From: an uncultured Bacteroidota bacterium
GTDB taxonomy: Bacteria; Bacteroidota; Bacteroidia; 2-12-FULL-35-15
Direction: 5' to 3'
Assembly (NCBI GenBank): GCA_903919535.1
Contig: CAIXIP010000081.1
Coordinates: forward strand, 1 to 60,822
Length of the DNA: 60,822 bases
Position 1 is the first letter of the stretch. The number at the start of each line of letters is the position of its first letter. The position numbers were made by a program, and so were the translations under genes. The notes beneath the pieces were generated by a model. That model saw only the letters and a program-made list of their open reading frames with translations, had not been told where the DNA came from and ran no database searches. Positions 1 to 60,822 of the stretch are shown here, piece after piece.

Positions 1-35
1 AAGTGGCAATAGCTTTTAATGATAAATAATTAGTT

Positions 36-43
36 TAACTTTG
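36..43 (+). promoter_or_regulatory. Bacteroidota sigma-A -7 box TAACTTTG
   Basis: Exact TAnnTTTG 16 nt upstream of ATG 60. Confidence 0.6.
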
Positions 44-59
44 CATCAATAAAATAAAA

Positions 60-482
60 ATGAAACGAGCTGTTATTTTAATATTTTCTATTCTTATACT
101 ATGCAATAATTCCCAAGCCCAGAGTGCTTCATCTGACACAGGAAAAGTTGAGCTGGTGCAGGATTATAAAGTAAAAGCCTTGTTGAACAAACATGTTGAG
201 ATAAATGCAAAATCTTCAATAAAAGGATATCGTGTGAAAATACATTTTGGTTCAGATAAGAATAAAGCGAATGAAATAAAAGCAAAATTTTCTACGTTGT
301 TTCCAGATGTGCCCTCATATGCAAAATATGATCAACCGAATTTTAATATTAGGGTTGGGGATTTCCGAACCAAACTAGAAGCGTATAAATTTTTAAAAGA
401 AATACAAACAGAATTTCCGTCTGCTTTTATTGTTCAGGATGATATTGAGTTTCCAAAACTTGATTTGAGTGAAAAAAAATAA
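60..482 (+). CDS. SPOR-domain (peptidoglycan-binding) protein
   Basis: Signal peptide; GYRVKI...PNFNIRVGDFRTKLEA...FPSAFIV SPOR signature. Confidence 0.85.
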   Translation: MKRAVILIFSILILCNNSQAQSASSDTGKVELVQDYKVKALLNKHVEINAKSSIKGYRVKIHFGSDKNKANEIKAKFSTLFPDVPSYAKYDQPNFNIRVGDFRTKLEAYKFLKEIQTEFPSAFIVQDDIEFPKLDLSEKK

Positions 483-600
483 AATATCTTAATAATTCAT
501 CATCCTCAGTATTTCAATTTTTTTCTTCAATTTACTACTGTTAAAACCCTTGTTAATCAAGGCTGTTTTGTTTCAAAGCCTAAAAAATGTCAATTTATAA

Positions 601-632
601 TTTGGAATTGGAATTTCATGTTATTACCTTAG
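601..632 (+). promoter_or_regulatory. sigma-A promoter TTTG-N20-TACCTTAG
   Basis: -33 TTTG 601-604 and -7 variant 625-632; same layout recurs at 2664-2695. Confidence 0.55.
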
Positions 633-677
633 CCTGATAGATAACTCTCTAAAATAATAATTTAATTAATGTTCCCC

Positions 678-2513
678 ATGAAAAAAATTACATTGCTTAT
701 GTCGAGTATAATGGCTTTTGGTGTCATTTATGCTCAAGATTCTCCATCTGATAATAAGGTAAAAGTTATATACCCTTCAGATTTTCAAATATCAAAACCA
801 GTAAGAGAGCTTTTTGAAACTAATGATGTTGAAGAAAAATCTGATTTTGTTTCAAGAGACCGTGAAAACAGAACCCCACAAGTTTTTAAATATACAGCGA
901 AAGATGGTCCTGAATATGGTAATGACCCAAGCACTATTCAACGAGTAATGGGTACAAAACAAGTGGCTGCTCCATTAACAAATTGGTTAGGTCAAAATGG
1001 AGGAGGGAGTTGTCCTCCTGATCCAAGTGGAGCTGTAGGTTTAACTCAATATGTTCAGTCAGTAAATGCAACCCCATTTAAAATATTTAATAAAACAAGC
1101 GGTGCTGCAATTGGTTCAATAAAAAATATTGGTGCACTCTGGACTCCTGCATTAACTTATAATGATGGAGATCCAATTGTGTTGTATGATAAATATGCTG
1201 ATCGTTGGGTACTTACCGAATTTGGTGACAATTATGGAGCTAACGGCAATAAAATTCATATTGCTATTTCTCAAACTAATGATGCATCAGGTGCATATTA
1301 TCTGTATACTTATACTGATACAGAATTTCCTGATTATTTAAAGTTTTCAATTTGGGCAGATGGTTATTACATGACCTCTAATGAGGCTGCTGATAAGGTT
1401 TTTTGTTTCGAAAGAACTGCAATGCTTGCAGGAACTGCTTCAGCAAGATCGATAAGTAAAACTTTCACAACTGGTTCAACCAGTGCATTCTTTGTTCCAA
1501 TGCCAGCAGATGCAGATGGAGGGCTTCCTCCAGCGGGAACTGCTTTGCCTTTTTTCTCATACTATGAAAATTCTTGGGGTACGGGTGTAGATGCAATAAA
1601 AATCTGGAATATGGCTGTAACCTGGGGAACAACACCAGCCGCAACAATTACAGGACCTGTTTCAATCAATACGGCATCTTTTGATGGAACATATAATAGT
1701 GGTTGGAATGATATTTCTCAATCTAGCGGTACTCAAAAGCTTGATGGAATTGGTGGCGTACTTAGCTATAGAGCCCAATGGAGAAAATGGCCTACTTATA
1801 ATTCAGTGGTATTATGTTGGCCTGTTGCTATTAGTACAACACAAAGGAGTATTAAATGGGCAGAGTTGCGTCAATCAGGAGCAACATGGGCTTTATTTCA
1901 AGAAGGTATTTATGCTCCAGATGGATTAAATCGTTGGCTTGGTAGTATTGCAATGGACGACAATGGAAGTATTGCATTGTGTTATGCTGTTTCTGGAACC
2001 GGTACATCACCAAGTTTGAGATATACTGGCCGTTATAAAACGGATGCTGTTGGAACGATGACTGTTGCTGAACAAGTTGCTGTTGCAGGTTCTGGTGTTA
2101 TGACAGCTTGTTCTAATCGTGTTGGTGATTATTCACAAACCACACTTGATCCTGATGGTCTTACTTTTTGGCATACTGGTGAATATGTTGCAAGCGGCCA
2201 ACCTGCAACTAGAATTTATTCATTTAAATTGCCACTAGCTGTCGGAATAAACGAAGAAGAAGTTCAACCATCATTTCTTGTTAATCAATCTGGAAATGTA
2301 TTGAATTTTTCAGCTTCAAAATTGCCTTCTGATGAAGAAATGGTAGTTGACTTATTCGACATTGAGGGAAGACAATTAAATGGAAAATCAATCAAACCGA
2401 TTTCTAATAAATTTGAAACAACTATCGATGTATCTGGCTTAGCGAAAGGAACTTACCTAGTAAGAGTTGGTAATCCAAATTTTCAAAGAGTTGTTAAAGT
2501 AGTCGTTAACTAA
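678..2513 (+). CDS. Secreted protein of unknown function with T9SS type A CTD (paralog 1)
   Basis: Signal peptide from MKKITLL (ATG 678 preferred to 669); PPDPSGAVG, GDPIVLYD, FPDYLK, RVGDYS motifs; CTD ending LAKGTYLVRV...KVVVN. Confidence 0.8.
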   Translation: MKKITLLMSSIMAFGVIYAQDSPSDNKVKVIYPSDFQISKPVRELFETNDVEEKSDFVSRDRENRTPQVFKYTAKDGPEYGNDPSTIQRVMGTKQVAAPLTNWLGQNGGGSCPPDPSGAVGLTQYVQSVNATPFKIFNKTSGAAIGSIKNIGALWTPALTYNDGDPIVLYDKYADRWVLTEFGDNYGANGNKIHIAISQTNDASGAYYLYTYTDTEFPDYLKFSIWADGYYMTSNEAADKVFCFERTAMLAGTASARSISKTFTTGSTSAFFVPMPADADGGLPPAGTALPFFSYYENSWGTGVDAIKIWNMAVTWGTTPAATITGPVSINTASFDGTYNSGWNDISQSSGTQKLDGIGGVLSYRAQWRKWPTYNSVVLCWPVAISTTQRSIKWAELRQSGATWALFQEGIYAPDGLNRWLGSIAMDDNGSIALCYAVSGTGTSPSLRYTGRYKTDAVGTMTVAEQVAVAGSGVMTACSNRVGDYSQTTLDPDGLTFWHTGEYVASGQPATRIYSFKLPLAVGINEEEVQPSFLVNQSGNVLNFSASKLPSDEEMVVDLFDIEGRQLNGKSIKPISNKFETTIDVSGLAKGTYLVRVGNPNFQRVVKVVVN

Positions 2514-2538
2514 TTTTTTTATAAAACGTTTCGAATAG

Positions 2539-2589
2539 AACTCGTGCATTATTATTCTTATTTCAGAATAATAATGCACGAGTTTTTTT
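2539..2589 (+). terminator. Rho-independent terminator
   Basis: Perfect 20-bp stem (2539-2558/2565-2584), 6-nt loop, T-run. Confidence 0.9.
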
Positions 2590-2663
2590 ATGGTTAATTA
2601 TAAATTTTATCATTTATTTTTTGAAACTTTTTTTTTCAGAATAGTCATAAATTTTATTTGAAA

Positions 2664-2695
2664 TTTGGAAGTCGAGTTTTCAACAACTACATTAG
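2664..2695 (+). promoter_or_regulatory. sigma-A promoter TTTG-N20-TACATTAG
   Basis: TTTGGAA...TACnTTAGC, identical spacing to 601-632. Confidence 0.55.
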
Positions 2696-2737
2696 CGAAA
2701 CTTTAGGTTTTTACTATAATTATTAAAATTCTCCTCG

Positions 2738-4591
2738 ATGAAAAAAACAACTTTACTATTATCAAGTTTTATATCTATTGCATGTGCTGTAGCGCAGAAC
2801 ACACACAATCTTCCTGAGTCAGGAGTTATACCTTGTTCTGAATTTCATGTTTCTAAACCATTATCGGAATTGTTTGAAAAAAATCCGGTTATAGAAACAG
2901 AAGACATACGTGAGAAAACAGAATCACATGACAGAGATAACAGGCCTGCGCAGGTTTATAAATATAAAAGCACAGATGGTATTGAGTATGGTAATGATCC
3001 ATCTTCAGTGCAATCAGTGATGGGAAATCGTCAACAGATGGCTCCATTGACAAATTGGCTGGGACAAAACGGTGGAGGTTCATACCCTCCAGACCCAAGC
3101 GGAGCAATTGGAACAAATTATTATGTTCAATCTGTAAATGCAACACCGTTTAAGGTATTTAATAAAACTACTGGCGCACAAGTGGGTACAGTAAAACAGA
3201 TCGGTTCACTTTTTGGTTTGACTTCAAATGATGGTGACCCAATTGTATTATATGATAAATATGCTGACCGTTGGTTTCTTAGCCAATTCGGTTTGTCAGG
3301 AAATAAAATTTATATAGCTATCTCAACTACAAATGACCCAACCGGAACTTATTATTGCTATACATTTACTTCTCCTGCATTTCCAGATTATTTGAAATTT
3401 TCTATTTGGCAAGATGGATATTATATGTGTTCAAATGGACAAAAAAGAGCATTTGCTTTTGACAGAGCAAAAATGCTTGTAGGGGATTTAACTGCAAAAT
3501 CAGTATATGCTACCTACACGCAAGCAGCAACAGGAGGTTTCTTTTGTCCTTTGCCAGCTGATGCCGATGGTTCTTTAGCTCCTGTAGGAACAGCTTGTCC
3601 TTTCTTTGCATATACAGACAACGGTTGGGGTGGTGGAGCAGTTGATGCTGTAAAAATCTGGAACATGACACCAAATTGGACATTAGCAACACCAACACTA
3701 ACAATTTCTCCAACAGTAGTTACATTGCCAACTGCGGCATTTGATGCATCTTATGATCCAAATTGGGATGACATCACTCAACCAACTGCTGGTTATAAAC
3801 TAGATGGAATTGGCGGTGTAGCTACTTTCAGAGCACAATGGAGAAAATGGGCTGGTTATAATTCCGTAGTGTTGAATTGGGGGGTGTTAATAAGCTCTAC
3901 CACTGGTCAAAGAAGTATTAAATGGGTGGAATTACGTCAAAATCAAACATCTGGAACTTGGTCATTATATCAAGAAGGAACCTACACTCCTGATGTGCAT
4001 TCACGTTGGGTTGGAAGTATTGCAATGGATGACAATGGAAGTATCGCATTATGTTACGCAAAAGCTTCCAGTACTTTGTCAGCAAGTTTAGGTTATACTG
4101 GTCGTTTAGCTAGTGATCCACTAGGTACAATGACTTTTGCAGAAACAATTGCAACAACAGGAAGTGGAACACAGACAGCAGCTAATCGTTTCGGAGATTA
4201 TTCTCAAACATCACTTGACCCCTCTGATGGTGTTACCTTTTGGCATACAGGCGAATATATATCAAGTGGTAATCCTGCAACCCGTGTTTATTCTTTCAAA
4301 CTTCCGCTTTCTTCCGGAATTGATGAAATTCAGAATCAGTCAACCGTGATAGTAAATCAAGCTAACGGACTTATTAATGTAAATGTATTGAATTTGCCAT
4401 CAAACGATGAACTAGTTGTTGATCTATTTGATATTACCGGAAAGCAATTACAAGGCAAAAAAGTAGTGCCGTCATCCAATAGTTTGCAAACATCATTCGA
4501 TGTTTCGGGATTGGCTTCTGGAACATATTTATTGAGAATAGGTAAACAAAATAGTAGTTTCCAAAAGGTAACTAAAATAATTGTTAACTAG
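2738..4591 (+). CDS. Secreted protein of unknown function with T9SS type A CTD (paralog 2)
   Basis: Colinear with 678-2513 (APLTNWLGQNGGGS, YVQSVNATPFK, GSIAMDDNGSIALCYA shared); CTD LASGTYLLRI...KIIVN. Confidence 0.8.
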   Translation: MKKTTLLLSSFISIACAVAQNTHNLPESGVIPCSEFHVSKPLSELFEKNPVIETEDIREKTESHDRDNRPAQVYKYKSTDGIEYGNDPSSVQSVMGNRQQMAPLTNWLGQNGGGSYPPDPSGAIGTNYYVQSVNATPFKVFNKTTGAQVGTVKQIGSLFGLTSNDGDPIVLYDKYADRWFLSQFGLSGNKIYIAISTTNDPTGTYYCYTFTSPAFPDYLKFSIWQDGYYMCSNGQKRAFAFDRAKMLVGDLTAKSVYATYTQAATGGFFCPLPADADGSLAPVGTACPFFAYTDNGWGGGAVDAVKIWNMTPNWTLATPTLTISPTVVTLPTAAFDASYDPNWDDITQPTAGYKLDGIGGVATFRAQWRKWAGYNSVVLNWGVLISSTTGQRSIKWVELRQNQTSGTWSLYQEGTYTPDVHSRWVGSIAMDDNGSIALCYAKASSTLSASLGYTGRLASDPLGTMTFAETIATTGSGTQTAANRFGDYSQTSLDPSDGVTFWHTGEYISSGNPATRVYSFKLPLSSGIDEIQNQSTVIVNQANGLINVNVLNLPSNDELVVDLFDITGKQLQGKKVVPSSNSLQTSFDVSGLASGTYLLRIGKQNSSFQKVTKIIVN

Positions 4592-4616
4592 TTTTCTAAT
4601 AGAAATTTTCATGATT

Positions 4617-4666
4617 AAAAAAATCAAGCGTACTATTTTAAAATATAATAGATGTTTGATTTTTTT
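4617..4666 (+). terminator. Probable terminator hairpin
   Basis: Imperfect IR aaaaaaatcaagcgt...atgtttgattttttt after stop. Confidence 0.5.
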
Positions 4667-4692
4667 GATCATTGTATTAAAATAAATATTTT

Positions 4693-5061
4693 ATGAAATC
4701 ATACATTGTATTAATAACAATTTGTTTAGCCATGGCAACAAGTTGTAAATCAAAAAAAGAAGTTGCAGCTACTGCTACGGTGCCTGTGACAACTGCAGTC
4801 ACAGAACAACCTGCGACAAAGGGGAATACTTTTGGAAAAGTTTCTCATCAATACAAAGCAACAGGATGTGCAACAGTAGTTGTTGTGAAAATAGAAGGAG
4901 AAGAAAAACCTTTAACCTTAATTCCAAAAGATATATTACCAAGTTCAATTGATATTGATGGTTTGGAAATTTCATTCAATTACCGAACATTAAAAATGCC
5001 TCAACCTGCAGGATGCAATGTTGGAATTCCGGCTGAACTAACTGAGATCTCGAAAAAATAA
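4693..5061 (+). CDS. Hypothetical lipoprotein
   Basis: Lipobox ATSC; small domain with two further Cys. Confidence 0.7.
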   Translation: MKSYIVLITICLAMATSCKSKKEVAATATVPVTTAVTEQPATKGNTFGKVSHQYKATGCATVVVVKIEGEEKPLTLIPKDILPSSIDIDGLEISFNYRTLKMPQPAGCNVGIPAELTEISKK

Positions 5062-5126
5062 TTTCATATAATGTTTCCTTTTTTAGCAACTGTGTTTTTT
5101 TGAAATGCAGTTGTTATCTTTACCGC

Positions 5127-5804
5127 GTGAATAAAAATTTCAAATTATTTTTAATATTAATTTTTTCTTGTGCCTTTCTTTCTTTAGGCGCACAGCCGAC
5201 AATTGACACCTTAAAATATTGTCTGAAGCAACGCCCGCATTTATTTGCAAAACTTGACACCAGAAATTCATTCATTAGCAATAGTAGAGCAAAAATATTC
5301 GGAGTAAAAGCCGGTTTAAAATACGGAAAACGTCTTTCTTTCGGAATAGGTTATAATCAGTTATATCCACCTGCTAAAAATTTTGACACTCAGGTATATT
5401 ATAGGAATCAGGATAATATTGAACAAAGCGTAACAGCAAATCTAAAGCTATTCTATATTTCGAGTCATGTTGAATATGTTTTTTATCAGACGAAACATTG
5501 GGAATTAAGTATGCCTTTGCAAATAGGAGTTGGTCAAACCTATTATAAATACAAGCTATTAGGTGAAACAAAAAAAATAGAAAAGAATGTAAATTTTATT
5601 TATGAGCCATGTGTTTCCATCGAATATAAATACCTGAAGTGGATAGGAGTGGGTGCCGATGTTGGCTTTCGGTTTATGGTCACAAAGGATAAAAAATTAA
5701 ATCAGAATTTTAATTCTCCAACTTATGCATTTAAACTATTGATCTATTACAACGAAATATTTAAATCTCTTTTCCCGAAGAGTAAATATTCAAAATATAT
5801 GTAG
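5127..5804 (+). CDS. Hypothetical outer-membrane beta-barrel-like protein
   Basis: GTG 5127 gives a signal peptide and lies 4 nt after TATCTTTA; alternating aromatic/Gly beta-strands. Confidence 0.6.
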   Translation: MNKNFKLFLILIFSCAFLSLGAQPTIDTLKYCLKQRPHLFAKLDTRNSFISNSRAKIFGVKAGLKYGKRLSFGIGYNQLYPPAKNFDTQVYYRNQDNIEQSVTANLKLFYISSHVEYVFYQTKHWELSMPLQIGVGQTYYKYKLLGETKKIEKNVNFIYEPCVSIEYKYLKWIGVGADVGFRFMVTKDKKLNQNFNSPTYAFKLLIYYNEIFKSLFPKSKYSKYM

Positions 5805-5834
5805 TGTAAATGAATTAGATTTGGCAAAGAAAAA

Positions 5835-6818
5835 TCAATAAAAACTATACTCGAATTTCACAATGATAATTGAAGAATTTTTGAAATCGCGATTTACCTC
5901 AGATTTAATAAGTGTATTGGTTTCATTATACAGATAGTTGATCTCAAAGGTTGGCAGCTCATTTTTAAATTTCTTTTCAGATATTAGAACACCATTTTTA
6001 TCATATTCAAAAGTTGATTTTGTTTTAATTTCTGCGCTTTCGTTACTTTTAAATTGTTGTTCTTTTAACCTTCCATTTTCATCATATAGAAATGCGTTTT
6101 CTTGTCGCATCCAGCTAACAATAAACTCGTAATTCTCAGATAATTTATTTCCTTTTGTATCGTAGTTAATGATTGCTTTTTTATATTCGCGGCCTTCGTC
6201 ATTCAAGCAGCTTTTTTTTATTTGAGCAGGAGCGAGGGTTGTATATTCAAATGTTTCGGAGGATAGAATTTTTTGTACGCCTAATTTGAATTCATTTTTA
6301 CTTTCACTGATATTAGTTTCTCGGCAATGGAGTTCCTTTTTGAGTTGTCCTTGTGGATTGTACTCAAAGTAATAAGCATCGTAATAATCACCTGTTTGTA
6401 AGCGTTTGGCAATAATTCGGTTCTGGTCATCGTAAAAAATATTTATAAAAATTGTATCATTGATATATTGAGTGTTTGTAATTGTTCCTGCCTGACGAAT
6501 GATATGACCGTGTTTTTTAATTGCAGGAACATTTACTTCTGATGTTTGTGTTTTGTTTAGGATGGTATAAAAGTATCGTGTTAAATTACCATTTGTGTCA
6601 AATTCATAACCTTGTGTTGCATCTTTATCAATAATAACAGAGCCATCAGGCTTGTCGACAATATCGAGAACGATATTTCTTATTTTATTTTGTTTAATAA
6701 TTTCGGGATTGAAATTTATTGGTGCAACAGAAACATCAACAGGCTTTGTGTTGATAAATTGAGCACTGCAATTAGTGAATGCGATGAGTATTAAAGAAAT
6801 TAGAATTGCTTTTTTCAA
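5835..6818 (-). CDS. Hypothetical secreted protein with YD/RHS-like repeats
   Basis: Signal peptide; YEFDTNGN, FYDDQNR, EYNPQGQ, YDTKGN, YDENGR, EYDKNG repeats. Confidence 0.65.
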   Translation of the reverse strand: MKKAILISLILIAFTNCSAQFINTKPVDVSVAPINFNPEIIKQNKIRNIVLDIVDKPDGSVIIDKDATQGYEFDTNGNLTRYFYTILNKTQTSEVNVPAIKKHGHIIRQAGTITNTQYINDTIFINIFYDDQNRIIAKRLQTGDYYDAYYFEYNPQGQLKKELHCRETNISESKNEFKLGVQKILSSETFEYTTLAPAQIKKSCLNDEGREYKKAIINYDTKGNKLSENYEFIVSWMRQENAFLYDENGRLKEQQFKSNESAEIKTKSTFEYDKNGVLISEKKFKNELPTFEINYLYNETNTLIKSEVNRDFKNSSIIIVKFEYSFY

Positions 6819-6871
6819 TAGTTATTTGTCCCGTTCGGCTTATGTACGAGAATGTTTTTTGTTTATATTTA

Positions 6872-8923
6872 TTAGTTCAGCTTTTGCAAGGCTTGTTCAG
6901 CTTCAGTTACCGGTTGTAAACAGGTTTTGTTGGTGCAAACATAAATAAGTGTTTGTCCTTCAACGTTTCTATTCTTAAGCAAGGGTAACGAACTGTCAAT
7001 TGTGCTTCCTGCAAATATCACATTTGGAAGGTAATGTTTATTAAATGCTTGACGTTTTTCATCAACAGATTTACCAACAATTGCAACTTCGTAAAATGGT
7101 TGAGTGAAATTTAGCAGTAACATTCCCCAATTACTGTATCCTGCCCCATAATTCGAAATTTCATTTAAAACATTATTCAGCATTTTTTTACTCATGGAAA
7201 TATAATTTTCATTTTTGAGATGAAGCCCCAGCTTGAATAATGATTTGGCAATGCTGGAATTAGAGGCAGGAATTACATTGTCACTTAATTCCATTTTTCG
7301 GGCAATAAGAGCTTTGCTTTGGTCAGAAGTAAAATAAAACATTCCGCTGTTTGTATCCATGAAATGTTGTATACAATATTCCATCAGGTCATTTGCTTTC
7401 TGTAAATGCGTTTCGTTGAAAGTAGATTCATACAATGAAACAAGAGCTTCAATGAAGAAACAATAATCTTCGAGAAAGCCAATATTTTCTTTTTCATTTG
7501 ATTTTTCGGAAAGCACTAAATGAGAAATTTTATTCTGCTTGTCAATTCCATTTTCTAAAAGATAATTCACATTTTTAATCGCTACATCTAAAAAATGTGG
7601 TTCGTCAAACGCGTTGTATGCATCAATATATCCTTTTAACATCAGCGAATTCCAAGAGGTAAGTACTTTGTTATCCAAACCTGGACGAATACGTTTGTTA
7701 CGAATTTCTATTAATTCAGTTTTTATTTCAGCGATTGTTTTTTGCAATTCAATAACACTGATGTTATGCTTTGCAGCAATTGCTTCATCACTTTCGTGAC
7801 GCAATAAAATGTAGTTGTCATGTTCCCACAAACCTTTTTCATTGATGTTAAAATAATCAGCGAAAAGAGCAAATTTTTCTTTCAGAATAGATTGCAACTC
7901 TTCTTTTTTCCAAACATAAAATTTTCCTTCTATGCCTTCTGAATCAGCATCCAAAGCCGAATAAAAAGCTCCTTCTGCTGAAGTCATTTCACGTTCAATA
8001 AAGGCTAAAGTTTCAAAAACTATTTGTTTGTACAATGGATTTTTTGTTGCCTGAAATGCCTGAGAATATAAGGTTACCAACTGTGCATTATCATAAAGCA
8101 TTTTTTCAAAATGAGGTGCTTTCCAATAAGAATCGGTAGAGTAGCGTGCGAAACCTCCACCTATCTGATCATAAATTCCGCCATAAGCCATTTTATGAAG
8201 CGTTAGTTCCACTTGTTTTAAAACCTCCTCTTGCTTTTCATTTGAAAGAGATTTAATAAACGCGTACTGCAATAAAAATTGGTAATTATTTGGCAAAGGA
8301 AATTTTGGTGAAATGTTTGGACCACCTTCAATGGTATCAAATCTTAATTTCCATTTGCTATAGGTTTGATGAAGCAAATCAATATTGAATTCGCTTTCGT
8401 TCTCATCTACTTTCACTAGTTCGGCAAGCTTAATCCCTTCGGTAAGTTGTTCGGCATAATCCAAAAATCGCTGTGGTTTTTCATTATATAGATCAGCAAT
8501 ATTGAGCAGAACATCCATCCATTTTTGTTTCGGAAAATAAGTACCACCAAAAACTGGTCGGCCATCTGGTAATGCAAAACAATTTAGTGGCCAGCCACCT
8601 TGCCCGGTCATAAGCTGAACTGCGGTCATGTATACTTGATCAATATCGGGGCGTTCTTCTCTATCTACTTTTATGCAGACAAAATAATCGTTCATAAGTT
8701 TTGCTACTTGTTCATCTTCAAAACTTTCATGCTCCATTACATGGCACCAATGACAAGCCGAATAGCCAATACTAATTAAAATTGGTTTGTTTTCCTGCTT
8801 TGCTTTTTCGAGTGTTTCATCATTCCATGCAAACCAATTAACAGGGTTATGTGCATGCTGTAATAAGTACGGACTACTCTCTTTGATGAGGGAATTTGTA
8901 TATTTGGGTTCGGTTATTTTCAT
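6872..8923 (-). CDS. yyaL: Thioredoxin-domain protein, YyaL/SSP411 family
   Basis: [45 protein letters not shown]. Confidence 0.93.
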
Positions 8924-8994
8924 TTGCCAAAAGTACGAAGGATAATTTTTAAATTATTTATATCAAGACTTATATCGAAATATAATTCCATTAA

Positions 8995-9600
8995 ATGAGT
9001 CAAGACCAAAATGATATTCCCACAAATGATTTTTTTCCAAAGGAAAGCGATTTTTCTGCTATGTATGAAAATGATTATTTGCAGAAAACTAAATTTCAAC
9101 GTTTTGTAAAAACCAAAGGTGTTTATGTTGCAATGGCGAGTACAATGCTGGGTTTGTTTGCTGGCATCCCAATTCTTATTTGGTTTTCAACAGTAATAAT
9201 GATTAGCGTAGGAAGTATTTTTGTAATGATTTTTATTTTTGGTGCAATAGGATTATTGCAATGGAAATACTTCAGAAATAACATTGATATGGAATACAGG
9301 CATTATGCAATGTTTTCATTTACTGGCTTTGCAATGTTTGTAATCAATATAATTCTTTTATTAAATTTTACGGTAAGGATTTCCAAACATAGTGAAACCT
9401 GTAAAATTGGATGGATAAGACAAAACGGCTTTGAAACTGAATTGATTATTGATGGAGTAAATGAACGTTTTGAACAACATGTAAATACATATTTGAATTC
9501 ACATTCATATTATTTTCTTTCAGATGCCCAAACAGTAACCGTTGTTTTTGAAAAAGGATTATTTGGTTTTGATATGATTGGTGGATGTAAGTTTAAATAG
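8995..9600 (+). CDS. Hypothetical membrane protein (about 3 TM)
   Basis: Hydrophobic segments; C-terminal KGLFG motif. Confidence 0.6.
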   Translation: MSQDQNDIPTNDFFPKESDFSAMYENDYLQKTKFQRFVKTKGVYVAMASTMLGLFAGIPILIWFSTVIMISVGSIFVMIFIFGAIGLLQWKYFRNNIDMEYRHYAMFSFTGFAMFVINIILLLNFTVRISKHSETCKIGWIRQNGFETELIIDGVNERFEQHVNTYLNSHSYYFLSDAQTVTVVFEKGLFGFDMIGGCKFK

Positions 9601-9621
9601 TTTTGTTATTCTTAATTTAAC

Positions 9622-10086
9622 CTACTTACCACCCAAGGGAACTCTTTCACTTATATCAACAGGATAGCTCCGTTTAACAAATAGTTTGCCCACTTTTAAA
9701 TTTCCTTTCAGTCCTACTTTCACATTTTTACTCATTGCGATAGAAAGTAATTTTGGCAGATCAGTAGCACTTAAATTAGAGAAATCAGATTTCACTTTGA
9801 AGGTATAACTTTGTTCTGAATGGGCTTTAATTTTTACGTTGTTGGCTAAGTGTGCTTTCCCTGCATTCATTCCGCTAATCATAACATCCACATCTGATTT
9901 GTAAATTGTGAAAGCAACTGAATTCGGGTTTTTTATTTTAGCGGTAATTTCAGCTTCAACGCCTTGTTGTGTGAGGCTGGTAATTTGCACATTTTCAATT
10001 CCACTGAATGTTACATCCTGAAAATCCCCACAAGACGAAAGAAGCAAAACAAAAAAAGATGAAAGAAGGAAAATTATTTTTCGCAT
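9622..10086 (-). CDS. LEA type 2 (WHy) domain lipoprotein
   Basis: Lipobox LSSC; IKNPN motif. Confidence 0.8.
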   Translation of the reverse strand: MRKIIFLLSSFFVLLLSSCGDFQDVTFSGIENVQITSLTQQGVEAEITAKIKNPNSVAFTIYKSDVDVMISGMNAGKAHLANNVKIKAHSEQSYTFKVKSDFSNLSATDLPKLLSIAMSKNVKVGLKGNLKVGKLFVKRSYPVDISERVPLGGK

Positions 10087-10111
10087 AAAACCTAACGTGT
10101 AATTCTGAATA

Positions 10112-11485
10112 TTATTTATTTAACTCCGTAAAATTTTTATAAAAATACGGAATGGTTTCAATCCCCTTTAGATAGTTGAATACACCATAACTCTCGTTTG
10201 GCGAATGTATTGCGTCTGAATCTAAACCGAATCCCATTAATACTGAATCTAATCCCAATTCGGATTTAAACATTGCCACAATTGGAATACTTCCACCGCT
10301 GCGAACAGGCACTGGCTTTTTCCCAAAGGTAGTTTCCATGGCCATGCTTGCAGCTTTATATGCAATAGATGTTGTTGGAGTTACAACGGGTGCACCACCA
10401 TGATGAGGTGTTACTTTTACTTTCACCGATTTTGGTGCTATACTTTCGAAATAATTTTTGAAAAGTGTGGTGATATTATCACTGTTTTGATGAGGAACCA
10501 ATCGCATCGAAATTTTCGCATACGCTTTTGATGCAATAACTGTTTTTGCTCCTTCGCCTGTATAACCGCCCCAAATGCCATTTACATCTAATGTTGGTCG
10601 AATAGAAGTACGTTCGTTTGTTGAATAAGTATCTTCACCATGAATGTCAGATAATTCCAATGCTTTTTTGTATGCATCTAAACTGAATGGCGCTTTTGCC
10701 ATTTCTGCGCGTTCTTCAGCACTTATAATTTCTACATCATCATAAAACCCAGGAATGGTAATGTGGTTTTTATCGTCTTTTAATTTCGCAATCATCTCAC
10801 ACAAAATGTTAATTGGATTCGCTACAGCACCACCATATAAACCAGAATGCAAATCACGATTCGGTCCGGTAACTTCTACTTCAACATAACTTAATCCGCG
10901 CAAGCCAACAGTAACAGAAGGTATATCATTTGCAATAATTCCAGTATCGGAAATTACAATGATATCGGCTTTTAATTTGGCTTTATTTTCTTTTACAAAA
11001 ATTGCAAGGTTTGTTGAACCAACTTCTTCTTCCCCTTCAATCATAAATTTTACATTGCAAGGCAAAGTATTTGTTTGCATCATCAATTCGAATGCTTTCA
11101 CATGCATGTATAATTGTCCTTTGTCGTCACAAGCACCGCGTGCATAAATTTTTCCATCTTTTATTACGGGTTCGAATGGTCCAGAGGTCCATAATTCAAT
11201 TGGGTCAGCAGGTTGTACATCATAATGTCCATAAACTAAAACCGTTGGTAATTTTGCATCAATCATTTTTTCGCCATAAACGATTGGGTGACCTGCTGTT
11301 TTACAGACTTCAACTTTTTCGGCTCCAGCTGCGATTAATTTTTCTTTTATCGCCTCAGCCGTTTTTTGAACATCAGCAGTATATTTTGGGTCAGCACTTA
11401 CCGATGGAATTCTTAATAATTCGAAAAGTTCGCTTAGGAAACGTTCTTTGTGAGTTTCGATGTATGAGTTGATGATTGTTTTCAT
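10112..11485 (-). CDS. M20 family dipeptidase
   Basis: YGHYDVQP, ARGACDDKGQ, EGEEEVGS, DLHSG, HSPNE. Confidence 0.92.
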   Translation of the reverse strand: MKTIINSYIETHKERFLSELFELLRIPSVSADPKYTADVQKTAEAIKEKLIAAGAEKVEVCKTAGHPIVYGEKMIDAKLPTVLVYGHYDVQPADPIELWTSGPFEPVIKDGKIYARGACDDKGQLYMHVKAFELMMQTNTLPCNVKFMIEGEEEVGSTNLAIFVKENKAKLKADIIVISDTGIIANDIPSVTVGLRGLSYVEVEVTGPNRDLHSGLYGGAVANPINILCEMIAKLKDDKNHITIPGFYDDVEIISAEERAEMAKAPFSLDAYKKALELSDIHGEDTYSTNERTSIRPTLDVNGIWGGYTGEGAKTVIASKAYAKISMRLVPHQNSDNITTLFKNYFESIAPKSVKVKVTPHHGGAPVVTPTTSIAYKAASMAMETTFGKKPVPVRSGGSIPIVAMFKSELGLDSVLMGFGLDSDAIHSPNESYGVFNYLKGIETIPYFYKNFTELNK

Positions 11486-11679
11486 TAGAATGTTTTATTT
11501 TTTTATGAGTCTTTCTTGGTAACTTTTGAATCACAAATTTGCAATAATTATTGATAAGACAAGGACTAATTGAAAAAAGAAAACCAAGAAATTTGCAACT
11601 TTGAAACCTAATTGTTGATTAAAATAATTTTGAAAAACCAAAATTTATGCTGTTGATTTGCAAAATAAATAAGTTGCTT

Positions 11680-11706
11680 TGCAACTATTTAGAAGAAAAT
11701 GGCGTC
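11680..11706 (+). promoter_or_regulatory. Putative ECF-sigma promoter TGCAAC-N17-CGTC
   Basis: Matches the general ECF AAC/CGT layout; similar boxes at 54846 and 55318. Confidence 0.35.
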
Positions 11707-11740
11707 TTTCCATTTACAAAATCAGATAAAATTGTTGTTA

Positions 11741-11770
11741 GATAAGTGGTTGAATTGTTGTGATAAGTGG
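11741..11770. promoter_or_regulatory. 9-bp direct repeat GATAAGTGG-N12-GATAAGTGG (LytTR-type operator geometry)
   Basis: Exact copies at 11741-11749 and 11762-11770, each preceded by ATTGTTGT. Confidence 0.5.
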
Positions 11771-11811
11771 ATATTATTTTTCGACTAATTATTTTGAATG
11801 GCTTTTTTTGA

Positions 11812-11819
11812 TACATTTG
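11812..11819 (+). promoter_or_regulatory. -7 box TACATTTG
   Basis: Exact consensus 29 nt upstream of ATG 11849. Confidence 0.55.
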
Positions 11820-11848
11820 CCTGCTAATCAGACTATAAACAACAATTA

Positions 11849-14014
11849 ATGAATACTATTTCCAGCAAAATCAATTTCGTTCTAATTAGCTTTTTGATTT
11901 TTTCGAACTATTCGATCGCGCAATTAACAACAAGTACAGCGATGACACCAACTCAAATGGTGCAGAATGTTTTACTTGGGAGTGGTATTACTGCAACAAA
12001 TATTACTTATTCCGGTGCAGCATTATCACGCGGTACATTCAATGGTGCCGCTTCTAATATTGGTTTAGCATCAGGTGTAATTATGTCATCGGGCGATATC
12101 GCGAATGCGTGCGGTCCAAATAATCAATCTGGTATTTCAACTTCCAATAGTTTATTGGGGGATGCCGATTTGGATATCATCATGTCGCCAACTTTAAGTT
12201 ATGATGCCGCTGTCATCGAATTTGATTTTGTTCCAACATCCGACACAGTAAAGTTTCGCTACGTTTTTGGTTCAGATGAATACATGGAGTTTGTGAGTTC
12301 AATACCTGGGGGTATTAACGATGGATTTGGATTTTTTATTAGTGGACCCGGCATTACCGGACCATTTGCTAATAATGCAAAAAATATTGCTCTTGTTCCG
12401 GGAACATCGTTGCCAGTTACTATGTTTAATTTAAATCTGAACAATAATAGTGCATATTATTTTGATAACGGTGATGGCTTTGGAAGCGGCACTGCTCCTA
12501 ACGGATTAACAGTTCAATATGATGGATTTACTAAGCCATTAACTGCAATAACACAAGTTCAATGCGGACAAACATATCATATTAAATTAGCAATTGCCGA
12601 TGGTGGTGATGGAATAATTGATTCAGGAGTTTTTTTAGAAGCAGGTAGTTTTGCAAGTACAGGAAATGTATTTATGTCGTCATCAACAAGTTTTGGCGGG
12701 AATGTTAATAGCAACAATGACACGATGATGTATGAAGGTTGCGGTTCTGCATCAATATTATTTGATCGTGGAATAAATAATTTAGCCGTTGCTGATACTT
12801 TTTATTATTCTTTGAGCGGCACTGCAACTAATGGTTTAGATTTTTCAATGATTGGTGATAGTGTTTATTTTGCCCCAGGACAAGCAACTGCAAATGTTAT
12901 AGTTAATTCTTTACCCGATGTGCTAGTTGAAGGAACCGAAACAGTAACTTTTTCGGTCTATGTGGCATCGCCATGTAATGGAAATGATACTATTTCTTTA
13001 ACCTTGTATATTCTCGATTCTCCTCCAATGACAATTTCATTAAACAATGATACAACATTAGGATGCCCAACAAATAGTCTCGCATTATCAGCTGTTGGGC
13101 ATGGTGGTGTAGGAATAGGTAATTGTAATTATGTATGGGCCAATACAACAAGTACTTCAAATACTATTAATGTGAATCCAACAGTAACTACAACTTATTA
13201 TGTAACAATTTCAGATACGTGTGGTAATTCAGCTACTGATAGCGTTAAGGTTACGGTAGTGCCATATACACCATTGCAATTGTCTTTTAATAATGATACA
13301 ATTATTTGTGGAGGCAATGAGGTATTATTGAATTCGGATGTTACTGGTGGTCGCCCGGCTTATATTTACTCTTGGTCACCTAATGTTACTTTGTCTGATT
13401 CGGTAACGGTCGCGCCTGCTTATCCAACAACCTATATGCTTACTATAACTGATGCGTGTAATCATACTGTTTCAGATTCGATGCATATAACGGTTTATCC
13501 GATTCATGCGGATTTTTCTCACACCTTCTCAACAAACCAAACGGTTCAATTTATAAATGAATCGATTGGAGCAGTAAGTTATTTTTGGAATTTTGGAGAT
13601 GGTTCACAAGATTCAACTTCCACCGAAACCAATCCAATTCATTTCTATCCAAATGACGGAAGTTATCTGGTTACATTAATATCAACAAATATTGAAGGCT
13701 GTGCTGACACCATAATATTGCCAGTTGTTGTGTTACCTGATTTTTATTTTTATTATCCAAATGCCTTCACACCTAATAACAATGAAAACAATGATGTATA
13801 TAGAGGTTATGGTTCAGGAATAAAAACCTATCATATGTCAATATTCGATCGCTGGGGCGAAAAATTATTCGAAACAACTGATATTAATACTGGTTGGGAT
13901 GGAACCTATAAAGGAGTTAAATTATCTGAAGGGATCTATATATGTAAATTTGAGCTGACCGGTTTTCATTTCGAAGAAAAGTATTATATTGGTCACGTTA
14001 ATTTAATAAGATAA
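11849..14014 (+). CDS. Choice-of-anchor L / Calx-beta-like / PKD surface protein with T9SS type B CTD
   Basis: EFDFVPTSDTVKFRYVFGSDEY, QYDGFT, DSGVFLEAGSF; PKD WNFGDG; CTD PNAFTPN...IFDRWG...WDG...GHVNLIR. Confidence 0.85.
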   Translation: MNTISSKINFVLISFLIFSNYSIAQLTTSTAMTPTQMVQNVLLGSGITATNITYSGAALSRGTFNGAASNIGLASGVIMSSGDIANACGPNNQSGISTSNSLLGDADLDIIMSPTLSYDAAVIEFDFVPTSDTVKFRYVFGSDEYMEFVSSIPGGINDGFGFFISGPGITGPFANNAKNIALVPGTSLPVTMFNLNLNNNSAYYFDNGDGFGSGTAPNGLTVQYDGFTKPLTAITQVQCGQTYHIKLAIADGGDGIIDSGVFLEAGSFASTGNVFMSSSTSFGGNVNSNNDTMMYEGCGSASILFDRGINNLAVADTFYYSLSGTATNGLDFSMIGDSVYFAPGQATANVIVNSLPDVLVEGTETVTFSVYVASPCNGNDTISLTLYILDSPPMTISLNNDTTLGCPTNSLALSAVGHGGVGIGNCNYVWANTTSTSNTINVNPTVTTTYYVTISDTCGNSATDSVKVTVVPYTPLQLSFNNDTIICGGNEVLLNSDVTGGRPAYIYSWSPNVTLSDSVTVAPAYPTTYMLTITDACNHTVSDSMHITVYPIHADFSHTFSTNQTVQFINESIGAVSYFWNFGDGSQDSTSTETNPIHFYPNDGSYLVTLISTNIEGCADTIILPVVVLPDFYFYYPNAFTPNNNENNDVYRGYGSGIKTYHMSIFDRWGEKLFETTDINTGWDGTYKGVKLSEGIYICKFELTGFHFEEKYYIGHVNLIR

Positions 14015-14018
14015 GCAG

Positions 14019-16646
14019 ATGATTATTTCCTTCAAAAGTAAAATATCCATTCTAATTTGTTCAACGTTATGTTTTTTGGCAATTGTTTCAAAAGCTCAGT
14101 TAACGGTTAGTAATACAATGACTCCAACTCAATTAGTACAAAATGTATTATTAGGTGGTGGTGTAACAGCTTCAAATATAACTTTTAACGGTGTTTCAGT
14201 TGCAGCGGGGTCGTTTAATGGCACCTCTTCAAATATTGGATTCTCTTCGGGTGTGATTTTAGCTACAGGAGATGTTGGTGTTGCCGTTGGCCCAAACAAT
14301 AGTGGAAGTTTAAGTAATGGTGGTTCTGGTTCATCTTCTACAGATCCTGAATTAACAAGTATTGCAACAAATACATTATATGATGCTACAATACTTGAAT
14401 TTGATTTTGTACCGGTTTCTGACACAGTTAAATTTAGATATGTTTTTGCTTCTGAAGAATATCCTGAATATGTATGTTCGAATTATAATGATGTTTTTGG
14501 TTTTTTTATTTCAGGTCCTAACCCAGCAGGAGGTACTTATACAAATAAAAACATTGCAATAATTCCAACTTCTGCTCCTCCTTTAGCTGTTGCCATTAAT
14601 TCAGTTAATCCTGGTGTTGCAGGCTCTAGTGGCACAGGAACTTGTACTAGTTTAGCATACTCTTCATTGTATTTTGATAATCAAACTCCTCCCGGAACTT
14701 CAGTGCAATATGATGGATTTACCGTTCCATTAACCGCAATATCAGCTGTTAATTGCGGACAAACATATCATATAAAAATTGCGATTGCCGATGTTGGCGA
14801 TGCAGCTTTTGATTCTGGTGTTTTTTTAGAGGCAGGAAGTTTTTCCAGTGTGGGCGTTACAATTGTTCCGGAAATAAGTTATGGTGGATCCAATGACTCA
14901 ACGCTTTATGAAGGCTGCGGAACAGCTTGTATACATTTTATACGTACTTCCAATTTATCTCAAGCAGATACCATTACTGTAAACATTGGAGGTTCAGCTA
15001 TTAATGGGGTAGATTATAATACGGGTGTAGTTGGTGTTTCAATTCCAACTCAATTAATTTTCCTTGCTGGTCAGGATTCTGTTTCATATTGTATTAATGC
15101 AGTTTCTGATGGTATTACAGAAGGTTTGGATACGATAACACTAGCAATTGTTCAAACAGGACCATGCCAGAGTTTAACAACCAGAGCAACTATTTATTTG
15201 AATGAATATTCTCCAATGGCATTAACAACCAGTGATACTATACTATGTAACACTCTTGGTCCAGTAACGTTATTGGCAAATGTTACTGGTGGAGTACAGC
15301 CATATACTTACTCTTGGACTAACGGAGCCGCTGCAGTGGCAAATCCTACAGTTAATCCAGCCTCTACTACCAACTATGTTTTAACAGTTAACGATGCATG
15401 TATGGGTTCACCAGACCCAACTCCTGCTGTAATAGATAGCGCTAAGGTTACAATTATTTCTATTCCTGCTATTACAAGTGTAATAAATTCAGGTGCAATA
15501 AGTGCTTCTTCCTTTTACGAAGGTTGCGGACAAGCATGTTTTTATTTTGTAAGAACAATAAATATCGGTGCTGCTGATACCTTCAATTTAAGCGTTGCCG
15601 GAACAGCAACTAATGGAGTAGATTACACAACTTTACCCACACAATTATTTTTTGCAGCTGGACAAGATTCATTAAAATATTGTGTTTCTACAACAACTGA
15701 TGCTATTGCAGAAACAAATGAAACAATTGCATTATCGATTAGTTTAACCGGTGCGTGTAATTTAACTTCGAATAATCAACTTACTATTGTTGACCCATTA
15801 CCTTTAACTCTTTCAGTAAGCAACGATACAATTTTGCAATGTCAAACAAGTTCAATTTCAATGTTTGCAAATGTTAATGGAGGTGTTGCTCCTTATACTT
15901 ATTCCTGGACCAATGGTGCTGGCAATATATCAAATCCAACAGTAACCCCGCCATCAACAACAACTTATGTTGTTTCAGTTTCTGACAACTGTAATGGTTC
16001 GCCTGATCCAACTCCACTTGTTAGTGATAGTGTAAAAATTACTATAGTTACATATACTCCACTTGTGATTAATGCTGGTAATGATGTGAATGTTTGCCCA
16101 GGTGATTTAGTAAATTTATTGGCTTTGGTAACAGGTGGTGGAACACCTTACATTTATAACTGGACAACTTTCTCGGGAACAGGAGTTCTTACATCAACAA
16201 ATACTGCAGGAACATCTCTAATTGGAAATTCAACAGGAGTGTTTCAAGTAACCGTTATGGATGTTTGTGGAGCAATAGAAAACGATCAAGTTGAAGTTAC
16301 GGTTGAACCAAGTTGTGAAATAAGTATTCCAAATGTTATTACTCCTGATGGAAGTGGACCAATTACAAATGAAATATTTTACATTGAGAATTTAGATAAA
16401 TTTCCCAATAGTGAATTACAAATATTTAATCGTTGGGGAAAAAAGGTTTATGAAAGTGCAAGCTATCTTAATAATTGGAATGGTGGAAAATTAACTGACG
16501 GAACATATTATTATGTACTAACAGTGCCTGCATCCGGACAGGTATTGCCGAAATTAAAACCGACAATGGTTTATGATATTAATGTAAAATCAGAAACTGG
16601 TAAAAGAAGTTTTGCGGGTTATTTTCAGATCATCCGAGAAAAATAA
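14019..16646 (+). CDS. Choice-of-anchor L surface protein with internal duplication and T9SS type B CTD
   Basis: Same N-domain as preceding gene; PNVITPDG...IFNRWGKKV...DGTYYY CTD. Confidence 0.85.
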   Translation: MIISFKSKISILICSTLCFLAIVSKAQLTVSNTMTPTQLVQNVLLGGGVTASNITFNGVSVAAGSFNGTSSNIGFSSGVILATGDVGVAVGPNNSGSLSNGGSGSSSTDPELTSIATNTLYDATILEFDFVPVSDTVKFRYVFASEEYPEYVCSNYNDVFGFFISGPNPAGGTYTNKNIAIIPTSAPPLAVAINSVNPGVAGSSGTGTCTSLAYSSLYFDNQTPPGTSVQYDGFTVPLTAISAVNCGQTYHIKIAIADVGDAAFDSGVFLEAGSFSSVGVTIVPEISYGGSNDSTLYEGCGTACIHFIRTSNLSQADTITVNIGGSAINGVDYNTGVVGVSIPTQLIFLAGQDSVSYCINAVSDGITEGLDTITLAIVQTGPCQSLTTRATIYLNEYSPMALTTSDTILCNTLGPVTLLANVTGGVQPYTYSWTNGAAAVANPTVNPASTTNYVLTVNDACMGSPDPTPAVIDSAKVTIISIPAITSVINSGAISASSFYEGCGQACFYFVRTINIGAADTFNLSVAGTATNGVDYTTLPTQLFFAAGQDSLKYCVSTTTDAIAETNETIALSISLTGACNLTSNNQLTIVDPLPLTLSVSNDTILQCQTSSISMFANVNGGVAPYTYSWTNGAGNISNPTVTPPSTTTYVVSVSDNCNGSPDPTPLVSDSVKITIVTYTPLVINAGNDVNVCPGDLVNLLALVTGGGTPYIYNWTTFSGTGVLTSTNTAGTSLIGNSTGVFQVTVMDVCGAIENDQVEVTVEPSCEISIPNVITPDGSGPITNEIFYIENLDKFPNSELQIFNRWGKKVYESASYLNNWNGGKLTDGTYYYVLTVPASGQVLPKLKPTMVYDINVKSETGKRSFAGYFQIIREK
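14904..16050 (+). repeat. Intragenic tandem duplication of ~200 aa (YEGCG...NGVDY...PYTYSWTNG...GSPDPTP)
   Basis: Units begin ~14904 and ~15513 (609-nt offset). Confidence 0.75.
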
Positions 16647-16700
16647 TTTATCCTTATTTGCCAAATATTGCAAAAAGGTTAATGAAATTCTGTATTGTAA

Positions 16701-17051
16701 TTAAAGGTGTTCTTTTGCGGATGCAATTGTACTCTTCGAATTTCCGATAAATATTTTGTCATTGATAATTATGACAGGACGTTTAAGAAAAGTGTATTCT
16801 TCTAAAATATATTTTTTATAGTCTTCTTCTGTTAAGTCTAATTTATCTAACCCAAGCGCTCGATATTTCATTGCTATCTTGCTAAACAATGCTTCATAGC
16901 TACCAGCCAATTTTTTCATTTCAGTTAATTGTATAGCAGAAATTTTTTCTGTTTTGATATCCTGAAATTCAATTTTTTTATTTTTTAAATCGAGCTCATT
17001 AATTATTCGAGTGCAAGTTGAGCAGGAGCTTAGGTAATAGATTTTTATCAT
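16701..17051 (-). CDS. ArsC/Spx family protein
   Basis: YYLSSCSTC and FLKRPV motifs. Confidence 0.85.
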   Translation of the reverse strand: MIKIYYLSSCSTCTRIINELDLKNKKIEFQDIKTEKISAIQLTEMKKLAGSYEALFSKIAMKYRALGLDKLDLTEEDYKKYILEEYTFLKRPVIIINDKIFIGNSKSTIASAKEHL

Positions 17052-17064
17052 TGATTGAAATTAT

Positions 17065-18498
17065 TTATTCAACTGCACTAAGTTTTATCATATTCGACTT
17101 CCCTTTTTCGCTAATTGGTGTACTTGCAATATTAATGATCAGATCATTTTGTTTTACGCAACCTTTGTTCTTCAATATTAATTTTATGTCAGCGATTGTA
17201 TGGTCTGTACTGATGTTCTTATCGTAAAAAAATCCATGAACGCCCCATACTAAATTTAAAGTTGTAAGAATTGAATAGTTATCAGTAAAAACGTAAATAT
17301 TTGCTTTCGGGCGATGACTTGCTAATTTGAAAGCTGTATATCCTGAGTGCGTCATTGTTACAATCGCTGAAGCGTTTGTACGCTGTGCCATCTTAGATGC
17401 AGTATAACAAATAGAGTCGGAAATAAAACGGTTGTTATGCAGATCCACATCAGGTGCAGCGTTGTCGCGATTATAAATATCTACTTTTGATTCAACATGT
17501 TCAATAATTTTTGTCATTGCTTCAATAACTTTTGCAGGGTGATTTCCAACAGATGTTTCACCGCTAAGCATTACTGCATCAGCTCCATCCATAACACTAT
17601 TAGCCACATCATTAACTTCTGCGCGCGAAGGACTAATATTTGTGATCATGCTTTCCATCATTTGTGTGGCAATGATAACAGGCTTTGAAGCTTCTAAACA
17701 TTTTCTCACTAACATTTTTTGAATCACAGGAACCTCTTGCATTGGCACCTCTACACCCAAATCGCCTCGCGCAACCATTATTGCATCAGTTTCTTTAATG
17801 ATGTTATCAATATCTAAAATAGCTTCAGGTTTTTCAATTTTTGCAACTACTTTAGTTTTTACATTGTGATCAAATTTTTGGATCAAATGTTTAAGTTCAA
17901 TTATATCAGCCGCTGAACGAACGAATGAAAGTCCAATCCAGTCAACCTTTTGAGACAAGGCAAATTCTAGATCTTTCAGATCTTTTTCTGTTAAGCAAGG
18001 CAAAGATATTTTTGTGTTCGGCAAATTCACTCCTTTTTTTGAGGATAAAATTCCTCCATGCATAACAACAGCTTTTACTTCATCTTTTCCATTTGTTTCA
18101 ACAACTTTCAACAGTAGTTTTCCATCATCAATTAAAATGTTTTCACCCGCTTTTACATCTTTCGGGAATTGAGGGTAAGTAATATAAACACGTTCTGCTG
18201 TACCTATGCACTCAATTGTTGTGATGTATATTTCTTTACCTGCAATTAATTCTACACTATTATTTTCAACGGTGCCAATACGAAGTTTTGGTCCTTGCAA
18301 ATCCGCAAGTATTGCTGTGTGAGTACCTAGCTTTTTATTAAGTTCACGAATAGTATTTATTTGGTCTAATACCGTGTCATATGCTCCATGAGAAAAATTA
18401 ATCCGACATACATCCATTCCCGCATTTATCATTCCTTCAAGCACCTCAGGAGTAGATGATGCAGGGCCAAGTGTGGCTACAATTTTTGTTCTTTTCAT
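17065..18498 (-). CDS. pyk: Pyruvate kinase
   Basis: TKIVATLGPAS, RINFSHG, DLQGPKLR, MVARGDLGVE, MLSGET. Confidence 0.97.
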   Translation of the reverse strand: MKRTKIVATLGPASSTPEVLEGMINAGMDVCRINFSHGAYDTVLDQINTIRELNKKLGTHTAILADLQGPKLRIGTVENNSVELIAGKEIYITTIECIGTAERVYITYPQFPKDVKAGENILIDDGKLLLKVVETNGKDEVKAVVMHGGILSSKKGVNLPNTKISLPCLTEKDLKDLEFALSQKVDWIGLSFVRSAADIIELKHLIQKFDHNVKTKVVAKIEKPEAILDIDNIIKETDAIMVARGDLGVEVPMQEVPVIQKMLVRKCLEASKPVIIATQMMESMITNISPSRAEVNDVANSVMDGADAVMLSGETSVGNHPAKVIEAMTKIIEHVESKVDIYNRDNAAPDVDLHNNRFISDSICYTASKMAQRTNASAIVTMTHSGYTAFKLASHRPKANIYVFTDNYSILTTLNLVWGVHGFFYDKNISTDHTIADIKLILKNKGCVKQNDLIINIASTPISEKGKSNMIKLSAVE

Positions 18499-18500
18499 TC

Positions 18501-18923
18501 TTATAATATTAAATTTTGTTTTGATTTTAGTGTGGAAGCGTCAATTCTGACTGCTGTTTGCACTAAAGTAATTTCTTTTATTTTTTTGAAAATGGTTTTT
18601 ATTTTCTCCTCTTTTATTTCTTCTTCTTTTATAATTAAAAAATAATCCATTTGTTTTTGTTCAGGAATAAGAATCCCTTTTTCACTTCTATTAGCAATTA
18701 ATAAATATTCAGAAAACTCTTCTTCTCGTGTATCAATAAATAAGGAGTAATGAGATGGCTCGTCCAGCTTTTTTTCTTTTATCTCGAGTGACTCAGTTTT
18801 AATTAGATTTAAATCCAATTTATTATTGAGTGCCCAACAAATACGATAGTCTTTTTCGTGTGATGAAATTCCAATCAACACGAAACTATAATCATATTCT
18901 ATTTCAAGCGTATGTTTTCCCAA
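18501..18923 (-). CDS. IPExxxVDY family protein
   Basis: LIPEQKQMDY motif; usual position between rnc and pyk. Confidence 0.85.
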   Translation of the reverse strand: MGKHTLEIEYDYSFVLIGISSHEKDYRICWALNNKLDLNLIKTESLEIKEKKLDEPSHYSLFIDTREEEFSEYLLIANRSEKGILIPEQKQMDYFLIIKEEEIKEEKIKTIFKKIKEITLVQTAVRIDASTLKSKQNLIL

Positions 18924-18990
18924 GGCAAAATTATTTGAAATGTAAAATTAGAAATCTAATATTAAGAAAGGATGTAAAAAGTATTAAATT

Positions 18991-19716
18991 TTAGATTTCT
19001 AAAGTCAGGCAAGCTTGTTCAGCAACCATTTGTTCAGCACGTTTTTTTGAAAAATGCTGCGCTACTCCATATATTTCACTGTCAACAGACAATTGAATTG
19101 AAAACTGTTTTTCTGCCGAGTTGGCGCTGTCTTGAATGGTTTCAAAGCGAAATTCTTTTTTCTCTTTTTGTGCCCATTCAATAAATTTGCTTTTAAAATC
19201 TACTTCTTTTGTTTCTACTTCCTCCATATCAATAAAGACATTGATAATTCGTGTAAGCAAAAATTGTTGTGTAAAAACAAATCCTTTATCCAGATATATT
19301 GCACCTATCAATGCTTCGTATGCATCGCCATTTATTGAGCTAGGTTTGCTGCCGAATCTGTCGTTGTTGGCTTCAATTAAATTGTTTAAACCTAATTTAA
19401 CGGCAAGTTGATTGTGTTTTGCACGGCTTACCATTTTTGAACGCATCTTAGTTAGAAAACCTTCATCCTTGAATGGAAATTTTTTAAAAAGATAATCAGC
19501 TACAACAGTTCCGATGACTGAATCGCCAAGAAATTCGAGACGTTCATTACTATCTTTTACTCCTTTTTTTATTTGTTGTGCAGCAGAGCTGTGACGGAAG
19601 GCTAATTTATATAAGTTGATATTACTTGGGTAAAAACCAAGTAGATTATGAAGGGATTCATGTAAATTTTTATCGGGCGAAAAATATACTCGAATAGGTT
19701 TTGAGAAAGTAGCCAA
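18991..19716 (-). CDS. rnc: Ribonuclease III
   Basis: NERLEFLGD, DAYEALIGAIYLD, C-terminal dsRBD (SKKRAEQ). Confidence 0.96.
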   Translation of the reverse strand: MATFSKPIRVYFSPDKNLHESLHNLLGFYPSNINLYKLAFRHSSAAQQIKKGVKDSNERLEFLGDSVIGTVVADYLFKKFPFKDEGFLTKMRSKMVSRAKHNQLAVKLGLNNLIEANNDRFGSKPSSINGDAYEALIGAIYLDKGFVFTQQFLLTRIINVFIDMEEVETKEVDFKSKFIEWAQKEKKEFRFETIQDSANSAEKQFSIQLSVDSEIYGVAQHFSKKRAEQMVAEQACLTLEI

Positions 19717-19725
19717 ACGAAAAAA

Positions 19726-20979
19726 TTAAGCGATGTATTTCTTCACAATAACAGAAGCATTATGTCCGCCAAAGCCAAACGTATTGCTTAATGCTGCGCG
19801 GACTTCACGTTTTTGTGCTTTGTTAAATGTAAAGTTGAATCTTGTATCCAATGTTGGGTCAACATTAAAGTGATTTATGGTTGGAGGAACAATATCATTT
19901 TTTACCGCCATTATTGAAGCAATAGCTTCAATAGCACCAGCAGCACCTAATAAATGTCCAGTCATTGATTTAGTAGAACTTACATTTAATTTAAATGCAT
20001 GTTCTCCAAAAACACCAAGAATAGCTTTTGTTTCAGAAATATCACCAAGAGGAGTGGATGTTCCATGAACATTCACATAATCAATTTGGTCTGGAGCCAT
20101 TCCTGCATCTAATAATGCGCTACGCATTACATTCAGCGCTCCTAATCCTTCAGGATGAGGTGCTGTGATATGATTTGCATCTGCACTCATTCCGCCTCCC
20201 GCAATTTCAGCGTAAATTTTTGCTCCACGTTTTAAAGCGTGTTCAAGTTCTTCTAATATTAAACAACCTGCTCCTTCACCTAAAACAAATCCATCACGAT
20301 CAACATCAAAGGGACGAGAAGCCGTAGAAGGCGAATCATTACGAGTTGAAAGTGCATGCATTGCATTAAAACCGCCAACACCTGCTTCGCAAACAGCAGC
20401 TTCGGAACCACCAGCAACGAAAAAGTCGGCTTTGCCTAATTTAATGTAGTTGGTAGCATCGATAAGTGAATTGGTTGAAGAAGCGCATGCAGAAACGGTA
20501 GTAAAGTTAGGGCCACGTAATCCAAACATAATGGAAATGTGTCCAGAACAAATATCAGCAATCATTTTTGGTATGAAGAATGGGTTGAAACGTGGTGTTC
20601 CATCACCCTTTGCAAAATTAAAACATTCATCTTGGAATGTTTGTAATCCTCCAATTCCAGAACCCCAGATAACTCCACCTCTATCAGAGTCGTAAGTGCC
20701 TTTTTCTAATCCGGCATCTTTCATCGCTTGTATAGCAGATGCTAAGCCATATTGAGAAAATGGATCGAGTTTACGAGCTTCCTTACGGTCGAAATAGTCT
20801 TCGGGATTAAACCCTTTTACTTCGCAAGCGAATTGAGTTTTGAATTTTGAAGCATCAAAACGAGTAATAGGTGCAGCTCCGCTAACACCATTCAATAAAT
20901 TGTTCCAGTATTCTGAAACGTTATTACCGAGCGGTGTAATAGCACCGAGACCTGTAACTACTACTCGTCTTAATTTCAT
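19726..20979 (-). CDS. fabF: 3-oxoacyl-ACP synthase II
   Basis: RRVVVTGLG, SACASS, HGTSTPLGD, KSMTGHLLG, FGFGGHN. Confidence 0.97.
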   Translation of the reverse strand: MKLRRVVVTGLGAITPLGNNVSEYWNNLLNGVSGAAPITRFDASKFKTQFACEVKGFNPEDYFDRKEARKLDPFSQYGLASAIQAMKDAGLEKGTYDSDRGGVIWGSGIGGLQTFQDECFNFAKGDGTPRFNPFFIPKMIADICSGHISIMFGLRGPNFTTVSACASSTNSLIDATNYIKLGKADFFVAGGSEAAVCEAGVGGFNAMHALSTRNDSPSTASRPFDVDRDGFVLGEGAGCLILEELEHALKRGAKIYAEIAGGGMSADANHITAPHPEGLGALNVMRSALLDAGMAPDQIDYVNVHGTSTPLGDISETKAILGVFGEHAFKLNVSSTKSMTGHLLGAAGAIEAIASIMAVKNDIVPPTINHFNVDPTLDTRFNFTFNKAQKREVRAALSNTFGFGGHNASVIVKKYIA

Positions 20980-20998
20980 TAAATAAATCGTTTAGGAA

Positions 20999-21235
20999 TT
21001 ATTTTGAATTTGCTTCAATGTAAGAAATCGCTTCACCTACTGTACCAATTTTTTCAGCTTGGTCATCAGGGATAGCAATGTTAAATTCTTTTTCAAATTC
21101 CATGATTAGTTCTACAGTGTCTAATGAGTCTGCTCCTAAATCATTTGTAAAGCTAGCTGTTGGTGTTACTTCTTTTTCGTCAACACCTAATTTATCAACG
21201 ATGATAGCTTTTACTTTTGTTGCAATGTCTGACAT
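20999..21235 (-). CDS. acpP: Acyl carrier protein
   Basis: [14 protein letters not shown]. Confidence 0.98.
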
Positions 21236-21266
21236 TTTTTTAAATGTTTAAAGGTTAATTCGGGTG

Positions 21267-21296
21267 CAAAGATATAGTTATGCTTACAATTACAAA
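21267..21296 (-). promoter_or_regulatory. acpP sigma-A promoter TTTG-N18-TATCTTTG
   Basis: caaagata 21267-21274 and caaa 21293-21296 on + strand. Confidence 0.65.
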
Positions 21297-21416
21297 AAAA
21301 AATATTCAAAAATGCCCATTTTTATAATCTATTAAATGCTTTTGCCTTAATAATCAACAAGTTACATTCTCAGATTGTTGATAAACCATTTTTGCTTTTT
21401 TCATTGAGTTTAATAT

Positions 21417-21424
21417 TACTTTTG
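21417..21424 (+). promoter_or_regulatory. purN -7 box TACTTTTG (leaderless-type)
   Basis: 4 nt before ATG 21429. Confidence 0.65.
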
Positions 21425-21428
21425 GGGA

Positions 21429-21992
21429 ATGAAAAACATCGCCATTTTTGCATCTGGTGAAGGCACCAATGCTCAGAATATAATAGATTATTTTTCGAAA
21501 TCCGAAAAAGTAAAAATTGCGCTAGTGCTTTCCAATAAAAGCGAAGCCAATGTTTTGAATCGTGCAAAAAAAGCCGGGGTTCCATCATTAGTAATTGACC
21601 GTTTCTCCTTTTATGATTCTGATAATACAATTGAAAAGTTAAAATCTTCTAATATTGACCTTATAGTACTTGCTGGATTTTTGTGGTTAATACCTGAAAG
21701 TTTAGTAAAAGCGTTTCCAAACAAAATAATTAATATTCATCCGGCATTATTGCCAAAATTCGGTGGCAAAGGAATGTATGGAATGAATGTTCACAAAGCT
21801 GTAATTGGAGGGAAAGAAAAAGAAAGTGGAATTACTATTCATTTTGTAAATGAAAAATATGATGAAGGTGAAATTATTGCTCAACATAAATGCAGGATTG
21901 GAGAAAAGGACACTCCAGAAATGTTAGCACAAAAAATTCATCAATTGGAGTATGAATATTTTCCGAAAGCAATCGAAATGATAACAGCTTAA
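21429..21992 (+). CDS. purN: Phosphoribosylglycinamide formyltransferase
   Basis: IFASGEGTN, LAGF, INIHPALLPKFGG, GITIHFV. Confidence 0.96.
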   Translation: MKNIAIFASGEGTNAQNIIDYFSKSEKVKIALVLSNKSEANVLNRAKKAGVPSLVIDRFSFYDSDNTIEKLKSSNIDLIVLAGFLWLIPESLVKAFPNKIINIHPALLPKFGGKGMYGMNVHKAVIGGKEKESGITIHFVNEKYDEGEIIAQHKCRIGEKDTPEMLAQKIHQLEYEYFPKAIEMITA

Positions 21993-22019
21993 ATTCTCAT
22001 TAAATAAATTTATATTACT

Positions 22020-22592
22020 ATGGAGTTACATTTTAATTTTAAAGAAATAGCCACTATTACCATGATTTTATTCGCGGTGATTGATGTTGTTGGTTCTTTA
22101 CCAGTTTTACTTGATTTACAAAGCAAATCAGGTAAAATACAGTCAGAAAAGGCTACAGTTGTGTCAGGAGTTATAATGGTTGTTTTTATGTTTGTTGGGC
22201 AATCTATTTTAGAATTGATCGGGATTGATGTAAGTTCGTTCGCTATTGCAGGTTCCTTCATTATTTTCTTTTTGGCCTTAGAAATGATTTTGGGGATTCG
22301 CTTTTATAAGGAAGAAACAGCAGCCACGGCATCCGTTGTTCCAATTGCATTTCCACTGATTGCCGGTACAGGAACATTAACAACTCTATTGTCGATTAGG
22401 GCTGAATACCGAATAGAAAACATTCTGATTGCTATTCTTGTAAATCTCTTTTTTGTTTATCTTGTTTTACGAAATACATATCGTTTAGAAAAAATATTAG
22501 GTCCGGGAGGAATAAATATATTAAGAAAAGTTTTTGGCGTTATACTTTTAGCAATTGCTGTAAAATTATTTAGAACTCACGCAGGAGTATGA
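22020..22592 (+). CDS. MarC family integral membrane protein
   Basis: PIAFPLIAG, FAIAGS, 6 TM. Confidence 0.9.
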   Translation: MELHFNFKEIATITMILFAVIDVVGSLPVLLDLQSKSGKIQSEKATVVSGVIMVVFMFVGQSILELIGIDVSSFAIAGSFIIFFLALEMILGIRFYKEETAATASVVPIAFPLIAGTGTLTTLLSIRAEYRIENILIAILVNLFFVYLVLRNTYRLEKILGPGGINILRKVFGVILLAIAVKLFRTHAGV

Positions 22593-23065
22593 TAAAGATA
22601 TATACTGATGGCGCTTCAAGAGGAAACCCTGGTCCAGGTGGATTTGGTGTTGTAATGTTGTACGGAGCTTTACGCAAGGAGATTTCAGAAGGTTTTCGTT
22701 TAACAACAAACAATAGAATGGAATTGTTAAGTGTAATTGTGTCTCTGGAGGCCTTAAAGAAGGAAGGAACAGCAGCTACAATTTATTCCGATTCAAAGTA
22801 TGTTGTTGATTCTGTTGAAAAAAAATGGGTTTTTGGCTGGGAGAAAAAACATTTCAAAGACAAAAAGAATGAGGATCTGTGGAAACGGTTTTTACAGGTT
22901 TACAGAAAACATGAAGTAAAATTCGTTTGGGTAAAAGGACATGCTTCGAACATAGAAAATAACCGTTGTGATGAATTAGCTGTTGAAGCAGCGATGGGAG
23001 GTCATTTAAAAATTGATCATGGGTATGAGGACGAAAAGAAAAAGGAAAACGCGAAGCTTCTATAG
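22589..23065 (+). CDS. rnhA: Ribonuclease HI
   Basis: YTDGASRGNPGPGG, TTNNRMEL, SDSKY, WVKGH, NNRCDELA. Confidence 0.97.
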   Translation: MIKIYTDGASRGNPGPGGFGVVMLYGALRKEISEGFRLTTNNRMELLSVIVSLEALKKEGTAATIYSDSKYVVDSVEKKWVFGWEKKHFKDKKNEDLWKRFLQVYRKHEVKFVWVKGHASNIENNRCDELAVEAAMGGHLKIDHGYEDEKKKENAKLL

Positions 23066-23125
23066 AATGATAACAAAGCATTAAAGCAAAACTCTTCGAA
23101 AAATTATTCTAACAGACTGGTTTGG

Positions 23126-23191
23126 CGTTATGTTGAGTTTGTCGAAATATGTGCAATGGGTGCCTGTTCCCTTAGACAAAATCTGGGCGAC
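23126..23191. repeat. Degenerate REP-like inverted-repeat element
   Basis: gttatgttgagtttgtcgaa...ttagacaaaatctgggcgac resembles the GTCA-CTGAGCTTGTCGAAG/CTTCGACAAGCTCAG-TGAC type repeat; between convergent genes. Confidence 0.5.
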
Positions 23192-23243
23192 CTATATGCT
23201 TTGACATTCAAAACAAAAAACAATCTTTAAAAATGGTTTATGT

Positions 23244-24032
23244 TTATAAACATCCTGTTCTTCCACCATCAACAGGGATATTAATTCCGGTAATATAGGA
23301 AGCTGCAGGCGAAGCTAAAAATGCAACAGCGTTTGCAATTTCAGATGGCTCAGCAAATCGTCCCAAAGGAATTTCGCTTTCCATTTCATTCGTGATTTCA
23401 TTTAAAGATTCACCAGTGTTTTTTGATTTGTTTTCGATTATGCTACTTAAGCGTCCTGTAAGTGTTGCTCCTGGAAGTACATTATTTACGGTAATTCCGA
23501 AGGATGCTACTTCATTAGATAATGTTTTGCTCCAATTGGCAACGGCAGCACGAATAGTATTTGAAACACCTAAATTTTTCAAAGGCATTTTAACAGAAGT
23601 GCTTATAATATTGATAACACGACCATATTTTTCTTTTTTCATTCCTTCAAGCAAGGCTTGAACTAAAATGTGGTTACAGACCAAATGATTGCTAAATGCT
23701 TGAGTAAATTCATCAACTTTTGCATTTTGAATCAGTCCGCTTGGTGGTCCACCAGTGTTGTTTACTAAAATATGAATGGCACCATTTGTTGCAACAAAAT
23801 TTTCTACTTTTTCTTTTAGTTTATTTGGTGTTTGAAAATCGACAGCTAAAAAATCATGTTGTTGACCTTTCGAAACATCTAAGTCTTTTATTGTTTGCTT
23901 TAAAGATTCTTCGTTACGGGCAACCAAAACAATGTTTGCACCAAGCAATGCTAATTCAATGGCTGATGCTTTTCCAATTCCTTGTGTGCTTCCACAAACA
24001 AGTGCAGTTTTTCCTGATAGATCTAAATTCAT
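23244..24032 (-). CDS. SDR family oxidoreductase
   Basis: CGSTQGIG, NNTGGP, SNTIR in place of YxxxK; ATG 24032 lies 5 nt after TACTTTTG, so track start 24071 is probably too long. Confidence 0.88.
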   Translation of the reverse strand: MNLDLSGKTALVCGSTQGIGKASAIELALLGANIVLVARNEESLKQTIKDLDVSKGQQHDFLAVDFQTPNKLKEKVENFVATNGAIHILVNNTGGPPSGLIQNAKVDEFTQAFSNHLVCNHILVQALLEGMKKEKYGRVINIISTSVKMPLKNLGVSNTIRAAVANWSKTLSNEVASFGITVNNVLPGATLTGRLSSIIENKSKNTGESLNEITNEMESEIPLGRFAEPSEIANAVAFLASPAASYITGINIPVDGGRTGCL

Positions 24033-24141
24033 GATGTCAAAAGTAGCAAATTCAAGACAAATCATTATCAAAGATTATTTTGTTTAAATTTTTATATACT
24101 TTTAAGGAACAAAAGTAATTTTAAAAACAAATTTTTAACAT

Positions 24142-25398
24142 ATGAAAAAACAGTTCTGCTTGATATCTATTGTTTTCCTACTAATTGGAATTCAAAAAGT
24201 ATCCGATGCTCAAGAAATGAAAACAGATAAAGAAATTTATACTGTAGAAGGTGCGTACAATTTTATTATCCTTAAAAAAGATATTAAAACGCAAAAAATA
24301 TTATTTAAAGCAGAAACAAAGATTCCTGATAAAAGTCAAAAAGAAATGTTCTATCCTGGTGCCAATTTTGCCGCCTTTGAGCTAGTGGGAGATAATATTA
24401 TTATTGTATATGATGTATGGCAAAAAGCAACCGGAACAAAAGATTGTTCAATAAAAACATTAAATGTTAAAACTGCTAAATTCAGTCAACCTAAGCTGTT
24501 GTATTCAACAAAGGTTAATTCGGTTTATAGCTCCAATGAAATAATTTATAAGCCGATATATTCTCCTGATAAGTCTAAGTTAGCTGTTTTAAAAGATAAT
24601 ATTTCTCCAAGTTATGATATTGAACCTGAGATCAATATTTACGACACAAAATCGCTTAATGTGATTTCAACTAAAAAAATAAGTTCGAAATATGAGAATC
24701 AAAAAAGGATCATAAATCAGAATATTACAATGGATGATAATGGGAATATTGCTCTAACTTTTAGTCTTTTAAATGAAAAAACGAAGATGACAACAAAGAG
24801 TTACTCTGCAGAGATACCATTTAAGGAAACTGATTTAAAAAACATTAAAGAAGTAACAGGAACAGCTTCAAATGATGGCGGTATTGATCAAAAAGCACAT
24901 GGTAATTTTTATAAAACTCTTCAGGATTATCTTGACGACAAACCGATAAAAGGAACAAGAATAAAGAACGGAAGTTTTAACTGGACTGTAGTAACCGGAA
25001 CTGACTATAAACTAATTGATGATGAAGGTAATATAAAAAAAGAAGATGCTAAAAATCTTCCGTCAGAATTGTTCACGTATAAAAGTGATAATTATTCTTC
25101 ACCTTTCCTTGTGAGGATTATTGACAAAAAGCCATACATTGTATTAGCTGCCGGTAAGTTGTGTTATTATTCATTGTATCAGGAGCAACAAGATCGGTTT
25201 TTTGCCGAAGGGTGGGATGGCGAATTAATGAAGTTTAAAGAAAAGGATTTCGAAGAATATTTAGCAAAATATAATTTGCTGGAAGATTATAAAAAAGATA
25301 AACCCAAGCGAGAAAGAGATGATAGTGTTAATGGATATTTTAATAAAACAGTTAATTGGCAGATAAAATATTTTAATCTTTTGAATGCAAAGATGTAA
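24142..25398 (+). CDS. Hypothetical secreted protein
   Basis: 418-aa ORF with signal peptide, no recognised motif. Confidence 0.65.
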   Translation: MKKQFCLISIVFLLIGIQKVSDAQEMKTDKEIYTVEGAYNFIILKKDIKTQKILFKAETKIPDKSQKEMFYPGANFAAFELVGDNIIIVYDVWQKATGTKDCSIKTLNVKTAKFSQPKLLYSTKVNSVYSSNEIIYKPIYSPDKSKLAVLKDNISPSYDIEPEINIYDTKSLNVISTKKISSKYENQKRIINQNITMDDNGNIALTFSLLNEKTKMTTKSYSAEIPFKETDLKNIKEVTGTASNDGGIDQKAHGNFYKTLQDYLDDKPIKGTRIKNGSFNWTVVTGTDYKLIDDEGNIKKEDAKNLPSELFTYKSDNYSSPFLVRIIDKKPYIVLAAGKLCYYSLYQEQQDRFFAEGWDGELMKFKEKDFEEYLAKYNLLEDYKKDKPKRERDDSVNGYFNKTVNWQIKYFNLLNAKM

Positions 25399-25414
25399 GA
25401 AGCAAAAGAAAAAT

Positions 25415-25461
25415 TTTCCAATAAAAAAGCGAGGAATTTCTCCTCACTTTTTTATTGGAAA
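25415..25461. terminator. Bidirectional terminator
   Basis: 21-bp IR (one mismatch), 5-nt loop, between convergent genes. Confidence 0.88.
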
Positions 25462-25484
25462 GCCTAAGCTATAAACTTGATATT

Positions 25485-26858
25485 TTACCCGAATAACAAT
25501 CGAAATACTTCTTCGATTTTTCCGACCATGGTAATTTTAATATGGTGGTTCTTTAGGTCCAATCCTTTTTTGTTGTATTTGGAAATAAATATATGTTCGA
25601 AGCCAAGTTTTTCGGCTTCAGAAATACGCTGATCGATGCGGTTTACAGGGCGAATCTCCCCACTCAATCCAACTTCACCAGCAAAACAAACTTTAGGAGA
25701 AATAGGCATGTCTTCATTGCTTGAAAGCACAGCACAAACTAAGGCAAGGTCAATCCCTGGATCTTCTACTTTTATTCCGCCTGCAATATTTAAAAAGACA
25801 TCTTTTATTCCTAATCTAAATCCGCAACGTTTTTCTAAAACGGCTAAGAGCATAGATAATCTTCTAAGGTCAAAACCTGTTGAAGAACGCTGAGGTGTAC
25901 CATAAGCAGCGCTGCTCACTAAAGCTTGTGTCTCAATTAACATTGGACGTAAACCTTCCATTGTTGCTGAAATTGCAACTCCACTAACCAATTCTTCACG
26001 TGCTGTAATTAATATTTCGGAAGGGTTACTTACTTCGCGTAAGCCGCTTCCTTGCATCTCATAAATACCTAATTCATTGGTGGATCCAAAACGATTTTTT
26101 GTAGTACGTAGTAAACGGTATACATGATTTCTGTCTCCTTCAAATTGAAGAACTGTATCTACCATATGTTCCAAAACCTTTGGTCCTGCAAGACTTCCAT
26201 CTTTGGTGATGTGTCCGATCAAAAAAACTGCTGTGCCACTTTCCTTTGCATATCGCATTAATTCGGATGTGCATTCTCGAATTTGCGAAACGCTTCCTGG
26301 AGATGATTCAATATGAGCAGAGTGTAATGTTTGAATTGAATCAACGATCAATAAATTCGGTTCAAGAATTTCAATTTGTTTGAAAATATTTTGTGTGGAA
26401 GTTTCTGTTAAAATATAACAATTCGGATTGTTCATTCCAATGCGTTCAGCACGCATACGTATTTGCTGTTCACTCTCTTCCCCTGAAACATAAAGTACTT
26501 TCAGGTTTTTCATGTTGAGTGCAACTTGCAACATCAATGTTGATTTGCCAATGCCTGGTTCACCACCAAATAATATGAGTGATCCCGGAACTAATCCTCC
26601 ACCAAGTACTCTGGAGAGTTCAGAATCGTAAACAGAAATTCGGTGTTGTTCAGATAAATTTATTTCGCTTATCAATTGAGGTTTTGAAGCGCGTTGTGTG
26701 CTTGTGCTAGCAATACCGGGAGTTTTAACATCATCACCTTTGCTAACAACTTCTTCAACGTAAGTATTCCATTCATTGCAAGACGGGCATTTGCCGATCC
26801 ATTTACCGGATTGTGCACCACAGTTCTGACAGAAAAATGTTGTACGCGTTTTAGCCAT
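25485..26858 (-). CDS. radA: DNA repair protein RadA/Sms
   Basis: CxxC-CxxC zinc finger, [15 protein letters not shown], Lon-like C-terminus. Confidence 0.97.
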
Positions 26859-27390
26859 TTTTTATTTTGTGTTCAATTGCAGTAGTGGAAAATCCTTCTA
26901 AAAATTCTATTGTCTTCACTTCACCGCCATTAGCTTTTACAACATCGGAACCTACAATATATTTTTTGCTTTGAGGGCGGGTTTCATTGGCATCATAATC
27001 AGCCCCTTTTACCAATATATCGGGCTTTAAAAAACTGATCAATTCAAAAGGTGTTTCTTCATCAAAAATAACTACAGCGCTAACAAAATGTAATGATGCA
27101 AGCACCATTGCGCGAGTTGTTTCATCTTGTAATGGACGAGAAGCTCCCTTTTCCAAACGTTTTACAGAAGCATCGCTATTTACCGCAATAATCAATTCAT
27201 TTCCCAGGTCGCTTGCTTTTGCTAGATAATCAATGTGTCCACGGTGCAAAATGTCAAAACAACCATTGGTGAAAACAACTTTTTTTTCAAAAAATTGCCA
27301 CATTCGTATGATATTACTAAGAGCTTCCTTATCGAAAATTTTATTGCCGATAATGGTTAAGGCTTTTGTTTTTTGTGTGAACGGAATCAT
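26851..27390 (-). CDS. rfaE2: D-glycero-beta-D-manno-heptose 1-phosphate adenylyltransferase (RfaE domain II)
   Basis: [31 protein letters not shown]; ATG 27390 preferred. Confidence 0.88.
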
Positions 27391-27427
27391 TAATGCAATT
27401 GTATAAGGTGCCTGTAAAATTATATAA

Positions 27428-28027
27428 TTATACGGCTGCAATCACATTTGAATAGGTTAATTTTTTTTCTGTAAATTCTAAGGAATTTTTTTTCATTTCT
27501 TCTCTGGTGAGGATTGATGAAATGTCTTCGAATAGGTCGATGATAATAACTTCTCCGCCATTTTCTCTAGTTTTATCCAATCCGGGAATGTATTTCTCAC
27601 TTTTCGGATTGGTTTCATTAAGATCGTAATTAGTAGATTGTACTAATATATTTGGTTTAAGAAAATTTATTAAATCAGAAGGTGTTGCTTCGTCAAAAAT
27701 TACCACGCCATCCACAAAATGGAGCGATGCAAGTAGCATGGATCTTGAATATTCATTTAGAAGAGGGGGCGTATTATTTTTAGAAAATTCTTTTAGCGAA
27801 GCATCACTATTAATTGCAACTATTAATGCATATCCCAAATCTTTTGCTTTGGCTAGATATTCAATATGACCGCTGTGAAGAATATCAAAACAGATGTGTG
27901 TCAATACAACCTTCTTACCGAAAAAATTTTGCCATGTAGTAAATGACGAAGCCCAACTTTCTTTGCTTTGTATTTTTTTGTAAGTTGTATTTAATGTTGC
28001 AGACTGAGAGAGATCAGTTTTCTTCAC
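27428..28027 (-). CDS. Divergent RfaE-II/cytidylyltransferase-like paralog
   Basis: [31 protein letters not shown]; several conserved residues changed. Confidence 0.75.
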
Positions 28028-28100
28028 TATAGTTCTATTTTTGAATTACTTGGGAAAGATAAATATTCAAAGTGGATTTCAAAAAGAAATAGCAAAAAAA

Positions 28101-29132
28101 TTAACTATTCTTAACATCTTTATTCAATACCGCTAAAAGTATCAGTGAAATAAGCCCTAGCGAAAGAATAAGGATAAATTGAGAAGTCCAGACAGACCAA
28201 GCAAAAGCATTTGCTACAGTTATCGCTTCTGCAGGGTTACTTGAAATAATATAAACATTCGTGAGTATGTAAATGACAATGATTTGATACGCCCCCGTGC
28301 CTCCGGGAACAGTAATGACGCCAATACTTCCAAAAACGACAATTACTACCGCAACCATTAATGATAAATTGGCGGTTTCTGAAAAAGCAAAAAAGCAAAC
28401 GTATACTTGCAAAATATACATTAGCCAAATGAGTATGGTATGAGTAATGAACCAAAAAGGCTTGTCAACATTTTTAATACTCTTTAACCCGTCCCATAAA
28501 CCATACATAAATCCTAGAACCTTAGCAGAAACAAGTGATTGTATTTTTTTACGGAAATAATAAAAAGCAGCAATAAAAATTAATAATACAATTACAGTAA
28601 TAATTACATAAACTTGTTTTTGTATTAATGCATTAAATTTGCCTGAAAGGGGAGTAAAAATAAATTTATTAGTAATTCCCGATATTCGATCGAACTCTAA
28701 GCCGAGAGTTGCAAAAAATAGAAGTACTAAACAGATGAAATCTAGTGCACGTTCTGCAATAACGGTTCCAAACCCCTCTGTAAATGGAACCTTTTCATAC
28801 TTTGTAAGTATTCCACAACGTGTAACTTCTCCCAAACGAGGCAAAGCAAAATTTGCTAAATAGCCTACCATTACAGCAAAAAAAGTATTTGAAGTTTTTG
28901 TTTGATGACCCAAAGGTTTTAATAAAAGTTTCCATCTTAGGGCACGAAAGTAATGGCTTAAGCCACTAACAACAAGAGAAGCAAAAAGCCAAAAGTAATT
29001 TGCTTGTTTTATTGCAATAATAATATCATTAATCTCTTTTTCAGATTTATTTCGAAGTGCAAGCCAAATCAATAAAATTCCAATACTTAAAAAGAAAAAG
29101 AATTTTAGAACATTAGTTGCTTGTTTTTTCAA
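28101..29132 (-). CDS. Lysylphosphatidylglycerol synthase TM / flippase-like protein
   Basis: RALRW, YLANFALPRLGEVTR, ERALD, PGGTGAY; multi-TM. Confidence 0.88.
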   Translation of the reverse strand: MKKQATNVLKFFFFLSIGILLIWLALRNKSEKEINDIIIAIKQANYFWLFASLVVSGLSHYFRALRWKLLLKPLGHQTKTSNTFFAVMVGYLANFALPRLGEVTRCGILTKYEKVPFTEGFGTVIAERALDFICLVLLFFATLGLEFDRISGITNKFIFTPLSGKFNALIQKQVYVIITVIVLLIFIAAFYYFRKKIQSLVSAKVLGFMYGLWDGLKSIKNVDKPFWFITHTILIWLMYILQVYVCFFAFSETANLSLMVAVVIVVFGSIGVITVPGGTGAYQIIVIYILTNVYIISSNPAEAITVANAFAWSVWTSQFILILSLGLISLILLAVLNKDVKNS

Positions 29133-29134
29133 AA

Positions 29135-29485
29135 TTAACGGAGCTTATTTGTTAGGGTATCTGGGAATACAACTGTTGGTTGATGTTTTTTCGCCAATTC
29201 AAAATCCATCAAGGCATATGAAACAATAATTATTTGATGTCCCACTTTCACTTTCATTGAAGCCGGCCCATTTAAACAGATCACACCTGAACCGCGCTCA
29301 CCTTTTATTACATAGGTAGTAAAGCGCTCGCCATTGTTGTAATTAAAGATGTCAACTTTTTCATTTTCGATGAAGTTGGCTGCATCCATTAGGTCCTCAT
29401 CAATTGTAACGCTACCGATGTAATCAAGGTCAGCTTCGGTAACGCTTACGCGATGTATTTTTGATTTTAAAACTTCTATTTGCAT
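29135..29485 (-). CDS. panD: Aspartate 1-decarboxylase
   Basis: [14 protein letters not shown] (G-S cleavage site), [13 protein letters not shown]. Confidence 0.96.
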
Positions 29486-29560
29486 ATCGGTTGCAAAACT
29501 AAATAAATAAACTGAAAACGTGAAAAATTTTCTTTACCGAAAAATCGGAGCTACAGGGCG

Positions 29561-29614
29561 AAAAGGAAAAGCATTGAAAAACCATGTTTTAAATAAGTTT
29601 TCCAATGCTTTACC
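29561..29614 (-). terminator. Terminator of the sulfur operon
   Basis: 15-bp IR 29568-29582/29597-29611 (G-U only on - strand) followed by U-rich tail on - strand. Confidence 0.75.
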
Positions 29615-29637
29615 GTTAGGTTAAACGTTAATTGAAA

Positions 29638-30114
29638 TTAAATAAATAGTAGGTGGGTGCCTTCTTCGTTTGCTCTACCGTAAAAATCACCAATTGTTAA
29701 AATTCCATCCAAGTCATCAATTAAGTCGGTTTCTTTTAAATGGAACATATCAACTGCCAATTTACATGCCCATAGACTTACTCCTGAATCTTTTAATATT
29801 TCAAGAAATTCGCCAACAGGCGGCATATTTAATTTTTCCATTTCTTTTTTCATCATACTGGTAGCAAGGGCTTCCATTCCTGGCAATCCCCCTAACATGG
29901 TAGGCATGTGCATTGCAGGGTTTCCAACTGTTGCAACATGCAAATGTTCCAGTTTTTTCTTTTGGATAGCTTCCAGTCCAAAGAATGTGAAAAATATTTC
30001 AGCTTCAATTCCCTCCATTCTTGCGCCATTTGCCATCACAAAAGCAGCATACACATTTTCTAAAGTAGCTTTAGAAAGTATGAATAACATTTTTTTAACT
30101 TTAGTTTCACTCAT
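29638..30114 (-). CDS. DsrE/DsrF/DrsH-like (DsrE2) sulfur carrier
   Basis: IFFTFFGL and WACKLAVDMF motifs. Confidence 0.85.
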   Translation of the reverse strand: MSETKVKKMLFILSKATLENVYAAFVMANGARMEGIEAEIFFTFFGLEAIQKKKLEHLHVATVGNPAMHMPTMLGGLPGMEALATSMMKKEMEKLNMPPVGEFLEILKDSGVSLWACKLAVDMFHLKETDLIDDLDGILTIGDFYGRANEEGTHLLFI

Positions 30115-30134
30115 GATTTCTAGTTATTAATCTA

Positions 30135-30443
30135 TTAAATACAACTTTTCGGTTTAGGAATACCAGCAATTTTACTTGCTTTTTTTAATGGACCGCCTGG
30201 GAATAATTCATAAAACTCTTTAATGTTCAAGGCTCCACTATTTTTTATTCCTCGGATTGAAAGTGGTGAATCTTTTTTAAATTCACTTTGGATCCATTCA
30301 ATGGCTTTCCAATGATCATCTCGTAATTCTACTTTTTCTTCTACAGCAATAGCATTTGCAATGTCTTTATCCCATTGTGCAAATTCTAAAAGATAACCTT
30401 CTTCGTTTACGTTTACCGGTTTTTCTGCTAACATTTTTTCCAT
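30135..30443 (-). CDS. tusE: TusE/DsrC/DsvC family sulfur relay protein
   Basis: EEGYL...W, LFPGGP...KIAGIPKPKSCI; only the penultimate Cys retained. Confidence 0.85.
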   Translation of the reverse strand: MEKMLAEKPVNVNEEGYLLEFAQWDKDIANAIAVEEKVELRDDHWKAIEWIQSEFKKDSPLSIRGIKNSGALNIKEFYELFPGGPLKKASKIAGIPKPKSCI

Positions 30444-30469
30444 GATTTCTAGTTTTTTAGTTTAAGTTT

Positions 30470-31705
30470 TTAAATTGTAATCTGTTTACCTTTTTTAGTC
30501 ATTTTTGCTGTTACGAATGGAATAGGAATACCTTTAATAAGCATATTCCAATAGATCCATCTGAATGCAAGTTTTCCCATGTGATTTAGTTTGCTTTCTT
30601 TTAAAAGACTTAATGGACCAATAGCAGCGAAGGGGAAACTCCCTTGTACGGGTTCTTGTTCGTAATTAAAATCTATTAATAATGCTTTCCCATTTCCTGT
30701 TTCAATGAAACAGTTGGCGTGGCCATCAAATTCTTCTTTTAGTTCTTTACCTTTTATATAATTTTGAATGTTTTCGGTGAGTATTTCTGCTTCAAAATGT
30801 GCTACAGAACCTGCTTTTGAAGCAGGAATGTTAGATGCATCTCCAATAACAAAAATGTTTTCATTTTCTAACGATTGCAGTGTTGCTTTGTTTGTGGGAA
30901 TAAAATTTAATTGATCACCCATCTCAGATCGTTTTATAAGATCATCACCCATGTTGGTTGGTGTAGTAACCAATAGGTCATATTCAACTTCGGTATCAGC
31001 GTAGTCAATAATCTTATTGTTTTCGTAATCTACTCTATCGATATTAAAATCGATAACCTCTTTAATTCCTTTTTCTTCTAATAAATAATGTAAGGCTGCG
31101 GTTGCTTTCGGTTTTGTGAATGCGCCTGAAAGTGGTGTTACATAAGTAATATCTACTTTGTCTCGCATCCCCTTTTTTCTAAAATAGGTGTCGGCTAAAA
31201 ATGCAAATTCAAGTGGTGCAACGGGGCATTTAATTGGCATTTCAGTAATATGGATAACCAGTTTTCCTCCTTTCCAATCTCGTAATTTGTTTCTTAATGC
31301 AAGCGAACCTTCGTAAGTATAAAAATCGAAAATGTTTTTATGCCAATTCGGGCCATTCATGCCTTCCGTTTCCTGAGGTGCAATTTTTGACCCTGTAGCA
31401 ACAATTAGTAAATCATAAGGTATTGTTTCGTTTTCTAATTGTACTTTATTTTCTTTTGGTAGAATTTTTTCAATCTTTTTTTGAATATAGTTTACTCCTT
31501 TGGGAATAAACTTTTTGCCTTCTTTTTTTACATCCTGCTCTTTATAGATGTCGAAAGGCAAGAATAAAAATCCAGGTTGGTAATAATGAGTTTTGTATTG
31601 ATCAACAATGGTAATATTCCATTCTTGTTTAGGTAATTTAGAAACTAAATGATTTGCCATCATTGTTCCTGATGTTCCTGCTCCAAGTATGATTAAATTT
31701 TTCAT
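30470..31705 (-). CDS. sqr: Sulfide:quinone oxidoreductase-like FAD oxidoreductase
   Basis: GAGTSG, HYYQPG, KCPVAPLE, IGDA, SKAGSVAH, FDGHANCFIETG. Confidence 0.82.
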   Translation of the reverse strand: MKNLIILGAGTSGTMMANHLVSKLPKQEWNITIVDQYKTHYYQPGFLFLPFDIYKEQDVKKEGKKFIPKGVNYIQKKIEKILPKENKVQLENETIPYDLLIVATGSKIAPQETEGMNGPNWHKNIFDFYTYEGSLALRNKLRDWKGGKLVIHITEMPIKCPVAPLEFAFLADTYFRKKGMRDKVDITYVTPLSGAFTKPKATAALHYLLEEKGIKEVIDFNIDRVDYENNKIIDYADTEVEYDLLVTTPTNMGDDLIKRSEMGDQLNFIPTNKATLQSLENENIFVIGDASNIPASKAGSVAHFEAEILTENIQNYIKGKELKEEFDGHANCFIETGNGKALLIDFNYEQEPVQGSFPFAAIGPLSLLKESKLNHMGKLAFRWIYWNMLIKGIPIPFVTAKMTKKGKQITI

Positions 31706-31755
31706 GGTATTTAGGATTATTTTGATTAAAAACTAACTGTAATAATTTGATAGAA

Positions 31756-31763
31756 CAAAATTA
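31756..31763 (-). promoter_or_regulatory. sqr operon -7 box TAATTTTG
   Basis: caaaatta on + strand, 50 nt upstream of ATG 31705. Confidence 0.6.
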
Positions 31764-31780
31764 GATAGCATAAAAAAGAG

Positions 31781-31804
31781 GCTATGTAACAATTGTTACA
31801 TAGC
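31781..31804. promoter_or_regulatory. Perfect 24-bp palindrome GCTATGTAACAATTGTTACATAGC (operator)
   Basis: Self-complementary with no loop; core TGTAAC-N4-GTTACA; centred ~41 nt upstream of inferred TSS. Confidence 0.75.
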
Positions 31805-31932
31805 TCTGAAAATACCGCATGTATTATAACACAGGGTTTTGTGCTAAAAAACAATTCGTTTTTTGCGAAAAAAAATACGAGAAAAGTTTGAAATTTTACC
31901 GAAGAAATATTAGTGTGAAAAAAATCTGAAAA

Positions 31933-32382
31933 TTAGTGTTTTGTCATTTCAATATGTGGAATGTTATCTTCCAGATATTCTTCACTAATTTGAATAAAGC
32001 CAAAGCTTTCGTAGAATTTTTTTAGATATAATTGTGCTCCTATACGAATGGGAGCTGTTCCGTATTTTTGGTTTATTACTTCAATTGACTTTGTCATTAA
32101 TGCTTTCCCAGCACCTGTTCCACGAAGTTTTGGAGAGGAAACAACGCGTCCAATAGAGACTTCTGTAAAAGAGACACCCGGAGGAACAATTCGAGAGTAT
32201 GTAATTAAATTGCCATTTTCATCTCTGCCCATTAAATGCAATGATTTAAGATCTTTTCCATCAGCATCCTGATAAGGACAGTTTTGTTCAACAACAAATA
32301 CTTCCGCTCTTAAGCTCAAAATACTGTATAGCTCTATGTTGGAGAGTTCATCAAATTCTTTAATTTCCCAGGCAATTGTCAT
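31933..32382 (-). CDS. elaA: GNAT N-acetyltransferase, ElaA family
   Basis: LRAEVFVVEQNCPYQD, IGRV, AQLYL..FY, EDNIPHIEM. Confidence 0.9.
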   Translation of the reverse strand: MTIAWEIKEFDELSNIELYSILSLRAEVFVVEQNCPYQDADGKDLKSLHLMGRDENGNLITYSRIVPPGVSFTEVSIGRVVSSPKLRGTGAGKALMTKSIEVINQKYGTAPIRIGAQLYLKKFYESFGFIQISEEYLEDNIPHIEMTKH

Positions 32383-32414
32383 TTATTTCATCTGCTAAAT
32401 AAAAATCGGTTTAT

Positions 32415-32810
32415 TTATTTTATCAGTTTTATCAAATATTTATTTTCCATCCAATCATATAAAATCCATCCCATTGAAGCGCCAAACGTATTAGCTATAA
32501 AATCAAAAATATCTGCACTGCGATCAGTAAACAAGGTTCCTTGCATTATTTCTAGAGAGCCACCGTAAATAATACAAATTAGTAATGCTATAAATTTTGC
32601 TAGTTTTTTTAATTGTGGAAATGCCGACTGCAGTATAAATCCTCGAACAGTCAATAATTGAAGCACAAAGAAGATTCCAGCATGAACAAATTTGTCAAAA
32701 CTTAATAGTTCTAAAAAAGAAATATGCGGAATATCCTTACCAGGAATTCCGCATAATATTAATATGAGCAATGCCCAAAGCATTGCCCATTTGGTGTGTT
32801 TTAAAAACAT
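32415..32810 (-). CDS. VanZ family membrane protein
   Basis: DKFVH, EIMQ, RSADIFDFIAN..G. Confidence 0.88.
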   Translation of the reverse strand: MFLKHTKWAMLWALLILILCGIPGKDIPHISFLELLSFDKFVHAGIFFVLQLLTVRGFILQSAFPQLKKLAKFIALLICIIYGGSLEIMQGTLFTDRSADIFDFIANTFGASMGWILYDWMENKYLIKLIK

Positions 32811-32870
32811 TTTTGTTGCTTTATTGTTATCAGTGATTTATTGTTTTACAATTAAGCAATTAAGCATTTA

Positions 32871-33251
32871 TTAGTGTCCGATCAATGTTTTATAATCAGC
32901 AACACTTAACAAATGATTTAGTTCACTAGCATCTTTCATTTCCACTTTAATCATCCATCCTTCTCCATAAGGATCTTTATTTACAGATTCAGGGTTTGTT
33001 TGTAAACCTGGATTTACTTCCAATACTTTTCCTGAAATAGGCATAAATAAATCAGAAACAGTTTTCACTGCTTCAACTGTTCCGAAAATTTCTTCGTGAG
33101 CCAATTCTTCTCCTTCAGTTTCAATTTCTACATAAACAATATCGCCCAATTCGCCTTGAGCGAAATCAGTAATTCCAATGTATGCAACATTGCCTTCCAC
33201 ACGAACCCATTCGTGATCTTTAGTGTACTTTAAGTTTTCAGGAAAATTCAT
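32871..33251 (-). CDS. gcvH: Glycine cleavage system H protein
   Basis: YTKDHEW, GITDFAQ..LGD, VEAVKT lipoyl Lys, DPYGEGW. Confidence 0.97.
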
Positions 33252-33280
33252 AATTTGATTTTTTAAATTAGTAATGTTGG

Positions 33281-33288
33281 CAAATTTA
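33281..33288 (-). promoter_or_regulatory. gcvH -7 box TAAATTTG
   Basis: caaattta on + strand 29 nt upstream of ATG. Confidence 0.55.
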
Positions 33289-33409
33289 TATTTATTTCAA
33301 TAATAAAATAATGATTATAATAATAAATTATTGAAATAGGTTAAAAATTGAATAAAATTAGGTCTTTTGAAGGCTATTTCTTTTAGAATAAAAATCGTTA
33401 AAAACACCT

Positions 33410-36400
33410 TTAGTTATTCAGCATCAATCTTAAGCTAACTCCGGCATTAGTGTTAGTGGAAGGGAATGATGATGAAATAACAGGTTTGTTAATGATGCGA
33501 TCATAAAATACACGAATATTGATACGTTCGCTAATCACATAATCTGCCGCTACTTTTATCGAAATAATATTTGTTCCGCCAGTTGATTGACTTACACCTT
33601 CAACAATTCGTCTCATAACTGTTTCATTTTTACGGAATGAAAGATCAAGTTTCAAATTCAGATCGCTTTTGATTTGTTTTCCTTTTATTGTTATTTTTTT
33701 ACCCATTGATAAATTCTTTATGCGGTATCCGGTTCCACCAATTATCTCCCGACCAACCACTTCTGTAACTGTTCGGCTAGTCAAACCAAGGGACAAGTTT
33801 CTATCCTTTTTGTATTCAAAAGTTAATAAAATACTGTTATTTAAAGTCATATCCAGTTTTATCAAAGGGCTCCACTGTTCTGAAATGGTAATTGTGTTAA
33901 TAGCGTTTTGAGATAAAAAATTAGGGTTGCCGGTAATACTTGAAACTGTTTCCTTTATTGCAGTAAATCCATCTTTATTTCCATTTGCATCTTCGTCAAT
34001 AAATAAAAGATTTGACTGGTATCCTCCAACACTGTATGTCGAACGGTAAGCATGACTCAACGTAAATGATTTGAAATATTTTTTTATTGCCTCAATTTTT
34101 GATAATCCATCATAAGTTGCTCTCCAGTTTGGTAACGGAATTTTCGGGAAGGCACTTAAGGTTGAGTTGTTTGTATTCTTCCCTGCATAAGCTGCTAAGA
34201 ATGCTGGAATCAATACATCTTGTGATGTGGCGTTATATCCGTCTGCAAAACCGTTAATAGATCCGTTTGAATTCGGATTTTTTGCACCTAATCGAGCAGA
34301 AATATTAGCCCTGTCATCTAAAAATGTTTGAAATGTTTTCTCTCTATCTTTTACAAAAGAGGTGCGAAACGCCATATACGACATGCTAAAATTACCAGTT
34401 GTGATTGGTGATTGTCCTTTAAAATGATCAACTACGGAACCGTCTCTCAGTGTGTCATTTAGTGTCCATCTAAAAAATTCGCTATTGTTTTTTGCTTCAG
34501 TTCGGGTTGCCGTTAATTCAATTTTAAGATCAGGCAAAGGTTCTAAATTTGCACGGATATTCAAGTTGTTACTACTTGTTGTTGCATAGGGAGTATTTAC
34601 GGAAGGTGTTTTTACTAACCAGTCGTTATTTGGATTATTATCTTCTGTAGTTGCGATTGCTTGATCACGGATATCTTTTTGGCTACCAAAAATAAAACCA
34701 GCTGTTGGCCCTTGAAAATTACTTCCCATTCCCATTAAATGCGTTGATTGAGCATAACCAGGTAATATGGTTCCATTTGTCATGGAGTAGGTTGCAGTAA
34801 CATTTTTCGCGCTCATCAATATGCGGGCAAGGTATTCAAGTACCACGTAATTGTTTTCTTTTTCCTTTTTTGTAGTATCTTTTTGATTTTTAGGAGCAGA
34901 GTTTTTTAATGCTGTAATAGATTTTCCTGTTTTTGTGTTTTGCTGATTTTTATTGCTGCTTTTTTGATTTATTTTTTTCAAATAAGGTACTTTATTATAT
35001 AAGGTCACCATATTTAACTGTCCGTTCAATTGTATGTTACGTGAATTTTGAATCGTATTTCCCAATGTGTCGGCTCCCATCGGAGCTCTCTGCCAGCTGT
35101 AAGTGCCAGAGTAACGAACAGAAGCCGTTGTGAAGTCAAGCAATGGCAATTTATTAATAGGAATATTGTAATTAATATTTACCTGATGATTGTATTGAGT
35201 TGTGTTTCCCAGTTTCAGTAAATTGTTTTGAATTGTATCTTTCTTTTCTTTGGTATCAATTAAACCGGCTGGTTCTAAGATGCGGTTTTCGTTATTTGCA
35301 GTAAAATCGAGCTTTAATGATTTGGTGATATCATATTTAAAATCATAAGAACGATTCATACTAAAATGTTTATTGTAGGTAGGAACAATAAGCATATCAC
35401 CACCTGTAGTGTTCCTGTTTTTTGTTTCGCTGAAATCTCTTGCTACGTCTGTCGAAAAGCCTAATTTATTTGGCAATAAATAAAAGTTAACATCCTTAAT
35501 TAATTGTAAATATTTTGATTGGAAAATTTTTGTTTTTGCGAACGGTTTATAGTTTTTCGGTGTTGGTGCAAAATTATACATCAAGCCGCCATGATGATTT
35601 TTTTGATTGGCGTATTCAAGAGTCGAATTATGATGATTTAACTCACTGTATGAATATGATGCAGCCCAATTTTCCACGTCATAAACATGGCTCTTTTTCG
35701 AGTTTTTTCCTTTGTCTTTTTTTACATTCGTAAAATTGATGCTATTCCGTTTTGTATAATCCTGTGTCACTTGTTTTAATGAATCTCTTACATGTTTAGG
35801 AATAGTAGGGTCTTTTAATGTCGGAGCTAAAAGAATATCCGGATCAAGAGGATTGTATTGTGGTGTGATCAATTGTTCTGAGTAGCCAATATACATTGGA
35901 ACGTGAATGTTAGATTCCTTAGGTAAAAACTTTCCTAATTCTAAACTTGATGAAATGTCATATTGTTTTCCTGTTTCTTTTTTTCGTTCTGTGATTTTAT
36001 TTTCAATGCTACCAAAACCTGGAGTATACATACTTCCTGATACAGAAAGTGTTCCTAAATCTGCTAATTTTGCAGTTACTCGTGCATTTGCTGCCCATCC
36101 GCCTTTTTCATCGAAATCACTTAAACGTAATTCGTTTACCCAAATCTGAGCACATTTTGGTAACCCGTCATCATCAAGTCCTGGGCCCATCTTTTTAGGG
36201 TTTTTAATCCCAATCATGATAGTTTTGATAGCACTTAAATTAGGATTTCCTTTTACAACAATAGTTCTGCTGTCGTCCGAAACCTCATATTCAGAGGCAA
36301 GTGTTACACCTGATCCATTGAAAATATCAATGTTTCGTTTTTGTTTTGCATTTTGTAATTTTTCAAACTCCAATATCATTTCATTAGCTAATGGCCATAC

Positions 36401-39400
36401 TTTATATTGGTCGTCAAGGTTGCTACCATTGTAATTTCCGGGTGCTGTAATTTGTAAGGGAATTTCATATTCGTAATAGTTATCTGTATAATCAGTTCCT
36501 AAACGAATAAAAAGTTTTAGGTCATTATTGTTTAATATTTCATTCACATTTGCTGATGCTTCAGCATGAACATACATTTTTAATTTTTTATATGAGCGAA
36601 CATCCAGACTAGTGTTTTTATATGCTGCGCGAGATTTACCATCTTCTAAATTACAAACAGTGAGCGACATTGCTTGTTCATTCATTTGAATTAAATTAGC
36701 AGATGCAGCGTTAATCTCCCGTTCAATATTTGGCGGTAAAACATAATTGACAGGTTGTTTACTGCCGTTTTCTTCAATGTTTACTGCTGATATATCGAAT
36801 TGAGTATTCGCATCATCATTAGGAATATATAATCCTGGCTCTAAAAGGTCAAAACCGTATTTACGCCATTCGCCACGCACCAATTCAAGTTTAGCAAAAC
36901 GCAAAATAATTGGCTTGTCAACATTTTTATAAAACATCCGGATAAAGCGTATCGATTGAAAATTTTCGATTGGACCCACTTTTGATTCTGGTGTTTTTAA
37001 AGGAATTTTAAACTGATACCAGGTGATTGGTTTTGAGGTTCCATCCTTAATATTTTGACCTGTAGTGTGAAAAACATCAGTGATATAATTGCTTCCAACG
37101 CCACCTGCAAAATCACTTGGTTTTAATCCGATGTGATATTGAAAATAACTCTCAACAGTACTTAAATTGTTATCGTGGTTGATATCTTCAGTGTTCGGAA
37201 TAGTAGTAGATGAAGTAGGGTAATTTCCCGAAGTAATAGGGGAATTACCTTCCATGCCATTATACTTTTTATAACGTTCCAGTGTTTTTACTCCAGCAGC
37301 ATCGTAATCACTTCCTCTGAAATAATGAAAGTCGTCAGCGGAAGGGTCTCCGTTAATATTTGCAAAGACATTAGGAGTAACTATAAGTTGAGCTTTTGCT
37401 AAAAAACTATTGAAATAACTTTGTTCACCACCTAAATTTAATCCATCTAATCCAATATCTTGAGAGGGTCTATCATTTGGGTCACTGTTAAATGCATTTA
37501 CTAATGATTGTGTTGTAGGAATTAAACCCCAAACGGTACTGTCTACAGGAAGATTAAGGCCGTTGTTTTGTGCTTGTGTACTTGGCGCTGGTAAAACATT
37601 TTCAGCGCTTTTATATGAATCACGCAATACGTCTTCAGAAATATTTCCAACATTAAAATATAAATCACCGGTCGAATTCCAGTTTCCTGCCGGATTGTCA
37701 CTATTGAAAGGATCCATCACCCAGAATTGAATATATTCAATGTTTGCAGCTTCAAAATCGTTTGTTTGAACGGATCGAGTGACACCACCCCAGCGGGTTT
37801 CCGGATTCTTTAACGAACCATCAGTTTCTAAACCGGAAGAAATAACTGTAGGGTTTGAATCATAATTGTATGGACCGCGTTCATTTGGATAATACGCCAA
37901 ATCAAGTGTTGCAAGCGGAGTTACCTGCCCACTTTGAGAAGGTTTATTCGGGAAAACTTCAGTTTCAGGGATTTCACGTGCAAAATTGTTTGACATATCT
38001 GCATTGGAAATATTGCCCGGAGTTAAACCAGATGTTTGTCTTAAGAATAAAGGATCAATCACATACCATGCTAATTTTGCGCGGTTAAAACCATACGCTA
38101 AACTGTTTGATGAATCTCCTTCAGGAAACATACTTGGTTGTCCTTGTGGTGTGCTTGCAAGATTCCATGCTGCCTGTGATTTAAGATCAATGGTAGATTG
38201 GCTGCCTTCAAAATCATCAAGATAAGAATTTCCGCTTTTTCCAATTGCTTTGCTGTGACCGGGAATAAGATATGCAAATTCTCCAGCTGCAGTAATTGTA
38301 CTCATTTCCTTAGTTTCGATAAGCGGGATTTTATCTATCCATCGAGTAAGGAAAGGCGCTTCGGTTCTATAATTTCCATCTAATCCCCAAATAGTATTGG
38401 AAATAGGCTCATCCCCAATGTTTACTTTTTTGGTCATTGGACGCTCCGTAAGGTTCATGATGGTTCCGCCAATATTGAAATCTTTATTGATCTTATAATC
38501 AAAATGAGCAGCTGTCAAACGTTTTGTTTGGATTGCAAAAAGTGAATTACTTTCAGTAGAGATCTTGATAGGAGTTCCTGAATTTAAAATCCCTTCATTA
38601 ATAATTTTTACCCGCCCCAAAGCATAATCTACGGTATAATCAACGTTTTCGGTCAGCTGAACTCCTCCCGCAGAAACGGTTACAGAGCCTTGAGGTACAT
38701 TGGGCGCACCTAACGAAATTTCTGAACCTGAAGCTGATTTATATGTTCCTTTTAATTTATAACGATTCACTTGCGGGAACATTTGAGCGGATGTTCGGGT
38801 GGAATCATATAATTGTTGAAATACATATTTATTCGCTTCTGTTGGAGAACAAAGAGGGTCGAATTTTACAAACAGGTCGCTTCCAAAAGGTTCAATAACA
38901 GGAAAAATAACACGTCCGTTATTCGCATTAATGGTAACACCATCAATAAAATCGAAAACCCCATCTGGAGTATGATCCATCTGTTGGTTCAACTTATCCA
39001 AACTAACAACTTGAATTAAAGGTTTTGATATAATTAAATTTTGACAAGAGGTGACCGGTAAATAATTAATATCAGTTCCAGTTTGTGAATTGGTGTATAA
39101 TATATCTAATTTAAAATCTTGTGGATTAATTTGGTAAGCCCCAATTGAATAAATATTTTTCATCATCAAGTCCCACATCGGATGCTTGGTGTTATTAGCA
39201 GAGCTCTTCAGCATCTTTGTATACATTACCTGATTTGTTGCAATGCCACCGTCAGAAAACTCACCTACATTATAGGTGTTCCCATTATAGGTATATTGAT
39301 AAGCAACAGAAAGAACCTGATCTGGATTTAATGTTTGATTCAATGAAATAAAGCCAAGTTTTGAATTCAAGGTATATTCTGAAGGTTGTAATTTTCTGGC

Positions 39401-40753
39401 ATTAAATTTTTCGAAATTAATTTGCTCCTTCATTGTGCTTCCTGAAATTGATTTTATCGTGGAAACACTTGTATTAGGTGTTCTTACAGATGCATTGTTT
39501 TTGATATGGAGATATAGGTCATTTTGATCATTGAATGGCAACGCACCTGCTGTAGCATCCAAAATATAACTCTGGTCAGCAGGTACATGTATTGCATCTT
39601 CTGCAAGTTCTGAAAAGCCAACCATATCACGGGTGTCAGTTGTTGAATTGTTGCTGTTTGAGATCCAGACTTCTATTCTACTGATGTTGATTCCTGAATT
39701 TACAAAAGGCAAATTTGCTAATGCCGAATTATATTGATCACGGAAATACTGCCCAAGAAAAAAATGTTTATTTGCTTCGTATGCATCACCTGCTACTTCA
39801 AAATTACTTACTTGTGCACCCCCCGTAACTTCAACTTCAGATTTTTTCCCTTTTTGTTGTGAAAATAAACTGGTAACAGTCAACCTGCCAAATTGCAATT
39901 GTGTTTTTATTCCAAACAATGTTTGACTACCGGTAATCAATGAACCAGTCAAAGGCATACTCACATTTCCTGCTTCAATTTTTTTGATGATCTCATCTTC
40001 ATAGCCGGTGTACTCCAATTTCATTTGATTTTCAAAATCAAATGTTGCTTCGGTATTATAGCTGGTTGTAAGTTTTAATTTGTCTCCGATTTTTCCAACA
40101 ACATTTAATTGAATTTTTTCGTTAAAATCGAATGTGTTTACTTTACGCTGTTTTAAAGGTAGAGCAGGGTTGTCAGTTTTTGTTCCGTTGTAAGCAAAAA
40201 TTAATTCGGCAGAACCATTCGGTCGAATATCAACTGTATTGCCGCCAAAAATTCGATCAAAAATTTCTCCACCAACATGTAATTTTGGAATAATTGCATT
40301 GCTCTGATTGTTTTGTGATTCGGCATGTGAGCGGGCATTCCAATAATTTTTAACTTGTTTCCTAAACATGTAGTCCTGATATTCCTGACTATCCATATAA
40401 GTTTCCGGGCGATAATTAATTCCACCCATGTGTTGACTTATTTCATAGTTTCCTGTAGTAGGGTCGTATTGAACATCAGTAGCAATGTTAGAAGGGTTAT
40501 TTAACATCAAACCACCTGAATTAGGATAGTTTAATGGGTCACCTGTGGATTGATCTTGAAAATTATAAGGAAGAGTAATGGGTGTTATTTCTTCATCTGT
40601 TTTAGGAGTATCGATAGCAACAAGTGCACGATCTGCTTCCACTTCTTTAGCGAAATTATAGGAACTTATTTTTGCATCAGAATTAATAATGATGCTTAGT
40701 AAGACTGAAGAAACAGCGCCAACAAAAAGATATTTTGAAAATGATCTAGCCAA
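33410..40753 (-). CDS. sprA: T9SS translocon SprA (Sov)
   Basis: 2447 aa; FDRIFGGNTVDIRPNG, FDFENQMKLEY, DDFEGS, WVNELR; between ruvA and gcvH. Confidence 0.96.
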   Translation of the reverse strand: MARSFSKYLFVGAVSSVLLSIIINSDAKISSYNFAKEVEADRALVAIDTPKTDEEITPITLPYNFQDQSTGDPLNYPNSGGLMLNNPSNIATDVQYDPTTGNYEISQHMGGINYRPETYMDSQEYQDYMFRKQVKNYWNARSHAESQNNQSNAIIPKLHVGGEIFDRIFGGNTVDIRPNGSAELIFAYNGTKTDNPALPLKQRKVNTFDFNEKIQLNVVGKIGDKLKLTTSYNTEATFDFENQMKLEYTGYEDEIIKKIEAGNVSMPLTGSLITGSQTLFGIKTQLQFGRLTVTSLFSQQKGKKSEVEVTGGAQVSNFEVAGDAYEANKHFFLGQYFRDQYNSALANLPFVNSGINISRIEVWISNSNNSTTDTRDMVGFSELAEDAIHVPADQSYILDATAGALPFNDQNDLYLHIKNNASVRTPNTSVSTIKSISGSTMKEQINFEKFNARKLQPSEYTLNSKLGFISLNQTLNPDQVLSVAYQYTYNGNTYNVGEFSDGGIATNQVMYTKMLKSSANNTKHPMWDLMMKNIYSIGAYQINPQDFKLDILYTNSQTGTDINYLPVTSCQNLIISKPLIQVVSLDKLNQQMDHTPDGVFDFIDGVTINANNGRVIFPVIEPFGSDLFVKFDPLCSPTEANKYVFQQLYDSTRTSAQMFPQVNRYKLKGTYKSASGSEISLGAPNVPQGSVTVSAGGVQLTENVDYTVDYALGRVKIINEGILNSGTPIKISTESNSLFAIQTKRLTAAHFDYKINKDFNIGGTIMNLTERPMTKKVNIGDEPISNTIWGLDGNYRTEAPFLTRWIDKIPLIETKEMSTITAAGEFAYLIPGHSKAIGKSGNSYLDDFEGSQSTIDLKSQAAWNLASTPQGQPSMFPEGDSSNSLAYGFNRAKLAWYVIDPLFLRQTSGLTPGNISNADMSNNFAREIPETEVFPNKPSQSGQVTPLATLDLAYYPNERGPYNYDSNPTVISSGLETDGSLKNPETRWGGVTRSVQTNDFEAANIEYIQFWVMDPFNSDNPAGNWNSTGDLYFNVGNISEDVLRDSYKSAENVLPAPSTQAQNNGLNLPVDSTVWGLIPTTQSLVNAFNSDPNDRPSQDIGLDGLNLGGEQSYFNSFLAKAQLIVTPNVFANINGDPSADDFHYFRGSDYDAAGVKTLERYKKYNGMEGNSPITSGNYPTSSTTIPNTEDINHDNNLSTVESYFQYHIGLKPSDFAGGVGSNYITDVFHTTGQNIKDGTSKPITWYQFKIPLKTPESKVGPIENFQSIRFIRMFYKNVDKPIILRFAKLELVRGEWRKYGFDLLEPGLYIPNDDANTQFDISAVNIEENGSKQPVNYVLPPNIEREINAASANLIQMNEQAMSLTVCNLEDGKSRAAYKNTSLDVRSYKKLKMYVHAEASANVNEILNNNDLKLFIRLGTDYTDNYYEYEIPLQITAPGNYNGSNLDDQYKVWPLANEMILEFEKLQNAKQKRNIDIFNGSGVTLASEYEVSDDSRTIVVKGNPNLSAIKTIMIGIKNPKKMGPGLDDDGLPKCAQIWVNELRLSDFDEKGGWAANARVTAKLADLGTLSVSGSMYTPGFGSIENKITERKKETGKQYDISSSLELGKFLPKESNIHVPMYIGYSEQLITPQYNPLDPDILLAPTLKDPTIPKHVRDSLKQVTQDYTKRNSINFTNVKKDKGKNSKKSHVYDVENWAASYSYSELNHHNSTLEYANQKNHHGGLMYNFAPTPKNYKPFAKTKIFQSKYLQLIKDVNFYLLPNKLGFSTDVARDFSETKNRNTTGGDMLIVPTYNKHFSMNRSYDFKYDITKSLKLDFTANNENRILEPAGLIDTKEKKDTIQNNLLKLGNTTQYNHQVNINYNIPINKLPLLDFTTASVRYSGTYSWQRAPMGADTLGNTIQNSRNIQLNGQLNMVTLYNKVPYLKKINQKSSNKNQQNTKTGKSITALKNSAPKNQKDTTKKEKENNYVVLEYLARILMSAKNVTATYSMTNGTILPGYAQSTHLMGMGSNFQGPTAGFIFGSQKDIRDQAIATTEDNNPNNDWLVKTPSVNTPYATTSSNNLNIRANLEPLPDLKIELTATRTEAKNNSEFFRWTLNDTLRDGSVVDHFKGQSPITTGNFSMSYMAFRTSFVKDREKTFQTFLDDRANISARLGAKNPNSNGSINGFADGYNATSQDVLIPAFLAAYAGKNTNNSTLSAFPKIPLPNWRATYDGLSKIEAIKKYFKSFTLSHAYRSTYSVGGYQSNLLFIDEDANGNKDGFTAIKETVSSITGNPNFLSQNAINTITISEQWSPLIKLDMTLNNSILLTFEYKKDRNLSLGLTSRTVTEVVGREIIGGTGYRIKNLSMGKKITIKGKQIKSDLNLKLDLSFRKNETVMRRIVEGVSQSTGGTNIISIKVAADYVISERINIRVFYDRIINKPVISSSFPSTNTNAGVSLRLMLNN

Positions 40754-40770
40754 AATTTATAAAAACTATT

Positions 40771-41358
40771 TTAAAGATTCTTAAGTGCTGATTTAATAAG
40801 TTGTTCCACTGTTTGACCTGTTCCCTCTGTTCTGATAATTTTATCGAGCGCTTTATCTGCCGTTAATTTATTGAATCCTAACATCACAAGTGCAGATAAC
40901 GCTTCTTCTTTCAAAGTATTGTTTGCCGTGCTAAAAAAATCGGAGGCTATTTCGCCTTTTCCCATTTTGTCTTTCAAATCGACAATAATACGCTGTGCAG
41001 TTTTTTCACCAATGCCTTTTACACTTTTAATAAGTGCAACATTGCCAGTTACTATTGCATTTTGAATTTCAATAGCGCTTAATGACGAAAGCATTAATAA
41101 AGCACTTGTTCCGCCAACTCCTGATACCGAAACTAAGTGGCGGAATAAATTACGTTCAGCAATATCTGCAAAACCAAAAAAACGAGGCATGTCGTCCCTC
41201 ACATACATTTGTTCGGTAAACAACTTGCATTTTTCTGTCTCACCAATTTTAGAAAAGGTGTTTAATGAGATTTGCATTACGTATCCGACTCCCGCAACAT
41301 CAATAACGGCATACGTTGGTGTTTTTTCAACTAACTTTCCTTCAATATGATAGATCAT
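40771..41358 (-). CDS. ruvA: Holliday junction branch migration protein RuvA
   Basis: GVGY, VSGVG, VKGIGEKTAQRI, EALSALVMLGF. Confidence 0.96.
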   Translation of the reverse strand: MIYHIEGKLVEKTPTYAVIDVAGVGYVMQISLNTFSKIGETEKCKLFTEQMYVRDDMPRFFGFADIAERNLFRHLVSVSGVGGTSALLMLSSLSAIEIQNAIVTGNVALIKSVKGIGEKTAQRIIVDLKDKMGKGEIASDFFSTANNTLKEEALSALVMLGFNKLTADKALDKIIRTEGTGQTVEQLIKSALKNL

Positions 41359-41441
41359 CTATGAATTATCAATCTGTTTTTATTCAAAAATTTAATGTTC
41401 CGAAGAACTAATTTAAAGACGCACTATTTTCAAATAGTTGC

Positions 41442-43709
41442 TTATTTTTTTGCTTGTGCTCCAAGAACAGCAATGGTGATCATATTTACAATCTCCCTTA
41501 CCGAACTTCCTAATTGAAGAATGTGAACAGGTTTTTTTAATCCGATCACAATTGGTCCGATTGCTTCAGCACCGCCCATTTCCTGAATTAGTTTATAAGC
41601 GATATTTCCTGATGCAAGATTAGGGAATATCAAAGTGTTGACTTTTTTATCCACTATATCTGAAAAAGGAAATTGTTCTTTTAATAACTCATTATTCAAG
41701 GCAAAGTTTGCTTGCATCTCCCCATCCACAATCATTCCCGGATAATTTTTATGGAGAATCTCTACAGCTTCTCTCATTTTATTTGGCACTTCTCCTTCAG
41801 CAGATCCAAAATTAGAGTAGGATAATAATGCTATGCGAGGAGTAATATTAAATTGTTTTACGCTATTTGCAGTAAGAACAGTAATGTCTACTAATTCCTG
41901 TGCTGTAGGATTTACATTCATTGTAGTATCAGCAAAAAAGAATGGTCCTTGCTTAGTGTTTAGAATATACATCCCGGCTACTTTAGAAACGCCATCCTGA
42001 ACTCCGATTATTTGCAATGCAGTGCGAATTGGGTCGCTATATTGACGTGTAAGGCCAGAGATCATTGCATCAGCAGCTCCGGTTTCTACCATCATGGCAC
42101 CAAAATGATTTCTCTCACGCATTATTTTGCGTGCTTCATAGAGTGTATGGCCTTTACGTTGACGTTTTTTGAAGAAAATATCTCCAAAAGAATTTCTCCT
42201 GTCATCCTCGCTTTTACTACGTGGATCAATGATTGGAATATCATGTAGATCAAGGTTGTTGTCAGCGATAAGTTTTTTAATTTTTTCTACATCACCTAGT
42301 AATATTGGTTTTGCAATGCCTTCGTCTGCTACTTGCTGAGCAGCTTTTAAAATTTTATAATGATCCGCTTCAGCGAAAACAACACGTTTTGGATTTTGTT
42401 TTGCTTTATTGGTAATGTTTCTAATGAGTTTGTTATCAAGCCCCAGCCTGTTAATTAACTCTTGAGTATAAGCTTCCCAATTGGTGATTTTATTTTGTGC
42501 CACACCTGAGTCAATTGCAGCTTTCGCAACAGCGGGAGCAACAGTGTAAATTAAGCGAGGGTCAATTGGTTTTGGAATAATATATTCTGGTCCGAATGTA
42601 ATATTTTTCGAGTCGTATGCTAGGTTAACTGTTTCTGGAACAGTTTCTTTTGCAAGATTTGCAATGGCATAAACAGCAGCCAACTTCATTTCCTCATTAA
42701 TTTGAGTTGCCCTAACATCTAATGCTCCACGAAAAATAAATGGAAATCCAAGTACATTGTTTACTTGATTAGGATGGTCGCTTCTTCCTGTTGCCATGAT
42801 GATATCTTTTCGAGCTTCCATTGCTTCAAGATAAGGAATTTCAGGATCGGGATTAGCCAAAGCAAAAACAATAGGATTTTTTGCCATTGATTGAACCATT
42901 TTTTGGCTTACGATATTTCCTTTTGAAAGTCCGATAAATACATCAGCATCTATCATCGCATCTTCTAATGTTACAGCTTTAGATTTTGAGGCGAAAAACT
43001 TTTTCATTCCATCCAAATCTTTACGGTCAACACTTAAAACACCTTTGCTATCAAGCATTAGAATGTTTTCCTTTTTAGCACCTACTGCAATGTATAGTTT
43101 AGCGCAAGAAACAGCAGCAGCACCTGCACCATTAACAACAATTTTTACATTCTCTATTTTTTTATCTGCTATCTCACATGCATTTAGAAGAGCAGCAGAG
43201 GATATGATTGCTGTTCCATGCTGATCGTCATGCATCAATGGGATATTTAATTCCTCTTTTAATCTTCTTTCTATTTCAAAACATTCTGGAGCCTTAATAT
43301 CTTCAAGGTTGATTCCACCAAAAGTAGGTGCAATAGCTTTTACAGTGCTGATAAACAATTCAATATCTTTTGCATCTACTTCAATGTCAAATACATCTAT
43401 ATCAGCAAAGATTTTGAAAAGTAATCCTTTTCCTTCCATTACTGGTTTTGAAGCCAATGGTCCAATATCGCCTAAGCCTAAAACAGCTGTTCCATTTGAT
43501 ATTACAGCTACTAAATTTCCTTTTGCCGTGTATTTATAAACATCTTCAGGGTTTTTTTCAATTTCCAAACAAGGTTCAGCAACACCTGGTGAATAGGCTA
43601 ATGATAAATCGCGCTGTGAACTATGCGGTTTTGTTGGGATTACTTCAATCTTTCCTGGTCTGCCTTGTGAATGATAATCCAAGGCTTCTTGCTTTCTGAA
43701 TTTTGCCAT
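41442..43709 (-). CDS. maeB: NADP-dependent malic enzyme with PTA domain
   Basis: SLAYSPGVA, INLEDI, HDDQHGTA, GAGAA, C-terminal DGEMQ/FPNL..GNI. Confidence 0.96.
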   Translation of the reverse strand: MAKFRKQEALDYHSQGRPGKIEVIPTKPHSSQRDLSLAYSPGVAEPCLEIEKNPEDVYKYTAKGNLVAVISNGTAVLGLGDIGPLASKPVMEGKGLLFKIFADIDVFDIEVDAKDIELFISTVKAIAPTFGGINLEDIKAPECFEIERRLKEELNIPLMHDDQHGTAIISSAALLNACEIADKKIENVKIVVNGAGAAAVSCAKLYIAVGAKKENILMLDSKGVLSVDRKDLDGMKKFFASKSKAVTLEDAMIDADVFIGLSKGNIVSQKMVQSMAKNPIVFALANPDPEIPYLEAMEARKDIIMATGRSDHPNQVNNVLGFPFIFRGALDVRATQINEEMKLAAVYAIANLAKETVPETVNLAYDSKNITFGPEYIIPKPIDPRLIYTVAPAVAKAAIDSGVAQNKITNWEAYTQELINRLGLDNKLIRNITNKAKQNPKRVVFAEADHYKILKAAQQVADEGIAKPILLGDVEKIKKLIADNNLDLHDIPIIDPRSKSEDDRRNSFGDIFFKKRQRKGHTLYEARKIMRERNHFGAMMVETGAADAMISGLTRQYSDPIRTALQIIGVQDGVSKVAGMYILNTKQGPFFFADTTMNVNPTAQELVDITVLTANSVKQFNITPRIALLSYSNFGSAEGEVPNKMREAVEILHKNYPGMIVDGEMQANFALNNELLKEQFPFSDIVDKKVNTLIFPNLASGNIAYKLIQEMGGAEAIGPIVIGLKKPVHILQLGSSVREIVNMITIAVLGAQAKK

Positions 43710-43948
43710 TGTAATAAATTTTTGTGAGCTGCGAATATAGTAATTTTAATAGATTTAGGATGAATTTTATTAGCAAGAAACAAGCGTTTTTTTTAATAAT
43801 TTAATGATTTTCATCATCTAAATTGATGAATAGAATATTATTGAAAAAAAATCAACAAATTTAGATTTAAGTTCGGGTAGAAAATGCCAGGGGTGATTGG
43901 GGGATGATAATTGCTATTGTTGGATATTATGACATCAGTAAAAAGATA

Positions 43949-44932
43949 TTAACCTCCGAGACCGATCATGCTTCTTTCACGAGTTTCTGTGTTTTCTTTT
44001 CCCCAGTTTTCGTTTTCATTATTTCCGCCAAGCATGGCATATTTTTCCATTACACATTGTTTTATTATGGGGGCAATATCTTTACCTTGACGCAAGGAGC
44101 CAAGCAGATCGACTTCTTGCTTCGCAAATAAACAATTATACATTTTGCCGTCTGCGGTAAGCCGCATGCGATTACATCCACTGCAAAATGGCTCACTCAT
44201 GGTGCTGATAATAGCAAATGTTCCTTGATGGTCAGGAATGAAAAATTTTTTTGCAGTATCATTTTTTTCGTTTACTAATTTAATGAACTTATATTTTGCG
44301 GAAATGCAATCTAGTATTTGCTGGTGCGAAAAAACTTTTTCGGTGCTCCATTCGTTTCCTGAAAAGGGCATAAATTCAATAAACCTAACATGTATTGGAG
44401 TGTTTTTTGTCCACTCAATAAAATCGAGTATTTCGCTGTCATTAAAGGTTTTCATGACAACTACATTTACTTTCACATGAAAATTGTTTGCCAATAAGGA
44501 GTTGATGTTTTCAATAACCCGATGATACTCATCTCGTTTAGTAATAGAAAAATATTTATCCTTTTTTAATGAATCAAGACTAACATTCACAGATCTTAAT
44601 CCGGCCTCTTTAAATGTTTCAATGAACTCGTGAACAAAAACGCCATTTGTTGTTATGGCAAGTTCAACAGGATGTTTTGAAAGCCTCAAAATAATTTCTT
44701 TCGCATCTCTTCTTACTAAGGGCTCTCCACCAGTTATGCGAATTTTATTAACTCCAGCTTTTACAAAAACTGAAGCGATTTGATCAATTTCATCAACATT
44801 CATGCGCGGAGAATTCGCAAATGCTCCTTTTGGCAAATCTTCAGGACTGCAATAATTGCAACGTAAATTGCATTTGTCAGTAATGGAGATTCGTAAATAA
44901 TCGTGAATGCGGTTGAATTTGTCTACAAGCAT
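43949..44932 (-). CDS. moaA: GTP 3',8-cyclase MoaA
   Basis: YLRISITDKCNLRCNYC, TGGEPL, FCSGCNRMR...C, terminal GG. Confidence 0.95.
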   Translation of the reverse strand: MLVDKFNRIHDYLRISITDKCNLRCNYCSPEDLPKGAFANSPRMNVDEIDQIASVFVKAGVNKIRITGGEPLVRRDAKEIILRLSKHPVELAITTNGVFVHEFIETFKEAGLRSVNVSLDSLKKDKYFSITKRDEYHRVIENINSLLANNFHVKVNVVVMKTFNDSEILDFIEWTKNTPIHVRFIEFMPFSGNEWSTEKVFSHQQILDCISAKYKFIKLVNEKNDTAKKFFIPDHQGTFAIISTMSEPFCSGCNRMRLTADGKMYNCLFAKQEVDLLGSLRQGKDIAPIIKQCVMEKYAMLGGNNENENWGKENTETRERSMIGLGG

Positions 44933-45204
44933 TGTATAAAGTTAAAAAAAGTAAGCAAATGCTTAAAATTTCTCCTCAAATTTATTATGTTTTTTTGGAT
45001 TATGCCTTAAATCATTCAAAAGTAGTTTAAGTGTTAAAAGTGTATGATTAGTTTTAATTGCAATTTCAAATCAACCTACTAAGTTATTCAATGATTTTTT
45101 TTACATTAGCAACCTATGAAATAATAGCATGTTGAATCAAAACATTGATTGAAGTGTGTTTTATTTTCTGTAGGAAATATTTATTTTTAAAGGATAGTCG
45201 ATAA

Positions 45205-45891
45205 ATGAAACCCACCTTAGTTGTATTTACTGGAGCAGGTATTAGTGCTGAAAGTGGCATTCAAACATTTCGTGATTCAGGAGGATTGTGGGAAAAATAT
45301 AATATAAATGATGTTGCAACACCTCAGGCTTGGGAAAAAAATCAAAAATTAGTTTTAGAATTTTACAACGATAGGCGTAAACAGGTTATGGAAGCTAAGC
45401 CCAACAAAGCGCACTATGCTTTGGTGGATCTGGAGGAAAAATATAATGTTCAAATTATTACGCAAAACATTGATGATCTGCATGAACGTGCTGGTTCAAA
45501 AAATGTATTGCATTTGCATGGAGAAATAGTTAAAAGCAGAAGTTCTGTTGATGTTTCATTGGTTTATAATATAAACGGGGACGAAATAAAGCTAGGGGAA
45601 AAATGCGAATTAGGTTCGCAACTTCGGCCACATATAGTATGGTTTGGAGAAATGGTTCCAGAGATGGAAACTGCATATTCCATCTCTGAAAAGGCTGATA
45701 TTTTTATTGTTATTGGAACATCTATGGCTGTTTACCCTGCTGCCGGATTGATAGATTATACTCCTACAAATATTCCAAAATATTTAATCGATCCAAGTGA
45801 AGTTAAAATTGCAGGAATAAACAACCTGACAGTTATAAAAGAAAAAGCCAGCATTGGATTACCAATGCTGACTCTAGAACTTTTAAAATAA
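45205..45891 (+). CDS. cobB: NAD-dependent deacylase (Sir2 family)
   Basis: GAGISAESGIQTFR, TQNIDDLHERAG, HLHG, RPHIVWFGE, GTSMAVYPAA. Confidence 0.93.
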   Translation: MKPTLVVFTGAGISAESGIQTFRDSGGLWEKYNINDVATPQAWEKNQKLVLEFYNDRRKQVMEAKPNKAHYALVDLEEKYNVQIITQNIDDLHERAGSKNVLHLHGEIVKSRSSVDVSLVYNINGDEIKLGEKCELGSQLRPHIVWFGEMVPEMETAYSISEKADIFIVIGTSMAVYPAAGLIDYTPTNIPKYLIDPSEVKIAGINNLTVIKEKASIGLPMLTLELLK

Positions 45892-45894
45892 ATT

Positions 45895-46638
45895 TTACTT
45901 CGAGCTAATTACAAGTTTTCTAGTAGATATTGTTTTTCCATCTATTAAAAAAGAATAGAAATAGATACCAGAATTTAAATCAGTGACATTTATTTTTGCT
46001 GTGCCTTGTTTATCAATTAATTCAACTTCTTTTACTGTTTTTCCTAACATGTCATAAAATGTGATTTTCCCGTTTTGTGCAAATTCGTTCAAAATATATT
46101 TGATTGAAACGGTTGAATTTGAAGGGTTAGGATACGCAGTAGAAATTACTCCACTCGCTTTTGCAATATCATTTATTCCGTTAGAACATGAATAATGAAC
46201 TGTTACTGTAGCTGTATCTTGCGCAAAGTATGTTTGATATTTAACATAGGTATCGCAGCAAGATTGACCAACATCAAAATGTGCAACGAGACCTTGAGCT
46301 CCTATTAAATTTGTCATGCCTGCAAGGGTAGTGCCAACACCTGGCTCATCATAAACTGTATTGGTACTTGGAGCATAACAAGATGCACCTGCACAAAAAT
46401 AAACATCACAGCCATTACCTAAAGGCGGGTTTAATACAGTTCTGCGAATGTGATATGTTACAGCAGAAGATGTAATATTGTGAATATCAATATCGTTTTC
46501 GAATAGAGCATTTGAAGTTATATTTACAATAAGGGTATCATTGGTGATGTCTATACCGCCATTATATAGGCGTAAACTTTGCCCAAAACTATATGTTGCT
46601 GCTGAAATTATAATAAGAGTTGTAAGAATTTTTTTCAT
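45895..46638 (-). CDS. Small Cys-containing T9SS type A cargo (possibly PorA-like)
   Basis: Signal peptide MKKILTT (ATG 46638; -7 box TAAATTTG at 46684-46691 covers the track's TTG); YFCAGASCY; CTD YPNP...SGIYFY...RKLVIS. Confidence 0.75.
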   Translation of the reverse strand: MKKILTTLIIISAATYSFGQSLRLYNGGIDITNDTLIVNITSNALFENDIDIHNITSSAVTYHIRRTVLNPPLGNGCDVYFCAGASCYAPSTNTVYDEPGVGTTLAGMTNLIGAQGLVAHFDVGQSCCDTYVKYQTYFAQDTATVTVHYSCSNGINDIAKASGVISTAYPNPSNSTVSIKYILNEFAQNGKITFYDMLGKTVKEVELIDKQGTAKINVTDLNSGIYFYSFLIDGKTISTRKLVISSK

Positions 46639-46760
46639 GTTATTATATTTAAAGGTTTTGTGATATTTTTTATAGCTATACTCCAAATTTACAATATTGT
46701 TTCACTGCATTTTATTTTTTTTGAAAGATTCTTAGTATTCGAACGATTAAACAAAGATGA

Positions 46761-48287
46761 TTATACACTTAAAGGTTTTAATTTACTTTTAACAACTTCT
46801 GCAAATGTTTTGTTCTCAATTTTACTTTCAAGCCACGACATGATATCAAAATACATAAGTATTTTTCCTTCCAACGGGTCTTTAACAACGACTTCTAAAG
46901 CGTTTTTTAATTCCGTAAAAAAGTGCAAAGATTCTTTTTTTGAATTTACACTTATTAATTTACGAATAGATGTCAGAATTATTTTTTCGGATTGATACAT
47001 CTTTTGTTTCGAAGCCAGGAATCGATAGGTAGATTTAATACGATACTCCATGCTGTCAAATTTGCCAAGCTCATAATGCAAAATAATTTCCATAATTCGT
47101 CCAATACACTCGAGGTCTTGTCGGATATTAGAGTGTTCTGAAATATTAGCTTTTACGAGCCATTTCAACGCTTGTTTGTATTCTTCTGCAATCATTAATA
47201 TAGAAGTCACCTGCCAGTAAATGATTTCTTTTAAGAGTTTATCTGAATCGCTATTTGTTGCCAATAAGGTTTCTATTTCAGGTATCAATCGAAGGCATTT
47301 TTTCATGTTGCCCATCCTGAAGTATACATTTAACTTAGTATTGTATGCCTTAAATAAGGTATTCATTTTTTGAATATCACTTTTTGGTTTCAATACTTCC
47401 ATCTTTGCAATGTATTCAAGCGCCTCGTGATACTTGCCAATATTGTAACATTGTATGCTATGTCGATAATAAAATAGTGTTGGGAAATTTACATTTGTCT
47501 CAATTACCTGTGGATTTTCTTCAAATATTTGTATCAATTTTGATGAAAATTCATAGCATTTTTCTGAATCCTCAGTATAGTTATAGTAGCTCGCGTATAA
47601 TTCGTAATATAAAATTTTTGCATTAATTGATAACGCTTGTTTCTCATTCTTAAGTAATGGAGATTTTAAAAGCCAGTCGTAACTTTTCATTTCTGTTTCG
47701 TTGCGTAATACACCCATTTCCATATGTTGCACATACAAACGGTTTTTTAAGCTTTCGTATTCTGCCAGGTTTTTTATCCGCATTGCACACTGCTCTATCT
47801 CCTCTATTAACTTGCTAGAGTTATCCTTAATGTCGCCAACGCTATATTGCATCCTATAAATACTTTCCTCCATCAAGTTTATTTCAGGAATATACGTGAG
47901 TTTTTCGTAGGTGATAGCCATATCTTTGGCTTTCTTAAGTAGTTTTTTTGCCTGGCTGTGTAATCCTTTGTCAACAAGTATTTCTATTCTATTTAATAAA
48001 CTACGAATTTCAGAGGTTGAGTTTTTATGATAAGCCTCAAGGCTTTCTAAGATCATATCATATAAATAGTTTTTTGCTACAGCAAATTGATTTATAAAAC
48101 GTTCGTTTCTGAATTTTTGAAATAGCTTTTTTTCGTTGTATTCTTTTTGCGTGTCAATTGCATCAAAAATTTTTGTATAATTGTTTTGTTCATTTCGAAC
48201 GTGGAAGTTTGCATACTTCTTAAAATAACCTTTTTCAGATTTGTTTAAGGACTTTACTAGCCTAAAAAGATTGTCAGATGTTTTCAT
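46761..48287 (-). CDS. Conserved hypothetical ~500-aa helical/TPR-like cytoplasmic protein
   Basis: LFRLVKSLNKSEKGYFKK N-terminus, TPR-like middle, EIILHYELG and YFDIMSWLESK C-terminus; no signal peptide. Confidence 0.75.
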   Translation of the reverse strand: MKTSDNLFRLVKSLNKSEKGYFKKYANFHVRNEQNNYTKIFDAIDTQKEYNEKKLFQKFRNERFINQFAVAKNYLYDMILESLEAYHKNSTSEIRSLLNRIEILVDKGLHSQAKKLLKKAKDMAITYEKLTYIPEINLMEESIYRMQYSVGDIKDNSSKLIEEIEQCAMRIKNLAEYESLKNRLYVQHMEMGVLRNETEMKSYDWLLKSPLLKNEKQALSINAKILYYELYASYYNYTEDSEKCYEFSSKLIQIFEENPQVIETNVNFPTLFYYRHSIQCYNIGKYHEALEYIAKMEVLKPKSDIQKMNTLFKAYNTKLNVYFRMGNMKKCLRLIPEIETLLATNSDSDKLLKEIIYWQVTSILMIAEEYKQALKWLVKANISEHSNIRQDLECIGRIMEIILHYELGKFDSMEYRIKSTYRFLASKQKMYQSEKIILTSIRKLISVNSKKESLHFFTELKNALEVVVKDPLEGKILMYFDIMSWLESKIENKTFAEVVKSKLKPLSV

Positions 48288-48381
48288 CGAGTGCTAAATA
48301 TAAAACGGTCCAAATATATTAATTTTATTAGTAAATCAAAAAATATTAATGTTCCGAATACTAATTATCAATTTAATTAGA

Positions 48382-48413
48382 TTTGATATAAAAACGGGAA
48401 CAATCTACATTTG
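48382..48413 (+). promoter_or_regulatory. sigma-A promoter TTTG-N20-TACATTTG
   Basis: Full consensus; adjacent IR CTAATTA-N6-TAATTAG at 48361-48380. Confidence 0.7.
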
Positions 48414-48517
48414 AAAAACAATTTACGATGAGTCCAAAATTATTTTTTATTTGCTATGGAAAACTCGTTAAACAATAAAAACCGTTCAAGATATAATAAA
48501 TTAAAACCCCAACCAAA

Positions 48518-50308
48518 ATGAAAAAAACAGTTACCTTATCAATTGCAGTTCTGTCAGCATTAGCGGCTAGTGCTCAATTACCTGTAAGTACGACACCTCA
48601 AAACAAAAAGGCTCTTATTGAAGAGTTTACTGGAATTCATTGTACATATTGCCCTGATGGTCATAAAATATCAGCGCAAATTCTTGCTGCTAATCCAGGT
48701 AATGCATTTGCAGTGAATGTTCACACAGGAAGCTACGCAACTCCAAGTGGAGCTGAATTAGATTTTAGAACAACTGAAGGTGACGCAATTGCAGCAATTT
48801 CTACAATGGGTATCACAGGTTATCCAACAGGCGATGTAAATCGTCATATCTTTACTGGTACAACATTGACAATGAGTCGTGCTGATTGGGCAACTTCAGT
48901 TGCTACAATATTAGGGCAAAGTGCCTATGTGAACATTGCAGGTGAAGCAGTACTTGATGTAAATACAAATCTTTTGACTATTAATATTCAAGCATATTAC
49001 ACTGCTAATAGCCCACAGGCGTCAAACAAACTTACTGTAATGTTAATACAAGATAATATCAACGGTACTCAGACTGGTGCTGCATCATTTAATCCAACTA
49101 TGATTAATCCTGATGGAACTTATCGCCACATGCATGCATTGCGTAAGGTTATTTCTGCAACTACAGGTGATGCAATTTCACCAACAACTGCAGGAACAAC
49201 TATTAACAAAACATATACTTATACTGTTCCGGCAATAATTAAGAATATTCCGGTTGATGTTTCTAATCTTGAATTAATTGCTTTTGTTGGGGAATCAACA
49301 AATGCTGAAATTATTAACGTTGGAAAACTTCCAATAACTTATACTGGAATTACTACAACAAACAATGCAGCAGCAAGCTCACTAAGTGTTGAGAACAATG
49401 TTTGTCAAAGTTCAACTATACCAACTTTTATATTAAAAAATAAAGGTTCTGCTACTATGACAAGTGCTTCAATAAGCTATTCTGTTAATGGTGGAACAGC
49501 GCAAGTATACAACTGGACTGGTTCATTAACTTCGTTGGGTTCAACAACAGTAACTTTGCCTGTTATTAACTTTACATTAAACCCAACAAATACAGTAAAT
49601 CTTTCAGTTCTAACAGTAAATGGTATTGCTGATCAAGATGCAACAGATAATGCTGCAACTGCAACATTTATTGAAACAACAACTTTGGTTACAACTAATT
49701 CGATTACAATTGATGTAACTCAAGATCAATACGGTACAGAAACAACATGGAAGCTTTTTGATGCTTCTGGTTCAATAATCGCTAGTGGTGGACCATACGC
49801 AGATTTAGCTGCTTCTGGAGTTCTATTGCATACATCTACTGCTACATTGCCTATTGATGGATGTTATCGCTTCGAAATATATGATGTTTATGGTGATGGA
49901 ATTAATTCTGGTTATGGTGCAGGAAAAGTAGAATTGAAAAATGCATCTGGAACTATTTTTTATTCACTTGTTGGTACTGCAGCTAATTTTGGAAGTAAAG
50001 GAGTGCGTAACTTTAAAAAAGGTCCACTTTCAATTAGCGAAAACGAACTTGTTAATAATGTGAATGTTTATCCAAATCCAATATCAACGAATGCAACTGT
50101 TAACTTCAATTTAGTTGAATCAAACAATGTTGTTATTGAAGTGGTAAATGCAATCGGACAATTAGTTTCAACAAATAACTTAGGTAAATTAAGTATTGGT
50201 GAACAAAATTATTCAATAGATGCTTCTAACCTAAACAATGGTTTATATTTCATAAACATTCGTGTAGGAGACAAAAGTGTTGTTAGAAAAGTTTCTATCA
50301 GTAAATAG
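48518..50308 (+). CDS. Omp28-related protein (CxxC) with T9SS type A CTD
   Basis: IEEFTGIHCTYCPDGH, GYPTG.VNR, HMHALR; CTD VYPNP...NGLYFI...RKVSI. Confidence 0.88.
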   Translation: MKKTVTLSIAVLSALAASAQLPVSTTPQNKKALIEEFTGIHCTYCPDGHKISAQILAANPGNAFAVNVHTGSYATPSGAELDFRTTEGDAIAAISTMGITGYPTGDVNRHIFTGTTLTMSRADWATSVATILGQSAYVNIAGEAVLDVNTNLLTINIQAYYTANSPQASNKLTVMLIQDNINGTQTGAASFNPTMINPDGTYRHMHALRKVISATTGDAISPTTAGTTINKTYTYTVPAIIKNIPVDVSNLELIAFVGESTNAEIINVGKLPITYTGITTTNNAAASSLSVENNVCQSSTIPTFILKNKGSATMTSASISYSVNGGTAQVYNWTGSLTSLGSTTVTLPVINFTLNPTNTVNLSVLTVNGIADQDATDNAATATFIETTTLVTTNSITIDVTQDQYGTETTWKLFDASGSIIASGGPYADLAASGVLLHTSTATLPIDGCYRFEIYDVYGDGINSGYGAGKVELKNASGTIFYSLVGTAANFGSKGVRNFKKGPLSISENELVNNVNVYPNPISTNATVNFNLVESNNVVIEVVNAIGQLVSTNNLGKLSIGEQNYSIDASNLNNGLYFINIRVGDKSVVRKVSISK

Positions 50309-50320
50309 ATCTGTTCTTTG

Positions 50321-50378
50321 AAAATAAATCAGCAGTTTGGCTTGTTGTTTGACAAATCACTGCTGATTTATTTTTTTT
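50321..50378 (+). terminator. Rho-independent terminator
   Basis: 16-bp IR 50321-50336/50359-50374 followed by T-run. Confidence 0.8.
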
Positions 50379-50400
50379 AACTAATTTTAAAAAACATTTT

Positions 50401-50922
50401 ATGAAAAAAATAGTACTGGGTTTATTCATAATTGGAGCATTAGCTTCCGCAACAATCATCCAAAATTCAGAAGGACGGTCCATTCCTGCTGCAGATGTAA
50501 AAACGCTTGATGGAAAAACTATTAATACTTCCAAATTTTCGAATGACGGTAAGCCGATGATCATTGATTTTTGGGCTACCTGGTGTAAGCCATGTAAAAA
50601 AGAATTAGATGCTATCTCAGAAGTATATGGTGAATGGCAAAAAGAAACGGGTGTGAAATTAATTGCAATTTCAATTGATGATTCACGTAGCTCCGGTAGG
50701 GTTTCTGCTGACGCAAAAACACATGGCTGGGAATATGAAGTTTATCTTGACGAGAATCAAGATTTTAAACGCGCCCTTAATGTTGGCGACATTCCTCAGG
50801 TATTTATCATTAACGGAAAAGGCGAAATTGTTTGGCAACACAACGGATATGTTGATGGTGGAGAAGAGCATATTTTCGAGATCCTGAAAAAGGTTGTTAA
50901 AGGAGAAAAAATAACTGAATAA
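50401..50922 (+). CDS. TlpA family thiol-disulfide oxidoreductase
   Basis: Signal peptide; DFWATWCKPCKKE; IP motif. Confidence 0.92.
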   Translation: MKKIVLGLFIIGALASATIIQNSEGRSIPAADVKTLDGKTINTSKFSNDGKPMIIDFWATWCKPCKKELDAISEVYGEWQKETGVKLIAISIDDSRSSGRVSADAKTHGWEYEVYLDENQDFKRALNVGDIPQVFIINGKGEIVWQHNGYVDGGEEHIFEILKKVVKGEKITE

Positions 50923-50932
50923 TTAGAAAAAT

Positions 50933-52609
50933 TTGCTCATTGTGAGAAAAAATAAATTAGGATTAATCAACGCATCTGCAATTTTATTTGCAGTATTCTA
51001 CAGCAACTTTTCAGTTGCACAATTAAATTTAAACACAATCAATAACCTTAATTTGGGTGAAGTGCATGGCAATTTTCAAGCTAATGCACAATATTATATT
51101 CCCGATTCAACGATTGGTGCTGCTGACGTTCCTGAAAAAATGTTGTTGAATGGCTTCGCAAATATTATTTATACGAAAGGGAAATTTACTGCTGGTATTC
51201 GATACGAAAGTTATTTAAATGCTTTGCAAGGATATCCTACGGGATATAAAGGAAACGGAATTCCTTATCGTTATGCAACCTATAAATCAGATGAGTTAGA
51301 GGTTACGGTTGGTAGCTTTTATGAGCAATTTGGAAATGGCTTAACATTGAGAAGTTATGAAGAACGAAATTTAGGATTAGATAACGCACTTGATGGAGCA
51401 AGATTAAAATATCAACCATTTAAAGGTGTTTATTTAAAAGCATTGGTAGGTAAACAACGTACTTACTTCACTACTGCCGGTTTAGTTCGCGGCTTTGATG
51501 GAGAAATTCAAATCAATGAAGCTTTTGCGAAACTAAAAGATAAAAAAACAGTTGTAACCTTGGGTGGAAGTTTTGTAAGTAAATTTCAAACGGATGCAGA
51601 TCCAACCTTGGTATTACCACAAAATGTTGGAAATTCAGCTGGAAGATTTGAAATCACAAGAAATAATTTCAGAATTAACGGAGAATACGCATACAAAATT
51701 AACGACCCTTCTTCTGATAATAATTTTATTTATAAATATGGTGATGCAGCGCTTTTGCAAGCAAGTTATGCTATGAAAGGATTTGCATTGTCTGTAAGCG
51801 GGTCTCGTATTGATAATATGAGTTATCGTTCAGACCGAACAGCTCAAATAACTAATTTGTTGATTAATTATATTCCCGCTTTACCAAAACAGCATACGTA
51901 TTGCTTATTGGCATTTTATCCATATGCTTCGCAATCTAAAGGGGAAATGGAGTTTTCAAGTGAGATAAAATATAAAATTAAAAAAGGGACTGCATTAGGC
52001 GGTGCTTATGGAACAGAGATCACCGTGAATTATTCGGGTGCTAATAGCCTTGATACAACTCAAATAAAAGGAACAGATACAAAACATTTAGGGTATTCAT
52101 CCAATTATTTAGGTGTAGGAAAAGAAATTTACTTCCGAGATCTTTACATTGAAATATCAAAAAAGATAAACAAAACCTGGAAAGGAACATTGGTTTATTC
52201 TAATCAGATCTATAACAAATCCATTATTCAAAAACCCGGTTCGCCAACAATTTATTCCAACATAATAATTGCTGATATTACTTATAAATTAAAAGCTACA
52301 AGTTCATTGCGATTGGAATTACAAAATTTACAAACTAAGCAGGATCATCAGGATTGGGCTTATGCTCTTTTAGAATATACTATCAATGAAAATTGGTTTA
52401 TTGCGGCAGGCGATCTATACAATTATGGAAATGAAGAAAGTGCTAAGCGTTACCATTATTATATGGGTAATATCGGATATATGAAAAATACAAATCGTAT
52501 AACGTTAAGTTATGGTAAACAGCGTGAAGGCATATTTTGTGTTGGCGGAGTTTGCCGCAATGTACCTGCTTCAAATGGTATAACACTTTCAGTTTCCAGT
52601 AGTTTCTAA
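50933..52609 (+). CDS. DUF6029-like outer-membrane beta-barrel
   Basis: VGSFYEQFGNGLTLRSYEER.LG.DN; C-terminal GIFCVGGVCRNVPASNG; terminal Phe (start may be GTG 50942). Confidence 0.78.
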   Translation: MLIVRKNKLGLINASAILFAVFYSNFSVAQLNLNTINNLNLGEVHGNFQANAQYYIPDSTIGAADVPEKMLLNGFANIIYTKGKFTAGIRYESYLNALQGYPTGYKGNGIPYRYATYKSDELEVTVGSFYEQFGNGLTLRSYEERNLGLDNALDGARLKYQPFKGVYLKALVGKQRTYFTTAGLVRGFDGEIQINEAFAKLKDKKTVVTLGGSFVSKFQTDADPTLVLPQNVGNSAGRFEITRNNFRINGEYAYKINDPSSDNNFIYKYGDAALLQASYAMKGFALSVSGSRIDNMSYRSDRTAQITNLLINYIPALPKQHTYCLLAFYPYASQSKGEMEFSSEIKYKIKKGTALGGAYGTEITVNYSGANSLDTTQIKGTDTKHLGYSSNYLGVGKEIYFRDLYIEISKKINKTWKGTLVYSNQIYNKSIIQKPGSPTIYSNIIIADITYKLKATSSLRLELQNLQTKQDHQDWAYALLEYTINENWFIAAGDLYNYGNEESAKRYHYYMGNIGYMKNTNRITLSYGKQREGIFCVGGVCRNVPASNGITLSVSSSF

Positions 52610-52625
52610 TTTATAAAAATAGATA

Positions 52626-53522
52626 ATGAAAATTAAATTTATTTCAACTATCGTAATCGGATTCGCTTTATTGATATCATCATGTGATTTTGTATCTATT
52701 CCCGCACAGGGAACCGTTGGCCCAACCGGCCCAACTGGTGTGGTAGATAGTACAGTGCATCGTAAGGTCTTATTGGAAGATTATACCGGACATAAATGTA
52801 CTGCATGTCCTGCTGCTGCCATTACAGCAAATTCAATTGTATTAGCCAATCCCGAAAAAGTAATTGTTATTGGAGTTCATGCAGGTTTTTTTGCTAATGC
52901 AATGACAACAGGAACACAATACTTGACAGATTTTAAAACTGCAGCAGGAACTGCTTATGATACCTATTTTGGAATTTCTGCAGTTGCAAATCCGAATGGA
53001 TTAATAAACAGAAAAGATTATACTTCTAGTACAACAAACCATATTAAATCTCCAGGAACTTGGGCTACCGAAGTTGCAATAGAATTAGCAAAACCACCAT
53101 TGGCAAAACTGGAAATTGTAAATAGCTACAATTCAGGACCCCGGGTTTTAACCTGCAATGTAAATTCTACTTTTTTGCAGGATACATTAACTGGAGGGCC
53201 ATACAAACTTATAGTTTCAGTGCTACAGGATTCTATCATAGCCGATCAACTTGATGCTGGTGTGTATGTGCCAGCATATGTTCACAGACATGTGTTGAGA
53301 GATAATATCAACGGTACCTGGGGCGATAATTTAGTAAACGCAGGGTCAATTATTACAAATTCTGTAATCAATAAAAATTACAATTATACTTTTCCTGCAA
53401 CGTATCCAGCTGCTGGTGCTAGCTCAACAAGTTGCGATGTAAATCATTGTTACATTGTTGCATATATTTATAATGATGTTACTAAAGAGGTAATTCAAGT
53501 AGAGGAGAAGAAAATACAATAG
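52626..53522 (+). CDS. Omp28 family lipoprotein (CxxC)
   Basis: Lipobox ISSC; KVLLEDYTGHKCTACP, NPNGLINR, YVHRHVLR. Confidence 0.88.
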   Translation: MKIKFISTIVIGFALLISSCDFVSIPAQGTVGPTGPTGVVDSTVHRKVLLEDYTGHKCTACPAAAITANSIVLANPEKVIVIGVHAGFFANAMTTGTQYLTDFKTAAGTAYDTYFGISAVANPNGLINRKDYTSSTTNHIKSPGTWATEVAIELAKPPLAKLEIVNSYNSGPRVLTCNVNSTFLQDTLTGGPYKLIVSVLQDSIIADQLDAGVYVPAYVHRHVLRDNINGTWGDNLVNAGSIITNSVINKNYNYTFPATYPAAGASSTSCDVNHCYIVAYIYNDVTKEVIQVEEKKIQ

Positions 53523-53544
53523 AAAATTGATCATTATCAACAAG

Positions 53545-53574
53545 AATGCACCAAAGCAATAACTTTGGTGCATT
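53545..53574 (+). terminator. Hairpin terminator
   Basis: Perfect 12-bp stem aatgcaccaaag/ctttggtgcatt. Confidence 0.65.
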
Positions 53575-53598
53575 TGTATTTTATTACCTTTGTAATAC

Positions 53599-54219
53599 AT
53601 GAGAAAATTAATTTTAATAGCTGTCATATTTTTATTTTTCGTTACCGGAATAAAGGCGCAACAGCGCTTTAAAGTAGGATTGAAAGCTGGGTTAAGCACA
53701 AGTCAGGTAGCAGGTGATACCTATAGCGGATATCACAAAGCAGGTTTTGATGGAGGAGGATTCGTTACCGGAAAGTTAAGCGAAAAGTGGAGCGCCCAAT
53801 TTGAAATAATTTATATTCAAAAAGGAAGCAAGCAAAATCAAAATCCTGAAAAGGGCATGTTTAATTTTTATTTTTTGCAACTAGATTATATTGAAGTGCC
53901 GGTGTTGTTTCAGTTTCATCAGAAAAAATTCACATTTGAAGCTGGTCCCGGATTTGGCTATCTGGTAAAGGAAAGGGAGTATAATGATTACGGAGAAATA
54001 ACAGGAGCTCGCCCTTTTTTTAAAACAGAAGCAAGTTTTAATTTAGGCATAAGTTATAAAATATATAAAAATTTGGGAATGAACTGGCGATATTGTAATT
54101 CATTTTTGGCAATTCGCAAACACGCTTCAGGTGCCAGCACATGGTATAATCCAGGACAAATAAATAATGTGTTGGCTTTTACATTAACATATCAATTTGG
54201 AAATAATGAATCAGAATAA
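53599..54219 (+). CDS. Outer-membrane beta-barrel (porin/PorT-like family)
   Basis: GLKAG, EIIYIQKG, LDYIEVPV, terminal LTYQF; -7 box TACCTTTG 6 nt upstream. Confidence 0.8.
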   Translation: MRKLILIAVIFLFFVTGIKAQQRFKVGLKAGLSTSQVAGDTYSGYHKAGFDGGGFVTGKLSEKWSAQFEIIYIQKGSKQNQNPEKGMFNFYFLQLDYIEVPVLFQFHQKKFTFEAGPGFGYLVKEREYNDYGEITGARPFFKTEASFNLGISYKIYKNLGMNWRYCNSFLAIRKHASGASTWYNPGQINNVLAFTLTYQFGNNESE

Positions 54220-54781
54220 ACATAAAGTTGTTGTAGCTATTACCGGAGCAAGTGGAGCGGTTTATGCAAAAGTGTTGCTTGATAAATTAAATGAATTACA
54301 CGAACAAATTGAAGCTGTTGGTGTTGTGATGAGTGACAATGCAAAAGATGTTTGGAAATTTGAACTTGGAAATTCTGATTATGAAAAATCGAAATTTAAA
54401 ATTTACACGAAAAATGATTTCTTTGCACCCTTCGCATCAGGTTCTTCTAAATACGATACTATGATTGTTTGCCCTTGTTCCATGGGTACATTGGCGCGTA
54501 TTGCAAGTGGTGTTTCAAATGACTTGACAACCCGTGCTGCTGATGTTATTTTAAAGGAAAGAAGAAAACTTATTTTAGTGACACGTGATACTCCTCTAAG
54601 TTTAATTCATATTAATAATATGAAAACAGTTACAGAGGCCGGTGGAATTATTTGTCCTGCAAGCCCTTCCTTTTATAGTAAACCACAAACAATCGAAATG
54701 CTTGCAGCTACTGTAATTGATCGTGTTCTTGACTTGTGTGGTTTTGATCAGAATTCGTTTAGATGGGGAGCCGAAAAATAA
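54206..54781 (+). CDS. ubiX: Flavin prenyltransferase UbiX
   Basis: AITGASG, ASGS, PCSMGTL, RAADVILKERRKL, P..PSFY; ATG 54206 preferred. Confidence 0.93.
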   Translation: MNQNKHKVVVAITGASGAVYAKVLLDKLNELHEQIEAVGVVMSDNAKDVWKFELGNSDYEKSKFKIYTKNDFFAPFASGSSKYDTMIVCPCSMGTLARIASGVSNDLTTRAADVILKERRKLILVTRDTPLSLIHINNMKTVTEAGGIICPASPSFYSKPQTIEMLAATVIDRVLDLCGFDQNSFRWGAEK

Positions 54782-54845
54782 AGTACTCAACAACAATCTG
54801 TTAGAAAATTTTATGATTTTTTATGAGAATTATTTTTCAACGATT

Positions 54846-54871
54846 TGTAACTTTGTTCTTGACATTTCGTT
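54846..54871 (+). promoter_or_regulatory. Putative ECF promoter TGTAAC-N16-CGTT (overlaps a TAACTTTG box)
   Basis: Same layout as 55318-55343. Confidence 0.4.
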
Positions 54872-54928
54872 TCAAACAACGTAAATTAGTTCTAATAAAA
54901 ATTGATAAACCCTTAATAAAGCATCCTC

Positions 54929-55123
54929 ATGTTTGAATTAAGTAAAAATATTTTGCAGAAAGTAAGTTTTGATAAAGTTCTTTTTCGAAAAGAGTTGACC
55001 AAAGCAGTGAAATGGCTTAAGCCGGAAGAAAAAGCGTTGTTGATGATGTGGTGCTTAACAACATTCGGACATCAATACAAAGATGTGATCCACGAAGTGT
55101 ATAAGAGCGTTGTGAAATCATAA
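54929..55123 (+). CDS. Small conserved hypothetical protein
   Basis: KNILQKVSFD..LFRKEL.KA..WL...E...L..W pattern recognised from Bacteroidota small proteins. Confidence 0.7.
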   Translation: MFELSKNILQKVSFDKVLFRKELTKAVKWLKPEEKALLMMWCLTTFGHQYKDVIHEVYKSVVKS

Positions 55124-55317
55124 TAATTTTCTTTCATATAAATTAATAACGAACACTTTTATTTATAGAGAAGCTTCTTTATTAGTGCCTCCACGTTAAA
55201 TTTTTACCTAAAAAGATATCCTGTAGCATCCTGTCCCATTTTGAGTCCAATTCAGTATCTGCATGCGAATTCCGAAATAAAATGTCATTGCACATTGAAA
55301 TGATCTGGCATTTGGGC

Positions 55318-55343
55318 TGTAACATTTTGATTCTTCAGCCGTC
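55318..55343 (+). promoter_or_regulatory. Putative ECF promoter TGTAAC-N16-CGTC
   Basis: 47 nt upstream of ATG 55391. Confidence 0.5.
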
Positions 55344-55390
55344 CCTATTGTTGTACATTTGTATACGAACCGATTACAAAATCAAAACAC

Positions 55391-56140
55391 ATGAAAAACA
55401 TTCCAGTTATAGCGAAGCTTATTTTATTAGCAGGTATACTTTTTACAAGTTGCAACAATACTACTATTTCAACAGGTGACGGTTCCAGTAAAGTTGAAGG
55501 GAACAGAAAAATAAAATCAGAACAGCGGGATATCACATCTTTTAATAAAATAGAAACGGACGGAGTGTTTAATATTATTCTAACGCAAAGCGACAATGAA
55601 TCGCTAAAAGTAGAAACTGATGAAAACATTCAGCCCCTTATTCTTACTTCGGTTGAAAATGAGGTTTTAAAAATCAAAATGAAAGAAAATGCGTCCATTG
55701 ATAAAATGAAAAAAATAACCATTTACATTTCTTTTTCATCTCTTTCAAAACTGAATAGTAATGGAGTAGGAAGTTTAAAATGTTCAAACAAACTAAATTT
55801 AAAGGGGTTTGAATTGGATGCAAATGGAGTTGGTGCAACAGAATTGAATATAAATGCCGATAAATTAACTATTCATTCTGAAATTGTTGGAGCATTAGTT
55901 TTATCCGGAAAAGTGAAAGATGTGTTTATTAACAACAAAGGTTTGGGTGCTATTTCTGCATTTGAGCTGAAAGCCGAAAACTTAAGTTTGTATTCGGAAG
56001 GTGTTGGGGCTGCAGAGGTGTATGCTTCAAACGAGTTAAATATTAATGTAAGTGGATTGGGAAGTGTTAAATACAAAGGGAATCCGAAAACAAAAAACAT
56101 TAAAAAAGAAGGATTAAGTAAGGTGGAGGCTGTAAATTAA
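55391..56140 (+). CDS. Head GIN domain (DUF2807) lipoprotein
   Basis: Lipobox FTSC; repeated GVG/GLG beta-helix units; YKGNP. Confidence 0.88.
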   Translation: MKNIPVIAKLILLAGILFTSCNNTTISTGDGSSKVEGNRKIKSEQRDITSFNKIETDGVFNIILTQSDNESLKVETDENIQPLILTSVENEVLKIKMKENASIDKMKKITIYISFSSLSKLNSNGVGSLKCSNKLNLKGFELDANGVGATELNINADKLTIHSEIVGALVLSGKVKDVFINNKGLGAISAFELKAENLSLYSEGVGAAEVYASNELNINVSGLGSVKYKGNPKTKNIKKEGLSKVEAVN

Positions 56141-56163
56141 ATTTTATTGTTGTCATGCCTTAA

Positions 56164-56263
56164 CCACTAATTTGCAAATCACCTCCATTCACCAACCAAA
56201 TTCCACCGTATAATAAGTTTAGATCTCCAGTTAGTATAATGATGAGTACAAGAATTACATTTG
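56164..56263 (+). promoter_or_regulatory. Four 21-bp-phased CC[AG] repeats plus -7 box TACATTTG
   Basis: CCACTAATT 56164, CCATTCACC 56185, CCGTATAAT 56206, CCAGTTAGT 56227; -7 box 56256-56263. Confidence 0.4.
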
Positions 56264-56293
56264 ACAAGGTATTCATCTAAAAAACTATGGATT

Positions 56294-58552
56294 ATGAAAA
56301 CAAAAATTACTCTTCTGACACTTATCGTTGTTTTAAATTTTGTTTCAAAAGCGCAAACATTTGTAACAATACCTGACTCGCAGTTTGCAGCTTGGCTACA
56401 AGCGAATATACCTTCTGCAATGAATGGCAACCTGATGGATACAAGTAATTTGGCTGTTACAACAAGAACTTCAATAGTAGTTGAACGAGACTCTATTATG
56501 GATTTAAGCGGAATTCAATATTTTCATTCTCTAATAACATTAAATTTTGGTAATGGTAATTATTCTTCTATAAACAATTCATTAACGAGTTTGCCAACTT
56601 TACCTGAATCACTCGATACATTAATTTGCAACTTCAATCATCTAACAAGTTTTCCCACTTTGCCAAGCACACTTAAATATTTAGACTGTTCTTATAATTA
56701 TTTAACGCCTCTGCCTAATTTACCCAACTCCCTTATAACACTGATATGTTATAGTAATCAGTTTTGGAGTCTTCCTTCTTTGCCAAGTTCTCTCTCCTAT
56801 TTAGATTGCTCGCTGAATTTATTAAACAATTTACCTGCTTTACCCAATTCGCTTTTGACTTTACGTTGTCAAGGTTGTGATCTGTCCGCGCTTCCTACTT
56901 TGCCTAATGCACTCCAGGTTTTAGATTGTTCAATGAATCAGATAACAAGCCTGCCGGCACTGCCTAATACACTTCAATATTTAGAATGTTCAAATAATGG
57001 TCTTTTTTGTTACCCTACATTTCCAAGTTCTCTGATTTATATTTCTATTTCTAATCCGGCCAACTGCTTACCAAATTACGTTGCTGCAATGGATGCCGCA
57101 ACTTTATCAAACCCGTTATGTGTTGATGGGGATTTAACAAATAACCCCAATGGTTGTTCAAGTGGCAAAGGTATTGTTGGTACTATTTTCGAAGACGATA
57201 ATAGCAATTGTATTATGGATTTGACAGATCATCGAATTGCGAATGTCCATTTATCATTATATGATACTAATGATAATCTTATTGCTCAAACGTATTCGTT
57301 ACAAAATGGGTATTATTCCTTTCTGGATACAGCAGGTATCTATACAGTAAAAATGGATACCGTAGCTATGCCATTTAATGTGCAATGTGTTTATCCGGGA
57401 ATTGATTCTGCCATAACACTTACTTCTATTGATCCAATGGTAAGTAATGTAAATTTTAATATTACTTGCAAACCAGGTTTTGATATTGGAGTTCAATCTG
57501 TTATTCCGATAGGAGCAATATTCCCGGGACAACAGCATAAATTAAAAATTATTTCAGGAGAAATTAGCAATTGGTATAATTTGCATTGTGCAACAGGAAT
57601 TAGTGGCCAGGTAGAAGTTACGGTAACGGGTCCTGTACACTTTGATAGTATTGTCTCAGGCGCAACTACTCCTTCTATTCTGGGCAATGTGTTTACATAC
57701 AGTGTCGCAGATTTTGGTGTCATAAATAATTCTCATGATTTCGGTTTGTTATTTACAACCGACACGTCAGCGCAAACTGGTGAAAAAGTTTGCATAAATG
57801 TAAATGTTACACCTACCAATGGTGATATCGATATCTTAAACAATAATTATCAGTTTTGCTATCAGGTAAGCAATTCTTTCGATCCAAATTTAAAGGAGGT
57901 TTACCCTATAGATGTTTTACCCGGATACCAAGATTATTTTACTTATACTATCCATTTTCAAAATACAGGAAACGCACCAGCAATGAACATTCGTTTAGTG
58001 GATGTGTTAAATAATAATTTGGATTTATCTACTTTTCAGGTAATCAATTACAGCCATTATAATATCACATCTTTAAATGGCAATGTTCTGACCTTTCGTT
58101 TTCCAAATATTCAATTACCCGATAGTTTAATTGATTCCAATGGGTCTATAGGTTTTGTTCAATATAGAATTAAACCAAAATCGGGTTTAATAAACGGAAC
58201 ACAAATACAAAACACAGCGAATATTTATTTTGATTATAACTCTCCAATAACTACAAATACAACTGTGAACACATTTACAAGTGCTGCAAATGTGCCGAAT
58301 TTAAGTAGTACAGATAACGCTACGCTCATTGCCCCTAACCCCTTTACTGATATAACTACCATTACATTTACTCAGGAACAAAAAAACTCTACCATTAAAA
58401 TAATGGATGTTTTAGGCAAAGAAATAAGAGTAATAATTTTTACAGGCAAACAATTGGTAATAGAAAAAGGGGAAATGATAGCAGGGATATATTTTTTTCA
58501 GGTAGCTGATACAAATGGAAATGTGGTAAATAAAAAAATAGTGATTCAGTAA
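56294..58552 (+). CDS. Leucine-rich-repeat protein with SdrD-like/DUF7619-like domains and T9SS type A CTD
   Basis: Signal peptide MKTKITLL; 20-aa LPX LRRs; SFDPN.K, YTIHFQNTG, ANIYFDYN.PI.TN; CTD APNPF...GIYF...KKIVIQ. Confidence 0.85.
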   Translation: MKTKITLLTLIVVLNFVSKAQTFVTIPDSQFAAWLQANIPSAMNGNLMDTSNLAVTTRTSIVVERDSIMDLSGIQYFHSLITLNFGNGNYSSINNSLTSLPTLPESLDTLICNFNHLTSFPTLPSTLKYLDCSYNYLTPLPNLPNSLITLICYSNQFWSLPSLPSSLSYLDCSLNLLNNLPALPNSLLTLRCQGCDLSALPTLPNALQVLDCSMNQITSLPALPNTLQYLECSNNGLFCYPTFPSSLIYISISNPANCLPNYVAAMDAATLSNPLCVDGDLTNNPNGCSSGKGIVGTIFEDDNSNCIMDLTDHRIANVHLSLYDTNDNLIAQTYSLQNGYYSFLDTAGIYTVKMDTVAMPFNVQCVYPGIDSAITLTSIDPMVSNVNFNITCKPGFDIGVQSVIPIGAIFPGQQHKLKIISGEISNWYNLHCATGISGQVEVTVTGPVHFDSIVSGATTPSILGNVFTYSVADFGVINNSHDFGLLFTTDTSAQTGEKVCINVNVTPTNGDIDILNNNYQFCYQVSNSFDPNLKEVYPIDVLPGYQDYFTYTIHFQNTGNAPAMNIRLVDVLNNNLDLSTFQVINYSHYNITSLNGNVLTFRFPNIQLPDSLIDSNGSIGFVQYRIKPKSGLINGTQIQNTANIYFDYNSPITTNTTVNTFTSAANVPNLSSTDNATLIAPNPFTDITTITFTQEQKNSTIKIMDVLGKEIRVIIFTGKQLVIEKGEMIAGIYFFQVADTNGNVVNKKIVIQ
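56582..57061 (+). repeat. Eight 20-aa (60-bp) bacterial LPX-type LRRs
   Basis: LxxLPxLPxxLxxLxCxxNx x8. Confidence 0.85.
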
Positions 58553-58612
58553 TCACTATTTCAAAAATTCAATATTCCTTTTAAATCCGGAAATTTTTGT
58601 TCGGTTATTAAC

Positions 58613-59263
58613 CTAGCTAAGTAAATTGTGTTTTACGGCATACATAATTATTCCAATCACATTTTTAGCTTTTGTTTTTTGTAAAATCCGTTCTTTGTGA
58701 CCATCAATTGTTCTTACGCTCACAAAGAGTTTTTCTGCAATTTCTTTATTTGTAAGTTCCTTGCTAATTAAACGAATGATTTCAATTTCCCTCTCCGATA
58801 AATTTACTTCCTTGAAGTTGGGACGTATTTTATTGCTGGATAAAAGTCCTTTTACTAGTGCTCTTGAAATACGATCATTAAAATAAAAATCGTTTTCAAC
58901 AACTCCATTAATAGCATCAACAACTATTTCGATATCCTGGTTTTTTAAAAGAAAACCATTCGCCCCTTTGCTAATCAGATGGTTAATAAATCCTTCTTCA
59001 TTATGCATAGTAATGATAATAATTTTTGTGCCTTCGTATTTATTTTGCAAACGTTCAGTTGCTTCAATCCCATCCATCACCGGCATTTGAAGGTCTAATA
59101 AAATTACATCAACTCTTTTATTTTTAAGTTGCTCAAGAAGCTCTTCTCCATTTTCCGCTTCAATTATTACTTCAAATTCAGGAAAATCTTTGAGCAATGC
59201 TATCAGCCCTTTTCTAAAAAGGTGATGATCGTCAACTACAGCGAGTTTAATTGTTTGATTCAT
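58613..59263 (-). CDS. NarL/LuxR family response regulator
   Basis: VVDDH, LLDLQMPVMDG, LSEREIEI...TNKEIAEKL HTH; ATG 59263 preferred. Confidence 0.93.
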   Translation of the reverse strand: MNQTIKLAVVDDHHLFRKGLIALLKDFPEFEVIIEAENGEELLEQLKNKRVDVILLDLQMPVMDGIEATERLQNKYEGTKIIIITMHNEEGFINHLISKGANGFLLKNQDIEIVVDAINGVVENDFYFNDRISRALVKGLLSSNKIRPNFKEVNLSEREIEIIRLISKELTNKEIAEKLFVSVRTIDGHKERILQKTKAKNVIGIIMYAVKHNLLS

Positions 59264-60050
59264 TTGCAGGAACGTCAATAGTAATTAATGATTTTGTTGC
59301 ACAAACGGTTATGTATTGAACAGTAGCATTTATCATTTGTGCGCGACTTTGAATACTTCTTAATCCGAATCCACCTTTCCCTTCGGAGAGTTGGTTAATC
59401 ATATCGGAACTAATGCCTATTCCGTTGTGAGAAATTTCTGTGCTTTGAAATAATGTTTTAGATTGAAGTGTTATTGTTATTTCAGATGCTTGAGCATGTT
59501 TAATAATGTTATTAATCACCTCTTGCACAATTCTATATAATTGGAGTTCAACTCTTTTTGATAAATTAAAATCTTCATCCGGTGGATTAAATGTAATTTC
59601 AATAGCATTTGTGTTTTTTATCTGTCGACACAATTCAAGCAGTCCGTTTTCATATCCCAGTCGAATCAGAATAGGGGGCATTAAATCTCTTGCAATTCCA
59701 CGTATGTTTTCTATAGAAGATTCAAGCAGCCCTTTGCTTTCTTTAACTATTTCAGCAACCACAGTCTTATTGTCAAGATTTCGCGATATTCTATTCAAAT
59801 GTAAATTTAGTACATTAAGTGCAGAGCCCACATCGTCATGGATATCCTTGGCAATCTTTTCTCTTTCTAATTCCGCTACTTCAATGGATGCATCCATCAG
59901 TTTTTTCTGATGTATATTCTCTTTTTCCTTTATTATAGATCTGTTTTCAAACATCCGTCTTTGATGAAGAAGCACAAAAAAGACAACAAAGAATGCAAAA
60001 AATAGCATAACACATGTACCTATTATTAATAATGCTGTTGTAGTATTCAT
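59247..60050 (-). CDS. HisKA_3 histidine kinase with one TM and no sensor domain
   Basis: EREKIAKDIHDDVG, YRIVQEVINNIIKHA, HNGIG (D-box variant), GFGLRSI. Confidence 0.9.
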   Translation of the reverse strand: MNTTTALLIIGTCVMLFFAFFVVFFVLLHQRRMFENRSIIKEKENIHQKKLMDASIEVAELEREKIAKDIHDDVGSALNVLNLHLNRISRNLDNKTVVAEIVKESKGLLESSIENIRGIARDLMPPILIRLGYENGLLELCRQIKNTNAIEITFNPPDEDFNLSKRVELQLYRIVQEVINNIIKHAQASEITITLQSKTLFQSTEISHNGIGISSDMINQLSEGKGGFGLRSIQSRAQMINATVQYITVCATKSLITIDVPANESNN

Positions 60051-60454
60051 GAGTTACGTGATTTCCAAAAGCCAATACAAATTAATAGATTATACAGGAT
60101 ATTTAATGGCGAATTAATAAATGAATAAAGAATGTAAAAATCTTCTTTTGGAAGAGATTTGTTTACTACAAACAAAACCATATTGCCCGAAAAGTAAATA
60201 AGAATGGCAGAATTTATCCAAAAAAAAGGCATAGCTACAATGTTTTCAAAAATTAAATGCCTAATTATAAAGAAAAATGAAGCAAGTGAAATGATGATAA
60301 AAAAAGACGATTCGATGGTAACTGAAAAATTATCCATCTCATTAATTCCATTTAATTTATTGTCAAAATAATTTATTAGATAAAAGCATGGTAATAGCAG
60401 ATATAGAAATTTTAGTTTAAAATATTGTCTGTAAAAAAGCACGTAAAATAAGGT
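60047..60454 (-). pseudogene. 5'-truncated multi-TM membrane protein coupled to the kinase
   Basis: PFFWINSAILIYFSGN, YNLLICIGFWK; 4-nt overlap with kinase start; frame closed upstream by TAA at 60457-60455 where sequence character changes. Confidence 0.6.
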
Positions 60455-60696
60455 TTATTGAGGTAAAAAGCGTAAAAGTCAGAGACTTATCAGAAACAAA
60501 TAATTTAGATGTACAACCAGAAGATAATTTAACCTTTGCAAAATGGTCAAAATTTGTAATTAGCGTGGAAACTTATTTAAAACATAAAAATATTCCGAAA
60601 GAAACAAAATGGCAAATAGATCTAGCTTGTGTTTATATAAATACCGAAACAAGGGAGGGGAGAGTGAAGCTACTTGAGAATATACATAAGGAATAG
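60421..60696 (+). pseudogene. yraN: Start-less YraN (UPF0102) family fragment, not in ORF track
   Basis: My translation: NIVCKKARKIRFIEVKSVKVRD...PEDNLTFAKWSKFVISVETYL...WQIDLACVYINTETREGRVKLLENIHKE*; FIEVK and WQ.D motifs. Confidence 0.75.
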
Positions 60697-60711
60697 GGGA
60701 GAGTTGAGAGT

Positions 60712-60752
60712 AAATACAAAATACACAGGAATTTCCTGTGTATTTTGTATTT
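60712..60752. terminator. Bidirectional terminator hairpin
   Basis: Perfect 20-bp IR aaatacaaaatacacaggaa/ttcctgtgtattttgtattt. Confidence 0.85.
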
Positions 60753-60770
60753 TGTCGGAGTGCCGGGAGT
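60753..60770 (-). tRNA. 3' fragment of a tRNA-Pro (T-stem 3' half, acceptor 3' half, discriminator)
   Basis: Minus strand ACT-CCCGG-CACTCCG-A-CA; CACTCCG-A complements the typical tRNA-Pro 5' CGGAGTG; TTCG of the T-loop absent. Confidence 0.55.
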
Positions 60771-60822
60771 TTCTTCCACAAATACTTTTTTGTCGTCACA
60801 AAAAAGTTTCGCGGACCGCTCC
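60766..60822 (-). other. Long structured hairpin joined to the tRNA fragment (runs off window end)
   Basis: 4-bp + 8-bp (two G-U, minus strand only) + 10-bp perfect stem with GACG loop. Confidence 0.65.

Follow-up and report, generated by a model that had tools for sequence, protein, structure and literature searches.

Three adjacent genes of an uncultured Bacteroidota bacterium, encoding a TlpA-type reductase, a DUF6029 outer membrane β-barrel and an Omp28-family lipoprotein, form what we regard, on balance and with modest confidence, as an operon devoted to thiol-disulfide chemistry at or around the outer membrane. They lie in a 60,822-nucleotide window, which is the whole stretch of DNA analysed. 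Judged by sequence, the conservation of the trio across Bacteroidota points to an undescribed cysteine chemistry at this membrane, and no published description of a TlpA-barrel-Omp28 module was found in the literature. In the proposed scheme, the genome's DsbD would presumably keep the soluble periplasmic TlpA-type reductase reduced, and this reductase would work with a plug-less barrel of ~24 strands that bears a conserved Cys-x4-Cys hairpin and one inward-type loop. The third partner would be the thioredoxin-fold lipoprotein of the Omp28/HBP35 type, held in that membrane by its lipid anchor and possibly in complex with the barrel. The wide lumen would bring the periplasmic reductase within reach of thioredoxin-fold proteins of the outer membrane or surface. 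The lipoprotein, an adjoining CTD-anchored Omp28 and a PorA-like protein may benefit, with their Cys pairs held in a working redox state. Within this scheme, the complex, the facing of the lipoprotein, the direction of any electron flow across the membrane, a part played by the barrel cysteines and the final substrate are our inference.

Gene layout and transcription units

The four genes share the + strand in the order Omp28-CTD, TlpA, DUF6029 barrel and Omp28 lipoprotein, separated by gaps of 92, 10 and 16 nt (Table 1). The first-pass annotation had described four co-oriented genes with CTYC, WCKPC, CVGGVC and CTAC motifs, the last three genes 10 to 16 nt apart, and all of this was found as stated; the order given in its title was wrong, as Omp28-CTD comes first, ahead of TlpA, barrel and lipoprotein. 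The hairpin in the 92-nt gap has a minimum free energy of -24 kcal/mol (z -4.5), a stability reached by 0 of 200 shuffles, and is absent from the terminator consensus scan because of its long loop. From this hairpin and the one that follows the lipoprotein gene, Omp28-CTD probably constitutes a transcription unit of its own, and the TlpA, barrel and lipoprotein genes probably make up a three-gene core operon.

Table 1. Features of the thiol-redox cluster and its surroundings, in window coordinates
Feature	Position	Strand	Description
SprA	33410-40753	-	TIGR04189, 2636 bits
PorA-like small T9SS cargo protein	45895-46686	-	Por_Secre_tail; N-terminal Ig-like domain and type-A CTD; true start probably Met17 (46638)
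Omp28-CTD	48518-50308	+	596 aa; Pfam Omp28 81 bits, Por_Secre_tail 49 bits
Terminator-like hairpin, then U-run	50320-50375	+	Between the Omp28-CTD and TlpA genes
TlpA/ResA-like reductase	50401-50922	+	173 aa; AhpC-TSA, Redoxin, Thioredoxin_8
DUF6029 outer membrane β-barrel	50933-52609	+	558 aa; PF19494 605 bits (cut-off 27)
Omp28-family lipoprotein	52626-53522	+	298 aa; Pfam Omp28 79 bits
Terminator-like hairpin, 13-bp stem	53544-53575	+	3' of the lipoprotein gene; closes the three-gene operon
Small outer membrane β-barrel	53599-54219	+	OMP_b-brl_2, TDE1717-like

The reductase and its thioredoxin-fold partners

TlpA carries an SPase I-type signal peptide, which indicates export, and its only two cysteines are those of WCKPC (residues 61-65, window 50581-50595). 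Signal peptides are present in 94 of its orthologues, a lipobox-like site in just 1. The score against the ResA subfamily (86.8 bits) falls under the cut-off of 170, and the closest solved structure is 2m72 (E 4e-50, runner-up 1e-17). The suggestion that TlpA is fed by a DsbD-type protein is tenable, as a gene for a DsbD-type membrane domain (DsbD_TM) is present elsewhere in the same genome. Bacteroidota are rich in TlpA paralogues, and a TlpA gene adjoining a membrane-protein gene is not rare in itself. None of the 10 longer TlpA relatives found is a fusion with the barrel, which weighs weakly against the proposed module.

The lipoprotein has the lipobox LISSC with lipid Cys20 and the motif CTACP at residues 58-62 (window 52797-52811; CTAC at 58-61). 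Of the separate locations proposed earlier for each protein, that of the lipoprotein is only partly predictable: its lipobox marks it as a lipoprotein, which may face either side. Its N-terminus, CDFVSIP, departs from the surface-export signal described in the literature, C-X-K-(D/E)2, and relatives, which read CD[KV][IV][DE]xP after the lipid Cys, fit it only partially. The model (pLDDT 90.3) predicts a low-confidence tether at ~26-39, a thioredoxin-like domain and then a β-sandwich. In an alignment of 66 sequences, C20, T54, C58, C61, P62 and P123 are invariant, with CxxCP kept in 66/66; P123 sits at the place of the cis-Pro of thioredoxins and may have that role. The score against NF033782 is 148.7 bits, for a cut-off of 150. 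Profile searches matched 2r2c (1.6e-31) and HBP35 5y1a (5.1e-7), and in Foldseek both domains of the model matched 5y1a (E 6.7e-12, TMq 0.64). The CxxC aligns by profile with the CGYC of HBP35 and with thioredoxins, which agrees with the claim that the Omp28 CxxC belongs to a thioredoxin fold. HBP35 is a surface protein, and the recombinant protein is reported to have thioredoxin activity in vitro that is lost on mutating two putative active-site cysteines (PMC2907840).

Omp28-CTD has its CTYC at residues 42-45 (window 48641-48652) and scores 40 bits against TIGR04183 (cut-off 23), the T9SS type-A C-terminal sorting domain (CTD). By these matches it is an Omp28-related thioredoxin-fold protein with a type-A CTD. 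Large CTD-bearing relatives adjoin the trio in 28 of the 80 closest loci, and 24 of 32 such ORFs have a CxxC within their first 220 residues. The motif of these CTD-anchored thioredoxin-fold neighbours varies, with CTYCP, CGPC and WCGPC all represented.

The Ig-like domain of the PorA-like ORF carries a pair of cysteines, C98 and C103 (97 and 102 in the family alignment, A3), that is invariant. The A3 profile matches the PorA N-domain 6kjk (E 3.2e-5) and aligns this pair with the PorA CFGQC. Many of the 80 loci have such relatives next to the trio, and 43 of 50 matches span both the N-domain and the CTD; the gene is absent from about half of the loci and is mostly divergently transcribed. The PorA-like protein is an accessory neighbour of the module. 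The four cysteines of Porphyromonas gingivalis PorA were reported to be dispensable for its signalling role (PMC12152298), a point against the proposed module.

The earlier proposal that the set folds or repairs T9SS cargo is weakened, as a general role, by the genome sample: of 313 genomes that encode type-A CTD proteins, 209 gave no match to DUF6029, and the barrel was likewise unmatched in 78 of 98 GldL-positive genomes of the class to which the window belongs. SprA, cited in support of surface routing, is indeed present in the window and carries no weight, because it lies ~8 kb away, behind metabolic genes.

The barrel and the conservation of the trio

The AlphaFold2 model of the barrel (pLDDT 94.8, pTM 0.89) predicts ~24 wall strands and a short C-terminal β-hairpin that bears CVGGVC (residues 536-541, window 52538-52555), 17 residues ahead of the terminal Phe. 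From the strand parity and secondary structure of the model, rather than its coordinates, this hairpin may hang from the extracellular rim, between strands 521-530 and 547-557, pointing toward the lumen. The first-pass annotation had tied its proposal to conservation of CxGGxC, and C-x4-C is kept in 126 of 127 diverse homologues, with C541 invariant and C536 at 0.99; the sole exception, P0241, lacks the first Cys. No other stretch of the protein is as well conserved as the Cys hairpin (0.64-0.98, with GG at 0.98, R542 at 0.96 and P545 at 0.98), the strand mean being 0.49. Loop 130-152 stands at 0.73, the long loop 295-336 at 0.56 and nine other loops at 0.18-0.49.

The genes are also co-conserved. 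In the phylum sample, TlpA lies directly upstream of the barrel in 24/30 loci and Omp28 downstream in 22/29, with both in 16/29; there, one family has barrel-Omp28 with no TlpA within 1.5 kb, and other families have TlpA with no Omp28 downstream of the barrel. For the 80 closest loci, the corresponding values are 73/77, 73/75 and 68/72. At all of 20 distant loci picked by hand, the barrel keeps C-x4-C and is flanked by a TlpA-like WCxxC gene (3 divergent), and a third exported CxxC protein adjoins in 15; in one lineage, the third gene encodes a ResA-like protein with CPHC in place of Omp28. The constant feature is therefore a reductase, a barrel and a second thioredoxin fold, rather than any single family. 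The arrangement is far beyond chance: of 130 loci in other genomes, most repeat both the adjacency and the Cys motifs. The earlier view of a dedicated thiol-redox set around an outer membrane barrel is supported.

Alternative readings of the barrel

In one improbable reading, the barrel takes up an oxidised compound of sulfur, selenium or a metal, which Omp28-type proteins would capture at the outer membrane; in the periplasm, TlpA would reduce either this compound or the capture proteins. The wide, plug-less barrel with many conserved charged strand residues (E92, R140, R176, D189, R238, E251, E338 and E481) would suit such a function. Both Omp28 proteins match the NCBIfam Omp28-related selenoproteins weakly around CxxC (E 5.8e-9 and 1.3e-6, far under cut-off), and HBP35 is reported to bind hemin and to be required for growth when hemin is scarce (PMC2907840). 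However, the loci examined show no conserved inner-membrane transporter, TonB box or substrate-specific enzyme next to the trio, and the neighbourhood offers no candidate substrate. The recurrent downstream genes, the small barrel OMP_b-brl_2, frequent rather than universal, and UbiX, occur in only 27 and 19 of 80 loci. About as improbable is a lack of any joint function beyond biogenesis, in which case the barrel, a porin or a pore related to polysaccharides, would hold a structural disulfide, and TlpA and Omp28 would be private folding helpers or mere neighbours. The fold matches include Wzi (Z 12.4), and the sole paper found that mentions DUF6029 suggests polysaccharide secretion, on the ground that plug-less Wzi-like barrels show HHpred similarity (PMC9603273). 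Against this, the loci examined showed no OPX or other polysaccharide-export gene next to the barrel, which is weak evidence because the screen used the proteins of the window alone. Moreover, neither chance nor a single folding need readily accounts for the WCxxC reductase found in all 20 distant loci, or for a second thioredoxin fold that persists though its family changes.

The barrel Cys pair could itself be a redox relay, an outer membrane counterpart of DsbD that passes electrons from TlpA through the C-x4-C hairpin to surface thioredoxin-fold proteins. This is unlikely, even with a near-invariant pair that has no other Cys beside it after residue 35 in 86 of 127 barrels, in the best-conserved stretch of a barrel that a reductase gene adjoins at all 20 distant loci, and with strand parity suggesting that the hairpin could be reached from both membrane sides. 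The C-x4-C spans a tight two-residue Gly-Gly turn, a geometry typical of disulfides that act as structural staples, one homologue dispenses with the first Cys, and redox-active disulfides are not known from the wall or loops of β-barrels. Similarly doubtful is a dedicated pore for the export or display of the Omp28 lipoprotein or of PorA-type small CTD proteins, in which TlpA would hold the cysteines of the substrate in reduced form up to its passage; in P. gingivalis, this would be a T9SS-independent route of PorA to the surface. The conserved residues after the lipid Cys are as expected of a recognition signal, and a PorA-like gene adjoins the trio in the window and many related loci. In P. 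gingivalis, consecutive tags are reported for PorA (PG2172), Omp28 (PG2173), an uncharacterised vesicle protein (PG2174) and a thioredoxin-domain protein (PG2175) (PMC13744359, PMC4335976). Yet about half of the 80 loci lack the PorA-like gene, which is usually divergently transcribed, and an export pore leaves the invariant Cys pair unexplained.

The fold of the barrel bears both on this export pore and on the thiol-disulfide module that we favour. Its closest matches are the ushers FimD (Z 18.2) and PapC (Z 17.1), which pass folded Ig-like subunits. FimD is only slightly above ordinary porins (Z 15.5), so the usher similarity may reflect barrel size only, and the model contains neither the usher plug nor the usher periplasmic domains. 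FimD and PapC are 24-strand pores, and the DUF6029 barrel resembles them in strand number but differs in being plug-less.

Gene organization of the locus

The four genes under study are co-oriented and separated by gaps of 92, 10, and 16 nt. The first-pass annotation was accurate as to the genes and their cysteine motifs but not as to the gene order given in its title. The 92-nt gap contains a hairpin with a U-run (50320 to 50375; −24 kcal/mol, z score of −4.5, with none of 200 shuffled sequences equally stable), which escaped the consensus terminator scan because of its long loop. Another terminator-like hairpin, of 13 bp, lies 3′ of the lipoprotein gene. On the basis of these two hairpins, we read the genes for TlpA, barrel, and lipoprotein as a putative three-gene operon; upstream of it, with a terminator of its own, would stand the gene for an Omp28 protein anchored by a type IX secretion system (T9SS) type-A C-terminal sorting domain (CTD). 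A scan for sigma-70 consensus promoters returned 33 sites versus 28.5 expected and was uninformative, as expected for Bacteroidota.

TABLE Genes of the module and associated genes encoding sorting-domain proteins
Feature	Coordinates	Length	Characteristics
Omp28-related protein with T9SS type-A sorting domain	48518-50308	596 aa	Pfam Omp28 and Por_Secre_tail; CTYC at 42-45
TlpA/ResA-like protein	50401-50922	173 aa	WCKPC at 61-65, holding its sole two Cys
DUF6029 protein	50933-52609	558 aa	605 bits vs cutoff of 27; CVGGVC at 536-541; terminal Phe
Omp28-family lipoprotein	52626-53522	298 aa	Lipobox Cys20; CTACP at 58-62
PorA-like small T9SS cargo protein (minus strand)	45895-46686		CTD at 47.4 and 54 bits; ~247 aa from Met17

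Downstream of the operon are genes for a small OMP_b-brl_2 barrel (TDE1717-like; 53599 to 54219, plus strand) and a UbiX flavin prenyltransferase (54197 to 54781, plus strand), which overlap by 23 nt; they were found at 27 and 19, respectively, of the 80 homologous loci closest to the window, the small barrel following the trio. The PorA-like gene is separated from the module by a gene for a 508-residue protein (46761 to 48287, minus strand) that aligns with the BT2802-family model from end to end, though at 145.7 bits versus a cutoff of 550, and the same arrangement of a BT2802-like gene recurs at a homologous locus in another genome (L032). Elsewhere in the window, a T9SS type-A cargo protein (56261 to 58552, plus strand) carries N-terminal leucine-rich repeats whose match to the NCBIfam SspH2/SlrP models (100 bits versus 1243) reflects repeat resemblance only, and two adjacent “choice-of-anchor L” proteins (11849 to 14014 and 14019 to 16646, plus strand) carry type-B T9SS sorting domains (TIGR04131).

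Predicted properties of the operon products

The TlpA-like protein scored above the cutoffs of the AhpC-TSA, Redoxin, and Thioredoxin_8 families and below that of every curated equivalog (ResA, 86.8 versus 170; StoA, 67.9 versus 210; DsbE, 54.9 versus 123; rhizobial TlpA, 46.5 versus 230). Its best match among solved proteins was 2m72, an uncharacterized thioredoxin-like protein (E value of 4e-50), with the next best at 1e-17. At the sequence level it is a separate subfamily, with 2m72 as the closest solved member. The TlpA of a distant locus, L111, was considered as a candidate for the 2m72 protein itself and rejected; its resemblance to 2m72 is weaker than that of the window TlpA. A signal peptide is present in the window protein, and its orthologues carry SPase-I-type signals in 94 cases and a lipobox-like site in 1, so that the protein is predicted to be soluble and exported. 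A gene with a DsbD-type membrane domain (DsbD_TM) is found elsewhere in the genome.

The DUF6029 protein matched Pfam PF19494 with 605.4 bits (cutoff of 27) over profile positions 15 to 538 of 538. Its AlphaFold2 model (pLDDT of 94.8, pTM of 0.89) consists of strands and loops only over residues 43 to 558, and counting strands and turns in the model gives a wall of approximately 24 strands. Conservation was assessed in an alignment of 127 barrels (A1), comprising the window protein, 120 full-length-looking sequences out of 150 listed 50%-identity representatives, and 6 closer proteins, with fragments dropped. In this alignment C541 is invariant and C536 is conserved at 0.99; C.GG.C occurs in 122 and C-x4-C in 126 of the sequences, and 86 of the 127 have no further Cys after residue 35. 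The terminal F558 is conserved at 0.94. The C-terminal C-x4-C hairpin with its terminal aromatic residue is a DUF6029 feature derived here rather than a curated one.

In the model, the cysteines belong to a short hairpin (533 to 537 and 540 to 544 around G538-G539) that is inserted between wall strands 521 to 530 and 547 to 557. From strand parity and the DSSP string, we infer that both ends of this hairpin sit at the extracellular rim, with its tip pointing back toward the lumen. The hairpin (0.64 to 0.98) and loop 130 to 152 (0.73) are more conserved than the mean of the strands (0.49); the other loops stand at 0.18 to 0.49 in nine cases and at 0.56 for the long loop 295 to 336. This pattern is unusual for an outer-membrane protein, and the conservation of loop 130 to 152 and of the hairpin suggests a conserved internal site rather than a passive pore.

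Exhaustive structural comparison ranked the 24-strand usher pores FimD (Z of 18.2, 366 residues aligned) and PapC (Z of 17.1) first, with 18-strand porins not far behind (Z of 15.5), followed by Wzi (12.4) and MtrB (12.0). Family-profile searches matched the barrel to none of the DsbD-related families. A role of DUF6029 in polysaccharide export has been suggested from remote similarity to Wzi-like barrels (PMC9603273); we rank this reading low. DUF6029 was not found named in any other literature, although paywalled text or supplements could hold more.

The third product matched Pfam Omp28 (PF11551) with 79.3 bits versus a cutoff of 34.9 and fell just below the cutoff of NCBIfam NF033782 (148.7 versus 150). 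Its relatives were aligned as a set of 66 sequences (A2), leaving out 22 open reading frames for which the start was not found, 4 with wrong starts, and 1 duplicate of the window protein. The lipid-bearing Cys20 of its lipobox (LISSC) is invariant in all 66, as are T54, C58, C61, P62, P123, R225, and G233. The model (pLDDT of 90.3) displays a low-confidence tether (residues ~26 to 39), a beta-alpha-beta unit with the CxxC at the start of helix 61 to 74, and a C-terminal beta-sandwich. The best solved match was HBP35 of Porphyromonas gingivalis (5y1a), which aligned over both domains (Foldseek E value of 6.7e-12, TMq of 0.64, 266 columns); 2axo, which is thioredoxin-like, and 2r2c, an Omp28 domain, ranked next. 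Profile searches with A2 retrieved 2r2c at 1.6e-31, HBP35 at 5.1e-7 with the CxxC aligned to CGYC, and plain thioredoxins from 1.4e-4. The lipoprotein thus has the architecture of HBP35-like surface proteins, in which a thioredoxin domain with CxxC is followed by a beta-sandwich. Recombinant HBP35 is reported to have thioredoxin activity in vitro, which is lost when the two Cys of its putative active site are mutated, and the protein occurs in a modified form at the cell surface (PMC2907840).

The published surface-export signals that follow the lipid Cys are C-X-K-(D/E)2, SDDDD, or SDDFE (PMC5080379), and they are absent from the window lipoprotein, which reads CDFVSIP at this position. Relatives mostly read CD[KV][IV][DE]xP, with K at +3 and a hydrophobic residue at +4. 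Over positions +2 to +7 the A2 consensus, CD[KV][IV][DE]xP[YI], has a regularity beyond the needs of general export and may be a motif, specific to this family, for recognition or docking. Both Omp28 proteins of the locus weakly match the NCBIfam “Omp28-related selenoprotein” family; the literature search found no published link between Omp28 and selenoproteins. A third member of the Omp28 family is encoded away from the locus in the same genome (G000, contig C181:14119-14664), in an open frame of 684 aa.

Conservation of the module and its relation to the T9SS

Of 401 genomes sampled across the phylum and scanned with PF19494, 104 contained the barrel. The 30 best loci of this sample, including the window and a same-genus genome, were inspected for the four proteins of the window within 1.5-kb flanks. 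A TlpA-like gene lies directly upstream of the barrel in 24 of the 30, an Omp28-like gene directly downstream in 22 of the 29 with enough flank, and both flank the barrel in 16 of those 29; C[VI]GG[VI]C is present in all 30 barrels. Among the 80 named loci closest to the window, taken with 6-kb flanks and all nearer to it than P. gingivalis is, the corresponding numbers are 73/77 for TlpA, 73/75 for Omp28, and 68/72 for both. The strict barrel motif fails in six of these 80, five of which read CAGGVC, while the sixth is a broken barrel open reading frame.

We also hand-picked 20 distant loci with weak barrel matches, drawn from other families, which makes this a nonrandom sample. All 20 have a WCxxC TlpA-like gene abutting the barrel (divergently oriented in 3) and retain the C-x4-C of the barrel, and in 15 an additional exported CxxC protein adjoins. 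In one distant lineage (L111 to L116), whose barrel is approximately 510 aa long and carries CTSGIC, the third protein is a ResA-like thioredoxin instead of Omp28 and is sometimes duplicated. Its active-site motif is CPHC, with the dipeptide of the DsbA type. Because the family of the third protein changes in this lineage, the constant set, as judged from gene content, is “reductase plus barrel plus second thioredoxin fold.” The first-pass annotation had proposed a thiol relay from TlpA through the barrel Cys pair to surface Omp28 proteins, to be refuted if either the motif or the grouping of genes lacked conservation; both are conserved, in favor of that annotation. No TlpA-barrel fusion was seen, with PF19494 in 0 of 10 longer TlpA relatives, which is weak evidence.

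The sorting domain of the CTD-anchored Omp28 protein is supported by TIGR04183 (40 bits versus 23) and PF18962 (49.4 versus 27). Large CTD-bearing relatives adjoin the trio in 28 of the 80 closest loci, and 24 of their 32 open reading frames contain a CxxC (CTYCP, CGPC, or WCGPC). The family of the small PorA-like protein also adjoins the trio in many of these loci, with 43 of 50 hits spanning both the N-domain and the CTD, and its Cys pair is invariant in the corresponding alignment (A3). The A3 profile matched the PorA N-domain (6kjk, PorA residues 28 to 171) with an E value of 3.2e-5 and 26.6 bits, aligning “FCW..CY” to “CFGQC.” The window protein probably belongs to the PorA family, with a FimH-lectin-like Ig N-domain containing a Cys pair, a CTD, and a length of ~250 aa. 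The PorA-like family spans many Bacteroidota metagenome-assembled genomes, traveling with the trio.

In P. gingivalis, PorA (PGN_0123) is described as regulating T9SS expression via PorXY-SigP and as having BLAST homologues in Porphyromonas only (PMC7712824); its four cysteines are reported to be uninvolved in activation (PMC12152298). The two papers on PorA contain no mention of an operon, of Omp28, or of the upstream genes. Proteome tables (PMC13744359, PMC4335976) give PG2172 as PorA, PG2173 as Omp28, PG2174 as an uncharacterized vesicle protein, and PG2175 as a thioredoxin-domain protein, and these consecutive locus tags are consistent with the same module in P. gingivalis. In the papers found, PG2174, PG2175, PGN_0125, and PGN_0126 occur as table rows, and the literature found on Omp28 mostly concerns the unrelated Omp28 of Brucella.

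The first-pass annotation had also suggested a possible role of the module in the folding or repair of Cys-rich T9SS cargo. SprA, which it had noted in the window, is indeed present, with metabolic genes separating it from the module. All 104 barrel-positive genomes belong to families whose sampled members all encode type-A CTD proteins, and the families without CTD proteins (0/87 and 0/1) also lack the barrel. Little more than one lineage stands behind this pattern, which is weak evidence that the barrel depends on the T9SS. The barrel has no match in 209 of 313 CTD-positive genomes, a count in which PF19494 may miss very divergent barrels, and none in 78 of 98 GldL-positive genomes of the window's class; the GldL model TIGR03513 recognizes this class only and was therefore used there, while the CTD model served for the whole phylum. 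T9SS cargo in general thus does not require the module.

Candidate function and comparison with known systems

We consider the chances slightly better than even that the module is an outer-membrane-centered thiol-redox system. DsbD would feed TlpA, which would act through or at a proposed barrel-lipoprotein complex, and the outcome would be to set the redox state of thioredoxin-fold proteins in the outer membrane and at the surface. Three observations speak against this reading: the C-x4-C geometry of the barrel resembles a structural staple, the window lipoprotein has a poor surface-export signal (CDFVSIP versus C-X-K-(D/E)2; PMC5080379), and the trio is incomplete in some families. Co-folding of the barrel (30 to 558, A1) with the lipoprotein (20 to 298, A2) gave 0.00 in both runs versus a mark of 0.32 and, run without controls, is neutral on binding. 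The same staple-like geometry bears on the relay originally proposed, in which thiol exchange would pass through the barrel's own cysteines; conserved as these are, we hold that mechanism to be distinctly unlikely. To the idea that the genes have no joint function we give the lowest probability of all.

The barrel could also be a conduit for something other than thiol exchange. Were it to export the lipoprotein or PorA-like proteins, it would explain how PorA gets around the T9SS, and the usher-like fold of the barrel and the FimH-like domain of PorA fit this role. Indeed, FimD and PapC (3ohn, 2vqi) are the best structural matches, with ~366 to 371 residues aligned across the whole barrel. The window barrel differs from them, however, in having no plug and no N- or C-terminal usher domains, identity is 8 to 9%, and chaperone and pilin genes are absent near it; we judge the export pore just as improbable as the relay through the barrel's cysteines. 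That the barrel is an uptake channel for an oxidized substrate appears more remote still, only marginally ahead of the absence of any joint function.

A further reading, conceivable but doubtful, has reducing power cross the outer membrane by way of the barrel, as a thiol counterpart of the heme conduit MtrCAB: DsbD-fed TlpA might use the barrel lumen to recharge thioredoxin-fold proteins at the cell surface, which would be the Omp28 lipoprotein and HBP35/Omp28-type proteins with a CTD anchor, whether directly or via the Cys-x4-Cys hairpin. If true, this would be the first known route keeping the extracellular cysteine enzymes of a diderm reduced. Bacteroidota have thioredoxin-fold proteins at the surface, HBP35 being one, and the known reducing pathways, which stop in the periplasm, do not account for how cysteine enzymes beyond the outer membrane could be recycled. 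The operon offers a concrete, conserved, and genetically tractable candidate, in which a reductase goes together with a wide barrel lacking a plug and with a thioredoxin fold of the outer membrane, and it has relatives in the periodontal pathogen P. gingivalis, where two such proteins have solved structures and no known function. A trans-membrane relay, if it exists, would add an envelope system of a new kind; otherwise, the module gives a first functional context to a function-unknown family with thousands of members.

The closest parallel is with P. gingivalis, where the lipoprotein resembles Omp28/PG2173 (2r2c) and the small CTD protein resembles PorA/PG2172 (6kjk); 2m72, which the window TlpA resembles, is probably PG2175. 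In contrast to P. gingivalis, the PorA-like gene of the window is divergent and lies 1.8 kb upstream with one gene between, rather than at the end of the operon, and the window has an extra CTD-anchored Omp28. In the papers found, porA is the only one of the four P. gingivalis genes with a studied function. HBP35 shares the thioredoxin fold and beta-sandwich with the window lipoprotein, and the CTD anchor with the other Omp28 protein of the locus. It differs in being CTD-anchored where the window lipoprotein is lipid-anchored, at ~15% identity. HBP35 is hemin-binding and T9SS-anchored; hemin binding and thioredoxin activity could be attributed to the window proteins only by analogy.

Two other systems bear on how the barrel and lipoprotein might be arranged. 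As in LptD-LptE and RcsF-OmpA, the gene for a wide barrel adjoins that for an outer-membrane lipoprotein whose tether is long and flexible; by analogy, the lipoprotein may lodge within the barrel or thread through it. In the window, this pairing is deduced from gene order alone, and LptD comes up in Foldseek only as a generic barrel (ranks 24 and 33), with no sequence or specific fold kinship. As in MtrCAB of Shewanella (6r2q), a large plug-less barrel might enclose a redox protein of the periplasm and contact a redox lipoprotein at the surface. MtrB is among the fold matches (Z of 12.0, Foldseek rank 9) at a level no better than many barrels; it has no sequence relationship to the window barrel, and MtrCAB uses heme wires, not thiols.

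The logic of handing reducing power on from Cys pair to Cys pair is that of the DsbD/CcdA pathways to TlpA, ResA, and CcmG, with which the window shares an exported WCxxC reductase and a DsbD-type domain in the genome. Those pathways end at periplasmic targets such as cytochrome c, copper proteins, and sporulation proteins, whereas the conserved partners in the window module are an outer-membrane barrel dissimilar to DsbD and outer-membrane thioredoxin folds.
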